A DNA stretch of 64,000 bases from an uncultured Methanobacteriaceae archaeon (GCA_963825335.1 CAWGSP010000001.1:282292-346291), one strand, 5' to 3'; shown: positions 1 through 64,000, counted from the stretch's first letter. Made by a program: numbers and translations. The notes: generated by a model from the letters alone, not told the origin.

Positions 1-1020
1 AAGACTTTCCTAACGGCCAAAATGTCAGATCTTCTACCACCTGTTCTAATTCCAAAATTCATAGAATTTGGTGGTAAGGTCATACAGATATACGATAGGG
101 ACTTTCATAAGAAATGTCCTGAACAACCAGAAGATCCTAGGTGGGTTAAAATTCACGCCCCATTCGTGTTAACAGGATCTGAACTCAGTTTAAATAAGCT
201 CGAAACCAACTACAACAATAATAAGGGTGTGTATGAAACATCTCCAATAATCAAGGCTAACGGAGGCATACTCTTAATAGATGATCTTGGACGTCAAAGG
301 GATGATCATGACCTTATTCTAAACCGATTAATAGTTCCGATGGAAAACAAGAAGGATGTGGTTTATGTTAGGGGTATTCCTGTTGTTGTACACAGCAACT
401 TTATACCAGCATTCTCTACCAACCTAGACATCAGTATAATGGACGAAGCGCACCTTAGAAGAGCCCCATTACATCTTTTCCTCAAAAATCCGGATATTAG
501 TGAAGTTAAAGAGGTATTCAAAGCCAATTTAGATAATCTCGCAGAAAAGTACGATGAAAAGATCTTTGAACGATTTGAAAATGTTTACCAAAAATGTACA
601 GACGGTGGAGAAGGTCTACGCCCAACCTTTGCACATGCCAGGGATGTGGCACAGATTTGTCAAGCTGTCCGTATTAACAGTGGGAAAGATTTCATAGATA
701 TCGAAGTACTCGAAGGTTCGCTGAGGAAACACGTCCTGATCACGCTGCAAAGACTGAACATTGATATTGCGGAAATTGCACGAAAAACCCGTTCATTCCG
801 TGTAAAAACATCACAAATTCAGGAAGCACAAACAGCATTGATAGAGTTCGGTGCAACTAAGATTTCTTACGAATCTGATTCTATTATCTTAGATTTGAAT
901 GATAATGTGACTCCTGTACAGCTGGTAGACTATCTACATGATAACAACGTGAAAGTCGACAGAATAGACATGATAGCCGAGTCAGATAAAGAGTTGAGAA
1001 GTTCTATTTTGAACCAATAA
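1..1020 (+). CDS. AAA+-type ATPase-like protein; the 5' end is probably cut by the window edge
   Basis: The frame is open from nt 1, with no stop before the first ATG at 22. It has a Walker-B-like LLIDDLGRQ and a sensor-like FSTN. An oligo-T tract follows the stop. Confidence 0.5.
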   Translation, partial: KTFLTAKMSDLLPPVLIPKFIEFGGKVIQIYDRDFHKKCPEQPEDPRWVKIHAPFVLTGSELSLNKLETNYNNNKGVYETSPIIKANGGILLIDDLGRQRDDHDLILNRLIVPMENKKDVVYVRGIPVVVHSNFIPAFSTNLDISIMDEAHLRRAPLHLFLKNPDISEVKEVFKANLDNLAEKYDEKIFERFENVYQKCTDGGEGLRPTFAHARDVAQICQAVRINSGKDFIDIEVLEGSLRKHVLITLQRLNIDIAEIARKTRSFRVKTSQIQEAQTALIEFGATKISYESDSIILDLNDNVTPVQLVDYLHDNNVKVDRIDMIAESDKELRSSILNQ

Positions 1021-1131
1021 AAAAAATTAATTTTTTTTTTATGGCCAAGGTTTAAATGAATGGCATGATAAAAGATCATATCTGATTAATGAATTAATCA
1101 AAAATTATTCAAAAATTTAAGAAGTGATCAA

Positions 1132-1314
1132 ATGGTAAACTCATTAGTTTTAATATTCTCACACATAATTCCACCAACTTTCGGTATTATCAGCTTATTA
1201 CTCCTGATTACGGGTGTAATGGAAAAACAAAATGTAATCACCGCACTTGGTGTTTGCATGTTTTTTGTTGCTGGACTTTTACCCTTCGTTGTGCTGCCAT
1301 GGTTAGGTATATAA
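1132..1314 (+). CDS. small hydrophobic (two-TM-like) protein
   Basis: 60-aa ORF preceded by AAGTGATC, which is complementary to the archaeal 16S 3' end. The translation is strongly hydrophobic. Confidence 0.35.
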   Translation: MVNSLVLIFSHIIPPTFGIISLLLLITGVMEKQNVITALGVCMFFVAGLLPFVVLPWLGI

Positions 1315-1788
1315 AATACAAACCTCTTTTAAAAGTAGATATGTTTAATATTTTAGAAATATTAACTATTTTATATTAATTTGTGAATGATACAATATGC
1401 CAAGGGTTTAGGAATCGGTTCTAATTAAAAAATTAATTTTTTTAAAGGCTGTCAAATTAATATGGTTTTGGGACATGTGGAAAAAAATTCAAAAACCTTT
1501 AAAATGTATTATAATACCCAGTATAAAATCTTAAAGTCTGACTTTTTATTTTTTTATTCTCCACAATTGTGGAGTCATCAAATAAAGTTTCGAGGACTCT
1601 GTAACATATTCAGATTAAGTATATTTTAATACAGAAGTGAGCTTCCTAAATAAATTAAATGATTTTATTAAGAGATACAGAAATTATGCAGAAGTGATAT
1701 TGGAAAATTTACATTTTTTGGGTTATAAAAAAAAATAAGTGGTTATTGTAATGTTTTGAATAATATCGATAATAAATATTTATATTGA

Positions 1789-2208
1789 TTATTCTATGTA
1801 TTTTTCAATTAACAAATTGTACCCATCGACAGTTATCTGAAAACCTTCTTCAAACACCAACGTAACCCTAAAAACATCTCCTATGTTATCATTATTAAAT
1901 GTATCAAAAAGCATCTCTCCATAATCTAGAAGTCTCTTACCAATTATATTTTCCAAACCCATTTGATTGTTAAAACTGTCACAAACACCAAATTCCAAAT
2001 TATTAGCGGTTATACTTACTTTATATGTATTTTCAATATCTATCTGATCCGTATCCTCAAATGTTAAAATAACCTGTTCTGAAGGACCAGTCTCATCTTT
2101 TGCTTGTTCATAATAAAATCTCTCACAATTAACAAGCTTTTCCCCCCTTGACTTCCATAAATCTCCGTGAAAATCATCTTTTGATTGCTCATCAATCTCT
2201 CCAATCAT
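1789..2208 (-). CDS. acidic hypothetical protein
   Basis: 139-aa ORF with GGAGGTGGA just upstream of the ATG. I recognise no family motif. Confidence 0.5.
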   Translation of the reverse strand: MIGEIDEQSKDDFHGDLWKSRGEKLVNCERFYYEQAKDETGPSEQVILTFEDTDQIDIENTYKVSITANNLEFGVCDSFNNQMGLENIIGKRLLDYGEMLFDTFNNDNIGDVFRVTLVFEEGFQITVDGYNLLIEKYIE

Positions 2209-2309
2209 TTAAATCCACCTCTTTTAATGATCAACGATAATTACTATTAAAATTATTTAAAATTTTTATGGTGATATGTATGTTTACTAAAGAATGAAAC
2301 TCTTTTCAT

Positions 2310-3230
2310 CTATTCATTAAATTTGATTTTATTTAAATTTCCAGCGTATTGAAGTCTTTTGTGTATCATTGACATGTTTCCCTGAAATGCTCCAACTTTT
2401 TCAAGCTTCATGGTTGCAACCATTGAAGCAAATATTCCACAAGTTTCTGGTTCAGATGATTCTATCCTTTTAAATGCATAGGCGGCCATGTATGTATCAC
2501 CAAGACCTGTAGGATCCATAGTTTCCTCGGGCGGAAATGCAGGAATTTCATAAGTATCATGAGTCCTGGCCGAGTAGATCATAGCACCTCTATCTCCACG
2601 GGTAATAATGACTTCTTTTGCACCGAATCGTGAAAGTTCTTCTGCAATGAGATCGAGTTTATGACTTTCTTTCCCTATTAACACCTTAGCCTCTACTTCA
2701 TCGATAAACAGCATTTGGATATTGGGCAAAAATTTGGTAAAATCGTGCCATGGTTTTAAAATAACTTTATGATGATTTAAATGTCTTAGATATCCTTGTG
2801 CACCCATGTATATTGGAACATCAAATGTAGTCAAATATTCAAAAGTCTCAATAGGAATGTCTGAAGGGGAAAGAGGGGATAAAAGGATTGCATCATAACT
2901 TTCAATATCAATGGGAAGATCTTCGGGATTTATTGGGTTCACAGGTACTTCAGCTATCTGTACCCTGTGATTGGGATCATGGTCTGGATAAATATTCTCA
3001 AATTCCATTGTTTTATCAAAATAAATTGGAATAATATTCACATCATCTGGGAATGACTTTAATAATTCTTCATCATCCTTGGAAAGTGTTATCAGTGCAG
3101 TTACATCTATGTTCAGTTTTGATAGTACTGATGCTTGATAAAACACAGCTCCGCCAGTTGTGTGGTAATTTAAACCTTCTCGGATAATTGTGTCACGTGT
3201 TAAAGGTCCTATTATAATGAATTTTGACAT
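2310..3230 (-). CDS. PfkB/ribokinase-family sugar or nucleoside kinase
   Basis: Has an N-terminal GPLTRD..GGAVFY region and a C-terminal DPTGLGDTYMAAYAF motif, both typical of PfkB kinases. Confidence 0.75.
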   Translation of the reverse strand: MSKFIIIGPLTRDTIIREGLNYHTTGGAVFYQASVLSKLNIDVTALITLSKDDEELLKSFPDDVNIIPIYFDKTMEFENIYPDHDPNHRVQIAEVPVNPINPEDLPIDIESYDAILLSPLSPSDIPIETFEYLTTFDVPIYMGAQGYLRHLNHHKVILKPWHDFTKFLPNIQMLFIDEVEAKVLIGKESHKLDLIAEELSRFGAKEVIITRGDRGAMIYSARTHDTYEIPAFPPEETMDPTGLGDTYMAAYAFKRIESSEPETCGIFASMVATMKLEKVGAFQGNMSMIHKRLQYAGNLNKIKFNE

Positions 3231-3290
3231 GATCCACCCTGTATACTAAAAAATTTAGTTGATTTAAATTTAGATATTATTCTGCTAAAA

Positions 3291-3968
3291 TTAAAAATTA
3301 AAACTTCCCTCATGAAGAGCTGTCCCAACTAAAAAATTATGAACACCTAATTTATTCATTTCAATGATATCCTCATCCACTATACCGCCGGCAACGATCA
3401 GCGAAGTTTCAATGTTGTTAAATTGTTTTATTAACTCGGGATCTACACCTCTACCGGTTCCCACCCGTGATATATCCAGTAAAATAACTTGAGATGGTTT
3501 TAGCTCATTGATTTTTTTAATGATATCTTCAAAAGTTGCTGTCAAATGTTTTGAAAATAATTTGTCGTCTTTAATATCTATGCTCAGTACGATATTCTGT
3601 TTAGAGAATTCCATAAATATCTGGTCGAGATCATCGAGAGTTTTCAGAGTTTCAGTCGCTATTATAATCTTGTCTGCCGCATTCATTACGCCATGAATGT
3701 CTTCAACATCTTTAATCCCTGAATCTAACATCACAGAAATTATACCGTTCATTTTAGAGACTAATTTACAGTTGGAACCCATTTCATCTATGGCATCAAG
3801 GTCAGCAACATATAAACATTTAAATCCAGCATCTTTAATACCCGTTGCAATTGCAACCGGGTCCGAAGATTCGTGAAATATGGTTTTAAGGGGTTTGTAT
3901 GTATCTCTTTTTCCTGACTTGCCAGAAACAGCAATACCATTTTTCAAATCGAGAACCGGTATGATCAT
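3291..3968 (-). CDS. HisA/HisF-family (beta/alpha)8 barrel protein; a paralogue outside the histidine operon
   Basis: Has MIIPVLDLKNG at the N-terminus and VAGGI/GTALH phosphate-binding motifs near the C-terminus. Confidence 0.7.
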   Translation of the reverse strand: MIIPVLDLKNGIAVSGKSGKRDTYKPLKTIFHESSDPVAIATGIKDAGFKCLYVADLDAIDEMGSNCKLVSKMNGIISVMLDSGIKDVEDIHGVMNAADKIIIATETLKTLDDLDQIFMEFSKQNIVLSIDIKDDKLFSKHLTATFEDIIKKINELKPSQVILLDISRVGTGRGVDPELIKQFNNIETSLIVAGGIVDEDIIEMNKLGVHNFLVGTALHEGSFNF

Positions 3969-4013
3969 GACTATGCTTCCTTATGAAAAAATAAATAAAA
4001 AAATAAAAAATTC

Positions 4014-4277
4014 TTAATTATCAGATAGGTAATTATCTATTTCTTTTATTGCATGATCTGCAGCTTCAGCTGCAATATCATTCTCATGTTTGGACAGGGG
4101 ATCAAATTGGATGTCAACATCCACATCAACATCCAGTCCTTCATGATAATCAAGTTCAACCTTGATATCCAAATTAACAATCTCTTTTTTGGAGACTTTT
4201 GAGTAAATGAAATTCTCAGCAGCTTTAACTGCTATTTCTGAGATATCATCCAATTCTTCATCAGAAAGTTTTCTCAA
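4014..4277 (-). CDS. small acidic conserved archaeal protein (DUF3194-like)
   Basis: 87-aa ORF that overlaps the prefoldin beta stop by 4 nt. Its position in the superoperon is conserved in Methanobacteriales, from memory. Confidence 0.5.
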   Translation of the reverse strand: MRKLSDEELDDISEIAVKAAENFIYSKVSKKEIVNLDIKVELDYHEGLDVDVDVDIQFDPLSKHENDIAAEAADHAIKEIDNYLSDN

Positions 4278-4639
4278 TTACCTAACCCCGGGGATTGTCC
4301 TGATCCCTGCATTGCTTCTTGTAACGTTTGTTGCATTTCTTGTAATTTTGCCATTATACGTTCTTCTTGCCGGTTAACTGTTCTCACACGAAGTTTGAGT
4401 GTTTCAATCTTATCTTCAAGTTCTAATGTTACATCGTCTTTTTCAACTTTTATGAGAAGATTTCCTGCAGTTTTATAAACATCTGCATCACTCTCGACCT
4501 TTTTAAGTTCTTCGAGTGCCTTTTCAGTTTCTTTTAGTTGCATATCAACGTTCTGCTTTTGCATTGTAATTGCCTGAGCCTGTTGTTGTGCCTGCTGGAA
4601 TTGAGCAATTTGGTTCTGAATATTTTTAGGAAGTTCCAT
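4274..4639 (-). CDS. pfdB: prefoldin beta subunit
   Basis: Coiled-coil sequence NIQNQIAQFQQAQQQAQ...LQEMQQTLQEA with a central beta-hairpin region. The size is typical. Confidence 0.85.
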   Translation of the reverse strand: MELPKNIQNQIAQFQQAQQQAQAITMQKQNVDMQLKETEKALEELKKVESDADVYKTAGNLLIKVEKDDVTLELEDKIETLKLRVRTVNRQEERIMAKLQEMQQTLQEAMQGSGQSPGLGN

Positions 4640-4738
4640 TTATATCACCTCAATAAACCTTAATAATAGGTTCATCTATTTTTTTTATAATTTCTGTATC
4701 GATACTAATGATCCAAGTTCATGTTCTAAATTTAAAAC

Positions 4739-5032
4739 TTATCCCTTAAGGTTGATTATCTCATTTGAGAGTTTTATCCATCTTAAGTATGAGTTTAGTG
4801 ATGCACGAAATGATGGTGCGTCTTGAGCATTCATCATGATCTTCAAAGTTTTTCCCGAAATATTAATATCCATAGATGTTCTATCGGATGGAGAACCATT
4901 TATTTCGGGTTGAATAGACTTTAAAACAATTATGGCCTTTTCTTGTGTATCAAATTCTATGTTGAATTCTGCTTTTATACTTTGAAGAAAGTTAGAACCG
5001 GTGTTAGAATGTTCCAATTTTACTGACTCCAA
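4739..5032 (-). CDS. pcc1: KEOPS complex subunit Pcc1
   Basis: About 97 aa with a C-terminal FRASLNSYLRWIKL motif. It sits between Brix and prefoldin. Confidence 0.7.
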   Translation of the reverse strand: MESVKLEHSNTGSNFLQSIKAEFNIEFDTQEKAIIVLKSIQPEINGSPSDRTSMDINISGKTLKIMMNAQDAPSFRASLNSYLRWIKLSNEIINLKG

Positions 5033-5514
5033 TTTTTGATGAACAGTTTAGGGCCTGTGATAATACCATTACTGCCATAAAATTCTATGATAGCTCTGTT
5101 CTTGTCATCTCCTTCTTTTATTACAAGAAGATTTTCATTTGCAGAACCCTCTTTGAACTTGGGTATGCCCATTATATTCCCCAGTTCATTGAGTTCTTCA
5201 ACTTCAGATTGAATACAAAGATTTTCTGTTTTGACTCTGCTTTTTGAATCAGCATTAGAATTTGGGATGCCAACAGTTAGTTCCAGTGATAATACTAATT
5301 CCCCGGTTACATTGTAGAAGTCCATTCTACTAGGATTTCCCTTCTCTTCGGATACTAATGCTATCTTATCGAAGCCAAGCTCTGAAGATTTCAATTGAAC
5401 GTCCCGAATGCTCATTTTACCCCTGTTAATGTAACTTGAGTAAAAAACCCTTACAAGACTTTTACAGAATGATCTTGTTCTTTGAGAAGGCTTTCTGGAC
5501 GTTGTTATCAACAT
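5020..5514 (-). CDS. Brix/Imp4-domain ribosome biogenesis protein
   Basis: MLITTSRKPSQRTRSF N-terminus. I place the start at the ATG at 5514; the ORF-track start at 5526 is a TTG. Confidence 0.8.
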   Translation of the reverse strand: MLITTSRKPSQRTRSFCKSLVRVFYSSYINRGKMSIRDVQLKSSELGFDKIALVSEEKGNPSRMDFYNVTGELVLSLELTVGIPNSNADSKSRVKTENLCIQSEVEELNELGNIMGIPKFKEGSANENLLVIKEGDDKNRAIIEFYGSNGIITGPKLFIKNWSQ

Positions 5515-5527
5515 GTTAAAGCCCAAT

Positions 5528-5659
5528 TTATCTTGCTTTAATATTTCTCATCACAGGAGGTATTTCCTTAAAAAGGATCCTGTATCTGCAACTTGGACAT
5601 TTAGATTCAGTATAACCCTTAATATCAACGAGAGTACCACATTTTCCGCATTTATACAA
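5528..5659 (-). CDS. rpoP: DNA-directed RNA polymerase subunit P (Rpo12)
   Basis: Only the last 43 codons of the 98-aa ORF are credible. A TTG start at 5659 lies 1 nt after the L37ae stop and follows GGAGG. The zinc ribbon is CGKCG...CPSCRYRI. Confidence 0.8.
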
Positions 5660-5660
5660 T

Positions 5661-5930
5661 TTATAAACCTCCGACAATCCTCTTAATATTTCTTGCAGCT
5701 GTCTTACCCATAGGGGTTGTTGGCAAGTATGCTCCACCAGTGAATACATTTCCACATTTTCTGCATTTCCATATTCCTGCTGAAACCCTGCGTACTGCTG
5801 GCCTGTCACATTGAGGACACACATGATCTCTTTTCATGTTTTCTTCTATTGACTTTACTGTTCTTTTGGCTTTTCTACCGTATCTTGCGCCAAATCTACC
5901 TGTTATACCTACTTTCTTCGTTCTTGCCAT
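5661..5930 (-). CDS. rpl37ae: 50S ribosomal protein L37Ae
   Basis: [18 protein letters not shown] plus a CPQC...CRKC zinc ribbon. The ATG at 5930 is preceded by AGGTGA. Confidence 0.95.
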
Positions 5931-6054
5931 AATATTCACCTAGATTATATTAATTATTTAACTTTTAGAAATTTATAATAACATTTCTCTAATAAATTTT
6001 TTATTTGAATGTAGTTGGATCACTAAATTTGCATATCAAATGTTATAAATGCAT

Positions 6055-6858
6055 CTATGGAAGATGTGTTCGGAGTTCTGCAGTTTTATCTTTTGCAATA
6101 GAAACTGCCTTCAAAATTTCTTCTCTTTTTAATGGTTCTGGCCCACTCTTTTGCATTGCACATATACTGCCATCTTCTATCATTCCAATTGATATACGGG
6201 TTTCCATTATTTCCTCTTCCTCTAGGGAAGGATCTATGATGAGTTCACCGCCTATCTTTGCAAATGTGCACATCAATGCTTTATGATTGATCGGTAATGG
6301 GATCATGTTGTCGTAGTCCATTATGATTTCATTGTCTTCAACTGTTACTGTTGGGAGTTTAGTGTTCATTAATGCTGCAACACAGCCAAGAACCGCTGCA
6401 TCCATTAAGTTACCATCGTAGTCGAGTACATGTAAATCAAGGAATATCATCCACACCTTCTCACCCGCTGTTATGCAGAGGTTTTCGAGGTCAACAACTT
6501 TCCCTTCACGTATACACCTGTCAGTAACCCTTGAAAGCTCGACAGAATTTTCGTCTGGTGGTCCTGATTCAAAATTTGGAGCAGCCATTGGAAGTAATTC
6601 TGTGTTGGTCATGAGAACACCTATGTTTGGGGTGTCGGCAAAGGGAGTACCAATTTGAGGTTTTACCCCTATCATTATCTGAGTGTTTCCTATTTTCACC
6701 CGGGCAGATCCTTCTGCCTTCTCAATTATACCAGTTTCAAGGGAAATTTCTCGGTAATCATCAAAAGCTCTCCCATCTGTTCTTTTTCCTGCTTCTACCA
6801 GGTTAATTACGCTTTCTTTTATGATTTCAGGAACTATATGAACCATATTAATCACCAT
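6055..6858 (-). CDS. rrp42: exosome complex component Rrp42 (RNase PH-like, inactive subunit)
   Basis: [18 protein letters not shown] RNase PH fold. It follows rrp41. The start is either the ATG at 6858 or the ATG at 6846. Confidence 0.9.
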
Positions 6859-7573
6859 ACCTGTTTTTTATGGCTTGTTTCTGCACTTCACTTATTTCCT
6901 TACATCCGCCAATTGCAAGATCCAGTGCTTTCTCAAATTCTTCTGCTGTTAAGTGTCCATCCATCTGGAGAAGTGTTATATCTCCACTCCTAGGCATCAT
7001 AGCTATTGGTAGATCTGCCTCTCCCTCTTTATCTTCTACTTCTGAAAGGTCTAAGATAACCTTTCCGTTGGATTTTCCTGCGGCACATGCTACAACCATG
7101 TCTTTCATTGGTATGCCTGCATCTGCAAGGGCAACTGAAGCTGCAGTTATACCTGCACATCTTGTTCCGCCTTCGGCTTCAAGAACTTCGATATAGACAT
7201 CAATTGTTGAACGTGGAAACTTTTCTAGGAAAACAGCAGGTGTGAGAGCATCCGATGTTAACTTGGAAATCTCAACAAATCTACAATCTGGTCCTGGTCT
7301 TTTTCTATCATCAACAGAAAATGGGGCCATGTTATATTTACATCTTAAAACAGCCCTATTAGGTTGCATTAAACGCCTGACAAAGAGTTCTCTTGGACCA
7401 TAAACTGCAGCAAGCACTTTATTACCGCCAATTTCAAGATAAGCTGATCCATCTGCTCTCTCAAGCACTCCTGCCTCTATCTTAAAATTTCTTAATTCAT
7501 CAAAAGACCTTTTATCAGCTCGTTCACTGGTTTCTGTACCAGAGTTTAGATTACTATTAACTATAATGATAAT
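6848..7573 (-). CDS. rrp41: exosome complex exonuclease Rrp41; the start codon is unresolved
   Basis: [23 protein letters not shown] and the rest of the RNase PH core are present. The conserved [18 protein letters not shown] is encoded in frame upstream of the first canonical start (GTG at 7468). The frame is open back to the TAA at 7582-7580. Confidence 0.85.
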
Positions 7574-8400
7574 CCCCCCTTATTACTGGATTCATTTTCA
7601 TCATTTTCACATTCATCGTATTCCTCAGACTCCTCAGACTCCTCAGACTCCTCAGACTCCTCAGACTCCTCAGACTCCTCAGACTCCTCAGACTCCTCAG
7701 ACTCCTCAGACTCCTCAGACTCAACAGGTGTGTGTCCTAGCAGGGCTGCAAGCATATCTCGTACCCTATCTGTCAATCCAGATGTGTGAGCTTGCTCTTC
7801 TATCATATTGATAACCTTTTCAGCAACCCTTTCCATTGATGGTTCCCCTTTAACCCATACAACGCCATTTTGTCCTACAATGACTTCACAATGAGTTTCA
7901 TCTTTGATCATGTTGATCATGGATCCCTTCTTACCGATGAGCCTTGGGACTTTTGTTGGAGTAATGTTTATGAGTATTCCTCCCCTAAACTTCCCCAATC
8001 CTCTTCCTTTGAGGCCGAGTTTTACCTTTTTAACCTCGTCCACATCTACAACCCTTAAAAATAGAACATCACCAACATCAAATGTTCTATTGAGTTCTCT
8101 TTTTTCTTTCCCAAAAACATCCGAAGCAGGTAAGAATCCGGAGTATGGAGAGTTTATCTCGAGGTTCCACATTGAAAATCTTATATCCGTGACTTCACCT
8201 ATAACCACATCCCCTCTTTTCGGAATATATTTACTCTGTAAGGGTATCACACTAATTTTCTTGTCTCTTATGGCTACAAGGCCTACAAGGGATGAACAAA
8301 TATTATTATTTTCCCTGAAAGTACCTCTTCCAGAATGATATTCCTCATCTGCAAGAACATCCCCCGGAATTACAATTTCTTTATCCTCTACAAATATCAC
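7561..8400 (-). CDS. rrp4: exosome RNA-binding subunit Rrp4 (S1 + KH) with a repetitive acidic C-terminal tail
   Basis: GTG start after AGGAGG. It has an S1 domain (GDVVIGEV) and a KH motif ([11 protein letters not shown]), followed by the (SEE)n tail. Confidence 0.9.
7622..7720 (-). repeat. perfect tandem repeat of 9 bp (tcctcagac on the + strand), 11 copies, within the rrp4 coding sequence
   Basis: Counted directly in the sequence: 99 nt with no mismatch. It encodes SEE repeats on the minus strand. Confidence 0.95.
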
Positions 8401-8452
8401 ATTCTGCCTCCTTTATTGGAATGCCAAAAAAAATGAACGTTAGTATTAATAA

Positions 8453-9145
8453 TTAGAGTAACTTCGTTTCCACTTGACCCCTTGTTAATTCATTGAGCTT
8501 TTGGTAAAAATTTTCCTGCATGCCTCCAGGTATCTCAACAACTGCCACCCAAGACCCATCTTGTTGCCATTCTTCCTTCTTGGTCTTTCCAAACTCGGGT
8601 ATTGCACTGTAAACCTTTCCTGAAAAATCTCCAGGCACCCTTATAGCTACCCTGACCTTTTCGAACCTGATTGGTATTTTAGTTCTGATGGCTTTTAAGG
8701 TAGTGTTGACTTGTTCATCAACACTTTTAAATGGATCAATTCGAACTTTAGCTTCTTCCATGGCTATTTCAATTCGTCGTGCAGGATGTGGGAGTTTAGT
8801 TTGTGGATTTATAGCTTCCCTTGTAATGGTTGCGATCACCTTTAAACGTTTTTCTTCCAGCATATCTTTTCTTTGCTGGGCTGTCAGCTGTATCTGTCCC
8901 TTTTTTAAGATGATAGCCGCAACTTCTAGAGTATTAACTGTGTCAAAAGCTTTTGTCATAGCTTCTTCAGATGCTTTATCACCCTTTTTCGCATCTTTGA
9001 ATATCTCTTCAACAACGAGAATATTTTCTAAATTTATATCCTTACCATGTTTAAAATCCGATGCTAGGTCGGGGTCCACCAGTATTTCGAAGTGTTCTCC
9101 GAAATATTCCAAACGTGCAGTAACTGCTTCTTCAAGGGTTACCAT
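8453..9145 (-). CDS. sdo1: ribosome maturation protein SDO1/SBDS
   Basis: Has an [11 protein letters not shown]-terminal FYSH-domain signature. It abuts the psmA stop. Confidence 0.85.
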
Positions 9146-9895
<750 letters not shown>

Positions 9896-10003
9896 ACATA
9901 TACCTCTCTAAAAGTTTTTCATAAAGTAATGAATTTATAATATAAAATAATTATCAACTTGAAATAATTTAAACTTGTTTATAAACTATTATTCATCTTA
10001 TTT

Positions 10004-10393
10004 TTATAGTTTAATAAAGTTTTTTATTGCCGATTTTATGGTACCCGAAATTCCGAGTGTGTGAAAAATAACTGGTTTTCCCCTGAAACTCGTTACCATG
10101 GGTAAAATCGACACAACTGTATCAATTTCTTCTCGTCTGCAGCGCAGTATTCCCTTCATTAAATGTTCATCCATTGATCCTGTGACATTTTCACCAGCAA
10201 AAGAATTACAATGCCATAACCTAACTATCCATAGATCGAAACTCCCTGTACCGCATGCACCATAGAGACCATTAGAAGCATCTAATAAAATGGATATTAT
10301 TTCATCACGCCCCAGTTCCCTCTGAAACATTGCTTCAAAGGCAATGTATCGCTTTTTATCCCTGAGGGTTGGTGGTAGTATCTTCAGCTTCAT
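10004..10393 (-). CDS. rnp2: RNase P protein component 2 (Pop5/Rpp14)
   Basis: KILPPTLRDKKRYIAFE N-terminus. Typical size and context. Confidence 0.85.
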   Translation of the reverse strand: MKLKILPPTLRDKKRYIAFEAMFQRELGRDEIISILLDASNGLYGACGTGSFDLWIVRLWHCNSFAGENVTGSMDEHLMKGILRCRREEIDTVVSILPMVTSFRGKPVIFHTLGISGTIKSAIKNFIKL

Positions 10394-10515
10394 CCAATAT
10401 CTTCCTTAGATTTTTTATTTCTATGCGGGTTGATTCATGAAAAGACTAAATAATAAATCCTTTTTTTTTGAATTCAAAATCATCTATTCTAGTTATGATC
10501 ATGATAAAAATTTTA

Positions 10516-11238
10516 TCAAACAATTCTCACGTCTTTCATGACATAACTATCCCGGTCATCGTTAATTTTGATTATATTTTTTGGAGTTGTTGAAATGGCG
10601 TTGAATGTTTCGTCAAAGCTCATTCCTAAACATTTGACAAGTGCAAAAATATCTTTCGGACTTTTGAGATCGTATCTGCTTGTGGCACAACTCGTTATTA
10701 TTAGTGGAAAGTTAAATTTCCTATGAAGTTGTAGTATATGTCTAAACTGACTTATAACCCTATATTTATGTCTTGAATTTGTTTTTAATAAGTATTTGAG
10801 ATTTAATTCTATAGCAACGTCATTTTCTGATGCTTTTTTAGCAAGAATATGATTTATTCCAGTGTCTCTTCTAGAACTGTAGGGTTGTGATAGCACGTCT
10901 ATGCGCCGATCCTCACATGCAGCCCTATTAATTTTGAGATCTCCACCCTGGACAATTATTATATCGGTATTTTTTCTTGACCTTTGGACCTTTTTTCTCA
11001 GGTCTTCTGAGTTTTTGCAGGTAATTTCAACGCCTTTCTTTAGATTAATGTTGTGAGACGAATTTAAATCATCAAACAGCCTTAGAAATTCCGAATTATA
11101 TTCTTCTAAACAGCGAGTGACAACGAGATCAGTATATCCAAGTCTTTTTGCTTCTTCAATAAGAGTTTCATTTCCTTCAAAATGCAGATCAACAAATGTA
11201 CCATTTGATAATCTTTTACTCGAATAACTTCCTTGCAA
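10516..11238 (-). CDS. rnp3: RNase P protein component 3 (Rpp30)
   Basis: Has FVDLHF near the N-terminus and a TIM-barrel-sized ORF. The start is a TTG at 11238. The operon context fits. Confidence 0.8.
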   Translation of the reverse strand: MQGSYSSKRLSNGTFVDLHFEGNETLIEEAKRLGYTDLVVTRCLEEYNSEFLRLFDDLNSSHNINLKKGVEITCKNSEDLRKKVQRSRKNTDIIIVQGGDLKINRAACEDRRIDVLSQPYSSRRDTGINHILAKKASENDVAIELNLKYLLKTNSRHKYRVISQFRHILQLHRKFNFPLIITSCATSRYDLKSPKDIFALVKCLGMSFDETFNAISTTPKNIIKINDDRDSYVMKDVRIV

Positions 11239-11635
11239 TTTCTAGTGCCACCTTTTTCTTCGCTGGATATGCTGCTATTTTAATTTTCAAATGGATAGAA
11301 TCGCCGTGATCTACTATTTTCAGATCACCTAAATAGGCTCTCTGTTTATCAAATCTTAAAAATAAATTTCCAGAATCGTCCATTTTATTTTCCAACTGAT
11401 GTAAAGCTTTTTTTTTAGCAGGATCTTTCAGTGTGGAAATTTTTTTAACAAAATCCTTGATTTCATTTTTTTCATCGATTTTGTTGCTTAAAATCAGAAC
11501 AGGATTATTGTAATAGCCCTCAGTAGATTCACATTGAGGTGAAGAATTTGGAAAAAGTGTTTTAATTGATTGTAACACTTTTTCCTTATTTTCAGTTCCA
11601 TAAACAAATGCTCTGTATGAAATGTTATGGATCAA
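11216..11635 (-). CDS. conserved archaeal RNA-binding protein (COG1931-like)
   Basis: 139-aa ORF with a TTG start 2 nt after the L15e stop. It sits between L15e and Rpp30, as in the described archaeal superoperon. Confidence 0.6.
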   Translation of the reverse strand: MIHNISYRAFVYGTENKEKVLQSIKTLFPNSSPQCESTEGYYNNPVLILSNKIDEKNEIKDFVKKISTLKDPAKKKALHQLENKMDDSGNLFLRFDKQRAYLGDLKIVDHGDSIHLKIKIAAYPAKKKVALEIARKLFE

Positions 11636-11637
11636 TC

Positions 11638-12183
11638 TTATCTTACCTTCTCTGCCCCTTTACCTTTGCCACGTAGGCCCCTATTTTTCCGACCTTCACT
11701 GGTGAGACCTCGGAACACTCTGTTTGTATGCTGTTTCTCACAGATCCAGTTGATCTTAGGATCATTTTTAATTGAAGGATGATTAGGGTCTACAAGAATT
11801 ACTTCGTAGAATTTGAATTTTCCATCTTCCCATAGCCAGTATGAGTTTAAAATCTCGAGATTTGGGAATTTTCGAGCTACTCTTTCCTCTGCTATTCTCT
11901 GGATAGATTTTTTCATGGTGATCTTTTTGACACCCATTCTTTTTGGTTTTCGACCTGCTGTAAATCTAGATTTACGCAGTCCACCCCTACGAACACGGGT
12001 TCTCACAACTACATAGCCTTGTTTGGCTTTGTAACCTAGTGATCTTGCCCTGTCGATCCTGGTTGGTCGTTCAACTCTTACTATAACATTTTCTCTTCTC
12101 CATACTGGAGCTCTCTTCTGCATGAGTTCCTTAACATATGATTTAGAAGGATTTTTCCATGCATCTCTTATATATTTATACAT
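11638..12183 (-). CDS. rpl15e: 50S ribosomal protein L15e
   Basis: [15 protein letters not shown]-terminus. I use the internal ATG at 12183. The 29 codons upstream in the ORF track are not L15e-like. Confidence 0.93.
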
Positions 12184-12417
12184 TAAAACACCTCTTTTGT
12201 TCAGCTTGCGCCACATCCATGGGATTGTCTCCCAAAAAAAGTTGTATATAACTTCAATGTAAGCAATCAAGTTTTATTTAATAGATTTTAATCACCAAAT
12301 TGGCGGTAATAAGTGTTGATCAACTTCCTTTAAAAAGCTTGCTATCACGATGTTGATTTTTCATCGTATTTTTTTTATTTGACAAACGATCTCAAAAAAA
12401 TAGAATGATTTAAAGAA

Positions 12418-12738
12418 TTACTCTTTAATGTTGTACAATGCATTCATAGCTTTGGTAAATGCTGGCTTACCTGCTAACAGAAGCACAACTCTCAAAACAT
12501 CCACTACTTCATCTTTGGTTATATCAAGTTCTTTCATACCGCTTAATATCTGTTTCCTAACAGCCCGGTCATCTGATGCAGCTGCAGCAATTCCTATGGC
12601 TACCAGTTTCTGAGTTTTGTAATCCAACTCTTTTCCTGTGTAGCATACATTGTTAAGCTCAATACTTGCCTTGTAAATATCTGGGTAGTCTTCTTTGACA
12701 TGTTTCATTCCCTTGCTGAAAAATACTTCTTCTTTCAT
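12418..12738 (-). CDS. carboxymuconolactone decarboxylase (AhpD-like) family protein
   Basis: About 106 aa. It has the KTQKLVAIGIAAA helix pattern typical of CMD-domain proteins. A T7 run follows the stop on the minus strand. Confidence 0.65.
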   Translation of the reverse strand: MKEEVFFSKGMKHVKEDYPDIYKASIELNNVCYTGKELDYKTQKLVAIGIAAAASDDRAVRKQILSGMKELDITKDEVVDVLRVVLLLAGKPAFTKAMNALYNIKE

Positions 12739-12822
12739 ATTACCACCTCAAATGTTTTATCCTAATTATATTATCTACTCCCACCTATATAAACTTAACA
12801 AGCTAAATGAATAATAAGGAGA

Positions 12823-13350
<528 letters not shown>

Positions 13351-13477
13351 TTAAGTTACAGTACCAACATGTATTAATTATTTTTGAAAGTCAATGGATG
13401 TTTTGGGTAGTTCGAAGTGATAAAAAAAAATAATTTTTAAAAAAAAAATAAATATCGAATGTTTTTTTTATAAAAAT

Positions 13478-14440
13478 TTACAGTCCGAAGGATTTCTTGA
13501 GTAATTCAACATTAACATACCCTTCACGGTACATTTTTCCAGTTCTCAAGTCGTTTATAACCACTTCAGCCGGTGCAAACATTCCCTTATCTATTTTATA
13601 GAAGTCAAATTCAGCTTCTTTAAATACATCGTAGAATGGCTTACCATATCCTTCAGATGAAGAGGATGGTAATTTCTTTGCAATTGATTCAATATCGTCT
13701 CCTTCCTCTGATTGTATATAGTAATAGGTCCTACCACCAAATAATACAGCATCATTAGTTTTTCCCATTGCTTTAAGCCCGTCTGGGTCAATAGGTGCTA
13801 TTGGTGCTATTCCGGCAGCATGTTTAACTTTGTTAACATCAAATTTTAAAAATTCAAGCATTTTGTATGTCCCGTTTTCAACAACCCTTCCAGCTATTTG
13901 TATCGAACCAACGAGTGATGATGTCGGTGCTACTAACAGGTAAACATCTGCTGGTGATACTCCACAATCGGATGCTATGGAGTCAGCAACATCTTCACGG
14001 GGTAACTTATCTGCCTCGAGTGTTAATATGGCCACATCTGCATCATCTTTATATCCTATTTCTTCATAGGTTTCTGCTGGTTTCAAAGCCAAAGCTCTGG
14101 CAGGTCCTGAACCCAGAGCGAAAAAGTCTCCTACACTAACTGACCATCCTGCTTTTTGGGCTCCAAGGGTTGATATTGCAGGGAAATCAGTTTTTATTTT
14201 AACAGAAGGTATAGCAAAGTTTTCTGAAAGGTCACCAGGTATGGATATTCCAACTTCTGCCAGTCCACCGAGACATATTTTGGTGTAGAGTTCTCCAGCT
14301 TTAAAACTACCAGAAACATTCACTCCACAGTCTATGACTGTTGAACCATTTTTTAATTTTGTGACTGCAATGTTTAATTCATCTGCATTTTCAACCATCT
14401 GATCTAATGTTTTTTTTGCTTCGAGATTGACACTTATCAT
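13478..14440 (-). CDS. mch: methenyltetrahydromethanopterin cyclohydrolase
   Basis: Full-length 320-aa Mch-like sequence (ISVNLEAKK..., GAQKAGW, GGRTYYY). Confidence 0.93.
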   Translation of the reverse strand: MISVNLEAKKTLDQMVENADELNIAVTKLKNGSTVIDCGVNVSGSFKAGELYTKICLGGLAEVGISIPGDLSENFAIPSVKIKTDFPAISTLGAQKAGWSVSVGDFFALGSGPARALALKPAETYEEIGYKDDADVAILTLEADKLPREDVADSIASDCGVSPADVYLLVAPTSSLVGSIQIAGRVVENGTYKMLEFLKFDVNKVKHAAGIAPIAPIDPDGLKAMGKTNDAVLFGGRTYYYIQSEEGDDIESIAKKLPSSSSEGYGKPFYDVFKEAEFDFYKIDKGMFAPAEVVINDLRTGKMYREGYVNVELLKKSFGL

Positions 14441-14639
14441 TATTTCACCTGTGTTTTTTAATCAGTAATAATAATCATATAACAATTTAATACTAACTGA
14501 ATCGGTTTCTAAACAGTTATGAAATTTTACTTCATTTTAGCCTTGCATCTGGTTTAACTTTTTTTATATATTAACTGTACAACAATGGTTGGTTAAAAAC
14601 TTAGTTATTACATTCATTTCGATGAATATTTAAATTTGA

Positions 14640-15257
14640 TCAAACTTTTTCTGCTTCTTTGAAGTTTACCTCATAAATATGGGCACTTATCGAATGGATG
14701 GTTAAACTGCCCATTTCAACCCCAACTTCTCCTGCAACGTACTTGGAAAGATGACTTAACCCTACAGCATTGGGAAACCATGCACCGTATATATCGTGTG
14801 ACCTCCAGAGTCCTGTTGTGTTGAGTTTCCCGTCCCTAATTTTAAAGTCCACAAGCATCATACAAGGTACTTCATCATTTTTTGTATCAACTGTTGGATC
14901 CCATGTTATAGATATGGCACGTCTCGATTCCTTAAAATTGTTGAGTCTATTTATGGCTTCCTTTATCTGATCTGTACCATCGAAGTGTGCCCTTAGCCGA
15001 TTCCCATAAGTGTAGATAAATCCTTGTTTATCACTGCTTAAAAATTGTTCAGAGTATTTATCTAATTTCTCGCCGGTCCAGAAGTAACCTTCGGGTGCTT
15101 CTGTATCCAAAGGATTTTGTACGTTTAATACAGCGTTTAATATTTCCTTAGTTACAGAGCCTCTTTCATCTTTTATTTCAACACCGTCTTTCATTATCCG
15201 TTTAACTAGTGTTTCCCATCCTTTCTTAATTGTTGGAACCCTAATCAATGTAGCCAT
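14640..15257 (-). CDS. thyA: archaeal (methanogen-type) thymidylate synthase
   Basis: About 205 aa ThyA-like (WDP..D....PC, RSHD). It overlaps the metE stop by 13 nt. Confidence 0.8.
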   Translation of the reverse strand: MATLIRVPTIKKGWETLVKRIMKDGVEIKDERGSVTKEILNAVLNVQNPLDTEAPEGYFWTGEKLDKYSEQFLSSDKQGFIYTYGNRLRAHFDGTDQIKEAINRLNNFKESRRAISITWDPTVDTKNDEVPCMMLVDFKIRDGKLNTTGLWRSHDIYGAWFPNAVGLSHLSKYVAGEVGVEMGSLTIHSISAHIYEVNFKEAEKV

Positions 15258-16234
15258 TCAACAGCCTCCGTCATTCTTCTAAGTTTTTGTAATGCAACAT
15301 CCCTTGTAAGCATTCGCATGCCGCAATCAGGATCTAATATGATGTTCTCTTCACCCACAATATCAATACCCTTTTTTATGATCCCAGTTACTTGTTCGAG
15401 TGGTTCTATTTTTTGATCTTTGGTATCGATGCACCCTAAGCCTATCTTCTTAGATCCGTCAAATAACTGTTCTAGTATATTGATATTAGAGGACATACCT
15501 GCAAATTCACAGTCGATTATTTGTACAGGAAACTTCAGAAGTTTGTTAAATATTTCACCAATGTCACCACAGACATGGATCGAAACTGGAACAGTCAAAT
15601 CTTGGGTCACAATTTTCAGGGCTTTTTTCGCGATGTCAACATCACAGAGTCCTGTGGATAAAAATGGTTCATCTATCTGGATCATGGCTGCACCCGCATC
15701 CTGGAGTCCGATCGCTTCTTTTTTCAATGCTGCAGCCATATCTAAAATAATTTGAGCCTTGTTATTTCTGTTGTAAAAACCTTCTATCCTGCATGATGAA
15801 ACAAGTGTTGTGGGACCTGTAATTATTCCTTTGATCCCTTTGAAATGTTCATTGAATGATTTATCCTTAAATAACTTTTTATTATCGGCCGATTCGGAGT
15901 TAAATATTTTTGAAATGTTTTTAGCTGTTTTTAATGCAAATTTGATATCATTAACACCCATGAAGTCGTGCGCAGGTTGTATTTTATTGACAATTTTTGG
16001 GGTGTTCCCTTCTACTACCATACCCGGTATGGTCCTTGCAAAACCTTCGATCATGTCTCCCCTAACCTGTCCATCAGATATGATATCTACACCAGATTCG
16101 ACTTGGTCCCTGACTGCAAGTTCTATAGCCGATAGAAATGGATCATGGATCCCCAAAATATCTGCAATTTTTGAACCAATCGTGTGTGGATCTCTTGTAA
16201 TTACCGGATAGCTACCTACAACTGTTGTTAACAT
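15245..16234 (-). CDS. metE: short archaeal MetE-type methionine synthase (methylcobalamin:homocysteine methyltransferase type)
   Basis: TTVVGSYP N-terminus and zinc-ligand regions (IHVCG, DPDCGM) of the MetE C-terminal-domain family. Confidence 0.85.
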   Translation of the reverse strand: MLTTVVGSYPVITRDPHTIGSKIADILGIHDPFLSAIELAVRDQVESGVDIISDGQVRGDMIEGFARTIPGMVVEGNTPKIVNKIQPAHDFMGVNDIKFALKTAKNISKIFNSESADNKKLFKDKSFNEHFKGIKGIITGPTTLVSSCRIEGFYNRNNKAQIILDMAAALKKEAIGLQDAGAAMIQIDEPFLSTGLCDVDIAKKALKIVTQDLTVPVSIHVCGDIGEIFNKLLKFPVQIIDCEFAGMSSNINILEQLFDGSKKIGLGCIDTKDQKIEPLEQVTGIIKKGIDIVGEENIILDPDCGMRMLTRDVALQKLRRMTEAVEWLH

Positions 16235-16280
16235 TGTTTATCCTGTTTCGTTGATGGGGTGAATATATACCGTCAAAAAC

Positions 16281-16586
16281 CTATTTTATTGCAATAGCCT
16301 TAATCTGGTCTATCTCTTTCTTTTCAATTGGTAATTCAACAACAGCAGTCCCATGGCACGGTTTTGTATATGGCAAGGTTATCTTAGATTCTGATTCGTT
16401 GATACCTATTGGAATTGGCGGTATTCCAATAATTCTGGCACCAAGCACCTTGGCACCTGCATCTACATATACCCGTTTAGGTGAATGTTTTTCTATGATT
16501 GCTCGGGCTTCCTTGAATCCCGTATTTTTGATCAATATTTCGTAATTATCAGATTGTTGTAGATATGATTCTAAACAAAACGCCAT
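16281..16586 (-). CDS. conserved methanogen hypothetical protein
   Basis: The ATG at 16586 lies 2 nt after the upstream stop and follows GGGGGA. I recognise no catalytic motif. Confidence 0.55.
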   Translation of the reverse strand: MAFCLESYLQQSDNYEILIKNTGFKEARAIIEKHSPKRVYVDAGAKVLGARIIGIPPIPIGINESESKITLPYTKPCHGTAVVELPIEKKEIDQIKAIAIK

Positions 16587-16587
16587 A

Positions 16588-17049
16588 TTATTCCCCCAAC
16601 TCTTTGATTGCCCTATCAATTTTAACCTTTAACGGTGTTGGATTGTGATAAGCCTTAGCAGATATTATCTGAGATTCTGTATTTTCTTTTACATCGTTCA
16701 CAAACTTCTCGAGTAGGTCAACATCCTTTTCGAAGACTAATGCAATAGATTTAACATTCAATATATGATAAAATGTTACAAAATATGACACTGCAGCGTC
16801 TTTATGCACGAATCCTAGGAGGAGATCGTATTCGTTTTTTTCTAGATTTTCGAGACACGATTCAATATCTATTTTTTTATCAACATAATATTCCTCAACA
16901 TCAGAGACCTCTAACAATTTCTTTGCAGCGGGTGTACTTGCAACAGTTACATCATACCCTGCATTTTTCAGCTTATATGTTGTGTACACAGCTAAAGGCG
17001 TCTGTGAAGGTGCTTCCGGACATCCTAAAAGTATTAAAGCTTTTTTCAT
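16588..17049 (-). CDS. conserved methanogen hypothetical protein with a flavodoxin/Rossmann-like N-terminus
   Basis: The ATG at 17049 is preceded by GGAGGA. MKKALILLGCPE...VTVASTP suggests a beta-alpha-beta start. Confidence 0.55.
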   Translation of the reverse strand: MKKALILLGCPEAPSQTPLAVYTTYKLKNAGYDVTVASTPAAKKLLEVSDVEEYYVDKKIDIESCLENLEKNEYDLLLGFVHKDAAVSYFVTFYHILNVKSIALVFEKDVDLLEKFVNDVKENTESQIISAKAYHNPTPLKVKIDRAIKELGE

Positions 17050-17251
17050 AAAATATTCCTCCAATTTAGTATAATTCAATACTAAAACAAATTATCGTAC
17101 GTTTGAGTACAGTTATTAAAGGGATTATTTATTTGATGAGATTAATTATCTTTAGGTTATTAGATAATATTAATTGATCAGCTAATACATTTCAATATAA
17201 TATTAAAATTTTCTATCCCTTACTAATCAATTTATTATAATTATTAATAAC

Positions 17252-17746
17252 TTAAATTAGTTTATAAAACAGGATTTTATCATGACCCGGACCATTGTAA
17301 TCTTTATATACATCTATGTCCCCGATTTTAACTGTTTTATCCGATTTGTGTGATATAAATCCGAGTTTATTGTAAAATTGGATGGCAACTTCATTTTGAG
17401 GTTTGGTGATTAAAGAAACTTTTTTGCATCCTCGTATCGAAACAGCACTGCAAAATTCGGTAAAGAGTTTTTTTGCCAGACCATTACCCCTAAATTGTGG
17501 ATCTACACAGAGTAGATGAATGTAACATTCGCAGGGTAGATCTTGTGAAATAAATCCCAACAAAAAACCTATTATTTTATCATCTTTTTCATTGATAACC
17601 ACTAGAGAAGTATTTTTAAAATGTTTGGTGAATATATGGTATATTGAATCCCTTTCTATCGCCATTGGACTGCATTTCCTTGCAATTTGGGATATTTGGA
17701 TGAAATCTTCCTCTACAACATTTCTTATTTCAAAATGGACCATCAT
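17252..17746 (-). CDS. GNAT-family N-acetyltransferase
   Basis: Has the QFRGNGLAKKLF acetyl-CoA-binding motif. The start is placed at the ATG after GGGGGG. Confidence 0.8.
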   Translation of the reverse strand: MMVHFEIRNVVEEDFIQISQIARKCSPMAIERDSIYHIFTKHFKNTSLVVINEKDDKIIGFLLGFISQDLPCECYIHLLCVDPQFRGNGLAKKLFTEFCSAVSIRGCKKVSLITKPQNEVAIQFYNKLGFISHKSDKTVKIGDIDVYKDYNGPGHDKILFYKLI

Positions 17747-17821
17747 GTTCCCCCCACAGGATCTGTTAATAATTTGTAAATAGCACAAGTTTAAATATTA
17801 CAACGTCAAAGTTGAATATGC

Positions 17822-17894
<73 letters not shown>

Positions 17895-17987
17895 CTTTTT
17901 AATATCTGTTATTATCGATATAAAATGTCTTTTTATTTATTTTCATATATTACTAAAAAAAATGTAAATCAGGGCTTCTTTTAATTA

Positions 17988-18642
17988 TTATTTATTCATA
18001 AACCCTTCAATAGAGTTTATAATTTCATCAATACCCTGGCCTGTTTTTAAGCTGCTTTTAATGACTGTTACATCGGGATTAAGTTCTTTAACATCTGCAA
18101 CCATTTTATCCTGATCAGCCCCAACAGCCTCAGCAATATCCACCTTGTTAATGACCACTATGTCTGCGTTTTGGAATATTAACGGGTGTTTCTCAACAGT
18201 GTCATCTCCCTCGCTCACACTGATAACAACCATCCGGATATGGGATCCTCAGATCGAAGTCCACAGGACATATCAGGTTTCCCACATTCTCTATGAATAA
18301 AAGATCGATACTGTCTAATGGCAGATCTCCAAATGCATGTTCAACCAGGTGTGCGTCTAAATGACATTCTTTTCCAGTATTAAGTCCCACAACAGGAATG
18401 TTGTATTTTTCAAATCTTCCCGCATCAAATTTGCTTATCACATCACCTGCTATGACTCCTATTTTAAGATCCATTTTCTGTATTAATATTTCAATCATCG
18501 ATGTTTTACCGGAACCTATGGCCCCCAAAACATCAACAGAAAACACATCATCCTTATCGAGTATTTTTTGGTTTCTTTCCGCAAGTCTGCGGTTTGCAAG
18601 CATAATATCATGTTGTACTTCTATATCTGCAACTTTATGCAT
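17988..18642 (-). pseudogene. hypB: hydrogenase nickel-incorporation GTPase HypB; the reading frame is broken by one extra nucleotide near 18249
   Basis: The N-terminal ORF has the P-loop GAIGSGKTS and ENVGNLICPVDFDL. The C-terminal ORF continues ...MVVISVSEGDD...NKVD. The two parts join perfectly if one nt is skipped after GATCTG. Confidence 0.85.
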
Positions 18643-19027
18643 CGTTATCCTCCTCTTCATCTTCTTTCTCTATTTTGATAGTTTTAACATTACATTCCCT
18701 TCCAGCAGTTATTGTAACATCTCTCTCACCGCATTCAGGACATTTAACTATTGTTAAATAATGATCAGAACCATCCATATCCGCCGATCCAGTGTAGTTA
18801 CATAAATTACATTCCATTTCTACTGGTACTTCAACTATGTTGATCTCCGCATCTTCGAGTAGAGTATTTTCAACCAGCACATCTAATAAAAATTTTAACT
18901 GCTCAGGGTTGAGCATTGTGAGTTTTCCAACTTCTATGGTCACTTCAATTACTTCTGTTGCATTATTCTTTTCTGCAACATCTATGACAGTTTTAACCAT
19001 GGCGTCGGCCATTGAAAGTTCGTGCAT
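18635..19027 (-). CDS. hypA: hydrogenase maturation nickel metallochaperone HypA
   Basis: MHELSMA N-terminus and CxxC...CxxC zinc site (CNLC...CPEC). Confidence 0.92.
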   Translation of the reverse strand: MHELSMADAMVKTVIDVAEKNNATEVIEVTIEVGKLTMLNPEQLKFLLDVLVENTLLEDAEINIVEVPVEMECNLCNYTGSADMDGSDHYLTIVKCPECGERDVTITAGRECNVKTIKIEKEDEEEDNDA

Positions 19028-19246
19028 TAAGCCACCTCTATAATGAATATATTTATCAATTTTATTTTATGACCTACTATTATTGGAAGCTTATTAATAA
19101 AGTTAACAAAAAAAATATCTAATACTATACACAACAAAAAAAATCTTGATAAACGACTCAACAGATAAATAGTGGTTGTAATAATTTATGTTTATGACTG
19201 TTAAATGTTACAACAATGATTATGATTATTATAACAAAGTAAAAGG

Positions 19247-20113
19247 GTGGTTTTTTTGATAATAGGTGGATCTGCTTCACAGAAACTCGCTGCTAAAGTT
19301 GCTAGGGAGATGGGAGAAAATTTAACCCCCATCGAAACCAGAAGGTTTCCAGATGGTGAACGTTACATACGGATAAACGACGAAGTTCCTAGTGAGGTTG
19401 TGGTGATACAATCCACGGGATATCCTCAGGACGAGAATCTAATGGAACTATTTCTTTTGCTTAAAAATTTGAAGAGTCTTGGGGTCGAAAAAACACGAGT
19501 CGTGATTCCATATTATGGATATGGTCGACAAGAACGCCGATTTAAAAGTGGTGAAGCTGTTTCTGCAGTTATAATCGCAGAACTGATCGAGGCTGCAGGA
19601 GCATCAGAAATATACTCCATCAACCTTCACGAGAAAAATATTAAAGAATTCTTCAAAATACCTATGCATGAAATATCTGCCATGCCCATAATAGCCGATT
19701 ATATTAAGGGTCATATCGATGATCCAATGATCATAGGACCAGATAAAAGTGCTTTCGGATTTGCAAAGGAAATTTCAGGAATCCTTAATTGTGAATGCGA
19801 CTACCTTGAAAAAATCAGAATATCACCAGAAGTAGTTGAAACAAAACCTAAAAATCTCGATGTGGAAGATAGGGAAGTTGTGATAATCGATGATATCATA
19901 AGCACGGGGGGAACAATAGTCAATGCAGCAAAATTATTACAAGAACTTGGAGCCCGTAAAGTTGTAGTTGGATGTGTTCATCCAGTGTTGGTAGAAGATG
20001 CTCTTTTAAAAATATTTGCAGCCGGAGTGGAAGATGTATTTGCCACAGACACTCTGAGATCAGATGTTAGTAGTATATCTGTTGCTAAATTAATTGCAGG
20101 ATATTTGAAGTAA
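19247..20113 (+). CDS. prs: ribose-phosphate pyrophosphokinase
   Basis: PRPP-binding loop VVIIDDIISTGGT. The start is either GTG at 19247 or TTG at 19256, both after GGGTGG. Confidence 0.92.
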   Translation: MVFLIIGGSASQKLAAKVAREMGENLTPIETRRFPDGERYIRINDEVPSEVVVIQSTGYPQDENLMELFLLLKNLKSLGVEKTRVVIPYYGYGRQERRFKSGEAVSAVIIAELIEAAGASEIYSINLHEKNIKEFFKIPMHEISAMPIIADYIKGHIDDPMIIGPDKSAFGFAKEISGILNCECDYLEKIRISPEVVETKPKNLDVEDREVVIIDDIISTGGTIVNAAKLLQELGARKVVVGCVHPVLVEDALLKIFAAGVEDVFATDTLRSDVSSISVAKLIAGYLK

Positions 20114-20301
20114 TCGGGATAAAAATCTCTTATCATCATGATAGGGTTCTAAATATTAAAATGAGTGAACAAATCTGTTTATTCATAAAATTTTTATTTA
20201 ATCCAAGAGTTGATTATCAGAAGGTACGTTTCCAGATATCAGCAATAAGTATTGATTAATTATCCAAAAAAAATAGGTTTTGTTACATGTTGGGTAATTT
20301 T

Positions 20302-20916
20302 TTAGTTCCTTACCAGGGGGTACTGGCTCAGTTGTCTTGGTCGGTTATTGGCACTGCATATTCCATTGTCTTCTGAAGTTTTGTCGGGTTCATCTGTGAA
20401 TTTTTTAATATCTTCCTTCTGTTCGGATGTAAAATCTCCGAAATAAATTTGATCCCCATCTACTTTGATTATATCGTATTCCACAGGACATATTTCGATT
20501 GAAGGCACCAATATACAACCCTTCGAACTTACATCATGTTCCAGATCAAGCATCCACTCCCCATCAAAGGGACTGGTTTCGTTCAACATATCCACCATCG
20601 AACGTTGATGTGCAGTTACATATCGAGCCCTGTTATGGAAATCTACAGTCGTAGCACCGGGTTGATCTGTAAATTCATCACCAATCACATAATTACCCTT
20701 AGCATGGATGGTGAATAATGGGTTTTTTCCCTCAGCATCCAAAAATGCCTTCAGAAATATGTCCCAATTATCATCCACAAATATCGCTTCCCTTTTAATA
20801 TACATTGAACTTCCATCAGGATTTTCAATGATTTCAATAACTGGACTCTGCCAATTTCCACTCATATCTTCTCGTTTCAACATAATTAACCTCTTAAACC
20901 AATCATTCATCAACAA
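20302..20916 (-). CDS. hypothetical protein
   Basis: 204-aa ORF with normal amino-acid composition. No family recognised. Confidence 0.5.
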   Translation of the reverse strand: MLMNDWFKRLIMLKREDMSGNWQSPVIEIIENPDGSSMYIKREAIFVDDNWDIFLKAFLDAEGKNPLFTIHAKGNYVIGDEFTDQPGATTVDFHNRARYVTAHQRSMVDMLNETSPFDGEWMLDLEHDVSSKGCILVPSIEICPVEYDIIKVDGDQIYFGDFTSEQKEDIKKFTDEPDKTSEDNGICSANNRPRQLSQYPLVRN

Positions 20917-21033
20917 ACAAAAGTAAGAAAAATGTTTAATTTGAATATTCTGTAAATCATGACCTTTCCTTTTTGAAGTTGGATGATGACTGGAATTTAA
21001 TTTAAAAAATTAAAAAAAATTAGGATCTAGATA

Positions 21034-22627
21034 TTAGTTCCTTTTATTGGCGGGTTCCATATTAACGGATCTACCCTTAATTTTTGCCCCACGCATGGAA
21101 GAAATAACTTCACTAGCATTGGTTTGTGGTACCTCAACAAATGAAAATTTGTCAAAGACATCTATTTTTCCGATGGATGAACTTGAAAGTCCTGTTCTAT
21201 CAGCTATTGCTTTAATTATATCCCTTGCCTTGGCTTTGTCTTTTCTACCAATGTTGATAAAGAATCTAACTTCTCCAGGACTGGCGCCTGTGTCACCAAA
21301 ATCTTCGGGTATTGGATTAGCGTTGCCATTACCGCCAGTTTTTTCCATAACAATTTTAAGTAGAGCTGCGGCTGTTTCTACAGAGCTGTAATCCTCTTCC
21401 ATCATCTTTTCAACCATGTGAACTTCTTTGTCAAGTTTTTCGTTGTTTATTATGCGTTTGATCCTTTCAAGGAAGTTGGTAGTTTTAATTTCTTGAACAT
21501 CCCTGATGGACGGTATCTGCTGTTGTTCGATCTTGGTCTTAGTGTATCTCATTATGTCTCTGAGTTGATAAACTTCTTTTCCAGACACGAATGTGAAAGC
21601 TATACCAGTTTTTCCTGCCCTTCCTGTCCTTCCTATCCTGTGGACATAGTATTCATCATCATTCGGGACATCATAATTAAATACCGCTTCAACATTCTCA
21701 ACATCTATTCCACGTGCTGCAACATCTGTAGCAACCAATATCTCAATGTTACCAGATTCTGAATTTGGACATGACACTGTCTCTCTGTCTCTGGCTCATG
21801 TCTCCATGAAGTCCGTCTGCTGCATATCCCCTTATTTGAAGATGACTTACTAGTTTGTCCACTCTTCTTTTAGTATTACAGAATACAAGGGATAATTTGA
21901 AATCATTTATGTCTAACAAACGTGACAAGACATCTAATTTCATTTTTTCCTTCACTTCAAAATAGACCTGTTCTGTTTCAGGGACTGTTAGTTCCTTAGG
22001 AACAACCTTCAAAAATTCTGGGTCGTCTTGGTATCTTCGTGTTATGTACAAAATATCCGGGGACATTGTAGCTGAGAAAAGCAGTATTTGTCTCTGGTCG
22101 GGTATGTAATCCAGGACAAACTCTATATCTTCCCTGAATCCCATGTCAAGCATTTCATCTGCTTCGTCAAGTACCAGTACCTTTACATTGCTCATATTTA
22201 GGGTTCCGCGCCTCATGTGATCCATAACCCTACCAGGTGTGCCTATTATAATCTGCACGCCTTTTTTAAGAGCTTTAATTTGTCTTTCTATCGGCTGACC
22301 ACCGTAGATCGGTAACACACTCACACGTTTCATGTATTTTGAGAGTTTTTTGAGTTCCTCTGCAACCTGTATTGCAAGTTCTCTGGTTGGGCACAGTATA
22401 ACTGCTTGGAGATCCCTTTCAGATGGGTCAACCATCTCCAATATTGGTATTCCAAAGGCTGCTGTTTTACCAGTTCCTGTTTGAGCTTGACCAGTTACGT
22501 CTTTTCCTTCGAGGACGTGTGGTATTGCAAGGGATTGAATTGGAGTGGCCTCCTCAAATCCCATGTCTTCAACAGCCCTCAGTATTTCGCTAGATATATC
22601 TAAATCTTTAAATTTAAGTTTTTCCAT
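21034..22627 (-). pseudogene. DEAD-box ATP-dependent RNA helicase (CshA/DeaD-like with a DbpA-type C-terminal RNA-binding domain); the frame is broken by one extra A near 21757
   Basis: The N-terminal ORF carries the Q motif, AQTGTGKT, DEAD and SAT. The C-terminal ORF carries [14 protein letters not shown] and [10 protein letters not shown]. The junction TTCAGA-A-TCTGGTAAC reads [14 protein letters not shown] if one A is skipped. Confidence 0.88.
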
Positions 22628-22943
22628 TTTATCTTCCTTTTAGCTTCCTGGAAATCTATAAAACAAATAGGTAATTTTTTTTATAAGTCAAAATGTTAGT
22701 CTTTTCGAAGTTAAAATCTTGAAATCAAAAATTAGTACCTACTTCAATTTGAAATCCCGGAACTATTTTATTTATTCTAATCTAATTATTTAATAATAAT
22801 ATTCTATTGTTAAATATTGATTATCTCCACTTATAATACTATGCAAAATTTTGGACAAAGTGGTCCGAATAATTAATGAATTTTTACTTTGTTAAAAATA
22901 ATAATAAAACCTGAAAGTAATTTATAAAAATAAATTACTCAGT

Positions 22944-24854
22944 TTAATGTGTTATTGGTTTTTGTGATTTAGGTATGATAGATTTGGGGACTATATCAGT
23001 AATCTTTTTCATTTTAGTTACTAATCCATCTTTACCGTTACCTATGAGTGCATTTTCGAGCACTTCACTCATGTTCTTAACTGGTATGATCTCGATCTTG
23101 CTTTTGTACCGTTCTTCTATTAGCACATCGTCCATGTTGGATTCTGGTATGATGACCTTTTTCATGCCTGCTTCTGCTGCAGCTTCGATCTTACCTGTAA
23201 CTCCTCCAACAGGCATCACATCACCCCTAACACTGAGCGAACCGGTTAATGCAACTGACTGGTCTACCGGCACATTTTCTAGGGCAGATATAACTGCTGT
23301 TGCTATGGATACACTTGCACTATCACCTTCGATTCCATCGTAGGCCTGCAGGAACTGTATATGTATATCATGGTTGGATATATCTGTGCCTGTGTTCTTT
23401 TTGATCAATGCACTTACATTTTGAACAGCCTCTTTAGCTATTTCACCTAGTTTACCCGTGGCAATTATTTTACCTTCATCCTTACTTTGAGCAGGAGCAG
23501 CTTCAGCTGCAATCGGTAAAAGGATACCGCTCCTGTCACCAATAATAGCAAGTCCATTAACCCTTCCAACTTCATTGCCTTCAGATTTAAAGACACTGTA
23601 GGTTTTTCTCTGGACTATGTATCTGTCTGCTATCTGTTGTTCTAGTGTTCTTGCTAATTTTTTGGAACTTATTACGTGTGCTAGTGTTACACTGTCGGCC
23701 CCTTCGCCCTTGGCTATGTCTCCTGCAGCCCGCACAAGACCACCAAGATCCCTTAGTTTGAGTGTGAGTGCATTTTTTTTGCCTGCTCGTCGTTGCGCTT
23801 CCCTGATTATTTCTGCAACTGCTTCGCGGCTGAAGTGAGGTATTCTACCGTCTTTTTTAACTTCTTGGGCTATGAACTGCACAACTTTGTCCCTGTTCTC
23901 GGGGGTGTCCTTCATCGAGTCTTTCATGAAAACTTCGTAACCATAACCCCTTATTCTAGATCGCAGTGCTATATGCATCCCTTTAAGTACTTGAAGGTTT
24001 CCCGATGCAACAAGAACAAAATCACAAGGTACTTCTTGAGTACGTACCATGGCACCGCTGCTTGTTTCACTTTGCCCAGTTATGGAATATTTCTTTTCCT
24101 GCATAGCAGTTAAAAGCTCCTGCTGGGTTTTCATCTTCATTGTACCTATTTCGTCGACGTAAAGCACACCTTTGTTTGATTTGTGTATCATACCTGCTTC
24201 AACACGTTCGTGTGCAGGTGTTCCGAGCCCACCAGACTGGTATGGATCGTGCCGGACATCGCCCAGAAGGGCACCAGCATGAGAACCTGTTGCGTCAATA
24301 AATGGCGCAGTATTCTTACTTTCATTGTTAACAAGAACTTTCGGAACCATTATAGTACTTCGGGGTTTCATCTGCATTATAACTATCAAAATAATACCTG
24401 CAGCTATTATACCCGTAAGGTATTGTTTTTCATAGAATGCGAACAATAAAACAGCACCAACAACTACCATTGTTAGCATGTTCTTCTTTTCTTCCTGAGC
24501 TTTGGCCTTAATTTTGTAGCTTACAGCTAATTTCTTGCCTTCACCAGCAGGCATGGCACCAATAAGTGGGTTATGGTTGTCTTCCATGTTCGGATAAACT
24601 AGGATATCTTGAAGCTCTTCAGGTGGTAATAACTCTGCCATTCCCTTAGCAAGCATAGATTTACCTATTCCCGGCTCGCCAATCAAAAGAACATTTCTTC
24701 TTTGTTTGGCAGCTTTTATAACCGTTTCTACAGCTTCTTCCTGACCGATTATCTGGTCTATTATCCTGTCAGGAACTTCTATGTCTCCCGAAGATTTATA
24801 ACTCTTGAAATCGAGTTTTTCTTTAAATGAACTGGTTGAATTTAAATTTGCCAT
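22944..24854 (-). CDS. lon: archaeal membrane-bound Lon protease (LonB)
   Basis: Walker A GEPGIGKS, a hydrophobic insertion with two TM-like segments, and a C-terminal Lon protease domain (GDSASVS). Confidence 0.93.
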
Positions 24855-25378
24855 AATTTATGACGGCCTCCTGAATTTTGCAAACACAAAAATCAAAGTG
24901 TCTTTTTAGAATATAACACTAAATATATGCTATCAAGTTAGCTTATCTTTATTTATATTGTTTATTAGTTATGTTCACTTCTTGTATATTTAAATTTGTT
25001 TTATGAATTTTCAATTGCTTGAATAATAATTATTTTGATCTCGATGTATTAGTATATCCTAAGACTTGGGTTTTTTTTATTTTAGTTACTTCAGGTATAT
25101 AAAAATCATGGTTAAATAATTTTGTTTATGATATTAATTATAGAATAAACATTTTGATATGAACTACTACCAAGATCGTGTTATGTTCAATAAAGATCTT
25201 ACAACGAGGGAATAAAAAAATTTACTGATTTGGACCATCTATAACAGTAATATTTTTGCGGAAATATATTATAATAAACAAAAAAAGTGGTATGATATCG
25301 AAACATTGAAACAAATACCAAAGTACATTAGAATTATGTTAAAGATTAATTTATGAATATCATTTGGAGGCTTAAATT

Positions 25379-26908
25379 TTGCATCCTGAAAACAATAAAA
25401 CATTTATTATGATACAGGGAACCTCTTCAAACGCAGGCAAAAGTGTTGTGGTTGCAGCACTGTGTAGAATATTTGCAAAAAGAGGATATCGGGTTTCTCC
25501 ATTTAAATCCCAAAATATGTCACTCAATTCATTTACAACTAATGAAAATGCTGAAATTGCAATGGCACAAGTGCTTCAGGCAGAAGCAGCTGGTGTGGAA
25601 CCATCGTACAACATGAACCCTATACTACTAAAACCAAAGGAGGATTTCATATCCCAAGTCATAGTACATGGAAAACCGGTAGGAGATATGAATTTCTACG
25701 AGTATCAGAACAACTATAGAGAGGATGCACTAATAGCAATTCAAAGTTCGCTCGATGCTCTGAAAAATGATTACGACATTATCATCATAGAAGGCGCAGG
25801 ATCGCCCGCAGAAATAAACATGTTTGACAAAGACCTAGCCAACATGCAAATAGCCCGTATGACAGACGCAGATGTGATATTAGTTGCTGATATTGATCGG
25901 GGAGGTGTTTTTGCGTCCATTGCAGGCACATTTTCTCTCCTGCCACCCGAAGATAGAAAACGAATCAAAGGAATTATAATTAATAAATTCAGAGGTAATT
26001 TGGACATTTTAATCCCAGGTATAAAACAAATAGAAAGTATTGTAGGAGCTCCGGTACTGGGAGTTTTACCCTACGATGATAGTCTTAAACTACCAGAAGA
26101 AGATTCTGCATCATTATCGGAACACAAATACAATCCCGATGGAAAAATTACCATCGGAGTGATAAGACTTCCCAGGATATCTAATTTTACCGATATCGAT
26201 CCATTGGAATACGAACCAGATGTTTCGATAAAACTGATTGAGATGTCAGATGAAATAGGAAATATTGATGCATTGATAATTCCCGGGACAAGGAACAGTG
26301 TAAGCGATCTTCTGGCCCTTAAAGAATCTGGACTAGCTGAAAAAATAATCCAGTTAGCTCCCACCATACCTATTTTTGGAATATGCGGCGGATATCAAAT
26401 ATTGGGCAGAGAAATAATTGACGAAAACTTTAAAGAATCTAAATATGGCAGTGTTGAAGGTTTAGGACTTCTTCATGTTGCTACCAAGTTCGAAGACAGA
26501 GACAAAATTGTAACCCAAAGCAAAGGCAAAGTCACAGGTTCGGGAGTATTTGCAGATTTAAACGGGGAATTTGTCGAAGGCTACGAGCTACACGAGGGAC
26601 TATCATATCTAGAAAATTCTGAACCACTACTAAAGGTTGTGATTGGATGTGGAAACAACATTGAATCGGGTTATGATGGTTCGGTATTAGGGCTAACTGC
26701 CGGAACATATTTCCATGGAATCTTCCACAATTTTCACTTCAGAAGATATTTCACTGATTATTTAAGATCTTCTAAGGGATATGAAAAACTCGGTTTTGTT
26801 AACGATGATTTTGAAGAGATGAGAGAATTTTCTATCGAAAGGCTCGCAGAGATCGTGGAAGAAAATATTGATATGAAATTTATCAACAACAAAATTAAGT
26901 TAAAATGA
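25379..26908 (+). CDS. cobQ: cobyric acid synthase
   Basis: GTSSNAGKS P-loop and a C-terminal glutamine amidotransferase domain (GICGGYQ). The TTG start lies 8 nt after GGAGG. Confidence 0.92.
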   Translation: MHPENNKTFIMIQGTSSNAGKSVVVAALCRIFAKRGYRVSPFKSQNMSLNSFTTNENAEIAMAQVLQAEAAGVEPSYNMNPILLKPKEDFISQVIVHGKPVGDMNFYEYQNNYREDALIAIQSSLDALKNDYDIIIIEGAGSPAEINMFDKDLANMQIARMTDADVILVADIDRGGVFASIAGTFSLLPPEDRKRIKGIIINKFRGNLDILIPGIKQIESIVGAPVLGVLPYDDSLKLPEEDSASLSEHKYNPDGKITIGVIRLPRISNFTDIDPLEYEPDVSIKLIEMSDEIGNIDALIIPGTRNSVSDLLALKESGLAEKIIQLAPTIPIFGICGGYQILGREIIDENFKESKYGSVEGLGLLHVATKFEDRDKIVTQSKGKVTGSGVFADLNGEFVEGYELHEGLSYLENSEPLLKVVIGCGNNIESGYDGSVLGLTAGTYFHGIFHNFHFRRYFTDYLRSSKGYEKLGFVNDDFEEMREFSIERLAEIVEENIDMKFINNKIKLK

Positions 26909-26921
26909 AAAATATTTAATT

Positions 26922-27578
26922 TTAAGTGAATTTTTTCGTAACATTTTTTATTGCATGAGTTTTAGCTAAGATAGATATTCTATCTCCTTTTTTAAGAATC
27001 ATCCCATCCTTCGGTATTTTTATATCACCATTTTCATGTATGGCTGCGATTATATATTCATTGGTCGGACTCAATTCACCTATTGTTTTGTTGATGACCT
27101 TACTGTTATTCACACTGATCTCCAAAAGTTCGGCATCTCCTTTTCCAACAACAATAAGATCGGCAATCTTTGGACGGGTTATTAGTTTTTCTAAATATCC
27201 TGCAGCAGTGAGCTCGGGACTGACAACAACATCGATCCCTACTTTATGGAATGCATCTTTATGATCTGGATTGCTGACCCTTGCGATCACCTTGGGTATC
27301 TTATAATCTTTTACTAGTATGCATGAGAGCAAGTTAGCCTCATCATTTCCTGTTGCTGCCACAAATACATCGGCATCACTAATATTTGCTTCTGATAGTG
27401 TCTTTATATTTGTTCCATTACCGCAGATTACCAGAGCATCGAGTTCGTTTGCTGCATTATGGCACAAATCTGAATTATTTTCAATCAGACTAACATCGTG
27501 TCCCAAAGTAACTAAAGAAGAAGCCAGTGCAAATCCAACTCTTCCACCACCCATTATAACTATATACATTGTTTCCAC
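26922..27578 (-). CDS. trkA: potassium uptake protein TrkA (NAD-binding TrkA-N + TrkA-C)
   Basis: IMGGGRVG Rossmann motif. Typical 218-aa size. Confidence 0.88.
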
Positions 27579-28016
27579 CTATTTTCCCATATTAAACATG
27601 TATTATCATAAAAAATGTTGTCTTGATTCAATTCTCTTAATTTTCTTTCTTTAAATTACTCTACATATAAACTATTTGATCCTTTATCGAGTAATAAATA
27701 AAAGATTAGAATAGATAAGCTGATTAAGGGATTACAAGTATTAATCAGGGTATTACAGTAATTTTTTTTTGGTTCTGTGGAATCTCAATAAAAAAAATTG
27801 TTGTTTATTAATTGATGTTGTGGAGGGTAAACTAAAATTTATAATCTATTTTACATTATTCATACGGATGATCTAATATTATCCAACAAAGGTCGATATA
27901 AATTAATTTTTTATATTTCAAAATTTAGTTAAATCTGATCTAAAAATTGATGATTCAACCTAAAAATTTATATACCATTAGGCCAAAACCATGGTATGTT
28001 GTCAAAAACAATCTAT

Positions 28017-28166
<150 letters not shown>

Positions 28167-28849
28167 TTACTATAATTATATGCTTTTTTTGGATTTGTTA
28201 TTGGTTGAAACTTGTTTTTAATCTAGTATGATTTAATGATCCCAGATATTATGTCATAATAGTTCTAATATTTTTAAATTGATATGCGTAATAGGTTAAT
28301 TTTTTACCATTATTCAACTCATCTAATCAAACAAAATCTTTTATTATATGATTTTTCTGAATTTAAGAATAATTCATGTATCGGTGGCATTTATTTTAAT
28401 ATTTTCTGTCCAAAATTATATAAAAATTCAGGAAAACCAGCGAGAACGCAAAATCACTATTCTAAGATGTTGTTCATTTAATAAATTTGCCAAAAAAAAT
28501 TCTAATTAATTATACATTGAAACAACGAAATACAGTTTAAGGCGCATATATGGAAGATATACAACTCAATGAAACAATCCTCATTCTTTTTAAGTAAGTT
28601 TTGAGGTAAATGAACTATGAACAACAATTATTTATCTGTTTATGAGCTCAATAATTCAGTAAATAATAATTTCAATAAAAAAAAAATACCATAAAAAAAT
28701 TAAAAACTTTTATCAGATCATGATAAATTCCAAACAAAGGTAGAATAATAATACATCCTATTAAGAAGTTCGGGCAGATATTAATGTACCAAAAAAAAGT
28801 TGGGTTCTGTAGAAGAAATAAAAATATATATTCACCGATTTTATATAAG

Positions 28850-29444
28850 ATGAATTTTATGAGAGTAAAACTGGAAAAATATAACCTGAATGGGAATCTT
28901 TCTTTAGAATTGAGAAAGAAAAGCTTTTAAATGTTTTTGGTTCTAGTGTAATTAAAATAGAACATATTGGTAGTACATCCATCCCCGATATCTGTTCGAA
29001 ACCTGTAATTGACATCATGATCTGTGTTGAAAAAGAAATGCAGTTAGACAGCAATGTTGCTAAGATCATAAGCATCGGATATATTTATACGCAAAAATTT
29101 GAGATCTTAATGCCTTTTAGAAGATATTTTTCAAGCTTGAAGATCAGGATGTTCCACATCCAAAGGTAGTTGGTTTCGATGATCCTGATATTAACAAAGA
29201 AAACAATGAAGACCGTTTTCACATCCATATGGTTAAAATTGGTTCAGATTTCTGGATTAAACAGTTATTATTTCGAGATTACTTGAGAAATAATATTAAA
29301 GCAAAAAGGGAATATGAAAATGTCAAAAAAACCCTTGCAAAAAAGGAATGGAATAGTATAAATGAATATGCTGAAGCAAAATCGGATTGCATAACAAAAT
29401 TATTAGAAGATGGGAAAAATGCAAGAATTAATTCCAAAAATTAA
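28850..29444 (+). pseudogene. GrpB-family (UPF0157) gene carrying two frameshifts
   Basis: Three consecutive frames encode M..MRVKLEKYN, then EWESFFRIEKEKL...IEHIGSTSIPDI...PFRRYF, then KLEDQD...RFHIHMVKIGSDFW..FRDYLR. The breaks fall at a CC run (about 28885) and a T5 run (29127-29131). Confidence 0.8.
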
Positions 29445-29534
29445 GCACTAGATGGGTAAAAAAAAATTATTATTTATAATTAAAAAAAGATCACTAAATA
29501 AGCTGATCAATACTAATTCTTAATAAATTAGGAA

Positions 29535-29936
29535 TCAAGGCGGTGTGAGAAGTTCTGCAGCCACCATTCTACAAATATCCGTTTTTGTAATAACACCAAC
29601 TGGTATATTGTCTTCTACAACAAGAAGCCCTGAAATATCCGCCCGTATCATTAAATTGGCAGCATCTTCGATCCCACTAAATATATCTATGGTCATTACA
29701 TTGTCGGACATTATGTCAGATATTTTGATGGATGACATATCTTTGTTGGTGGGTCTTAGACTTCCCAGCACTCCTATGAGATCAGAGTATGAAACCACCC
29801 CCATAGGGTTTCTATCATCATCCAATACGAATAATCTGCGTACACCCTCCTTATACATCTTCTCAAAAGCATCTAAAGGCTTAATTTCGGGATCAACGGT
29901 TAGGACACCCTTATTCATGGCTTCTTTCACTTTCAT
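29535..29936 (-). CDS. CBS-domain pair protein
   Basis: Two CBS repeats (MNKGVLTV..., IMSDNVMTI...). Confidence 0.85.
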   Translation of the reverse strand: MKVKEAMNKGVLTVDPEIKPLDAFEKMYKEGVRRLFVLDDDRNPMGVVSYSDLIGVLGSLRPTNKDMSSIKISDIMSDNVMTIDIFSGIEDAANLMIRADISGLLVVEDNIPVGVITKTDICRMVAAELLTPP

Positions 29937-30291
29937 TCTACCTCTCCAATATAAATTGAATGAATCATTACCTAGAATTACTATACATTAGTTAATTTTT
30001 AAGATGATTAATAATTATTGGTATGCGATTTTAATATTTTTTATAAAAGTTAAATGAAAAATTATTATACTAGTTTTTTACATGTGAGTATGTGAACTCG
30101 ATAAAATAATGAATATAATAGTAAAAAGTATTAACTATTAATTATTAATATATATGCATATACGACTACGTACTATTTGATTCATATTATGAGTATATTG
30201 TTCGGTTTTGAACAATTTTTCATTTGAAGGAAATATTTAAATAGTGCTAAAATTAGTATTATGGTATTATAATTGGGGAGGGAATAAAGTG

Positions 30292-30702
30292 ATGCGAATT
30301 AGTATGTCATTGCCTAAAAAGTTATTAAGTGATTTTGACGATGTATTAAAAGATAGAGGTTATCAATCTAGATCCAAGGGGATAAGAGATGCTTTAAAAG
30401 ATTATATCGTGAGATATCAATGGATGAATGAAATGGAAGGCGAGAGAATAGGTATCCTCGCAGTAATATACGACCACCATTACACAGGTGTGATGGAAGA
30501 TTTAACAGATATACAGCACGATTTTAGAGATTATATAAATGCTGTAATGCACGTACACATGACAGAAAAATACTGTCTGGAAGTCGTGGTTGTTAAAGGT
30601 GATGTTAAATATATACGTGACTTAACCGAGAAAATCATGAGATTAAAGGGCGTTGAACACGTCAAACTCACCAGTACAGCAAGTGGCGAAAAGATCGATT
30701 AA
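30292..30702 (+). CDS. nikR: nickel-responsive transcriptional regulator NikR
   Basis: MRISMSLP ribbon-helix-helix N-terminus and a C-terminal His-rich metal-binding domain (HH...H.H). The ATG at 30292 follows GGGGAGGG. Confidence 0.9.
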   Translation: MRISMSLPKKLLSDFDDVLKDRGYQSRSKGIRDALKDYIVRYQWMNEMEGERIGILAVIYDHHYTGVMEDLTDIQHDFRDYINAVMHVHMTEKYCLEVVVVKGDVKYIRDLTEKIMRLKGVEHVKLTSTASGEKID

Positions 30703-30848
30703 TTAATATCATGAGTTCACGGGCTATAGGACTGAAAAAAACTTTTATATGATGTTTCTGAGATTCCAATTTTATGAATCATACAACGATCTCTATGAAG
30801 GTGCAATAAACGTCCTATCACCAAAACCTCACATCTGACTATGCAAGA

Positions 30849-31574
30849 TTGGCCGGATTTTATGAAGTTATTTTAAACAAAGCAAGGGGAACTGTATTTG
30901 ATTTAGGGACTGGTTCCGGAATTTTGACGGAATTTGCTTCCCCCCATGCTGATACTATTTATGCAGTTGAAATAAATAAATCCGTTGCAAAGATTACCAA
31001 AACTAAACTCAAACACCTTAAAAATGTTTTTGTTTTGTGTGGTGATGCCAGTAAAATTACTTTTTCTAAAAAGGCCGATATTATCATCTGCGAAATGCTT
31101 GATACTGCACTCATTGATGAAGAACAAATTCCGGTTCTGAATCATGCAAGAAAATTTCTAAAAACCAGTGGAGAAATTATTCCGTGCGGAATAATTAACT
31201 GTGTTGAACCTGTACAGGTGGGAACAGAAACCATATGCTACGAGGAGAATGGCAGCCCCCAAAACGAAGTCTTGGGAATCCCAATATTTTATAGTAAAAT
31301 TAATTTTACTGACAAAACTGATGAAAACTTCGAAAAAACTATTGATATAAAAATAAATAAAGAAGGAATAGTTTCAGGAATAAAAATTACTACATTCACA
31401 TTATTATCAAAGAATATAATTTGCGGACCCACGCCCATGTTAAATTCTCCGCTTATCATTCCACTAAAAAAATTAAAAGTTGGCAAGGGTGACGAACTGA
31501 AGTTAGATCTGAGTTATAAAATGGGTGGGGGTTTGGAGAGTGTTAGAGCAGGAATTAAAAAAGTTCACAGATAA
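30849..31574 (+). CDS. class I SAM-dependent methyltransferase (PRMT-like core); the N-terminus is probably incomplete as drawn
   Basis: Motif I is VFDLGTGSGIL and motif post-I is AVE. The ORF-track start is a TTG only 16 residues before motif I. See the finding on the upstream region. Confidence 0.75.
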   Translation: MAGFYEVILNKARGTVFDLGTGSGILTEFASPHADTIYAVEINKSVAKITKTKLKHLKNVFVLCGDASKITFSKKADIIICEMLDTALIDEEQIPVLNHARKFLKTSGEIIPCGIINCVEPVQVGTETICYEENGSPQNEVLGIPIFYSKINFTDKTDENFEKTIDIKINKEGIVSGIKITTFTLLSKNIICGPTPMLNSPLIIPLKKLKVGKGDELKLDLSYKMGGGLESVRAGIKKVHR

Positions 31575-32013
31575 TTATGATAAGATCCTATTTTTATGTA
31601 TAGGAAATGATATGCGTGGAGACGACGCTGTAGGTCCTTTGCTTGCAAAAAAACTGACCGAAATATTCAGAGAAAACAGTCAAATTACTGTTTTGAATGC
31701 TAAAACTGTCCCAGAAAACTTCACAGGACTCATCAAAAGAGAGAATCCGTCCCATTTAATATTATTAGATGCTGTTGAAATGAACAAAAATCCAGGACAC
31801 ATCAAACTGGTCCAAAAAGATGAAATAGTGAATTACAGCATATCAACACATGCAATGCCAGTATCATTTCTTATCAAATATTTGGAAACGAGTATGGATG
31901 CAAAGATGCTTTTAATCGGGATACAACCTAAAAATATGGAGATGAATGCTCCAGTATCAAAGGAAGTGGAAAGTAGCATCAATAAACTGTCAAACATAAT
32001 GAGTATGCTATGA
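31525..32013 (+). CDS. hydrogenase maturation endopeptidase (HycI/FrhD-like)
   Basis: LCIGNDMRGDDAVGP signature. A GTG at 31540 after GGTGGGGG is an alternative start. Confidence 0.85.
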   Translation: MGVWRVLEQELKKFTDNYDKILFLCIGNDMRGDDAVGPLLAKKLTEIFRENSQITVLNAKTVPENFTGLIKRENPSHLILLDAVEMNKNPGHIKLVQKDEIVNYSISTHAMPVSFLIKYLETSMDAKMLLIGIQPKNMEMNAPVSKEVESSINKLSNIMSML

Positions 32014-32308
32014 TTTTGTAAATAAAATTGTTCAACAACATATCTTCATGAATATGATTAACTTTAACCCGAATATCAACAATAAAATCGATGCGGATCA
32101 CGTATCAAAATATTCTTTGGTAATTAATACTAAAAAATAGCACATATCCTGCCAGAAATAATTATCAAAGAAGTTCTGTTTTTAATAAATGATCTCATAT
32201 AAATAAAATGCAAATATACTAAAATAATATTAAGATAAAAACCATCCTAGTGCATATCAGTTTGTTACATATTTTAATTTAAAGGTTTTATAGCCAATTA
32301 GTGATAAT

Positions 32309-33448
32309 ATGAAGATACTATTTATAGGAGCCCGTCTATTTGATGATGTTGCCCTCTACACAGCAAAAAATTCTATTACAAGTATTTTAACCGAGTCTAA
32401 CCACCAATCACCCAATTTAGACCTTGCAAATTCTCATTATTTAGTTTCGAGAGGTATGAAAGAGCCTATGAGAATCGCAATTGAAGAGGATGTAGACGGT
32501 GTCGTGCCACTGATAGGTATTGATGGACCCCTTGTTGAAGTGGCTGAGATGAAAGAAAAACTCGAAGAAGATCATGGCATACCAGTAGCAGCATCAGGAA
32601 TTTCTGCAGCCACCATATGTGGTAATAAACAAAAAACAAAGGAATTTTTCGTAAAAAATCGGATAAAAACCCCTGATTTCTTTAAAATAACCCATAATAA
32701 TAATAAAATAAGTCCCACTATAGATCCCAACCAACTACCATTGGTTTTAAAACAATCCCAAGGACAGGGAGGATCCGGGATAAAAATTGCTACAACCCCG
32801 TTAGATATTGAGGAATACTTCGAAAAATTTGATTCAGCCTTCGCCGAGCAATTTATTAAGGGATTTGAAGTTTCTATTGAGATTTTGAGATGGAATGGAG
32901 AATCCGTTCCACTGGTTCCCGTATGCAAGGGTGAAACAACAATCGAAGGGACACATCCGCTGAAAAAAATAAAAAAAGCCCCTTTAAATATTGATAACGT
33001 TGAAAACATTATCAACAATCAAAAAATACGTGAAATTGCCGTTAAAATTGCAGAAACACTAAATTTAGAAGGTTGTGCAGACATAGATATGATATTTGAC
33101 CCTGAAACCGGGCAAAATAATGTTATCGAAATCAACACAAGACCCAGCGGCACGAGATACATAACAGCTGCAGCTACAGGTGTCAATATTCTGCAAGAAC
33201 TGATTAACATGGCATCGGGACAATGGAATGCACAAATGCTAAAGAATAATATAAAAGATTATTCTGCTATTGAAATACCAGTTGGAAGTTATCCCTCAAA
33301 TAAAAATAACTATAAATACAGAGAATTTTCCGAAGCTAACCATTGGATCATCCACGGGCCCAAAAATTACGAACGCATCACCATACGCGGTAACACCAAT
33401 AAAGAAGTTATTAAAACCGCTGAAAAATTAGGTGTTTTGAATAAATAA
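32309..33448 (+). CDS. ATP-grasp enzyme (carbamoyl-phosphate-synthase-like / D-Ala-D-Ala-ligase-like fold) of the pseudomurein cluster
   Basis: ATP-grasp layout (KQKTKEFF..., EQFIKG.E.S.E, IEINTRPSG). Co-oriented with the MraY-like and Mur-like genes. Confidence 0.75.
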   Translation: MKILFIGARLFDDVALYTAKNSITSILTESNHQSPNLDLANSHYLVSRGMKEPMRIAIEEDVDGVVPLIGIDGPLVEVAEMKEKLEEDHGIPVAASGISAATICGNKQKTKEFFVKNRIKTPDFFKITHNNNKISPTIDPNQLPLVLKQSQGQGGSGIKIATTPLDIEEYFEKFDSAFAEQFIKGFEVSIEILRWNGESVPLVPVCKGETTIEGTHPLKKIKKAPLNIDNVENIINNQKIREIAVKIAETLNLEGCADIDMIFDPETGQNNVIEINTRPSGTRYITAAATGVNILQELINMASGQWNAQMLKNNIKDYSAIEIPVGSYPSNKNNYKYREFSEANHWIIHGPKNYERITIRGNTNKEVIKTAEKLGVLNK

Positions 33449-33582
33449 CTATGATATTGATCAAACAAAAAAATTAAATAGAAATGAACAAAAACATTTA
33501 GTAACTACAAATCCTAGATGTAATATCTCATTTACGTTAATCAATAATAATTTTCCAAATAAACAAATTTATAGGTGGTATA

Positions 33583-34656
33583 TTGAGCAATTTTCAAGTA
33601 GAAATTTTCATATTCATACTAACATTCATATCAACTGCCTTTTTCACTTGGTTTGTGATGAAGTGGTTGAAATATGCCGACGTTAAAGACCATCCAATAG
33701 TAACGGAACACAGTCACAAAGCAGGCACACCAACAATGGGTGGACTGGCAATACTAATGGGAGTTCTGCTCATTGCATGTGTTTACTACTCTGATAAAGA
33801 CCTGATTTTAACCGTGATGATCATGTTGACTGCAGGGATAGTTGGTTTGATGGATGATCTGATAGGATTAAAAACCAAGGTAATACAGAAGGTTATTCGA
33901 AATATCAGCCCCAACCCAGTCGAAATTGGCAGATTAACCCTAAAAACCGGCGAGAATGCGAGGGTTACTACACCCAAAGCTAAAAAAGACCTAGAATCTC
34001 TTTTGAAGAATAATCTGGTTGAAATTACCGGTGAGGCACCTATAAAAAGTGAAGTTAAAGAAAATGAAAAAATTCTGGCTCAAATATTAGTTTCGCTATT
34101 TCTGATAGCATCGGGTGCTGTTGGTTCGACTTTACTGGGATTTAATCTTGGAATATTCATTATACCTGTGATAATATTTGGAATAGTCGGTTCTATAAAC
34201 GCTGTAAATCTCATAGACGGAATGGATGGACTTGCAGCAGGAATAATCGCCATAGCTTCCATAGCGTCTGCACTGTTCTCCATCTCGATAGGTAACATCG
34301 GTGGATCACTGGCTTTTCTTGCAATTGGTGGAGTATGCATAGGATTTCTTGTTTGGAATAGGTACCCTGCACGTATATTTATGGGAGATACAGGTTCTTT
34401 CGCACTTGGAGCAGGTTATATTACAGCAGCTTTCTTGGGAAATGTAACACTCTTTGCTGTGATAGCAATAGCCGTTCCAATAATATCTGTTATAGTGAGC
34501 CTTCTTCACAGAGCCCACATAATAAAATTACCAGTGGAACCACTACACCATACCCTCAACTACAGAGGATTATCAGAAAAGAAGATCATCTCGATCTACT
34601 GGGGGATCACGTTAATAGTGTGTGTAGCTGCATTCTACTTATTCCACGCATTTTAA
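33583..34656 (+). CDS. MraY/WecA-family polyprenyl-phosphate sugar-phosphate transferase (glycosyltransferase family 4)
   Basis: Multi-TM protein with MGGL, NLIDGMDGLA and MGDTGS motifs. It carries a hydrophilic insertion of about 70 aa (KTKVIQK...ENEKIL). Confidence 0.85.
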   Translation: MSNFQVEIFIFILTFISTAFFTWFVMKWLKYADVKDHPIVTEHSHKAGTPTMGGLAILMGVLLIACVYYSDKDLILTVMIMLTAGIVGLMDDLIGLKTKVIQKVIRNISPNPVEIGRLTLKTGENARVTTPKAKKDLESLLKNNLVEITGEAPIKSEVKENEKILAQILVSLFLIASGAVGSTLLGFNLGIFIIPVIIFGIVGSINAVNLIDGMDGLAAGIIAIASIASALFSISIGNIGGSLAFLAIGGVCIGFLVWNRYPARIFMGDTGSFALGAGYITAAFLGNVTLFAVIAIAVPIISVIVSLLHRAHIIKLPVEPLHHTLNYRGLSEKKIISIYWGITLIVCVAAFYLFHAF

Positions 34657-34691
34657 GACATTATTTATATTAATAAAAATTTGCAGTAACG

Positions 34692-36170
34692 GTGAAAATC
34701 ATGGAGATCACAACATCCTGTTTGGCCAAAGAGGTTGAAGGAGTATTAATAGGACCCGAAAAACCTATAAAAGGTATTTTTACATTTCTTAACCAGGCTA
34801 AAGCCGGAGATGTTGTGATCAGACACTGGATAGATCCTAAAGGTGTTGAAATAGCTGTAAAAATTGGGATTTCTTGTCTTATTACACAAACACCCAAGGG
34901 TAATGCAACAGAAATAGCCGAAAAACATGATCTTCCAATCATAGTAACCAACAGAATAGAACTTGCCAATGCATTTGCAATTAAATGGGCGGTCAAAACA
35001 TTTGCCGAAAATTCGTTAAGAGTGGTGGTTACAGGCACCAACGGTAAATCCACCACAGCACATATGATCCATAACATAATCGATGCTGCGGGTTACAACA
35101 CATATACAAATACAGATGCTAAATCTGAATTCAACACATTGATCGATCCAGTTATAGCAAAACAAATAGCAGAATTTCAAGATGTGACCGGTGGGAAGAT
35201 CCAAAGCATGGTCATCGAAGTCTCCGAAGTTCAGGGCTGGCTCGATAAAATCATGAAGGACCATGCACAGCTGATGACATCGGCTGTAAACCCACAGATA
35301 ATCGTACTGACAAATGTATCTCTAGATCATATTGGTCTAGTAAACAACATCGAAGAAACATTTAACGAAATTTATGGAAGCGTAAAGGCTGTCCTATCCA
35401 GATCGAATTCTTCTAACAAAGTTCATGTGATCCTTAATTCAGATGATCCGCAATTAATGAAGATGGGAGAATTAATAGGTGAATACAAAAGTATTGAACT
35501 TATGTTCTACGGCACATATTTAAATGAAAATCATGACCCCGATCTCAAACTGGAATCTGATGGGATATATTATCAAGATAAACCATTTCTTAAAGCAGAT
35601 CAACTGCCATTCCAAAGTGTACACTTTCTACAAAATACAATGGCAGCAATAGGGGTAGGCCTTGTTTTAGGAGTTGATCCAGAAATAATAAAGAACACAA
35701 TTTCCTCGTACAAACCACTAGATAGAAGATTCTCAATACTCAGCACAGAACCTCTCATAATCGATGATTTTGCCCATAATCCCGAGGGCATAATCGCCAC
35801 CATAAACAGTGCAGCCAAAACAACCCAAGGAATTTTATACATAGTATATGCTATTAGAGGTTCAAGGGGCGAACCAATCAACCAGTTAAATACCGAAGCT
35901 GTTGTTAAAGGCCTTGAAGGTGTTGATTATATCTTAACAGTAACCAGCAGTGCAGATGTGGTGAATGATGCCAACGAAGTAACCCCCGAAGAAAAAAAAT
36001 TGGTGTTTGAAACACTGCAAAGGTTGGGTTTAAATTATTGTTTCCGCGAGGATTTACACAGTTCCTTGATCGGAATATTGAATTCAGCCGATAAAAATGA
36101 TACAATCCTTTTGATAGGTGCCCAGGGAATGGATCCTGCAAAGGATATTCTAAAGAATTTGTTGAATTAA
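34692..36170 (+). CDS. Mur-ligase-family peptide ligase (MurE/MurF-like domain order)
   Basis: P-loop VTGTNGKSTT, a central domain (NVSLDH) and a C-terminal domain (DDFAHNPEG). The probable start is the ATG at 34701 after GGTGA. Confidence 0.85.
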   Translation: MKIMEITTSCLAKEVEGVLIGPEKPIKGIFTFLNQAKAGDVVIRHWIDPKGVEIAVKIGISCLITQTPKGNATEIAEKHDLPIIVTNRIELANAFAIKWAVKTFAENSLRVVVTGTNGKSTTAHMIHNIIDAAGYNTYTNTDAKSEFNTLIDPVIAKQIAEFQDVTGGKIQSMVIEVSEVQGWLDKIMKDHAQLMTSAVNPQIIVLTNVSLDHIGLVNNIEETFNEIYGSVKAVLSRSNSSNKVHVILNSDDPQLMKMGELIGEYKSIELMFYGTYLNENHDPDLKLESDGIYYQDKPFLKADQLPFQSVHFLQNTMAAIGVGLVLGVDPEIIKNTISSYKPLDRRFSILSTEPLIIDDFAHNPEGIIATINSAAKTTQGILYIVYAIRGSRGEPINQLNTEAVVKGLEGVDYILTVTSSADVVNDANEVTPEEKKLVFETLQRLGLNYCFREDLHSSLIGILNSADKNDTILLIGAQGMDPAKDILKNLLN

Positions 36171-36398
36171 ACTGAAACAATGATTTCGATCTGTAAATAT
36201 TAAACTGAATCAAAATCAACACCTCTTTTTTAAAAAATTTAATTCAAATTTAAATTAAAATGATACAAAACAAGAATAATATCATATCAAAACATTCAAG
36301 TAAAACAACAAATGGGCACATAAATAAATAGAATCGATCATAATAAAGAACCTTTAATCAATGACATAAAAATTTAATAAAAATTTTGAGAAACTATT

Positions 36399-37802
36399 AT
36401 GAAATGCATAGTAATAGGCGCAGGTAACGCAGGACGGCCGGTTGCAAGGATATTAAACCACACTGGAAACAGTGTGAGCATCACGGACCAAAAAACCCTC
36501 GAAGAATTTCCACTTAGTGTGCAAGCTACCCTGAAAATTATGGAAAAAGAAGGTACGGAACTTTTATTGGGTTTAAACTCATTAGATGATTTGAAAAAAT
36601 TCGATAGAGTATATTTATCCCCAACATTACCTGAAAATTCCCAAATCAGGAAAGACATTGAATCGAATAATTTGGATATTATCAGCAACGAAGATGTATC
36701 GTGTGTGATTGATGACCTCCTTAAATTAGATATTATTGGGGTTACAGGAACTCTTGGTAAAACAAGTACCACACACATAGTTTCAGAAATCTTCAAAACT
36801 GCGGGTTACAAGGTTTGGACATGCTCTTCACGGATGGGAAACCTATTAAGCGAAGTTATAGTAGATGGAATTGTCAAAGGACTAAACCAAGTAAATGATA
36901 TAGCCATACTAGAACTTCCACATGGTACATCCAGACTGATATCGAAGGTCAATCTTAAGATCGGAATAATAACAAACATCTATCCAGATCATCTAGACGA
37001 ATTTGACTATTCAATGGAAAAATATATAGCACGGAAAATGTTCATTGCAGAATCAAGCGAGATTCTGATTTCAGGAATGCAGTGTAAGGAACATATCGAA
37101 AAGAAGAGAGATGATGCTGTTTATTACTGTACCCAAGGCGATTGCGATATCATTGGGGAACTAGAAAATGGAATGCTGAGCATTGTATACAATGTACCCT
37201 CGCGGAAAATTAAAGGGATGTTTAAAGCTCCATTCAAATTAAGAGGATATTACTATGAAAATTCTCTCGCAGCAGCAGCAGCAGCATTGGCATATGGATT
37301 AGATGCAAATTCAATTATAAATGGATTAAACAAATTCAAAGGAATTTCAGGCCATATGGAATATATTGGGAATATTAAGGGGAGAGAAGTACATTTTGAT
37401 GCGGCGTTTGTGCCTGCAGGATTAATTAACACACTTGAAAGTTTTGAAAGCCAAGATTTAATAGTCATCATCGACAACCCCGACAGCACCAATCCCCGAG
37501 ACAAGTACGAAGTAGGGAAAGTTGTTGGTAAATATGCTAAGGTCATGATATGCAGTGGATACAATGAAACAACCAAAAAATTAGACATGACCGCTGCTGA
37601 TGAAGTTGTTAAAGGTGCTGAAGACTCAAAAGCGCTTAAAATTCCCGTTGAGAATATGGTTATTGCTGGTGAATTGTCTATAAAACATTCAAATCCTGGC
37701 AACACTATTCTGCATGTTGGGCCTGGAGCAATAACCAACTACGAAGATGTGAAGCATAAAATGATCATTGGTATTGAAAATGGGTGTAAAAAATATGAAT
37801 AA
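36399..37802 (+). CDS. Mur-ligase-family peptide ligase with a MurD-like Rossmann N-terminus
   Basis: [14 protein letters not shown]-terminus, [12 protein letters not shown]-loop, and NIYPDHLD. Confidence 0.85.
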
Positions 37803-39360
37803 GCTCAGATCAGACATTAACAAACCCCAAACAGAAATTTTAAGGTATGGTACCTACGGTGTGATAGGCATATGCGGTATAGTTGGTAATTTGGTTGCAA
37901 GGATGATCAATGATCATGGATGTGATGTAATTGGCACAGACTCAAAAAGAGAAGAGGAATGCGAATTTAAATATACCCTCGATGATTATGATTTTCCAAT
38001 ATACTTGTCAAGCCATCCTGAATTTTTTTTTGAAGAATCTGACATCATAATCCCGCCACCAAGCCTCAAAGAAAATTCAGATCTTTACAAAAAAATAGTG
38101 TTGAGTGGGAAGAAAATTTTGGGAGTTGAAGATTGTCTGAAACTATTCAAACCAAAAAAACCAGTTGTATGCATAACAGGGACTAACGGTAAAACAACCA
38201 CCACTTCACTTTTAAAACATATATGCCGTGGTGTGGGTTTGAAACCAACCGAACATTCCTTCAAAAATTTACAGGGAAATATAGATTATATACCACCTCT
38301 TCAAGCCAGACTTCGTGGAGATGTAGCTGTTCTTGAAACAGGCACATTTGGAAAAATAGGCGATCTTAAACGGATGATAGAACGCTCTGAGCCAGATTAC
38401 GGTATTTTGACTAATATAACTCCGGATCACCTCAATAATGAACATGACTTCATGAGTTATGCCAGTATAAAGGGAGAATTTGTTAAATATTTCAAAAGTA
38501 AGCCGTTAATAATAAATTCAGACGACCCAACGGTGTTTAGTTTGGTTAATGCCCATGATCATCTGGGTAAGGTTGTAACTTTTGGTGTTGATTCGAAAAC
38601 AACAAATACTGCCGATAAAATTTGTTGGTGTGGGAACAGCATCCTCATCGAAGAAACTATCTCTGGTTCTGGTTATTATGAGTGTGAATGTGGTTTGACA
38701 AGGCCTCAGCCAGATTATTTAGCATTTGAGATAGATGAATCCCATGGAAACTTCAAACTTCAAACACCGAAAGATTGTGTAGACGTGCAAACTAATCTAG
38801 TCGGTCTTCATAATGTTTATAATGTTATTGGTGCAATCGCAGCATCTAAAGAATTCTTCAAAATACCATTAGGACAAGTAATCGATGCAGTTAAAACTTT
38901 TGAAGGTGTGCCTGGGAGAATGGAACATATGTACAATCACGATGGTATAGACATTATCATCGATTATGGACACAATCCTGCAGGTATACAGACAGTTTTA
39001 AGAGAACTTAAAAAAGTTTACGATAACATCGTCGTTGTTATAACGGTATCATCAGAATCTGGTGAGACAGGAGACATCGAAATACTAAAAAATGCCCATA
39101 AAATAGCAGATTTCATAGTTCCTGCATCATATTCATCTAGATTAGCCGTTGAAAATAGTGAATACAAGTTTTCAGATAGGATAATCCTAACAAATAAGTC
39201 ACCAATGAAATTTAAAGAAGGAACATTGGGGGCAACCCCTGAACAGGTCATAGAAGGACTAAAAAAAGGATTAGAATGCGATACTGATGCAGTAATATGT
39301 TTGGGTGAAGCAGCATTTAAATATAAAGAATATATACTCAAATTGAGAGAATGTAAGTAA
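37795..39360 (+). CDS. Mur-ligase-family peptide ligase with a CxC...CxC insertion
   Basis: [12 protein letters not shown]-loop, NITPDHL, and DYGHNPAG. The ATG at 37795 overlaps the upstream stop (ATGAATAA). The ORF track starts 27 nt earlier. Confidence 0.85.
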
Positions 39361-39493
39361 TGTGATAAAAAATTCAAATTTTATATTACCTAGATCAAGT
39401 ATTAATTAGATCAAGAACAATGATAATAAGATCAAATTATTATTCAACATAAATATTATAAGTGCATAGTTCAATGCACTAAGTGGTGAAAGA

Positions 39494-39934
39494 ATGTTCA
39501 TAAAAATTAGGCGAGATACATTAATCATTTTAATACTGGCATTTATGCTCATCCTATCTGGAAGAGTGATGACCTATATGTCATATGCATCATCTACTAC
39601 TATAGAAGAAGGAGTTCCGATTTCTGGTGTTATGGTAACTGGAAATGATATAATTCCTACAGATTCTATAAGAGCAAGTTTATCTGCTGTAGGATTTCGA
39701 TCTGGAAGTTTTATTAAGGGAGACACACTTGTAACTACTAAACGCATGGTACCCCTGTCGCAAGCGATTGTAAATGCCCAACAGGCAGCTATGCTTACTA
39801 CAATCCCGGGAACACAGATCACACCAATTGTTGCAGCAAATGTCCAAGTTAATCAACAAACTGGATTAGTTACTGTAAACGTTATCGAAGATTTCAACAA
39901 TGTCACAATTTCAGGAGTGAATGGTACGCTATGA
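39494..39934 (+). CDS. membrane-anchored uncharacterised protein
   Basis: The ATG follows GTGGTGA. It has a single N-terminal hydrophobic segment, then a T/V/I-rich, beta-rich sequence. Its stop overlaps the next start (ATGA). Confidence 0.65.
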   Translation: MFIKIRRDTLIILILAFMLILSGRVMTYMSYASSTTIEEGVPISGVMVTGNDIIPTDSIRASLSAVGFRSGSFIKGDTLVTTKRMVPLSQAIVNAQQAAMLTTIPGTQITPIVAANVQVNQQTGLVTVNVIEDFNNVTISGVNGTL

Positions 39935-41202
39935 AAAAACCAAACGTAATGCGGTTGTTGATGTTTTTAATAACCATCACACTGTTTATCAACACAGCAT
40001 CTGCTACAATGAATGTGGTGATAATAACAGACCCTACAGGAAAGGACCCGAATGGAGCAGCAGCTGCTAGTATTTCTTGGGCAGAAAACATGTTCCAGTC
40101 AACATTTATCTATTCAAAGGTAAATCATTTCTGCGTATTATCAGGTGGAGAAGGTAACGAAACAGGAAGACTTGAATCAATAGTGCAAACTCTGAAATTG
40201 CTTGAAAATGGAGCTACTCCAGCTGTTGCTTCTGCAGCTGCAGATTCTTATAGTGGTGAAAGGGTCATGGTGGGCTCACCAACAGAGGGCGCTGCTGTGT
40301 CTGGTTCGTTTACTGCAGATCTGGTAATAGTATCAGATAACGGAACCATAACCATAACTCCAATGTCTACAACTACTGGTGGTACTTTAACACTGCCCGC
40401 CGGAGATAAAGGTGCTTTAATTCACCTGCGAAACACTCCAGGTAACCCACAATACGGAACAGCTGATGCAGTTCGTCTGCAACTTGCTGAAATGATTGGA
40501 GAGATGATCAGGGACGGTTATCCTGCCACCTATATTTTGGGTCAGGTAGTTAAATACGAAGCTATAAATGCTGGTGAAAAACATGGGGGTGGTGCTTTGA
40601 ACCTTGTATCTGGTATCTCAACAGGAGATATGTTCACGCCCGTAGCCCTGAACACTACGGGTTTCCCAATGGATCAACCCTACAGTAAAGTTGCTGAAGA
40701 TGGAGATTGGAGTATTGGTTACCCTGATGCTGAAAACTACCAAGTAAGCCCGATCGATGGTAGCCCTCTGACAACAGTGTATGCATGGCAAGCAATGGAA
40801 AGTGCTATAACCGTGACTAGCAACGTAACAAATGTAGCAGTTTATGGAAGTGTTGCACCGGGTATTGATGAAACAACAGAAGAGATAGTACAGGAATCAG
40901 TCCTAAAACATGGCCTCAGCTCAACATCTATTGCAAAGGATATTAACTCTGCGATAAGCAGTGGATTGATTATTGGAGTTAATTATGTAGAACCAGACAA
41001 TATAAACGTTGTTCCAAATGAAAATGCCGTAGGGGTTTACTTTTCATCACTAACGGACAGTAGATCTGCCCCACCATGGAACATACCGATAAGTTCTTCG
41101 ATTCTATATCTATTAGGAAGTATGCAGACCGCGATAGGATTGATATTAATTATTCTAATCCTTTTCAGAAGTACTTTGATCAAGTCATTCATGAAAAGAT
41201 GA
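39931..41202 (+). CDS. exported uncharacterised protein with an N-terminal signal sequence and a C-terminal TM anchor
   Basis: MKKPNVMRLLMFLITITLFINTASA signal-like N-terminus. The last ~35 aa are hydrophobic, followed by basic residues. No family recognised. Confidence 0.7.
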   Translation: MKKPNVMRLLMFLITITLFINTASATMNVVIITDPTGKDPNGAAAASISWAENMFQSTFIYSKVNHFCVLSGGEGNETGRLESIVQTLKLLENGATPAVASAAADSYSGERVMVGSPTEGAAVSGSFTADLVIVSDNGTITITPMSTTTGGTLTLPAGDKGALIHLRNTPGNPQYGTADAVRLQLAEMIGEMIRDGYPATYILGQVVKYEAINAGEKHGGGALNLVSGISTGDMFTPVALNTTGFPMDQPYSKVAEDGDWSIGYPDAENYQVSPIDGSPLTTVYAWQAMESAITVTSNVTNVAVYGSVAPGIDETTEEIVQESVLKHGLSSTSIAKDINSAISSGLIIGVNYVEPDNINVVPNENAVGVYFSSLTDSRSAPPWNIPISSSILYLLGSMQTAIGLILIILILFRSTLIKSFMKR

Positions 41203-41324
41203 ATAGAACTAATAAATCCGATCGAAATATATTAAAAGGGATTTTATGGTTTTACCATTTAATCCCCTAATTATTTATTTTTAAATGTCCGATAATAAAT
41301 TGTTATACTAAAGGAGTAAAAAAT

Positions 41325-41681
41325 ATGGCTTTAATTTTAATTCGTGCAGAAGATTCTGTAAAACTGTTAAATACCATAGCAGATATCGAGAGGCATGCTG
41401 GACTCAATGTATCTGGAAAACCTAGGTTGATAAGATCAAAAAATGCCGATGAAATTGCGGGTAAAATATTGAAACAAAGTTTACGATCAAAATCTGATAT
41501 TGCAGTTCTTGTTCGCGTTGATGAAAATACAACCAAAAGTATACTGAATATAAGAAAAATACATCCACCCGCACATGTTATAGTAATTAGTGAAGAATAT
41601 AGTGAATTTAAGGATTTAGAAAAGAAATTTCATACATTACCCTACCTGAAAGGTTATTATTCCCATAAAAATAAGGATTAG
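41325..41681 (+). CDS. hypothetical protein
   Basis: 118-aa ORF with AAGGAG 8 nt upstream of the ATG. Confidence 0.55.
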   Translation: MALILIRAEDSVKLLNTIADIERHAGLNVSGKPRLIRSKNADEIAGKILKQSLRSKSDIAVLVRVDENTTKSILNIRKIHPPAHVIVISEEYSEFKDLEKKFHTLPYLKGYYSHKNKD

Positions 41682-41731
41682 TTTTGGTTAAAAAAAATTG
41701 ATTTTAAGATGGTTATAAATATTCCATCTTA

Positions 41732-42208
41732 TCAATTCTTTTTAATTCGTGCAATATCACCAATGGTAGCTCCTTTTGAATTTGAGTGGCCAATTTCCTC
41801 TGCAGTTACATTATCTGTTTTTTCTATTAATATCAAATCCATAATCTTCTCAAGTTTTTTTGCAAGCTTTATATCTGGTATCATTTTACCAGACTCTATT
41901 CTACTGACTACAGATGCCTTTTCATATATCTTTGCTGCGAGTTCTTCACGAGACCATCCCTTTTTCTCCCTTGCTTGCCTAACCAGATCATTCACATTCT
42001 CAACAACCTCTTCTGAAGGTTCTCTTGGTCTTTGAATTCTCCTAGATCCCCTCGAAGCTCTTGGTGCCCCTGATCTTTGGGGCTTTGGGGGTTCTCTTTG
42101 TATTTTACCAAATTTTGAGCATTCTTTACAAGTAATCATGATTGAACCATCTATTTTAGTCTTTATTGGTTCTTCTACTAATTTTTTTCCACATATCTCG
42201 CATCTCAT
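41732..42208 (-). CDS. archaeal multiprotein-bridging factor 1 (zinc ribbon + HTH)
   Basis: N-terminal CEICG...CKEC ribbon, a basic linker, and a C-terminal XRE-type HTH. Confidence 0.85.
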   Translation of the reverse strand: MRCEICGKKLVEEPIKTKIDGSIMITCKECSKFGKIQREPPKPQRSGAPRASRGSRRIQRPREPSEEVVENVNDLVRQAREKKGWSREELAAKIYEKASVVSRIESGKMIPDIKLAKKLEKIMDLILIEKTDNVTAEEIGHSNSKGATIGDIARIKKN

Positions 42209-42771
42209 TGACGATCCCCTTACTCTGTATTCATTATATAATCTCTACCCTCATATTTAAATATTATCAGAGGTTTTTTTTAGAGAAAACTTTTCGAGTT
42301 TTTCATCTAGTTTCATCAAGATAATCGATACACATGACTTTATTTTTCATTTATGTTCAATCAGTTACTAAGTGAACAGTTAATTCTCTAACATGATACA
42401 GAGGGGATTTTTATAATTGTAAAGTTGATGTTCACATATGCTTTTTCTAAACAATAAAATTCAAAATAATCATTAAAACATGATTTATATCGATTACATT
42501 GTTTCTGAAGTTTCTTAAGTGATAATTTTGATTTGTAGCATATTAGATGGTTTTCTTTTGCAAAATTATAAACCATCCATACAGACATTTTAACATCATT
42601 TTATGGTGTTTACCATTTTTATTGTTAAATTAGCCCATTAAATCACGAGGCTTGATCAGCTCTTCTCATACAAAATTTATTTTAGGGTGATCTTATATAA
42701 CAGACAAAATTATAAAAGAAATAACAAGTTAGTAAATCACGCTTAAAAAAAAATTTAGAGAGTCAAATATA

Positions 42772-43077
42772 ATGAATCACAAAATTATTTTAATAATAGG
42801 AATTTGTATATTAGTTGTCATTTTAGGAGATTTAGGCTCCATTTTACTGAGTACAGGTAACGTAAAACCTAATATCACGATTGTTAATAATAGTACTCCG
42901 GTAAATTATACAACTGCATCTTCAACAATTTCAACAACAAATGCTCAAACTTCGCAAAACACAACAAATCCAACCAATGAGTCAACCCAATCATCATCCA
43001 GCAACAGCCAAAATTCCGGTTACAACGATACAGATCAGGCAGTACAAAATAAAAACAATGCTAACATTACACAATAA
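42772..43077 (+). CDS. small secreted or membrane-anchored low-complexity (T/S/N/Q-rich) protein
   Basis: N-terminal TM segment IILIIGICILVVIL, followed by low-complexity sequence. The SD is weak. Confidence 0.4.
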   Translation: MNHKIILIIGICILVVILGDLGSILLSTGNVKPNITIVNNSTPVNYTTASSTISTTNAQTSQNTTNPTNESTQSSSSNSQNSGYNDTDQAVQNKNNANITQ

Positions 43078-43644
43078 AATTCACCATTCTATCCCCAATT
43101 CTCCATTTTATTTCAAATCGTAATGAAGATTATTTAACAGAGAATTCTACGAAATTTTGAGACTTTGTGAATTCTGATAGTACTGTAGGAACATATTATA
43201 TGGATCCAATTGATTATTAAAACAGTCAGATTTTGATGGCCGATATTTACTAGGACAAAATAATAAACACAACATAGATCGTGAATTTTTATTGTTACCT
43301 CCTTTTGTCATTCACCCAGATCATTAACTGATTCGAAGATAATTTGTTATTTGTTTGTTTGAATTATTTTGATGGTAACTATGTGAAGTTTAGTTGATTG
43401 TTAGTGTAAATTTCTTCTAAACCACATTGGTCTGGTCATATTTGTATCCGACTTCACAAATTAATACGAATCAAATCTTATTATTTTAATATGGTGATGG
43501 CTTAGATTTGTTAACAGAAGATAATTTCACGATCCACAAATCTTTAAATATTATTAAAGACAATAAATTCAATTAATAATATCGGAAATCAAGAATCAAA
43601 ATTATTTTTTTTAATAAAATAAAGATTAGGAGTGAGCGAGGATC

Positions 43645-44877
43645 ATGGAAAACATGTCCCCAAATATATTGAAAAAATTTGAAGACCTTAAAACGGAGAT
43701 AAAAATCCTTAAAGAGGACAATACTAAAACTAAACGTAACCTTATGTGGAAGGTTCGAAAACTCGAAAAAGACAAGGTTTTGATCGAAAATGAAAAGATG
43801 AGGTTGGATAGGGAAGTTAAATCTTTAAGAGGAGAAATTGAACGATTCAGATCGCCTCCACTCGTAATTGCTACGGTAACAGAAGTTTTAGATGACGGTA
43901 GGGTTGTTGTTAAAAGTAGTACAGGCCCAAATTTTGTAATTGGTTATTCACGATTCTTAGATGAAAAATCACTTGAACCAGGTGTTCGTGTGGCCCTTAA
44001 TCAGCAGACATTTAGTATAGTACATGTTTTGCCATCAGAAAAAGACCCTCTTGTCACGGGTATGGAAGTCGATGAAAAACCGGACGTTGCTTACGAACAA
44101 ATTGGCGGTCTTGAAGATCAGGTTGTTGAAATAAAAGAGACAGTTGAACTGCCTCTTAAAAAACCCGAACTCTTTATAAATATTGGAATAGAACCACCTA
44201 AAGGTGTACTTCTTTATGGGCCTCCAGGAACTGGTAAAACTTTATTAGCTAAGGCAGTTGCACACGAAACAAATGCAACATTTATCAAGATAGTGGCATC
44301 AGAATTCGTTAAAAAATATATAGGAGAAGGTGCACGTCTTGTCAGGGGAGTTTTCGAACTTGCAAAAGAAAAATCACCGAGTATCATATTCATCGATGAA
44401 ATTGATGCTATAGCTGCAAAAAGGCTTAAGAGTTCCACTAGTGGTGACAGAGAAGTTCAAAGAACTTTAATGCAATTACTCGCTGAAATGGATGGTTTTG
44501 AAGGGCGTGGTGATGTTGGTATAGTAGCAGCTACCAACAGACCAGACATACTTGACCCGGCTCTTTTAAGACCAGGACGTTTCGATAGATTCATCGAAGT
44601 TCCTATTCCAAATGAAGACGGTAGGACCGAGATATTAAAGATCCATACCCGGAAAATGTCTTTGGAAGAAGAGATGGATATAAGGCTCATTGCTTCACTT
44701 TCAGAAGGAGCTTCTGGTGCCGACCTCAAAGCAATATGCACCGAAGCCGGAATGTTTGCGATTAGGGAAGAACGATCTACCGTTACTATGAATGATTTCA
44801 TGGATGCTGTGGACAAAATTGTTGGAATGGAACACGACGAAGAAATGAAAAAAGAAGCCGGAGTGATGTTCGGATAA
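43645..44877 (+). CDS. pan: proteasome-activating nucleotidase
   Basis: Coiled-coil N-terminus, OB domain, and an AAA module ([12 protein letters not shown]). The size is typical of PAN. Confidence 0.93.
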
Positions 44878-44896
44878 TTTATTCTGGACTTCCAAC

Positions 44897-44910
44897 TTTT
44901 TTTAATTTTT
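44897..44910 (+). terminator. oligo-T tract (T7 and T5) downstream of pan
   Basis: Archaeal terminators are oligo-T runs. This one is about 20 nt after the pan stop. Confidence 0.4.
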
Positions 44911-44927
44911 AAAATATTAACTATTTT

Positions 44928-44985
44928 GGCCTATGATGAACCCTATGAGCTCTGATCTGATGATGAATGATGGGCGATCTGAGGC
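44928..44985 (+). ncRNA. box C/D sRNA (2'-O-methylation guide)
   Basis: Layout is GGCCU-AUGAUGA(C)-12 nt-CUGA(D')-UCUG-AUGAUGA(C')-12 nt-CUGA(D)-GGC. The ends are complementary (GCCU/AGGC) and a T4 run follows. Confidence 0.8.
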
Positions 44986-45030
44986 TTTTAATCATTTACT
45001 TGTTTTATAAAAAAATATTTAAATTATTTA

Positions 45031-45843
45031 CTACCTATTATCATCAAATCTTGGCATTCTTGTTTTAATATCATTTATACTCGACAATAATTTATTCAGA
45101 TCAGAACAAACAAGTTTATCATCTAATTGAGGAATTACTGGCCTATTAACGATTATTATTGGAATTCCAAGTTCATTAGCAGCATCTATTTTGGATGGGG
45201 TACCGCCGCTCTCACCACTTTCTTTAGTCACAACTATTTTAATGTTATATTCTCTCATCAATGCCTTATTAAATTCCCTTGTAAATGTTCCCTGCATTGC
45301 AACAATGTTGTTTGTTGGAATTCCCATTTCATTGCATTTTCTTATTGAGTTTAACACCGGCAGAACCCTGACAACAATTAATTTGGGATCTATATCCTTT
45401 AGATGTGGAAGTGTTGATACACCTGCTAAGTGCATTATTTTTCCATTATATTCTCTTCCAATCAATTTTTTCGATAACACGGCTGCTTCTTCGAACGATG
45501 ACGCTTGGATCACGTTGTCTTCAGTAATTTTGAGAGATGGTCTTTCAAATCGTATGTAGTTTATTCCAGAATTAGTTGTGGATTTTATTGCATTTATGGT
45601 TGCTTCAGCAGCAAACGGATGTGTTGCATCTACAACCAGATCAATTTTGTTGAGTATGATGAGATCTGTGATTTCTTGTACACCAAGACGTCCAACAATA
45701 ACTTCATCTGCACCTGCAGATACTGCAATATCACTCCCAAATTTTGTTGTGGTGGTGGCAATAACTTCTAAATCTTCTTGTTCAGCAAGTTTTATAATGA
45801 TGTTGACAGCATCGGATGTACCAGCCATGATCATTACCTTCAT
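45031..45843 (-). CDS. cbiJ: cobalt-precorrin-6A reductase
   Basis: MIMAGTSDA N-terminus and CobK/CbiJ length. The start overlaps the ATPase stop by 4 nt. Confidence 0.8.
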   Translation of the reverse strand: MKVMIMAGTSDAVNIIIKLAEQEDLEVIATTTTKFGSDIAVSAGADEVIVGRLGVQEITDLIILNKIDLVVDATHPFAAEATINAIKSTTNSGINYIRFERPSLKITEDNVIQASSFEEAAVLSKKLIGREYNGKIMHLAGVSTLPHLKDIDPKLIVVRVLPVLNSIRKCNEMGIPTNNIVAMQGTFTREFNKALMREYNIKIVVTKESGESGGTPSKIDAANELGIPIIIVNRPVIPQLDDKLVCSDLNKLLSSINDIKTRMPRFDDNR

Positions 45844-48350
45844 TTTATCACCTTTGAACTTATGAATTCACTTATGAATATGACAGAAGCTATTATTATA
45901 ATGTCTATCCAATCAGATATGGAGATAGCTGTAGTTCTGAAGATCCTTTGTAGGAATGGTAAATAAATAACTGCTAATTGAAGGAGAAATGATGATACGA
46001 CTGCAGTTATAAGGGTTTTATTTTGCAGTAGTCCCTTGGACTTGCAGTTGAAAACATTGAATATTTGAAACATCACAAAAAGTGTGAATGCTACTGTAGA
46101 AGCTGTTCTGATGCTGCTTCCTGTTGAGAGTTTGTTGTAGTACAGTAATAGTGTTGCAACACTCATGACAACACCTGCAATTATTATTCTAATGAGTGTA
46201 TTTTTTGGTAGTATATTTCCGGTGCTGGGTGGGCGTTCCATTACATCAGGTTCTGATGGTTCAACACCGAGTGACTGTGCTGGTGGACCGTCCATGATTA
46301 TGTTTATCCACAATATTTGGATGGGGTTAAATGGTATGGGAAGATTGACAAGGGCAGCTACTGTGATAGTCAGTATTGCCCCTATATTAGTTGATAATTG
46401 AAATTTAACAAATCTCTTAATGTTATCAAAGATTGTACGACCTTCTTTAACTGCTTCTACAATTGTTGCAAAGTTATCATCTTGAAGTAACATATCAGAC
46501 GATTCCTTAGCAACATCGGTACCCGAACCCATTGAAATTCCTATAGATGCTTTTTTAAGTGCAGGTGCATCGTTCACCCCATCCCCGGTCATAGCTACCA
46601 CCTGTCCCCAGGATTTTAAAGCTTCGACAATTCTAACCTTCTGTTCTGGAAAAACCCTCGCATAAACATTCACATCCCGAACTATATCTTTAAATTCATT
46701 ATCATCAATTTTATCGAGATCATATCCGGTTAAAACTTTACCGCCCTTTAAAATCTGGAGTTCCGATGCTATTGAAGCCGCTGTATCTTTGTTATCACCA
46801 GTAATCATCACCACGTTGATCCCGGCCTTTTCACATAATGCCACTGCATCCTTAGCCTGTTTCCTAGGAGGATCCTTCATACCCACCATCCCAACATAGA
46901 TGAGATCGTTTTCCATTATTTCTTTATCAAACCCTTCTTCTGCCCCCAATTCCCTGTATGCTAATGCCAAGACTCTGAGTGCTCCTGATGTCATTGACTT
47001 GAGATCCTTTAAAATCTCCCACCGTTTATCATTAGTCAATGGGATGATTTTACCATCTTCTTCTACTCGTTTGCATCGTTTTAAAACTATTTCTGGGGCA
47101 CCCTTAGTCAGTACATATCTTTTCCCGTTAAATTCATTGACTGTTGTCATTCTTTTCCTCTCACTATCCAGAGGTATTTCAAACACCCTTCTATGACTAA
47201 TTTCAAGATATTCCCTTCTATAACCCATTTCTTCAGCATATACTAACATTGCAGCGTCTGTTGGATCACCGATGGTTTTTCCATCGTAAATACTTGCGTT
47301 GTTGCACAGTGCCGATATTTTAAGCCCCATATCCTCTGCAGATACAATCGTTTTCGTAACAGTCATCTTGTTTTTGGTTAGTGTGCCTGTTTTATCCGTA
47401 CATATGGTTGTACAAGATCCAAGTGTTTCAACGGCCAGGAGTTTCCGAACTACTGCATTTCGTTTAGCCATTCTCTGCATTCCCAACGCCAAAGTGAGTG
47501 TCATCACTGCTGGTAGTCCTTCAGGGACGGCTGCAACTGCAAGTGAAACTGCGGTTAAAAAGTTTGTTACGATCGGTACATCTTTAAAGAATTGAAGTGC
47601 AAAAACTCCTGTACATACAATGACAGCAATTAGTCCCATCAACTTCCCAAGACTGTGGATTCTATCTTGAAGAGGTGTCTTTTCCTCTTCTCCCTGAATC
47701 ATCCCTGCAATTTTACCTATTGCGGTGTTCATCCCTATTTCAACAACAACTCCCCTTCCCCTTCCAGAAGAGACATGTGTGTCCATAAACGCCAGGCTGG
47801 TTGTTTCAGTTTCCGAAGTGATGTTTTGATCCTTTTTAGAAGGTTTGGATTCACCTGTAAGTGCAGATTCATCTACCATCAGATCATGACTTTCTAATAT
47901 TTTAATATCTGCCGGTACATTGTCGCCCTCCTCCAAGAGAACAACATCTCCCATGGTCAATTCACTTGCTGTGATTTTTTGCTTTTTTCCATCCCTAATA
48001 ACAACTGCTGTGGCAGATGTCATATTTTTAAGCTTTTCCATAGCGTTTTCGGCACGATTTTCTTGTATAAATCCAACAAACGCATTTAATATTACAATAA
48101 CAAATATTACCGCTGCATCTATCCTATCTCCTATCAATGTGGCCGCAATAGCTGCTATTATTAATAGTACTATGAGAAAATCTTTAAATTGATTAAAAAA
48201 TCTCTTTATTGGACCTATTTTTCTTTCTTCAATTAGTTCATTCTTTCCATATTTAATAAGCCTATTTTGCGCAGTTATTGTTTTTAATCCGTCATAATCT
48301 GACTTTAAAGTTTTTAAAGTTTCGTCTATGCTTATATTTTGCCATTTCAT
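45840..48350 (-). CDS. P-type cation-transporting ATPase (P2, Ca2+-ATPase-like)
   Basis: TGES, DKTGTLT, TGDN and GDGVNDAPAL motifs, with about 10 TM segments. Confidence 0.9.
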   Translation of the reverse strand: MKWQNISIDETLKTLKSDYDGLKTITAQNRLIKYGKNELIEERKIGPIKRFFNQFKDFLIVLLIIAAIAATLIGDRIDAAVIFVIVILNAFVGFIQENRAENAMEKLKNMTSATAVVIRDGKKQKITASELTMGDVVLLEEGDNVPADIKILESHDLMVDESALTGESKPSKKDQNITSETETTSLAFMDTHVSSGRGRGVVVEIGMNTAIGKIAGMIQGEEEKTPLQDRIHSLGKLMGLIAVIVCTGVFALQFFKDVPIVTNFLTAVSLAVAAVPEGLPAVMTLTLALGMQRMAKRNAVVRKLLAVETLGSCTTICTDKTGTLTKNKMTVTKTIVSAEDMGLKISALCNNASIYDGKTIGDPTDAAMLVYAEEMGYRREYLEISHRRVFEIPLDSERKRMTTVNEFNGKRYVLTKGAPEIVLKRCKRVEEDGKIIPLTNDKRWEILKDLKSMTSGALRVLALAYRELGAEEGFDKEIMENDLIYVGMVGMKDPPRKQAKDAVALCEKAGINVVMITGDNKDTAASIASELQILKGGKVLTGYDLDKIDDNEFKDIVRDVNVYARVFPEQKVRIVEALKSWGQVVAMTGDGVNDAPALKKASIGISMGSGTDVAKESSDMLLQDDNFATIVEAVKEGRTIFDNIKRFVKFQLSTNIGAILTITVAALVNLPIPFNPIQILWINIIMDGPPAQSLGVEPSEPDVMERPPSTGNILPKNTLIRIIIAGVVMSVATLLLYYNKLSTGSSIRTASTVAFTLFVMFQIFNVFNCKSKGLLQNKTLITAVVSSFLLQLAVIYLPFLQRIFRTTAISISDWIDIIIIASVIFISEFISSKVIK

Positions 48351-48736
48351 GGTTTACACATCTTGTAAAAGATTGCTTTTCTGTAGTTGACAAGCTTCAT
48401 ACGTTTATCAGGTCTAATAAATTCCGAAGACAAAGGTTTTATTATTAAATCTGCACCTGTTTTTTCTGCTAGACCAATTATGTGGGACTGTAATTCTTCA
48501 GGGGGCCGTATTGAGTAGATCAATGAAGCATCCTCATATATATTTAAGTTAGGGTGGACTACATCATCTTTTACGATGTCATCATGGTAAGGTTTAATAT
48601 CTGTCATGATGATATCCATGTTAAGATGTTCTTGGAGTGTACGGGCAACCACGGGAAAGCACCCTACACCAACCTCGACTATTAATGATGCATTGTAATA
48701 ATTAGTAATAATATATTCTGAAAAGTCTTTCCACAT
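48347..48736 (-). CDS. UPF0146-family small Rossmann-like protein
   Basis: I use the internal ATG at 48736 (MWKDFSEYI...VGVG). The upstream part of the ORF-track entry is antisense to rimI. Confidence 0.6.
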   Translation of the reverse strand: MWKDFSEYIITNYYNASLIVEVGVGCFPVVARTLQEHLNMDIIMTDIKPYHDDIVKDDVVHPNLNIYEDASLIYSIRPPEELQSHIIGLAEKTGADLIIKPLSSEFIRPDKRMKLVNYRKAIFYKMCKP

Positions 48737-48749
48737 TTTAACACTTCCA

Positions 48750-49199
48750 ATGGAGAAATTCATGATAATTAGAGAATTTAAACGTCCAGACCTGAAAAGA
48801 GTCCTTGAGATAGAGATGGCGTCGTTCAAAGATCCATATCCAGCTAACATTCTTCTGGATATATACAATTTAGGGGCAGGATTTTTAGTTGCCCAGGAAA
48901 ATAATAGGGTTGTTGGGTATATTATATTTTGGATCAGGTTTGAAGACGAAGGCCATATAATATCGATTGCAGTGGACCGAAGTGACAGACGAACAGATGT
49001 TGGTTCCAAACTTGTTGAAGCAAGCATTGAAATTTTTAAAAAATTCCTTGTGAAAGAAATTAAGCTAGAAGTAAGGATTGGAAACAAGGGAGCCAGAAAA
49101 TTTTATATTAAATTAGGATTCAAAGAAGATAAAGTAGTTGAAGACTACTATGAAGACCTTGAAAATGCTGTTATTATGTCTAAGAATTTGGAATATTAA
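48750..49199 (+). CDS. rimI: ribosomal-protein-alanine N-acetyltransferase (RimI-like GNAT)
   Basis: GNAT motif RRTDVGSKLV and NKGARKFYIKLGF. Confidence 0.8.
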   Translation: MEKFMIIREFKRPDLKRVLEIEMASFKDPYPANILLDIYNLGAGFLVAQENNRVVGYIIFWIRFEDEGHIISIAVDRSDRRTDVGSKLVEASIEIFKKFLVKEIKLEVRIGNKGARKFYIKLGFKEDKVVEDYYEDLENAVIMSKNLEY

Positions 49200-49258
49200 A
49201 ATCTACTACAGAAAATACTAAATTCTATAATTAATTAATTATAATTAGTGAAGCCAGT

Positions 49259-49319
49259 AGATCAATTTATTGATATACGATGCAACCATATAACAAACAT
49301 GTTGAGATCAATTTATTGA
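49259..49319 (+). promoter_or_regulatory. two identical 15-bp sites (AGATCAATTTATTGA), each with an internal palindrome, upstream of carA
   Basis: Exact copies at 49259-49273 and 49305-49319, read directly. A third GATCAA lies at 49335-49340. Confidence 0.5.
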
Positions 49320-49402
49320 AACACCTCATGTTTCGATCAAACTAGAATACTATATTTCAAAAATTTTCAATTTACTACTAAAAATTATAATTAACTGGTG
49401 AT

Positions 49403-50488
49403 ATGATGCTAAAAGAGGCTAAATTAGCTTTAGAAGATGGTACAATACTCAAAGGAGAAGGATTCGGTTATGAAACTATTAAAACTGGAGAAGTGGTTTT
49501 TTCAACTGGAATGACCGGATACGTTGAATCTTTAACAGATCCATCCTACAAAGGTCAGATATTGATGTCAACCTATCCTTTACAGGGCAACTACGGTATT
49601 TCAAAGGAATGGTTTCAGTCTAATGGAATAAAAGCTGAAGGATATGTTGTAAGGGAACAAAATAGTCATCCATCCCACAGACTTTCAAATGAGAACTTAT
49701 CCGAATTTTTAGAAGAATATAAAATACCCGGTATAAGCGGCATCGACACGCGATTTTTAACGCTCAAGATCAGACGTTACGGTACCATCAAGGGTGCACT
49801 TTCAACAGAAGAAATTGACGACAAAGAACTTCTAAATTTGGCAGTTAAACAGGAAAACATCGAAGATCTGGACTTAGTGGATAAGGTTTCAGTTGATAAA
49901 CCGCAGATATTCGGAGAAAACTACAAACATCGTGCAGTGATCCTTGACTGCGGTATAAAAAAGAACAGCATAGACGATCTGCTTCGCAGGAAAATTGGGG
50001 TGGTTGTACTACCTTATAAAACCAATTACAAGGAAATATTGGACTACGATCCCGAAGCTATGCTGGTTTCAAGTGGACCAGGAGACCCAACACGAGTCAA
50101 AGAAGCTGTTAATACAGTTAAGGAACTCTCCGAAAAACTCCCAATATTTGGAATATGTTTGGGTCATCAGATCATATCACTCGCATTCGGGGCAAAGATC
50201 TATAAAATGAAATTTGGACACAGAGGAATAAATCAACCTGTAAAAAATCTTGAAACAGGCAAAGTTTCGATCACCTCTCAAAATCATGGATTTACTATTG
50301 ACCCCACCTCTTGCAAAGATTTACCAATTAAAATAACCCAAATTAACCTAAATGACAATACTCCGGAAGGATTGGAACATAATGAACTCCCAATTTCGAG
50401 TGTACAATACCATCCAGAAGCAGGCCCCGGACCACACGATTCTATCCAATTTTTTGATACATTCCTCAACACGCTAAAGAAGTATTAA
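49403..50488 (+). CDS. carA: carbamoyl-phosphate synthase small (glutaminase) subunit
   Basis: GICLGHQ catalytic Cys and HPE motifs. Confidence 0.95.
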
Positions 50489-50607
50489 AAATATTCAGAA
50501 CTCGAGAAAATTACTTCAGATGAAAACTTATAAAAATAATGATTTAAAATTCAATTTGAATAAAATGTTTTATTGTAAATTATAGGATTACAAAGGTAGG
50601 ATCATAA

Positions 50608-53600
50608 ATGCCAAGGGATGAAGATATAAAAAAAGTTCTTATCATAGGTTCAGGACCTATACAAATTGGTCAGGCAGCTGAATTTGATTATTCAGGCTCT
50701 CAAGCATGTAAATCCCTAATGGAAGAGGGTATTGAAACAGTTTTAGTAAACAGTAACCCTGCAACCATACAGACAGATATTGACATGGCCGATAGAGTTT
50801 ATGTAGAGCCACTGACACCTGAAATCGTTGCAAAGATCATTAAAAAAGAAAAACCAGATGCCATATTACCTACCATGGGTGGACAAACCGGTTTAAACGT
50901 TGCTACAGGTCTTGAGAAGATAGATGCCCTCGAGGGGATTAAAGTCATAGGGTCAAGTGTCCAGACCATTAGAAATGTTGAAGACAGAGACCTCTTCGGA
51001 AACTTCATGAAGGAACTTAATGAACCCATACCCCACTGTAAAGCAGTAACCACATTGGACGATGCAATCCAGGCCGTGGCAGAAATAGGTTACCCTGTAA
51101 TTGTACGTCCTGCATTCACACTCGGCGGTACTGGAGGTGGTGTTGCACATAATGAAAAAGAACTCATCGAAATAGCAACAAGAGGCCTTGATATGAGTTT
51201 TATCAATCAAGTACTGATCGATGAATCTGTTATAGGATGGAAAGAATTCGAATACGAGGTAATGAGAGATAAGAATGATACATGTATCATTGTCTGTAAC
51301 ATGGAAAATTTGGATCCCATGGGGATACACACCGGCGAAAGTATTGTAGTTGCCCCTTCTCAAACCCTCTCTGATATAGATAATCAAATGCTCAGAAACG
51401 CTTCCATCAAAATTATCAGAGCATTGCATATCCAGGGAGGATGTAATATCCAATTTGCTTATAATTCAGAAACCGGAGAATATAAAGTAATCGAAGTCAA
51501 CCCAAGGGTAAGCCGAAGCAGTGCCCTAGCATCAAAAGCTACCGGTTATCCTATAGCCAAAATATCCGCCAAAATAGCAGTAGGAATGACCCTTGATGAG
51601 ATTCAAAACGATATAACCAAAGAAACACCCGCATCATTCGAACCTTCACTGGATTATGTGGTTGCAAAAATTCCTCGTTGGCCATTTGACAAATTTAAAG
51701 GTCTTAAAAGAGAAATAGGTGTTCAAATGATGTCAACAGGAGAAGTGATGGCAATAGGGCGGACAATAGAAGAATCACTCCATAAAGCCATAAGATCCCT
51801 TGACATTAAAAAACACGGATTCGAAAACGTCGAATATACAGATGAACTGCTCAAAAATGCCACAGACGAAAGAATTTTCCACCTCTACACAGCACTCAAA
51901 TCTGGAAGGGATCTAGATGAAATTCACGATATGACACAGATCGATCGTTTCTTCCTGTATAAGATAGAGAGTATAATTGAATTAGAAAATGAACTAAGGA
52001 GTTTAAAACCAGAAGATGTTTTAAAACCAGAATCTCTGATTAAAGCCAAACGAATGGGATTCTCTGATGCAATACTCTCACAAATAACAGGATTTTCCGA
52101 AAAAAAGATAAGAAACCACAGGCGTGATACAGGAATCATTCCAACCTACAAAATGGTAGACACATGTGCTGCAGAATTTGAGGCCAAAACACCCTACTAT
52201 TACAGTACATATGAAGGCGAAGATGAAGTAGCCGTATCTGATAATAAAAAGGTTGTAATAATTGGAGCTGGGCCAATTAGGATAGGTCAAGGCATAGAAT
52301 TTGATTACTGTTGTGTTCATGCATCTATGGCGTTGAAAGAAGAGGGATTAGAAACCATAATAATAAATAATAATCCAGAAACTGTTAGTACAGATTATGA
52401 TATATCGAACAAGCTTTACTTCGAACCATTAACCCTAGAAGATGTGATGAGCGTACTAGACAAAGAAAAACCACACGGAGTGGTTGTTCAATTTGGAGGC
52501 CAGACCTCTATAAATTTAGCAGTTCCACTTGCTGAAGAAGGTATCCAAATTCTTGGAACCGCACACGAAAGTATAGACCGTGTGGAAGATAGGGAACGTT
52601 TCACGGAAGTATTAAATAAACTCGACATACCACAAGCAGATTATGGTATAGCCTATTCCTTCGAAGATGCTAGGTCTGTTTCTGACAGAATAGGTTACCC
52701 AGTACTTGTGAGACCATCATACGTACTGGGCGGAAGGGCCATGGAAATAGTGTACGATGACACAGAACTCAAACGGTACATGATAGAAGCGGTGAAAATC
52801 TCTCCAGAACATCCCATACTGGTTGATAAGTTTCTTGAAGATGCAATAGAGTTAGATGTGGATGCTTTATCCGATGGAGAAGAAGTGTTTATCGGAGGTA
52901 TTATGGAACATATTGAAGAAGCAGGAGTACATTCCGGAGATTCTGCATGTGTGATTCCTCCACAGAGCATTTCAGACGATATTTTGGAAACTATTAAAGA
53001 ATACACCACCAAACTAGCACTCGAACTTAATGTTATAGGTCTCATTAACATTCAGTACGCTGTTAAAACTGACAAAGAACAGAAGCTGTACATAATCGAA
53101 GCTAATCCCCGTGCAAGTAGAACTGTTCCATTTGTAAGCAAAGCTGTTGGTGTGCCCCTTGCAAAAATAGCCGCATTGTTAATGGTTGGACATAAACTCA
53201 GGGACTTTGGGCTCAGGGATCAAATAAAAATTAACCATGTTGCAGTCAAAGAATCTATTTTCCCGTTCATAAAATTACCTGCATCCGATTCAATACTCGG
53301 ACCAGAAATGAAATCAACAGGGGAAAGTATGGGTATAGACGACAACTTCGGTGTTTCATATTATAAAGCTCAGCTCTCGGCGGGGATGAAATTACCAAAG
53401 GAAGGAAAGCTTTTCATAAGTGTTAAAGATGCAGATAAAGATAGCATAAGAGACATTGTTGAAAAGGCAAAACTTTTAGGATTCGAACTCGTTGCAACTA
53501 AGGGTACAGCTGAAGCTGTTAAGGAGTATTCTAATATAGGAACAATCAGGAAGGTGAGTGAGGGATCTCCCAATATAAGGGACTCTGTTACAGCCGGCGA

Positions 53601-53820
53601 AATCGACCTGATCATAAACACGCCTTCAGGAAAACAATCGGCAGACGATGGATATTTTATCAGAAGAATGGCTGTTGAACTTGGAATACCCTACGTCACA
53701 ACACTGGCAGGAGCACGTGCTGTACTAACCGCAATTGAACATGTGAAAGAGGGAGAAATCGACGTAAAGTCCTTGAATGAATATCATGAACCTCTTCAAA
53801 ATTACGATTCAATCCGCTAA
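50608..53820 (+). CDS. carB: carbamoyl-phosphate synthase large subunit
   Basis: 1070 aa with duplicated ATP-grasp halves and a C-terminal MGS-like domain. Confidence 0.97.
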
Positions 53821-54063
53821 ATTTTTTTAAATCTATTTTTTTTAATCCGTCCCAAACAGAAGCAACGAAATATCAAAACATAACACAAAATTTTGTTTTA
53901 TTGCCAATACAGTTTGAATTCACTTACATTACATGCCATCGTACTTACATATCCATCGAATTTTATTTACCTATTTTAATGATGGGTTTTGGTAGATCTA
54001 TTTACGATATCATGAAACAAACCGAACAACTAATAAATACTACCAGATAAAAAGTTAAATTGA

Positions 54064-55218
54064 ATGATCACTATCAAAGATGCCAAAATTCTTTATGGAG
54101 AGAGCTTGGAAGTTCGAAAAGCCAATATTATCATAGAAGATGATATAATTGTGGAGGTATCTGAAAATATTGAAAAAGGGAAAATAATAGATGGAAAGAA
54201 TTGTATTGTTGCACCTTCTTTAATAAATTCGCATGTACACATTGGTGATTCTGTTGCAAAGGATGTGGGCGATGGTGAGACCATAGACAAAATTGTGAAA
54301 CCTCCAGATGGGTTGAAACACAGGATACTTGCAAACACCTCCACTCAAGATCTCATGAGGTACATGAGGATCACAATGGATGATATGCTCCAAACCGGAA
54401 CTACAACATTTGTAGATTTCCGTGAGGGAGGTTTTGGAGGGATTGATTCGCTAGATAAAGCTTCGATAAACGTTCCGATAACTAAAATAGTTCTTGGAAG
54501 ACACGAATCATTCATGAACCCCGATAAAAAATGGAGCGAACTGGTAAAAATAACAGAAAATCTCCTTAAATCATGTGAAGGGATTGGTTTAAGTGGTTTT
54601 GGTGAAATATCAGATGAATCAGCTTCTGCTGTTATAGAAGCATGCAGGAAAAATTCTAAAATATCATCTATACACGTTGCAGAGTATGAAAAACTTCAAA
54701 CCACATCACTCGAACTATATGGTGAAACAGAAGTTTCAAGGGCTTTGAAATTAGGTTTTGATCTTCTCGTACACTTGACTTCACCTTTAAAAAATGATCT
54801 GGAAATTGTAGGTGAATCAAACACATCGGTAGTTGCCTGTCCCAGATCAAACGGTGCGCTTGGGGTTGGAATTCCACCATTAAAGGATATGTTGGATAAT
54901 AATATCAACGTACTTCTCGGTACAGATAATGTGATGTTCAACTCCCCCAACATGTTCAGGGAAATGGAATATGCACTGAAGGTTACGAGGGGGTTCTACA
55001 AACAATATATATCGCCCGTAGAAATATTCAAAATGGCTACTGTGAACCCATCTAAAGCATTAAAACTCAATACAGGTGTGATTCAAGAAGGTAGAACAGC
55101 AGACATAATGATTATTAATGGGATGTCGTCTAATCCTATCCTATCCTTAATAAATAGAACTGAATCTCAAAACATAAAAACTTTAATTAAAGAGGGTAAT
55201 ATTGTATTTGAAAGATAA
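54064..55218 (+). CDS. metal-dependent amidohydrolase (chlorohydrolase/deaminase family)
   Basis: SHVHIGDS (HxH) near the N-terminus, with later H and D ligand positions (HVAE, GTDN). Confidence 0.75.
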   Translation: MITIKDAKILYGESLEVRKANIIIEDDIIVEVSENIEKGKIIDGKNCIVAPSLINSHVHIGDSVAKDVGDGETIDKIVKPPDGLKHRILANTSTQDLMRYMRITMDDMLQTGTTTFVDFREGGFGGIDSLDKASINVPITKIVLGRHESFMNPDKKWSELVKITENLLKSCEGIGLSGFGEISDESASAVIEACRKNSKISSIHVAEYEKLQTTSLELYGETEVSRALKLGFDLLVHLTSPLKNDLEIVGESNTSVVACPRSNGALGVGIPPLKDMLDNNINVLLGTDNVMFNSPNMFREMEYALKVTRGFYKQYISPVEIFKMATVNPSKALKLNTGVIQEGRTADIMIINGMSSNPILSLINRTESQNIKTLIKEGNIVFER

Positions 55219-55300
55219 GATTAACCTTGATAGATCATTATGATGAATACATAAATTTGCTAGAAAATTAATTACTGATAAAAAAAGAATAAATGATACC

Positions 55301-56605
55301 ATGTTAGACATCAAACTTTTCAGGAAAAATCCCGAGATAATCTGTAACTCAGAAAAAAAACGTTTTAGAAGCACTAAAAACGTTGAAAAAGTCATTGAAT
55401 ACGATGAAAAATGGAGAAACGGTCTAAATAAACTTAATGGACTTCGGGCTGAAAGGAACAGATTGTCAAAATCCTTTAATCAAGCTCGAAAAGAGGGAAA
55501 AGCAGCATTTGAATCACTTCAAATGAAAGCAAAAGAAGTTTCGAGCGAAATTAATAAACTCGAACCATTAATAGCAGAGTATATAGAAAAGAGAGATGAA
55601 TTCCGTTATAAAGTTGGTAATATCATCGAAGATGATGTACCAATATCTGAATCCGAGGATGATAATTTAGTTATCCGTAACAACGGCGAGATACCGTCCT
55701 TTCCATTCAAAGCATCCAACCATGTCGATTTAATAGAAGGTGTGGATGGTGCTGAATTTAAACGTGCAGCAGAAATATCAGGTTCACGTTATTACTATTT
55801 AAAGGCCGACATTGTCTATCTTAACATGGCCCTCATAAAGTTTGCTGTAGACATTTTAGCCGAACGAGGTTTTACACCATTTCAGACACCATTCTTCATA
55901 AAACATGATGTTATTAAGGAAACAGCTGAACTTGCAGACTTCGAAGAAACACTGTACAAGGTTGAAGGTGAAGATCTTTACATGATCGCAACTTCAGAAC
56001 AAACACTTGCTGCACTGCATCGTGGTGAAATAATCGATTCAAGAACTTTGCCGCGCAAATATTGTGGTATTTCAACATGTTTTAGGCGAGAAGCCGGTTC
56101 TCATGGTCGAGATACCCTAGGAATATTCCGGGTGCATCAATTTGAAAAAATTGAGCAGTTTGTTTTTTGCAGCGAAGAAGAAACCAAAGACATTCACCAG
56201 GAGCTCTTGGAAAATGCAGAAACCATCTATAAACAATTAGGCATACCATACAGGATAGTTTCCATAGTATCATCAGAACTGAATGATAACGCATCCAAGA
56301 AATATGATTTAGAAGGCTGGTTTCCGGGTTCTGAAACCTACAGGGAACTGGTGTCCTGCACCAACTGTGGTGATTACCAAGCACGAAAACTCAATGCCCG
56401 TTATGGAATACAAGGCGATTTAGATTCTTTAAAGATGTGCAACACCCTCAATAGTACGGCCATTGCTACTGAACGGACAATATGTTGTATTTTAGAAAAT
56501 TATCAACAGGAAGACGGCACCATCCTAATACCTGAGGTTCTAATCCCATATATGAATGGAAAGAAGGTCATAGGGATTGAAAAACTGGACGAGTCCAATG
56601 AATAA
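55301..56605 (+). CDS. serS: seryl-tRNA synthetase, canonical (bacterial-like) type
   Basis: N-terminal coiled coil, motif 2 FRREAGSHGRDTLGIFRVHQF, and motif 3 region NSTAIATERT. Confidence 0.9.
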   Translation: MLDIKLFRKNPEIICNSEKKRFRSTKNVEKVIEYDEKWRNGLNKLNGLRAERNRLSKSFNQARKEGKAAFESLQMKAKEVSSEINKLEPLIAEYIEKRDEFRYKVGNIIEDDVPISESEDDNLVIRNNGEIPSFPFKASNHVDLIEGVDGAEFKRAAEISGSRYYYLKADIVYLNMALIKFAVDILAERGFTPFQTPFFIKHDVIKETAELADFEETLYKVEGEDLYMIATSEQTLAALHRGEIIDSRTLPRKYCGISTCFRREAGSHGRDTLGIFRVHQFEKIEQFVFCSEEETKDIHQELLENAETIYKQLGIPYRIVSIVSSELNDNASKKYDLEGWFPGSETYRELVSCTNCGDYQARKLNARYGIQGDLDSLKMCNTLNSTAIATERTICCILENYQQEDGTILIPEVLIPYMNGKKVIGIEKLDESNE

Positions 56606-56857
56606 TTTGAACTTGTATCGAACATGGTAAAAAAACAACCCACTTTTATTGGGCCAACTCAATAAAATTTTTTACTTAATCCTACAAATTCAGAATTGGA
56701 TGTGTGAGGATAAAAAAAATAATCAGATCTATTTGATAACAGTTGATCATGTTTATTGAATATTTATATGATATGAGAACCAAATATCCATAGAATTCAT
56801 TATTATTTAATCAATGCATGATAGTTGTACTATTAATATTTTATACGAGGTGTACCA

Positions 56858-57301
56858 ATGTACAAAAAGATATTATTACCTACAGATGGTTCAGAGTACG
56901 CGAATAAGGCTGCAGAACATGCAATCTGGATTGCACGTGCAAGTGGTGCAGAAATTATAGCACTAAATGTCATCGAAACTTCTTCACTCGTTGGACTGCC
57001 CGCTGAAGATCTCGTTGTCAGGATCAAAGAAATGTTAAAAGAAGAAGGACGCCAATCCCTCGAACATATCTACGAAATGGCCCAAAAAGAAACAGTAGAT
57101 GACGGGGATATAAAAGTAACTTTAATAACCGAAGAGGGTTCTCCTGCAGATGCTATATTAAAAACTATTGATAAAGAACACATAGATCTGGTTGTGATGG
57201 GTACCTCTGGAAAACACGGGCTTGACAGATTTTTACTCGGAAGTGTTACTGAAAAGGTGGTCAGATCAGCAAAGTGTCCAGTTTTAGCTGTTCATGTATA
57301 A
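56858..57301 (+). CDS. universal stress protein (UspA family)
   Basis: [12 protein letters not shown]-terminus and [23 protein letters not shown]-binding motif. Confidence 0.88.
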
Positions 57302-57370
57302 TATTTAAAATTTAAATTTTTTTTAAAAATTGGTTATTCTTATTAATTTTATTATTGGTTGGTGTAAACA

Positions 57371-58207
57371 ATGTTAGTAAAAGAAATAATGGCCGAAGAT
57401 TTATATTTTGCACACGTCCCGGGTAACCGTGCAAATGCCATGGAACTCATGAGAGAAAAGAAAGTGTCAGGATTACCCATAGTAAAAAATGGAACAAAGG
57501 AACTTGTTGGAGTGCTCACACGTACAGATCTAGTTGAAAATCCAGATGAAGAACAAATAGCACTGATAATGACTAGAAACGTTGTAACTGCTTCTCCTGA
57601 TGATAATGTAGTTGATATTGCTGCTAAGATGATGGAAAATAACGTCAGAAGAATTCCAATAGTTGAAGATGGTAACTTAGTTGGTCTGGTCACTGCATCT
57701 GATTTAATAAACAAAGCTTTATGGAAGATGGATGTCCAAGTGCCTGCTGAAAGTTATATGATCAGGAGCATCCCTACCAGCTGGGAAGGAACACCCCTTA
57801 ATGTTGCATTCGAAATTATGAGGTATTTCAACCTAAAGGTACTTCTAGGACTGAATAAAGAAGGAAAATTATCTGGAATACTGACAGAAACTGATTTTAT
57901 AGAGGAAAGCGAAGTTGTATCCGAAAGAACAGTTCATAACACATCGGTTGGTACTGAAGGGGATAAATGGTCCTGGGACAGTCAAAGCGTGTTGTACGTC
58001 ATAAAAAACCATCTTAAATTTTCGGATAAAACAATTAAAGACGTAGCCAACGCCGAGCTTGTGATTGTCACCACCAAAACCTCGGTACAAGAATGTGCAA
58101 ATAAGATGAGACAAAAAAATATTGAACAAATTCCAGTGATCGATGTCCAAGGAGATCTTGTTGGACTCGTCAGAGCGATCGATCTAATAAAAGCCATCAG
58201 CGATTAA
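57371..58207 (+). CDS. four-CBS-domain protein
   Basis: Four CBS repeats recognisable in the translation. Confidence 0.8.
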
Positions 58208-58208
58208 T

Positions 58209-58631
58209 ATGTCAGAAACACCGATATTAAAGATCAAATCCGATCCTGAAACCATAAAAATTATTGCAAAACTGAAAGGTGAAGTTTCAGTCCAGACAAT
58301 AAACCTAAGGTTAGTCTTAGCAAACTCATGGTGGGAAGGTGAACCCCAACTTGAAACCTTTTTCAATGTCATGGAACTAACGATCAAAAAAGCATTGAAC
58401 GAAGTGTACCCTCACAATAAAATGGTTATAGACTACATTTTTTCAGCCAATGACTCACTCAAAGATGCATCAGAAATATTAATCGAGATCACAGACATAA
58501 AAATTGATGATACAGTCGTTGATATTGGGGGACGGTATATAACCATAGGTGGTGCCGATTCACGGGGATTTTTCAAGAAGTTAACCAGCTACAGAAGGAA
58601 ATATTCTGAGGAAGTCCACAAGGAAATATAG
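58209..58631 (+). CDS. hypothetical protein, translationally coupled to the CBS gene
   Basis: The ATG lies 1 nt after the upstream TAA. 140 aa, no motif recognised. Confidence 0.5.
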
Positions 58632-58690
58632 CAAGGATTTCACTGAAATATTATTTTATCAAAAAACTTTTTTTTTGAATTTAAAAAAAT

Positions 58691-59740
58691 TTAAATATTT
58701 CTTCTAATACTTGGTAAAACCTCGATCAGCAAATTTTCTGCATCTTCCCTGTCAACTACTCGTCTCGCAACTACTTTACCTGCTTTGAAAATTGTCACGT
58801 TTCTGTCTTGTATTTCAAGCATTGCAATTCCCATCTCTTCAGAACACTTCACACTCCCCAATTTTTTAAGATTTTCACATGTTTTATTGATGTTAATGGT
58901 GTAGGGAAGCTCAGTTTCAAACATTATCCTATTTTTTTCGTCCTTACAAGGTTTATAGACCACAATATCCTTTTTTGAATCTCCATAACCTCCAATATCG
59001 AGTGTAATTTTTTTAAAACCTACAGCCTTTAATTCTGAATCCAAATGATTAATAACCCCAATGTTAAGGATCTTTTCTAGGTTGCCCAGTTCAACCAGTG
59101 CTACTCCATCTTGATCACGTACCCTAACTATTTCAGATCCTGAAAGTCCCTTTAAAAGAGATTCAGCATAGATAATTCTGTTAATTTTTTTGGGAGTTAT
59201 TTCACTATTTTTTGATATTCTAGTGGCTAAACAAGTTGTTGACTTCGAATAATCTATTTCAAGCATTTCAAGGACATTTTTAACGTCTTCAGCCGTGAAA
59301 CCTGCTTTAACAAGTGGGCTTTTGATATTTTTTTCGTAATTGACCATTATTCCGGGCCTGTCTTCCAAAAGATCCGTTATATTAGTTCCGTCAACCACTG
59401 TTAATCCTTCATTTTCTGCTATCTCCAATAGTTTTGAGTACATTTTAGTTTTACAAATATAACACCGGTTTGGTGGATTAGATTTAAATGATGGATCGTG
59501 CAAAAAATCTTCCTTCACAATTGAATGTTTGATGCCTATTGTTTCTGCGATCTTCCCAGCATTTTTCATGCAGTCAGAGGGCATAACACCATTATCAACA
59601 GAAACAGCAATTGCTTCTTTTGATACTTCTTGCGCTACAGCTGCTACCAATGAACTGTCGGCCCCTCCTGAAAATGCTACAAGTAAATGTCCACCCCTCA
59701 GATCTGCTTTAAGTTTTTCGAGTTTCTCTTCAATTTTCAT
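58691..59740 (-). CDS. PP-loop ATP pyrophosphatase, LarE/TIGR00268-like sulfur transferase, with a C-terminal extension
   Basis: SGGADS PP-loop, CYIC plus CLATR cysteines, and about 90 extra C-terminal residues containing a TBP-repeat-like NVTIFKAGKVVARRVVDREDAENL. Confidence 0.7.
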   Translation of the reverse strand: MKIEEKLEKLKADLRGGHLLVAFSGGADSSLVAAVAQEVSKEAIAVSVDNGVMPSDCMKNAGKIAETIGIKHSIVKEDFLHDPSFKSNPPNRCYICKTKMYSKLLEIAENEGLTVVDGTNITDLLEDRPGIMVNYEKNIKSPLVKAGFTAEDVKNVLEMLEIDYSKSTTCLATRISKNSEITPKKINRIIYAESLLKGLSGSEIVRVRDQDGVALVELGNLEKILNIGVINHLDSELKAVGFKKITLDIGGYGDSKKDIVVYKPCKDEKNRIMFETELPYTININKTCENLKKLGSVKCSEEMGIAMLEIQDRNVTIFKAGKVVARRVVDREDAENLLIEVLPSIRRNI

Positions 59741-59795
59741 ATGGTATCGTCCCTAGGTTTATCGAGAATTTTAGTTTGGTTATCTTATTCTATCA

Positions 59796-60494
59796 TTATT
59801 TTAATCCTTTTACATACTGCAGAACTTCTAATGCATCCTGTTTTTTCAGGTTGACAGCATTTTTTTCGAAAAATATTTTGAGTTCTTCCATTTTTTCGGT
59901 TTGTAAATTTGAATCGTTAATGATTCGTTTGTATGTTCTTTTCGGATAATAGGTGGATTTTGCAGTTTCAACCAATTTTTTGTGTTCTGAGTTGTTGATG
60001 ATTCCATTGTCTAATGCCCTCTTAAAGTTGTAGTTCATACTTATCAGGGCTTCTGAAAGTTGTTCTAAGTTGTCTGGGTTGATGGTAACAGCCACATCAT
60101 CGTCAGATTCAACATCCCCATCCCTATAAGCTCTGTAAACCTTACCGACCCCTATCATTCCGAAATCATCCAGTTCAGATGCGCGAAGTGCACCCATACT
60201 GGCACCTCCCACCACAGTTATGTCATTTTTAATGGCTTTAAGAATCTCTTTGTGTGATACTGCGGGTTGTTGATGGAATACTCCATCGATAATTACAATG
60301 ATATCTGGATCATCATCCAGTGCCTTGATTATATCGCCTCTTGCTACAGGTGGACGATAATCTGCTTTAAGGATTTTTGCGGCCTCTCTTGGTTGTAATG
60401 AAGGACCCGTAAATATTATGATTTTTTTATTTAAATTCAAGATCTTGCCTCGGTAAATTTTTAAATCCGACTTATTTTTTTTTAAACAAGCCAA
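59796..60494 (-). CDS. tfuA: TfuA-like protein
   Basis: IIIFTGPSL...YRPPVARGDI...IIDGVF...VSHKEIL...GASSMGALRA signature. The ORF-track start is a TTG. The true start is probably an internal TTG shortly before KKIIIF. Confidence 0.8.
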   Translation of the reverse strand: MACLKKNKSDLKIYRGKILNLNKKIIIFTGPSLQPREAAKILKADYRPPVARGDIIKALDDDPDIIVIIDGVFHQQPAVSHKEILKAIKNDITVVGGASMGALRASELDDFGMIGVGKVYRAYRDGDVESDDDVAVTINPDNLEQLSEALISMNYNFKRALDNGIINNSEHKKLVETAKSTYYPKRTYKRIINDSNLQTEKMEELKIFFEKNAVNLKKQDALEVLQYVKGLK

Positions 60495-60792
60495 TTATCG
60501 AAAAACACACTATCCAAATAGAACTTATGGTCGTTGTTAATCTATATTTTTTGTCATAGTATTTATCAAATATTTTAAATATTTTATAAACAAAAAAATA
60601 GTGGTTTTGGATTGCGATCCAAATGATGGTCTGTTCTGTGGCTCGCTATGTTGTAAATTATTCCAATAAAAATTATATTTGGTCAAGATCCACTAGAAAT
60701 AGATATATATGATTCTATGTTGATTATATTAATCAGAAATTTAGATTAAAAATCATAATATTATGTATTTAGTAATTACTTAATTATACACC

Positions 60793-61293
60793 CTATAAAA
60801 CAACTTCTTCGTGAAGTTTTTTGAGTCGTGTGATCGAAGGGTGGTTGTTTCCAAATTTGTTCCCCCATTTCTCTATTACGAATTTCAAATCCACTTCCAG
60901 AGTACCATTTATAAGATTATCTGCATGTGCAACAATTTTTTCCTCAAAGGTTAGTGGCATATAGTCCATTGGTGGTAACCCTAGTATTATAGCCTCGTTT
61001 CTAGGTATACCTGCCCCTATGTGGTTGAGTGTGATATTGACTATTTCAACTGGAAAATCGAGTTGTGTTAAAATTTCTGCACCAACAACAGCATGTCTAA
61101 TTGTATGTGTTTTCGATCTGCCTATGTCGTGTAATAATGCGCCTTTTGTTATTAGTTCTAGATTTACAGAAGATCCAGATTTTTTTTGAAAATTAGAAGC
61201 CATTTCCAACGATTTTTTAGATACGGCCCTGCAATGTTCGATTATGTTGGGCTGGCAGTTAGCATCCTTCAATGTTTTTAAGCTTTGATTCAA
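60793..61293 (-). CDS. HD-domain phosphohydrolase (small archaeal TIGR00295-like)
   Basis: Has H...HD (LLHDIGR) and later H.AD residues. Confidence 0.75.
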   Translation of the reverse strand: MNQSLKTLKDANCQPNIIEHCRAVSKKSLEMASNFQKKSGSSVNLELITKGALLHDIGRSKTHTIRHAVVGAEILTQLDFPVEIVNITLNHIGAGIPRNEAIILGLPPMDYMPLTFEEKIVAHADNLINGTLEVDLKFVIEKWGNKFGNNHPSITRLKKLHEEVVL

Positions 61294-61374
61294 ATATTCC
61301 CCTCTGAAATATTTTACTGAAATATTTTAAATAAAAGAACGAGATATTTCCTAAAAATAGAAAAATAAAAAAAA

Positions 61375-61863
61375 TTAACCTATCTTATTTATCATCTGCT
61401 TCAATTCAACAATTATAGTAGAATTATCCTGATATTCGAGTGACCCACTACATATTGGGCATTCGAAGTTGTTTTCTGAAGCTTCTTCAAACTTGTATCT
61501 GTGCCCGTTATCCTTGCATGTGAAGAACATATTTTCTTCTTCGTATTCTAAGGACTCTTCAATTTCCCGTGAAAACTTTTCATATTTTTTAGTTATTATA
61601 TCCGAGACTTTATCCTGCTCAAATCTCCAACTGTACGTATACCATTGGGTTTCGGGATCTTTACTTCTTTTATAAGTTGCAATTCCCGCATCGTACAATT
61701 TGTATAACACTTTTCTTACAATATTCAACCTGATTTCGGTTTCTTCTGCAATTTCTTCATCAGTTGTCTTTCCTTTCAACATACATTCAATGATAGAAAC
61801 ACTACTCTTTTCATCATTGGTTATATCCATTAGAATTTCTTGAACCGTTGGATCGTTAAGCAT
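61375..61863 (-). CDS. tfe: transcription factor E (TFE alpha)
   Basis: Winged-helix N-terminus ([15 protein letters not shown]) and a C-terminal zinc ribbon (C...CPIC). Confidence 0.85.
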
Positions 61864-62250
61864 TTCAGCCCCTCCTTTGTTATGTGAGATTTTTACATGG
61901 AATCATAGAAGCATTGATTTGAGCAATTTCAAAGTACTCCTCAGCCTTTTAATGAAGTCTTTTTGGGTCAATTTAGTAAACTTATATTACCACGCCATGT
62001 TAGTTTAGATATTTTAAACCATAGATCGATCATTGGATCGATAAATATTGTCCCATACCCAAGTTGTTGTAACTGAAAATATATTCTTTATAAACGGACA
62101 GCCATTAAAAAATCAAATCATAGCCATTCAAAATTATTCGGTCCGTAAATAGACATGGCAATGACAACTTTGGTGTTGTAATATATGGTTCAGATAGTAT
62201 TTATAATTTGTTGATATCCAACACCAATAAAAAAATTAAGAAGTTTAAGG

Positions 62251-63156
62251 TCATTTAAACCCTCTCACGATTACCGCAGGGGTATGTTCAATTGAATCCA
62301 ACATTTGAACGGTAACTTCCTGTAAACCCCCGTTAAATGTAGTTCCCATATCGTATACAGTTTCAATGTTCTTTTCATCATTTTTGTGAAAATCTTCTGC
62401 TATTTTAGCTATTTTGAGAGCGGTGTTTATGTTTTGTGGGCTTGAAACGCCGAGTGGAGTTGGACCCAATATTTTGCCAAACCTGCCTAATAAGTATCCT
62501 ATGACTCCAAGATCACATTTAATACCTTCTAAAGCTATTGGAAGGGATGTGAATTTCTTTCCCATTAGCTGGTAACTGGCATCGGTGTCTATTATCATCA
62601 CTGTCACATCGAGTTTAAGTTGATCGTGTATTTTCTTTGAGATATCACAAGCAGCTCCTTCAGGATCGTCTGGAAGCAGTGAAACCATTGTCCCAGGAAC
62701 ATTGCTTAAATCCACACCCGCCTCAGATGCTGGTTTTAATGCGTGTTTCCATCCATAATATTCCAATATAAATCTTTTATGTGCCCTGGCTTCAGGCGGT
62801 AGTTTTCTGAGGTTTTGTATGGTCCGGCTCTTTATTTTAAAAAGCGGACCAAGTATGTATCCCCAGAAATATTTAGACCATATGTCCGCCAATAGGAATG
62901 AAATGATTGAAGATTCAAATTTTGATTCATCAACGAGTCTGCCCTGAGAAACTGAAATTGGTGTTTCTGAGATAACCAGGAAGTCACCATCTTCAAGCAG
63001 GTTCGATGCGCTTTCAATTATAATATTATAGGACTCATTTGGTTTGATATAACCTGTTTTGACCGGTATTGTAATATATTTTACTTCTTCTTTTGTTAAT
63101 GGCCATTTTTCAGATTTTACATTTGCAGGATTGTTTTTCATTAAAAATATCCTCAA
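62251..63156 (-). CDS. CofE-like (F420-0:gamma-glutamyl ligase fold) protein
   Basis: The [18 protein letters not shown] segment resembles the CofE core. It is longer than the canonical archaeal CofE as I remember it. Confidence 0.55.
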
Positions 63157-63222
63157 TAAATTTGGTACTATTATGGGTTATATTTGAAAAAAATTAGTTA
63201 TTGAAATTAAATAATATCTGGA

Positions 63223-63906
63223 TCATCCCTTTATGGGCGGTGCCCATACCTTAAGGTCGATCCCTTCTATTATTGCTCTTTTACCAATTAATTGAACTAC
63301 AATTCCCGAATGAACTTTCTGCATCATACAATGGCCCGGGAGGAACCTGATAGTTTCTCCTACCTTTGGTAATTTACCATCGATGATTCCTTCAAATCCT
63401 CCGACCATGCACACACCAATATCCATGTAATCAAATTCTGTCTCTGCATCGAGTCTATGGCATGGCCCTATCATATGCACAGTAATTAATCCATTGTCTT
63501 CGTTTAATATCCTAGCAAAGTGTATTATAGGGCATCCAAGGGGCCTGTATCTTATTATATCATCTGCTTTGAGCTCTTTTCTTGTAAATGGATAAAGTAC
63601 TTCCCTGCAAGAATGTTCTTCTGGTAGTGGATTCAAGACGAAATCTGCTTCATATCCATCTAAAAGTCCAACTAACTGTTTTTCTTCGGGTATTATATTT
63701 TCCTGTCTCAATATTTCTTCGATTTCATTTCTATTTTTATCGAAGATTTCCTGGTACAAAAATCTGCACTTTCCAATTTCTGTTCCATTTTTAAGGAGTG
63801 AATGCCCGAACTCGTCACAACGTGCGTATCCACAGATACCACAGTTAAAACCCGGGAGTAATTTTATGATGTTATCTATTTGAGAGTTGATTGAACTGTT
63901 TTTCAT
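63223..63906 (-). CDS. Fe-S-domain protein (RnfB-N-type CxxCxxxxC motif) with an uncharacterised C-terminal domain
   Basis: [17 protein letters not shown] motif. The ATG is preceded by AGGAGA. Confidence 0.6.
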
Positions 63907-64000
63907 CGATATCTCCTTGATTCTAAATTAACTATTCTATTCTCCTTCATAACTTTGAAAACCATCGATCCTTCGAAGAATACCCCGGTGATACTTCTTA
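63903..64000 (-). CDS. 3' end of an upstream gene (5' part lies outside the window)
   Basis: The frame is open from the window edge. It ends in a TGA that overlaps the next ATG (ATGA). A second frame is also open over part of this stretch. Confidence 0.3.

Follow-up and report, generated by a model that had tools for sequence, protein, structure and literature searches.

Predicted folds and possible role of the Mfer763 and Mfer764 proteins encoded beside a pseudomurein Mur-ligase cluster

The gene pair and its locus

The window, as the whole 64,000-nucleotide stretch of DNA under analysis is called here, carries a run of pseudomurein biosynthesis genes followed on the same strand by two overlapping open reading frames, ORF1 and ORF2. 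The upstream ATP-grasp enzyme, MraY-like transferase and three Mur-type ligases named in the original prediction all scored above the curated cut-offs of the corresponding NCBIfam models. The features of the locus are as follows.

32309..33448, plus strand: ATP-grasp ligase, Ddl_archaea (NF053643, 565.9 bits, cut-off 500), with Pfam ATP-grasp domains
33583..34656, plus strand: MraY-family phospho-sugar-peptide transferase, MraY_archaea (NF053644, 548 bits, cut-off 450), with Pfam Glycos_transf_4 and MraY_sig1
34692..36170, plus strand: pMurE peptide ligase (NF053648, 682 bits, cut-off 600)
36399..37802, plus strand: pMurD1 peptide ligase (NF053646, 739 bits, cut-off 610)
37768..39360, plus strand: pMurC peptide ligase (NF053645, 751 bits, cut-off 560)
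39391..39435, plus strand: three direct repeats of the AGATCAA type within the spacer, at 39391 and 39407 (TAGATCAAG) and at 39427 (AAGATCAAA)
39451..39493, plus strand: promoter-like block and short leader, with a TATA-like AAATATTATAAG (39451-39462), a conserved CAATGCAC and GGTGA (39485-39489)
39494..39934, plus strand: ORF1, Mfer763-family protein (NF053641), 146 aa, ATG start
39931..41202, plus strand: ORF2, Mfer764-family protein (NF053642), 423 aa, ATG start, type I membrane protein

Both reading frames were present on the plus strand, as had been predicted, and are genuine genes rather than chance ORFs, each matching a curated equivalog HMM. The ATGA overlap was borne out by the coordinates, the ATG of ORF2 (39931-39933) being interleaved with the TGA stop of ORF1 (39932-39934), and Shine-Dalgarno-like sites were found at both starts (GGTGA at 39485-39489 for ORF1, GGAGTGA at 39914-39920 for ORF2). 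The pair had been described as translationally coupled to the ligase cluster; the coupling of ORF1 and ORF2 to each other stood, but an AT-rich spacer of 133 nt, containing the conserved promoter-like block, separates the pMurC stop (39360) from ORF1. In 83 related loci Mfer764 mostly started between -14 and +12 nt from the stop of Mfer763 (-4 in 11 loci), and the gap between the upstream ligase and Mfer763 had a median of 88-148 nt. The true start of pMurC may lie 3' of the TTG at 37768, because the NCBIfam model begins at residue 30 of the reading frame.

The only exact copies of TAGATCAAG in the window are the two at 39391 and 39407. Repeats resembling (A)AGATCA occupy the equivalent position in related loci, and the spacer repeats are possibly the site of a regulator. 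The AAATATTATAAGTGCATAnTTCAATGCACTnAAAGGTGAAAGAATG block was kept in 12 loci whose proteins share only 63-69% identity, and the same comparison showed no conservation 5' of it; 39451..39493 is a putative promoter. A bacterial sigma-70 and terminator scan was uninformative for archaeal DNA.

The two proteins had been thought to belong to no known family. Both, however, exceeded curated NCBIfam cut-offs: ORF1 matched Mfer763_fam with 218 bits (cut-off 170, E = 4.4e-65, residues 1-137 aligned to positions 1-137 of 137) and ORF2 matched Mfer764_fam with 609.4 bits (cut-off 560, E = 2.6e-183, residues 25-420 aligned to positions 1-393 of 393). No Pfam family was found for either at E <= 0.01. Nor is the module undescribed, as had been supposed. 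In Subedi et al. 2021 the genes carry the name "Con Pro" within Gene Cluster 2, and in Lupo et al. 2025 (PMC11915815) they appear in cluster A under OG0001162 and OG0001472; both papers described the pair as pseudomurein-specific, cluster-linked and of no known function (PMC10117817, PMC11915815), reported no known domains and assigned neither a fold nor a mechanism. The status of the pair as candidates has thus already been published, and the pair as such is no new find, since two papers and NCBIfam list it. The Mfer763 and Mfer764 of those papers are the same proteins, with the same position 3' of the pMur ligases, the same predicted signal peptide and transmembrane (TM) features and a distribution limited likewise to Methanobacteriales and Methanopyrales. 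The window differs from the described clusters in having pMurD1 and pMurC between pMurE and Mfer763 and in the loss of the zinc-ribbon cysteines from its Mfer764; there is otherwise no difference in kind. No earlier fold assignment (POTRA, Ntn, asparaginase or Foldseek in connection with pseudomurein) was found in the literature outside subscription journals. What is new here is the fold-level reading of both proteins, the invariant Thr at position +1, the conservation of the membrane helices, the very small size of the family and the synteny of the pair in Methanopyrus amid unrelated flanks.

The occurrence and the synteny of the pair agreed with expectation. A profile search of 1.84 billion representatives gave only 63 matches, two of them full-length clusters and the rest fragments or chimeras, and the named matches were all from Methanobacteriaceae or Methanopyrus; at HMMER sensitivity neither a full-length relative nor an orthologue was found among these representatives outside the pseudomurein lineages. 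Mfer763 lay immediately 5' of Mfer764 in 80 of 80 related genome loci, with pMurE or pMurC upstream of Mfer763 wherever the sequence extended. The pair adjoins the MraY/Mur-ligase cluster even in Methanopyrus kandleri, where the order is ligase, ATP-grasp, MraY, pMurE, a 149-aa gene and a 416-aa gene among otherwise unrelated neighbors, and where the neighboring gene product passed the Mfer763_fam cut-off at 171.5 bits. The same restriction and synteny are found in published work (PMC10117817; PMC11915815). A far larger neighborhood is conserved in Methanobacteriaceae (CBS, NikR, methyltransferase and HycI through to DUF356, aMBF1 and PAN); adjacency within this family is therefore weak evidence, and much of the synteny there could reflect simple relatedness. 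A 369-aa membrane protein of Methanopyrus had no homologue in the window. Several apparent domain fusions among the representatives (P0246, P0255, P0257, P0295, P0289 and P0288) were discarded, having the appearance of metagenome calls that are chimeric or frameshifted, one example being a GpsA-like tail.

Predicted architecture of the two proteins

The single N-terminal hydrophobic anchor attributed to ORF1 was confirmed as one helix near the N-terminus. It is preceded by K4, R6 and R7, so that an N-in/C-out orientation is predicted. From its N-terminus the protein has a short cytoplasmic segment, MFIKIRRDT, then a TM helix spanning residues 7-34 (39512-39595) and, outside the membrane, a POTRA-like domain covering residues ~43-133 (39620-39892). 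The AF2 model, built on a 121-sequence alignment, had a pLDDT of 82.9 and contained, at a pLDDT of ~90, strand 45-49, helix 56-65, a hairpin at 72-87, helix 88-100 and strands 112-119 and 125-132. The N-terminal tail and the TM helix are the most conserved parts.

Foldseek matched the ORF1 model to POTRA domains of BamA, TamA, CdiB or Omp85 in ~45 of the best 50 cases, with E values of 0.07-1. The Mfer763 profile aligned with POTRA2 of Haemophilus BamA over 32 residues (E = 1.8e-4) and with E. coli BamA at 10.5 bits, while Pfam POTRA (PF07244) touched one of 46 Mfer763 homologues, at E = 0.4. Together, these results are modest evidence that ORF1, as modelled, is one TM helix followed by a POTRA-like domain. 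The label of FtsQ family member was considered and rejected, as a local hmmsearch gave no match to an E. coli FtsQ sequence; no FtsQ or DivIB structure was among the best 50 fold matches, and PSI-BLAST gave Subedi et al. no orthologue of FtsQ.

The signal-like N-terminus of ORF2 and its C-terminal anchor followed by basic residues were both recovered, the former ending in A23-S24-A25 before T26, the latter as a helix at ~389-413 with R413, K418, K422 and R423. The protein is divided as follows.

39931..40005, plus strand: signal peptide, residues 1-25, from hydropathy, ending at the signal-peptidase site A-S-A
40006..40008, plus strand: codon of Thr26, candidate N-terminal nucleophile and predicted first mature residue
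40006..40650, plus strand: Ntn-hydrolase-like alpha-beta-beta-alpha core, residues 26-~240, from secondary-structure order and Foldseek
40690..40770, plus strand: degenerate zinc-ribbon insert, residues 254-280, from the alignment
40831..41085, plus strand: C-terminal alpha/beta region of the ectodomain, residues ~301-385, from AF2 (pLDDT ~70-90)
41095..41199, plus strand: C-terminal TM helix (~389-413) and basic cytoplasmic tail, with G396, Q399, T400, A401, G403, L406 and R413 conserved

The sequence of the signal peptide is poorly conserved save for the (V/A/S)-x-A site, and Thr directly followed this site in 216 of 216 scorable full-length homologues. In the AF2 model (pLDDT 82.7, pTM 0.65) Thr26 is the first residue of strand 1 (residues 26-32), the place that the Thr, Ser or Cys nucleophile takes in the mature chain of Ntn hydrolases; only the signal peptide precedes it, and there is no internal pro-segment. 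Invariant Arg, Asn, Asp and Ser residues are numerous in the alignment, and the core motifs TDPTGxDPNGAAA, LSGG, HLRN..NP.YGTA, MIRDG and GEKxGGG are invariant. The Cys4 site of the Methanopyrus and Methanobrevibacter homologues corresponds to A255, G258, S273 and D276 in the window protein. A Pfam scan of 65 Mfer764 homologues at E <= 10 gave, among the families listed, nothing beyond weak zinc-ribbon matches, which were seen in 19 of the 65 and were absent from the window protein. Foldseek found no specific fold match for residues ~301-385. The TM helix is conserved about as well as the catalytic-like core (majority frequency 0.76 vs 0.77). Lipoprotein or PGF-CTERM anchoring was rejected, the window protein having no lipobox Cys and no PGF motif. 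An adhesin or S-layer repeat architecture, named at the outset as an outcome that would count against the proposal, was likewise rejected; there were no repeats, and the model is enzyme-like with an invariant candidate nucleophile.

The ORF2 model is an alpha-beta-beta-alpha sandwich with the order b-b-b-b-a-a-b(x6)-a-a-b. Foldseek gave circularly permuted Taspase1, a construct in which the nucleophile T234 is residue 2, as each of the seven best PDB matches (E = 1.9e-4 to 2.7e-3, prob 0.98-1.0). They were followed by DUF1028 (2imh; E = 6e-3, prob 0.99, best target-normalised TM 0.47-0.48) and then by Anbu, HslV, GlmS and the proteasome beta subunit. The top Ntn matches had E values of 2e-4 to 8e-3, yet their TM scores, normalised to target length, were 0.33-0.48, below the usual 0.5, with an RMSD of 5.7-10 Å. 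PP2C phosphatases, which also form an alpha-beta-beta-alpha sandwich, matched the model at E = 0.016-0.05, and no PP2C motifs are present in ORF2.

Homology to an Ntn family (Asparaginase_2, DUF1028, proteasome, GGT, penicillin acylase and others) was not found at the sequence level by Pfam, by a PDB search with the ORF2 profile, which returned nothing at E <= 10, or by hhalign, whose comparison sequences included those of EcAIII, ASRGL1, glycosylasparaginase and Taspase1, of which only the Taspase1 beta sequence was confirmed, at 100%, against the PDB. The hhalign comparisons with Ntn families gave E = 0.045-0.3 overall with prob <= 1.2%, and none was significant: E was 0.24-0.32 for the asparaginase_2 beta subunits, 0.045 for the alpha subunits (reversed-sequence control, 0.16) and 0.13 for the DUF1028 N-terminus, with which BLASTP was likewise not significant. 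From the model, an Ntn-type fold is nevertheless probable for ORF2, and the odds lean slightly towards Thr26 being catalytic.

A possible role in pseudomurein assembly

To our knowledge, no enzymes have been experimentally assigned to the glycan polymerisation and peptide cross-linking of pseudomurein since the early 1990s, when the pathway was put forward. The original statement that cross-linking has no enzyme assigned to it was incomplete in one respect, in that transglutaminase-like proteins, though not shown to do so, have been postulated to cross-link pseudomurein and are favoured in the literature (PMC10117817). Orthologues of the penicillin-binding proteins (PBPs) are absent from these archaea (PMC10117817).

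The surface location proposed for both proteins agrees with their topology signals, from which each is predicted to face outward. Our leading interpretation, held with somewhat less than even confidence, is that they form a dedicated extracytoplasmic membrane complex whose Thr-Ntn enzyme would act on the stem peptides of pseudomurein and may be the cross-linking transpeptidase. The chance that Mfer764 acts on the pseudomurein peptide at all is about even, and its identity as the cross-linking transpeptidase is rather doubtful. The analysis shows the gene structure, the topology signals, the family membership, the restricted distribution, the synteny, the predicted folds and the invariant Thr at +1. 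We infer the role of the pair in assembly or cross-linking, as we do catalysis, the substrate, the complex and transpeptidation rather than hydrolysis.

The proposed mechanism would involve several steps, 1) Mfer764 would be exported by Sec, 2) signal peptidase would cut after A25 and expose Thr26 as the first residue of the Ntn-type sandwich, no autoproteolysis being needed because the chain order is that of the Taspase1 permutant, with the nucleophile half first, 3) the free alpha-amino group would activate the Thr26 hydroxyl, by analogy with Thr-Ntn enzymes, 4) attack by this hydroxyl on a stem-peptide amide bond would give an acyl-enzyme and 5) the acyl-enzyme would react either with the amino group of a neighboring stem to form a cross-link, a transpeptidation like that of gamma-glutamyl transpeptidase, or with water, which would trim the peptide. 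The C-terminal TM helix of Mfer764 would keep the active site near the membrane, where lipid-linked precursors emerge. Mfer763, made in a coupled fashion with Mfer764, would probably pair with it through the highly conserved membrane helices and may serve as a scaffold or as a substrate- or partner-binding module. In support of a complex, the genes are tightly juxtaposed or overlapping in most loci, and the membrane segments are conserved at least as strongly as the ectodomains. The most specific version, in which Mfer764 is the long-sought pseudomurein cross-linking transpeptidase, a naturally circularly permuted, asparaginase/Taspase-like Thr-Ntn enzyme with its nucleophile unmasked by signal peptidase and complexed with an FtsQ/DivIB-like Mfer763 that was maybe acquired with bacterial mur genes, is unlikely to hold in all its parts.

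The alternative that survives best, although it too is improbable, retains the fold and the nucleophile of Mfer764 but makes it a hydrolase, a carboxypeptidase, endopeptidase or autolysin that would trim terminal Ala or open cross-links for insertion during growth or septation, with Mfer763 targeting or regulating it. In its favour, hydrolases predominate among those relatives of the best fold matches that have been characterised (Taspase1, isoaspartyl peptidases, HslV, the proteasome), the POTRA-bearing FtsQ/DivIB proteins are regulators or scaffolds of division and not enzymes, and the transglutaminase-like proteins are already published candidates for cross-linking. However, Thr-Ntn enzymes such as gamma-glutamyl transpeptidase do transpeptidate, and the pair is single, universal and always located inside the biosynthetic MraY/ligase cluster, in Methanopyrus as in Methanobacteria, an arrangement more typical of core synthesis than of accessory lysis.

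The extreme conservation of both membrane helices and of the cytoplasmic tail of ORF1, which suggests specific intramembrane protein contacts, would also suit a non-catalytic structural or scaffolding module, either a tether between membrane and sacculus or an organiser of export or polymerisation (MraY, flippase, polymerase), in which the Ntn-like fold is an inactive relic. POTRA domains are protein- or peptide-binding modules, and no sequence-level match to a catalytic family was found. This reading is less probable again, as it is opposed by a Thr that never varies at what is predicted to be the first mature residue and by the dense invariant polar and glycine core motifs (TDPTG.DPNG, LSGG, HLRN, MIRDG and GEK.GGG), which look like those of an active site. 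A function outside pseudomurein chemistry, in the general maturation or quality control of the cell surface or as a metal-dependent hydrolase like PP2C, with the linkage to the cluster a lineage-specific accident of gene order, is very improbable, for although the breadth of the conserved Methanobacteriaceae neighborhood makes adjacency weak evidence and PP2C folds are among the structural matches of ORF2, Methanopyrus keeps only the block of ligase, ATP-grasp, MraY, pMurE, Mfer763 and Mfer764 while all the flanks differ, the family occurs nowhere else among the 1.84 billion representatives, and the lack of PP2C motifs is joined by an invariant N-terminal Thr that such a function leaves unexplained.

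If the proposed complex does act on stem peptides, it would represent a novel route to a cross-linked sacculus, and Mfer764, were it a transpeptidase, would be a third independent catalytic solution beside the PBPs and L,D-transpeptidases. It would also be a surface-exposed, lineage-specific target in rumen and gut methanogens, against which Thr-directed warheads could act as methanogen-specific inhibitors. The fold-level reading adds a concrete and cheap test, namely a single residue, Thr26, an enzyme class with known covalent probes and a defined partner protein. The presence of a POTRA-like protein among archaeal mur genes would bear, moreover, on the extent to which the bacterial dcw machinery was transferred.

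Comparison with known systems

ORF1 is FtsQ-like in its short cytoplasmic tail, its one TM helix and its predicted external POTRA-like beta-alpha-alpha-beta-beta domain, and it lies at the distal end of the mur gene cluster, like ftsQ in the dcw cluster. It differs from FtsQ in lacking the C-terminal beta-domain, since the protein ends ~13 residues past the POTRA-like domain, and that domain differs from POTRA, a fold of ~75-90 residues, in the hairpin inserted between its two helices.

The Ntn enzymes of the asparaginase_2 type (Taspase1, EcAIII and glycosylasparaginase) share with the ORF2 model the alpha-beta-beta-alpha sandwich and account for its best PDB matches; in both, the nucleophile-bearing half has a first strand that opens with a Thr. 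Some motifs are alike, although not significantly so: T-hhhhh-D..G-AAA-S-S, LSGGEG, which resembles SxxGxGE and precedes two helices, and a strand end of the HLRN/IKNP type. The chain order of ORF2 is that of the engineered permutant, with the nucleophile half first, whereas native asparaginase_2 enzymes are alpha-then-beta precursors, and the nucleophile is predicted to be freed by signal peptidase, in contrast to the autoproteolysis of canonical Ntn enzymes, a difference that does not disprove the mechanism. ORF2 is also, unlike them, extracytoplasmic and membrane-anchored, with an extra C-terminal region and the zinc-ribbon insert. DUF1028 (2imh, SPO2555) has a single-chain Ntn fold with a Thr beside the initiator Met, and its N-terminus, TFSILAHDPETGAIGGAAATGS, resembles TMNVVIITDPTGKDPNGAAAASIS; unlike ORF2, it is cytoplasmic and without a membrane anchor, and is itself of no assigned function.

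Gamma-glutamyl transpeptidase works outside the cytoplasm as a Thr-Ntn enzyme, passing an acyl group to an amine by way of an acyl-enzyme. It is a functional analogy only to the chemistry proposed for Mfer764; it is autoprocessed and of another architecture, no sequence relation was found, and it is absent among the fold matches listed. The role proposed for Mfer764, membrane-proximal extracytoplasmic cross-linking by way of an acyl-enzyme, would be shared with the PBPs, the L,D-transpeptidases and the postulated transglutaminase-like proteins, whose folds and nucleophiles, Ser in the PBPs and Cys in the L,D-transpeptidases and transglutaminases, are unrelated to those of Mfer764.

Gene pair, cluster and upstream region

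The pair consisted of two open reading frames, and a Shine-Dalgarno-like site lay 5' of each start: GGTGA for ORF1 (39485-39489) and GGAGTGA for ORF2 (39914-39920).

Features of the gene pair
39451-39493, directly upstream of ORF1: promoter-like block (AAATATTATAAG ... CAATGCAC ... GGTGA)
39494-39934, + strand: ORF1, Mfer763 family, 146 aa
39931-41202, + strand: ORF2, Mfer764 family, 423 aa
40690-40770, + strand: zinc-ribbon-like insert, ORF2 residues 254-280, from the homologue alignment

ORF1 had a basic N-terminus, MFIKIRRDT, followed by a single hydrophobic helix, while ORF2 began with a signal peptide closing in A-S-A immediately before Thr26 and ended in a hydrophobic helix and, behind it, the basic residues R, K, K and R. 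An archaeal ATP-grasp 'Ddl', MraY and the peptide ligases pMurE, pMurD1 and pMurC were encoded upstream on the same strand, each above its NCBIfam curated cut-off. ORF, hydropathy and NCBIfam checks thus confirmed the two reading frames, their ATGA overlap, both topologies and the upstream ligase cluster described in the original prediction. The translational coupling, proposed to be with the ligases, lies inside the pair instead: the ORF2 ATG is overlapped by the TGA stop of ORF1 (ATGA at 39931-39934), which couples the two to each other, but a 133 nt spacer between pMurC and ORF1 leaves the ligases uncoupled. The longest pMurC reading frame opened at a TTG and overlapped the last 35 nt of pMurD1 (37768-37802); since the NCBIfam pMurC model matched only from residue 30, the true start is probably farther downstream.

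Within the spacer, a conserved block, AAATATTATAAGTGCATAnTTCAATGCACTnAAAGGTGAAAGAATG, was common to 12 loci whose proteins were only 63-69% identical, and the sequence farther upstream diverged. The block looks like an archaeal TATA box, start region and Shine-Dalgarno site, and a 7-bp inverted repeat, AGTGCAT/ATGCACT, lay inside it at 39461-39480. Consequently, the pair is probably transcribed from a promoter of its own, with a separate start, in Methanobacterium. The gap between pMurE and the pair was only 1-32 nt in Methanopyrus and some Methanobacteriaceae. Two exact TAGATCAAG repeats at 39391 and 39407, 16 nt apart, were the sole exact copies in the 64-kb window; together with a third, degenerate copy, AAGATCAAA, they occupied 39391-39435, 5' of the ORF1 TATA-like element. 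Repeats of the form (A)AGATCA occurred at the equivalent place in related loci, and the array may serve as the operator of a regulator that controls the pair. A published attempt to trace a pseudomurein regulon by phylogenetic footprinting was unsuccessful (Lupo et al. 2025, PMC11915815).

Families, distribution and synteny

A Pfam scan found no family in ORF1 or ORF2. NCBIfam assigned them to Mfer763_fam (218 bits; cut-off 170) and Mfer764_fam (609 bits; cut-off 560), names that derive from Methanothermus fervidus genes. The proteins, originally described as of unknown family, therefore belong to curated families of unassigned function, and the gene pair itself is no new find. Mfer763 and Mfer764 were previously reported to be highly conserved, to have transmembrane domains, to be located invariably 3' of pMurE within Gene Cluster 2, and to lack homology to annotated proteins (Subedi et al. 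2021, PMC10117817). A pangenomic study placed both genes in cluster A, 'devoid of known domains', with a Sec signal peptide in OG0001162 and one transmembrane segment in OG0001472, and preferred exported transglutaminase-like proteins as the cross-linkers (Lupo et al. 2025, PMC11915815). The suggestion that the pair is a candidate extracellular assembly or cross-linking module is reasonable, but these two reports had already put both the observation and the inference in print, so that the module is not undescribed. A search of the openly accessible literature found no paper tying POTRA or N-terminal-nucleophile (Ntn) hydrolase folds to either protein.

Both proteins had homologues exclusively in Methanobacteriaceae (Methanobacterium, Methanobrevibacter, Methanothermobacter and others) and in Methanopyrus. 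When each GTDB species was scanned through one genome, 201 loci emerged, and those ranked in the best 80 were all from Methanobacteriota; in these 80, Mfer763 was invariably immediately 5' of Mfer764 (80/80), with pMurE or pMurC upstream wherever the contig reached. Among 1.84 billion representative proteins, a profile search gave just 63 matches, with only two full-length clusters, one of the Methanobacteria type and one from Methanopyrus, the rest being fragments or chimeric calls. HMMER detected no further relatives in this set; the Mfer764 family is tiny. Widespread orthologues in archaea without pseudomurein, or a pair never syntenic with Mur-like genes, had been named as evidence against the module; the named matches were all from Methanobacteriaceae or Methanopyrus, and the 80 loci and Methanopyrus kandleri showed the synteny. 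Six representatives (P0246, P0255, P0257, P0288, P0289 and P0295) joined a piece of Mfer764 to unrelated sequence, e.g. a GpsA-like or radical-SAM-like tail, and look like chimeric or frameshifted metagenome calls, not domain fusions.

The synteny in Methanobacteriaceae was extended (29535-44877 in the window, and the 80 loci): a CBS-domain protein (- strand), a NikR-like protein, a methyltransferase and a HycI-like protease precede the pseudomurein cluster, and DUF356, aMBF1 (- strand) and the PAN AAA ATPase follow it. Since this larger neighbourhood is conserved too, adjacency within Methanobacteriaceae alone is weak evidence. pMurD1 and pMurC stood between pMurE and Mfer763 only in some lineages, including the window genome. 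Methanopyrus kandleri is the informative case: the order was Mur ligase, ATP-grasp, MraY, pMurE, a 149-aa Mfer763 homologue and a 416-aa Mfer764 homologue, within wholly different flanks (tRNA synthetase genes on the 5' side, DUF555 plus haem genes on the 3' side).

Several neighbouring genes were also recorded. The DUF356 gene of the window (41325-41681, same strand, 118 aa, Pfam E = 1e-38) lay 3' of Mfer764, as in nearly all Methanobacteriaceae loci examined, and was not adjacent in Methanopyrus. A 101-aa ORF at 42772-43077, with an N-terminal hydrophobic helix and a low-complexity Ser/Thr/Asn/Gln-rich tail, gave only spurious weak matches in a family search and could encode a small surface protein or be no gene at all. 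In the M. kandleri locus (L081), a 369-aa polytopic membrane protein (11253-12362) began 2 nt downstream of the Mfer764 homologue. This protein matched no Pfam or NCBIfam family, had no homologue in the window or the 80 Methanobacteriota loci, is probably OG0000796 of Lupo et al., and could be responsible for a membrane step, e.g. as flippase or polymerase. Immediately 5' of the first Mur ligase there, a 334-aa protein (L081 3259-4263) had weak PP-loop ATPase similarity only (LarE, QueC and the N-acetyl-sugar amidotransferase WbuX; E = 5e-6 to 1e-4) and may be part of the cluster in the Methanopyrus lineage.

Predicted folds of the two proteins

The AF2 model of ORF1, built from 121 sequences (pLDDT 82.9), had a long transmembrane helix (residues 7-34) followed by a strand, helix, small hairpin, helix, strand and strand. 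POTRA domains (BamA, TamA, CdiB, Omp85) made up about 45 of its 50 best PDB fold matches (E 0.07-1, prob up to 0.89). Independently of the fold search, the Mfer763 sequence profile matched POTRA2 of Haemophilus BamA (E = 1.8e-4; isGviikGndivptdsiranlanvGfrsGsyi vs ISDVKIKGNSIIPTEALKQNLDANGFKVGDVL), and Pfam POTRA and E. coli BamA gave marginal support. The ORF1 ectodomain is thus likely to be POTRA-like.

The ORF2 model was based on 65 diverse homologues, Methanopyrus among them (mean pLDDT 82.7, pTM 0.65). Past the signal peptide, it showed 4 strands, 2 helices, 6 strands, 2 helices and 1 strand, a predicted order that fits the layout of the Ntn-hydrolase alpha-beta-beta-alpha sandwich, and not adhesin or S-layer-like repeats lacking a conserved pocket, the structural outcome named as counter-evidence. 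All Foldseek TM-scores were below 0.5, and weaker matches included Anbu, HslV, the GlmS glutaminase domain and proteasome beta.

Foldseek matches of the ORF2 model in the PDB (E; prob; TM by target)
Circularly permuted human Taspase1, seven best matches: 1.9e-4 to 2.7e-3; 0.98-1.0; 0.33-0.40
DUF1028 protein 2imh: 6e-3; 0.99; 0.48
PP2C phosphatases: 0.016-0.05; ~0.8; ~0.39-0.40

No sequence method (Pfam, PDB profile search, hhalign) supported the Ntn reading: hhalign against Ntn families gave E = 0.045-0.3, with a reversed-sequence control at 0.16. Local hhalign alignments had a plausible register (LSGGEG and two helices vs SxTGxGE and two helices; GAIIHLRNT vs GAVGALSGIKNP). On the predicted structure, an Ntn-type fold is probable for ORF2.

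Thr26, the first residue past the A-x-A site, opens strand 1 of the model. A Thr followed the (V/A/S)-x-A site in 216/216 scorable full-length homologues, and the signal peptide was the least conserved ORF2 segment (majority frequency 0.45). Such an invariant +1 residue is unexpected in an ordinary secreted protein and would be needed by a Thr-Ntn enzyme whose nucleophile signal peptidase uncovers. A catalytic role for Thr26 is, on the model, slightly favoured. The invariant motifs were TDPTG.DPNGAAA.S.S, LSGG, HLRN..NP.YGTA, MIRDG and GEK.GGG; several Arg residues within them are possible binders of the carboxylates in which pseudomurein stems are rich. All four Cys of the zinc-ribbon-like insert were present in the Methanopyrus and Methanobrevibacter homologues; many Methanobacterium had two Cys and two Asp instead, and the window protein had no Cys (A255, G258, S273, D276), although P274, G277 and W260 were kept. 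Because its Cys vary by lineage and are missing here, the insert is structural, not catalytic.

Proposed mechanism and comparison with known systems

The two genes overlapped or were no more than about 14 nt apart in most of 83 loci, and their products likely form a complex. The most conserved segments of ORF1 were its cytoplasmic tail (majority frequency 0.93) and transmembrane helix (0.82), and the ORF2 transmembrane helix was conserved like its core (0.76 vs 0.77). From this conservation we infer specific membrane contacts, with each other or with MraY/flippase.

In the proposed mechanism, Mfer764 would be exported by Sec and cleaved by signal peptidase, leaving at the new N-terminus Thr26, the hydroxyl of which would be activated by the free amino group. 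An acyl-enzyme would be made on a stem-peptide amide, to be resolved either by the amino group of a neighbouring stem, giving a cross-link, or by water, giving trimming. Published pseudomurein descriptions give the stem composition and the Glu-Lys link only; in the Hartmann and König pathway, cross-linking reportedly releases the terminal Ala, with the amino group of gamma-linked Glu as acceptor. Chemistry at an amide bond suits cross-linking and does not suit the polymerisation of glycan, and a core step is favoured by the universality of the pair and its location among the biosynthetic genes. On the in silico data, Mfer764 may be either a transpeptidase or a hydrolase. What is new here is a falsifiable, fold-level mechanism, a putative Thr-Ntn enzyme with a POTRA-like partner, drawn entirely from predicted structure. 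The fold-level reading makes the extracytoplasmic pseudomurein step directly testable.

The predicted topology of ORF1 is the same as that of FtsQ/DivIB. However, the C-terminal beta-domain of those proteins is missing from ORF1, which is therefore not a member of that family; the ORF1 profile did not match E. coli FtsQ, and a PSI-BLAST search had given no FtsQ orthologue (Subedi et al., PMC10117817). The permuted Taspase1 construct, first among the Foldseek matches of the Mfer764 model, carries its nucleophile, Thr234, at residue 2, with the beta-subunit before the alpha-subunit. Native-order asparaginase_2 entries, though many exist, were absent from the top 50 Foldseek matches; that the permuted form led the matches in their place suggests that the predicted chain order of Mfer764 is naturally 'nucleophile-first'.
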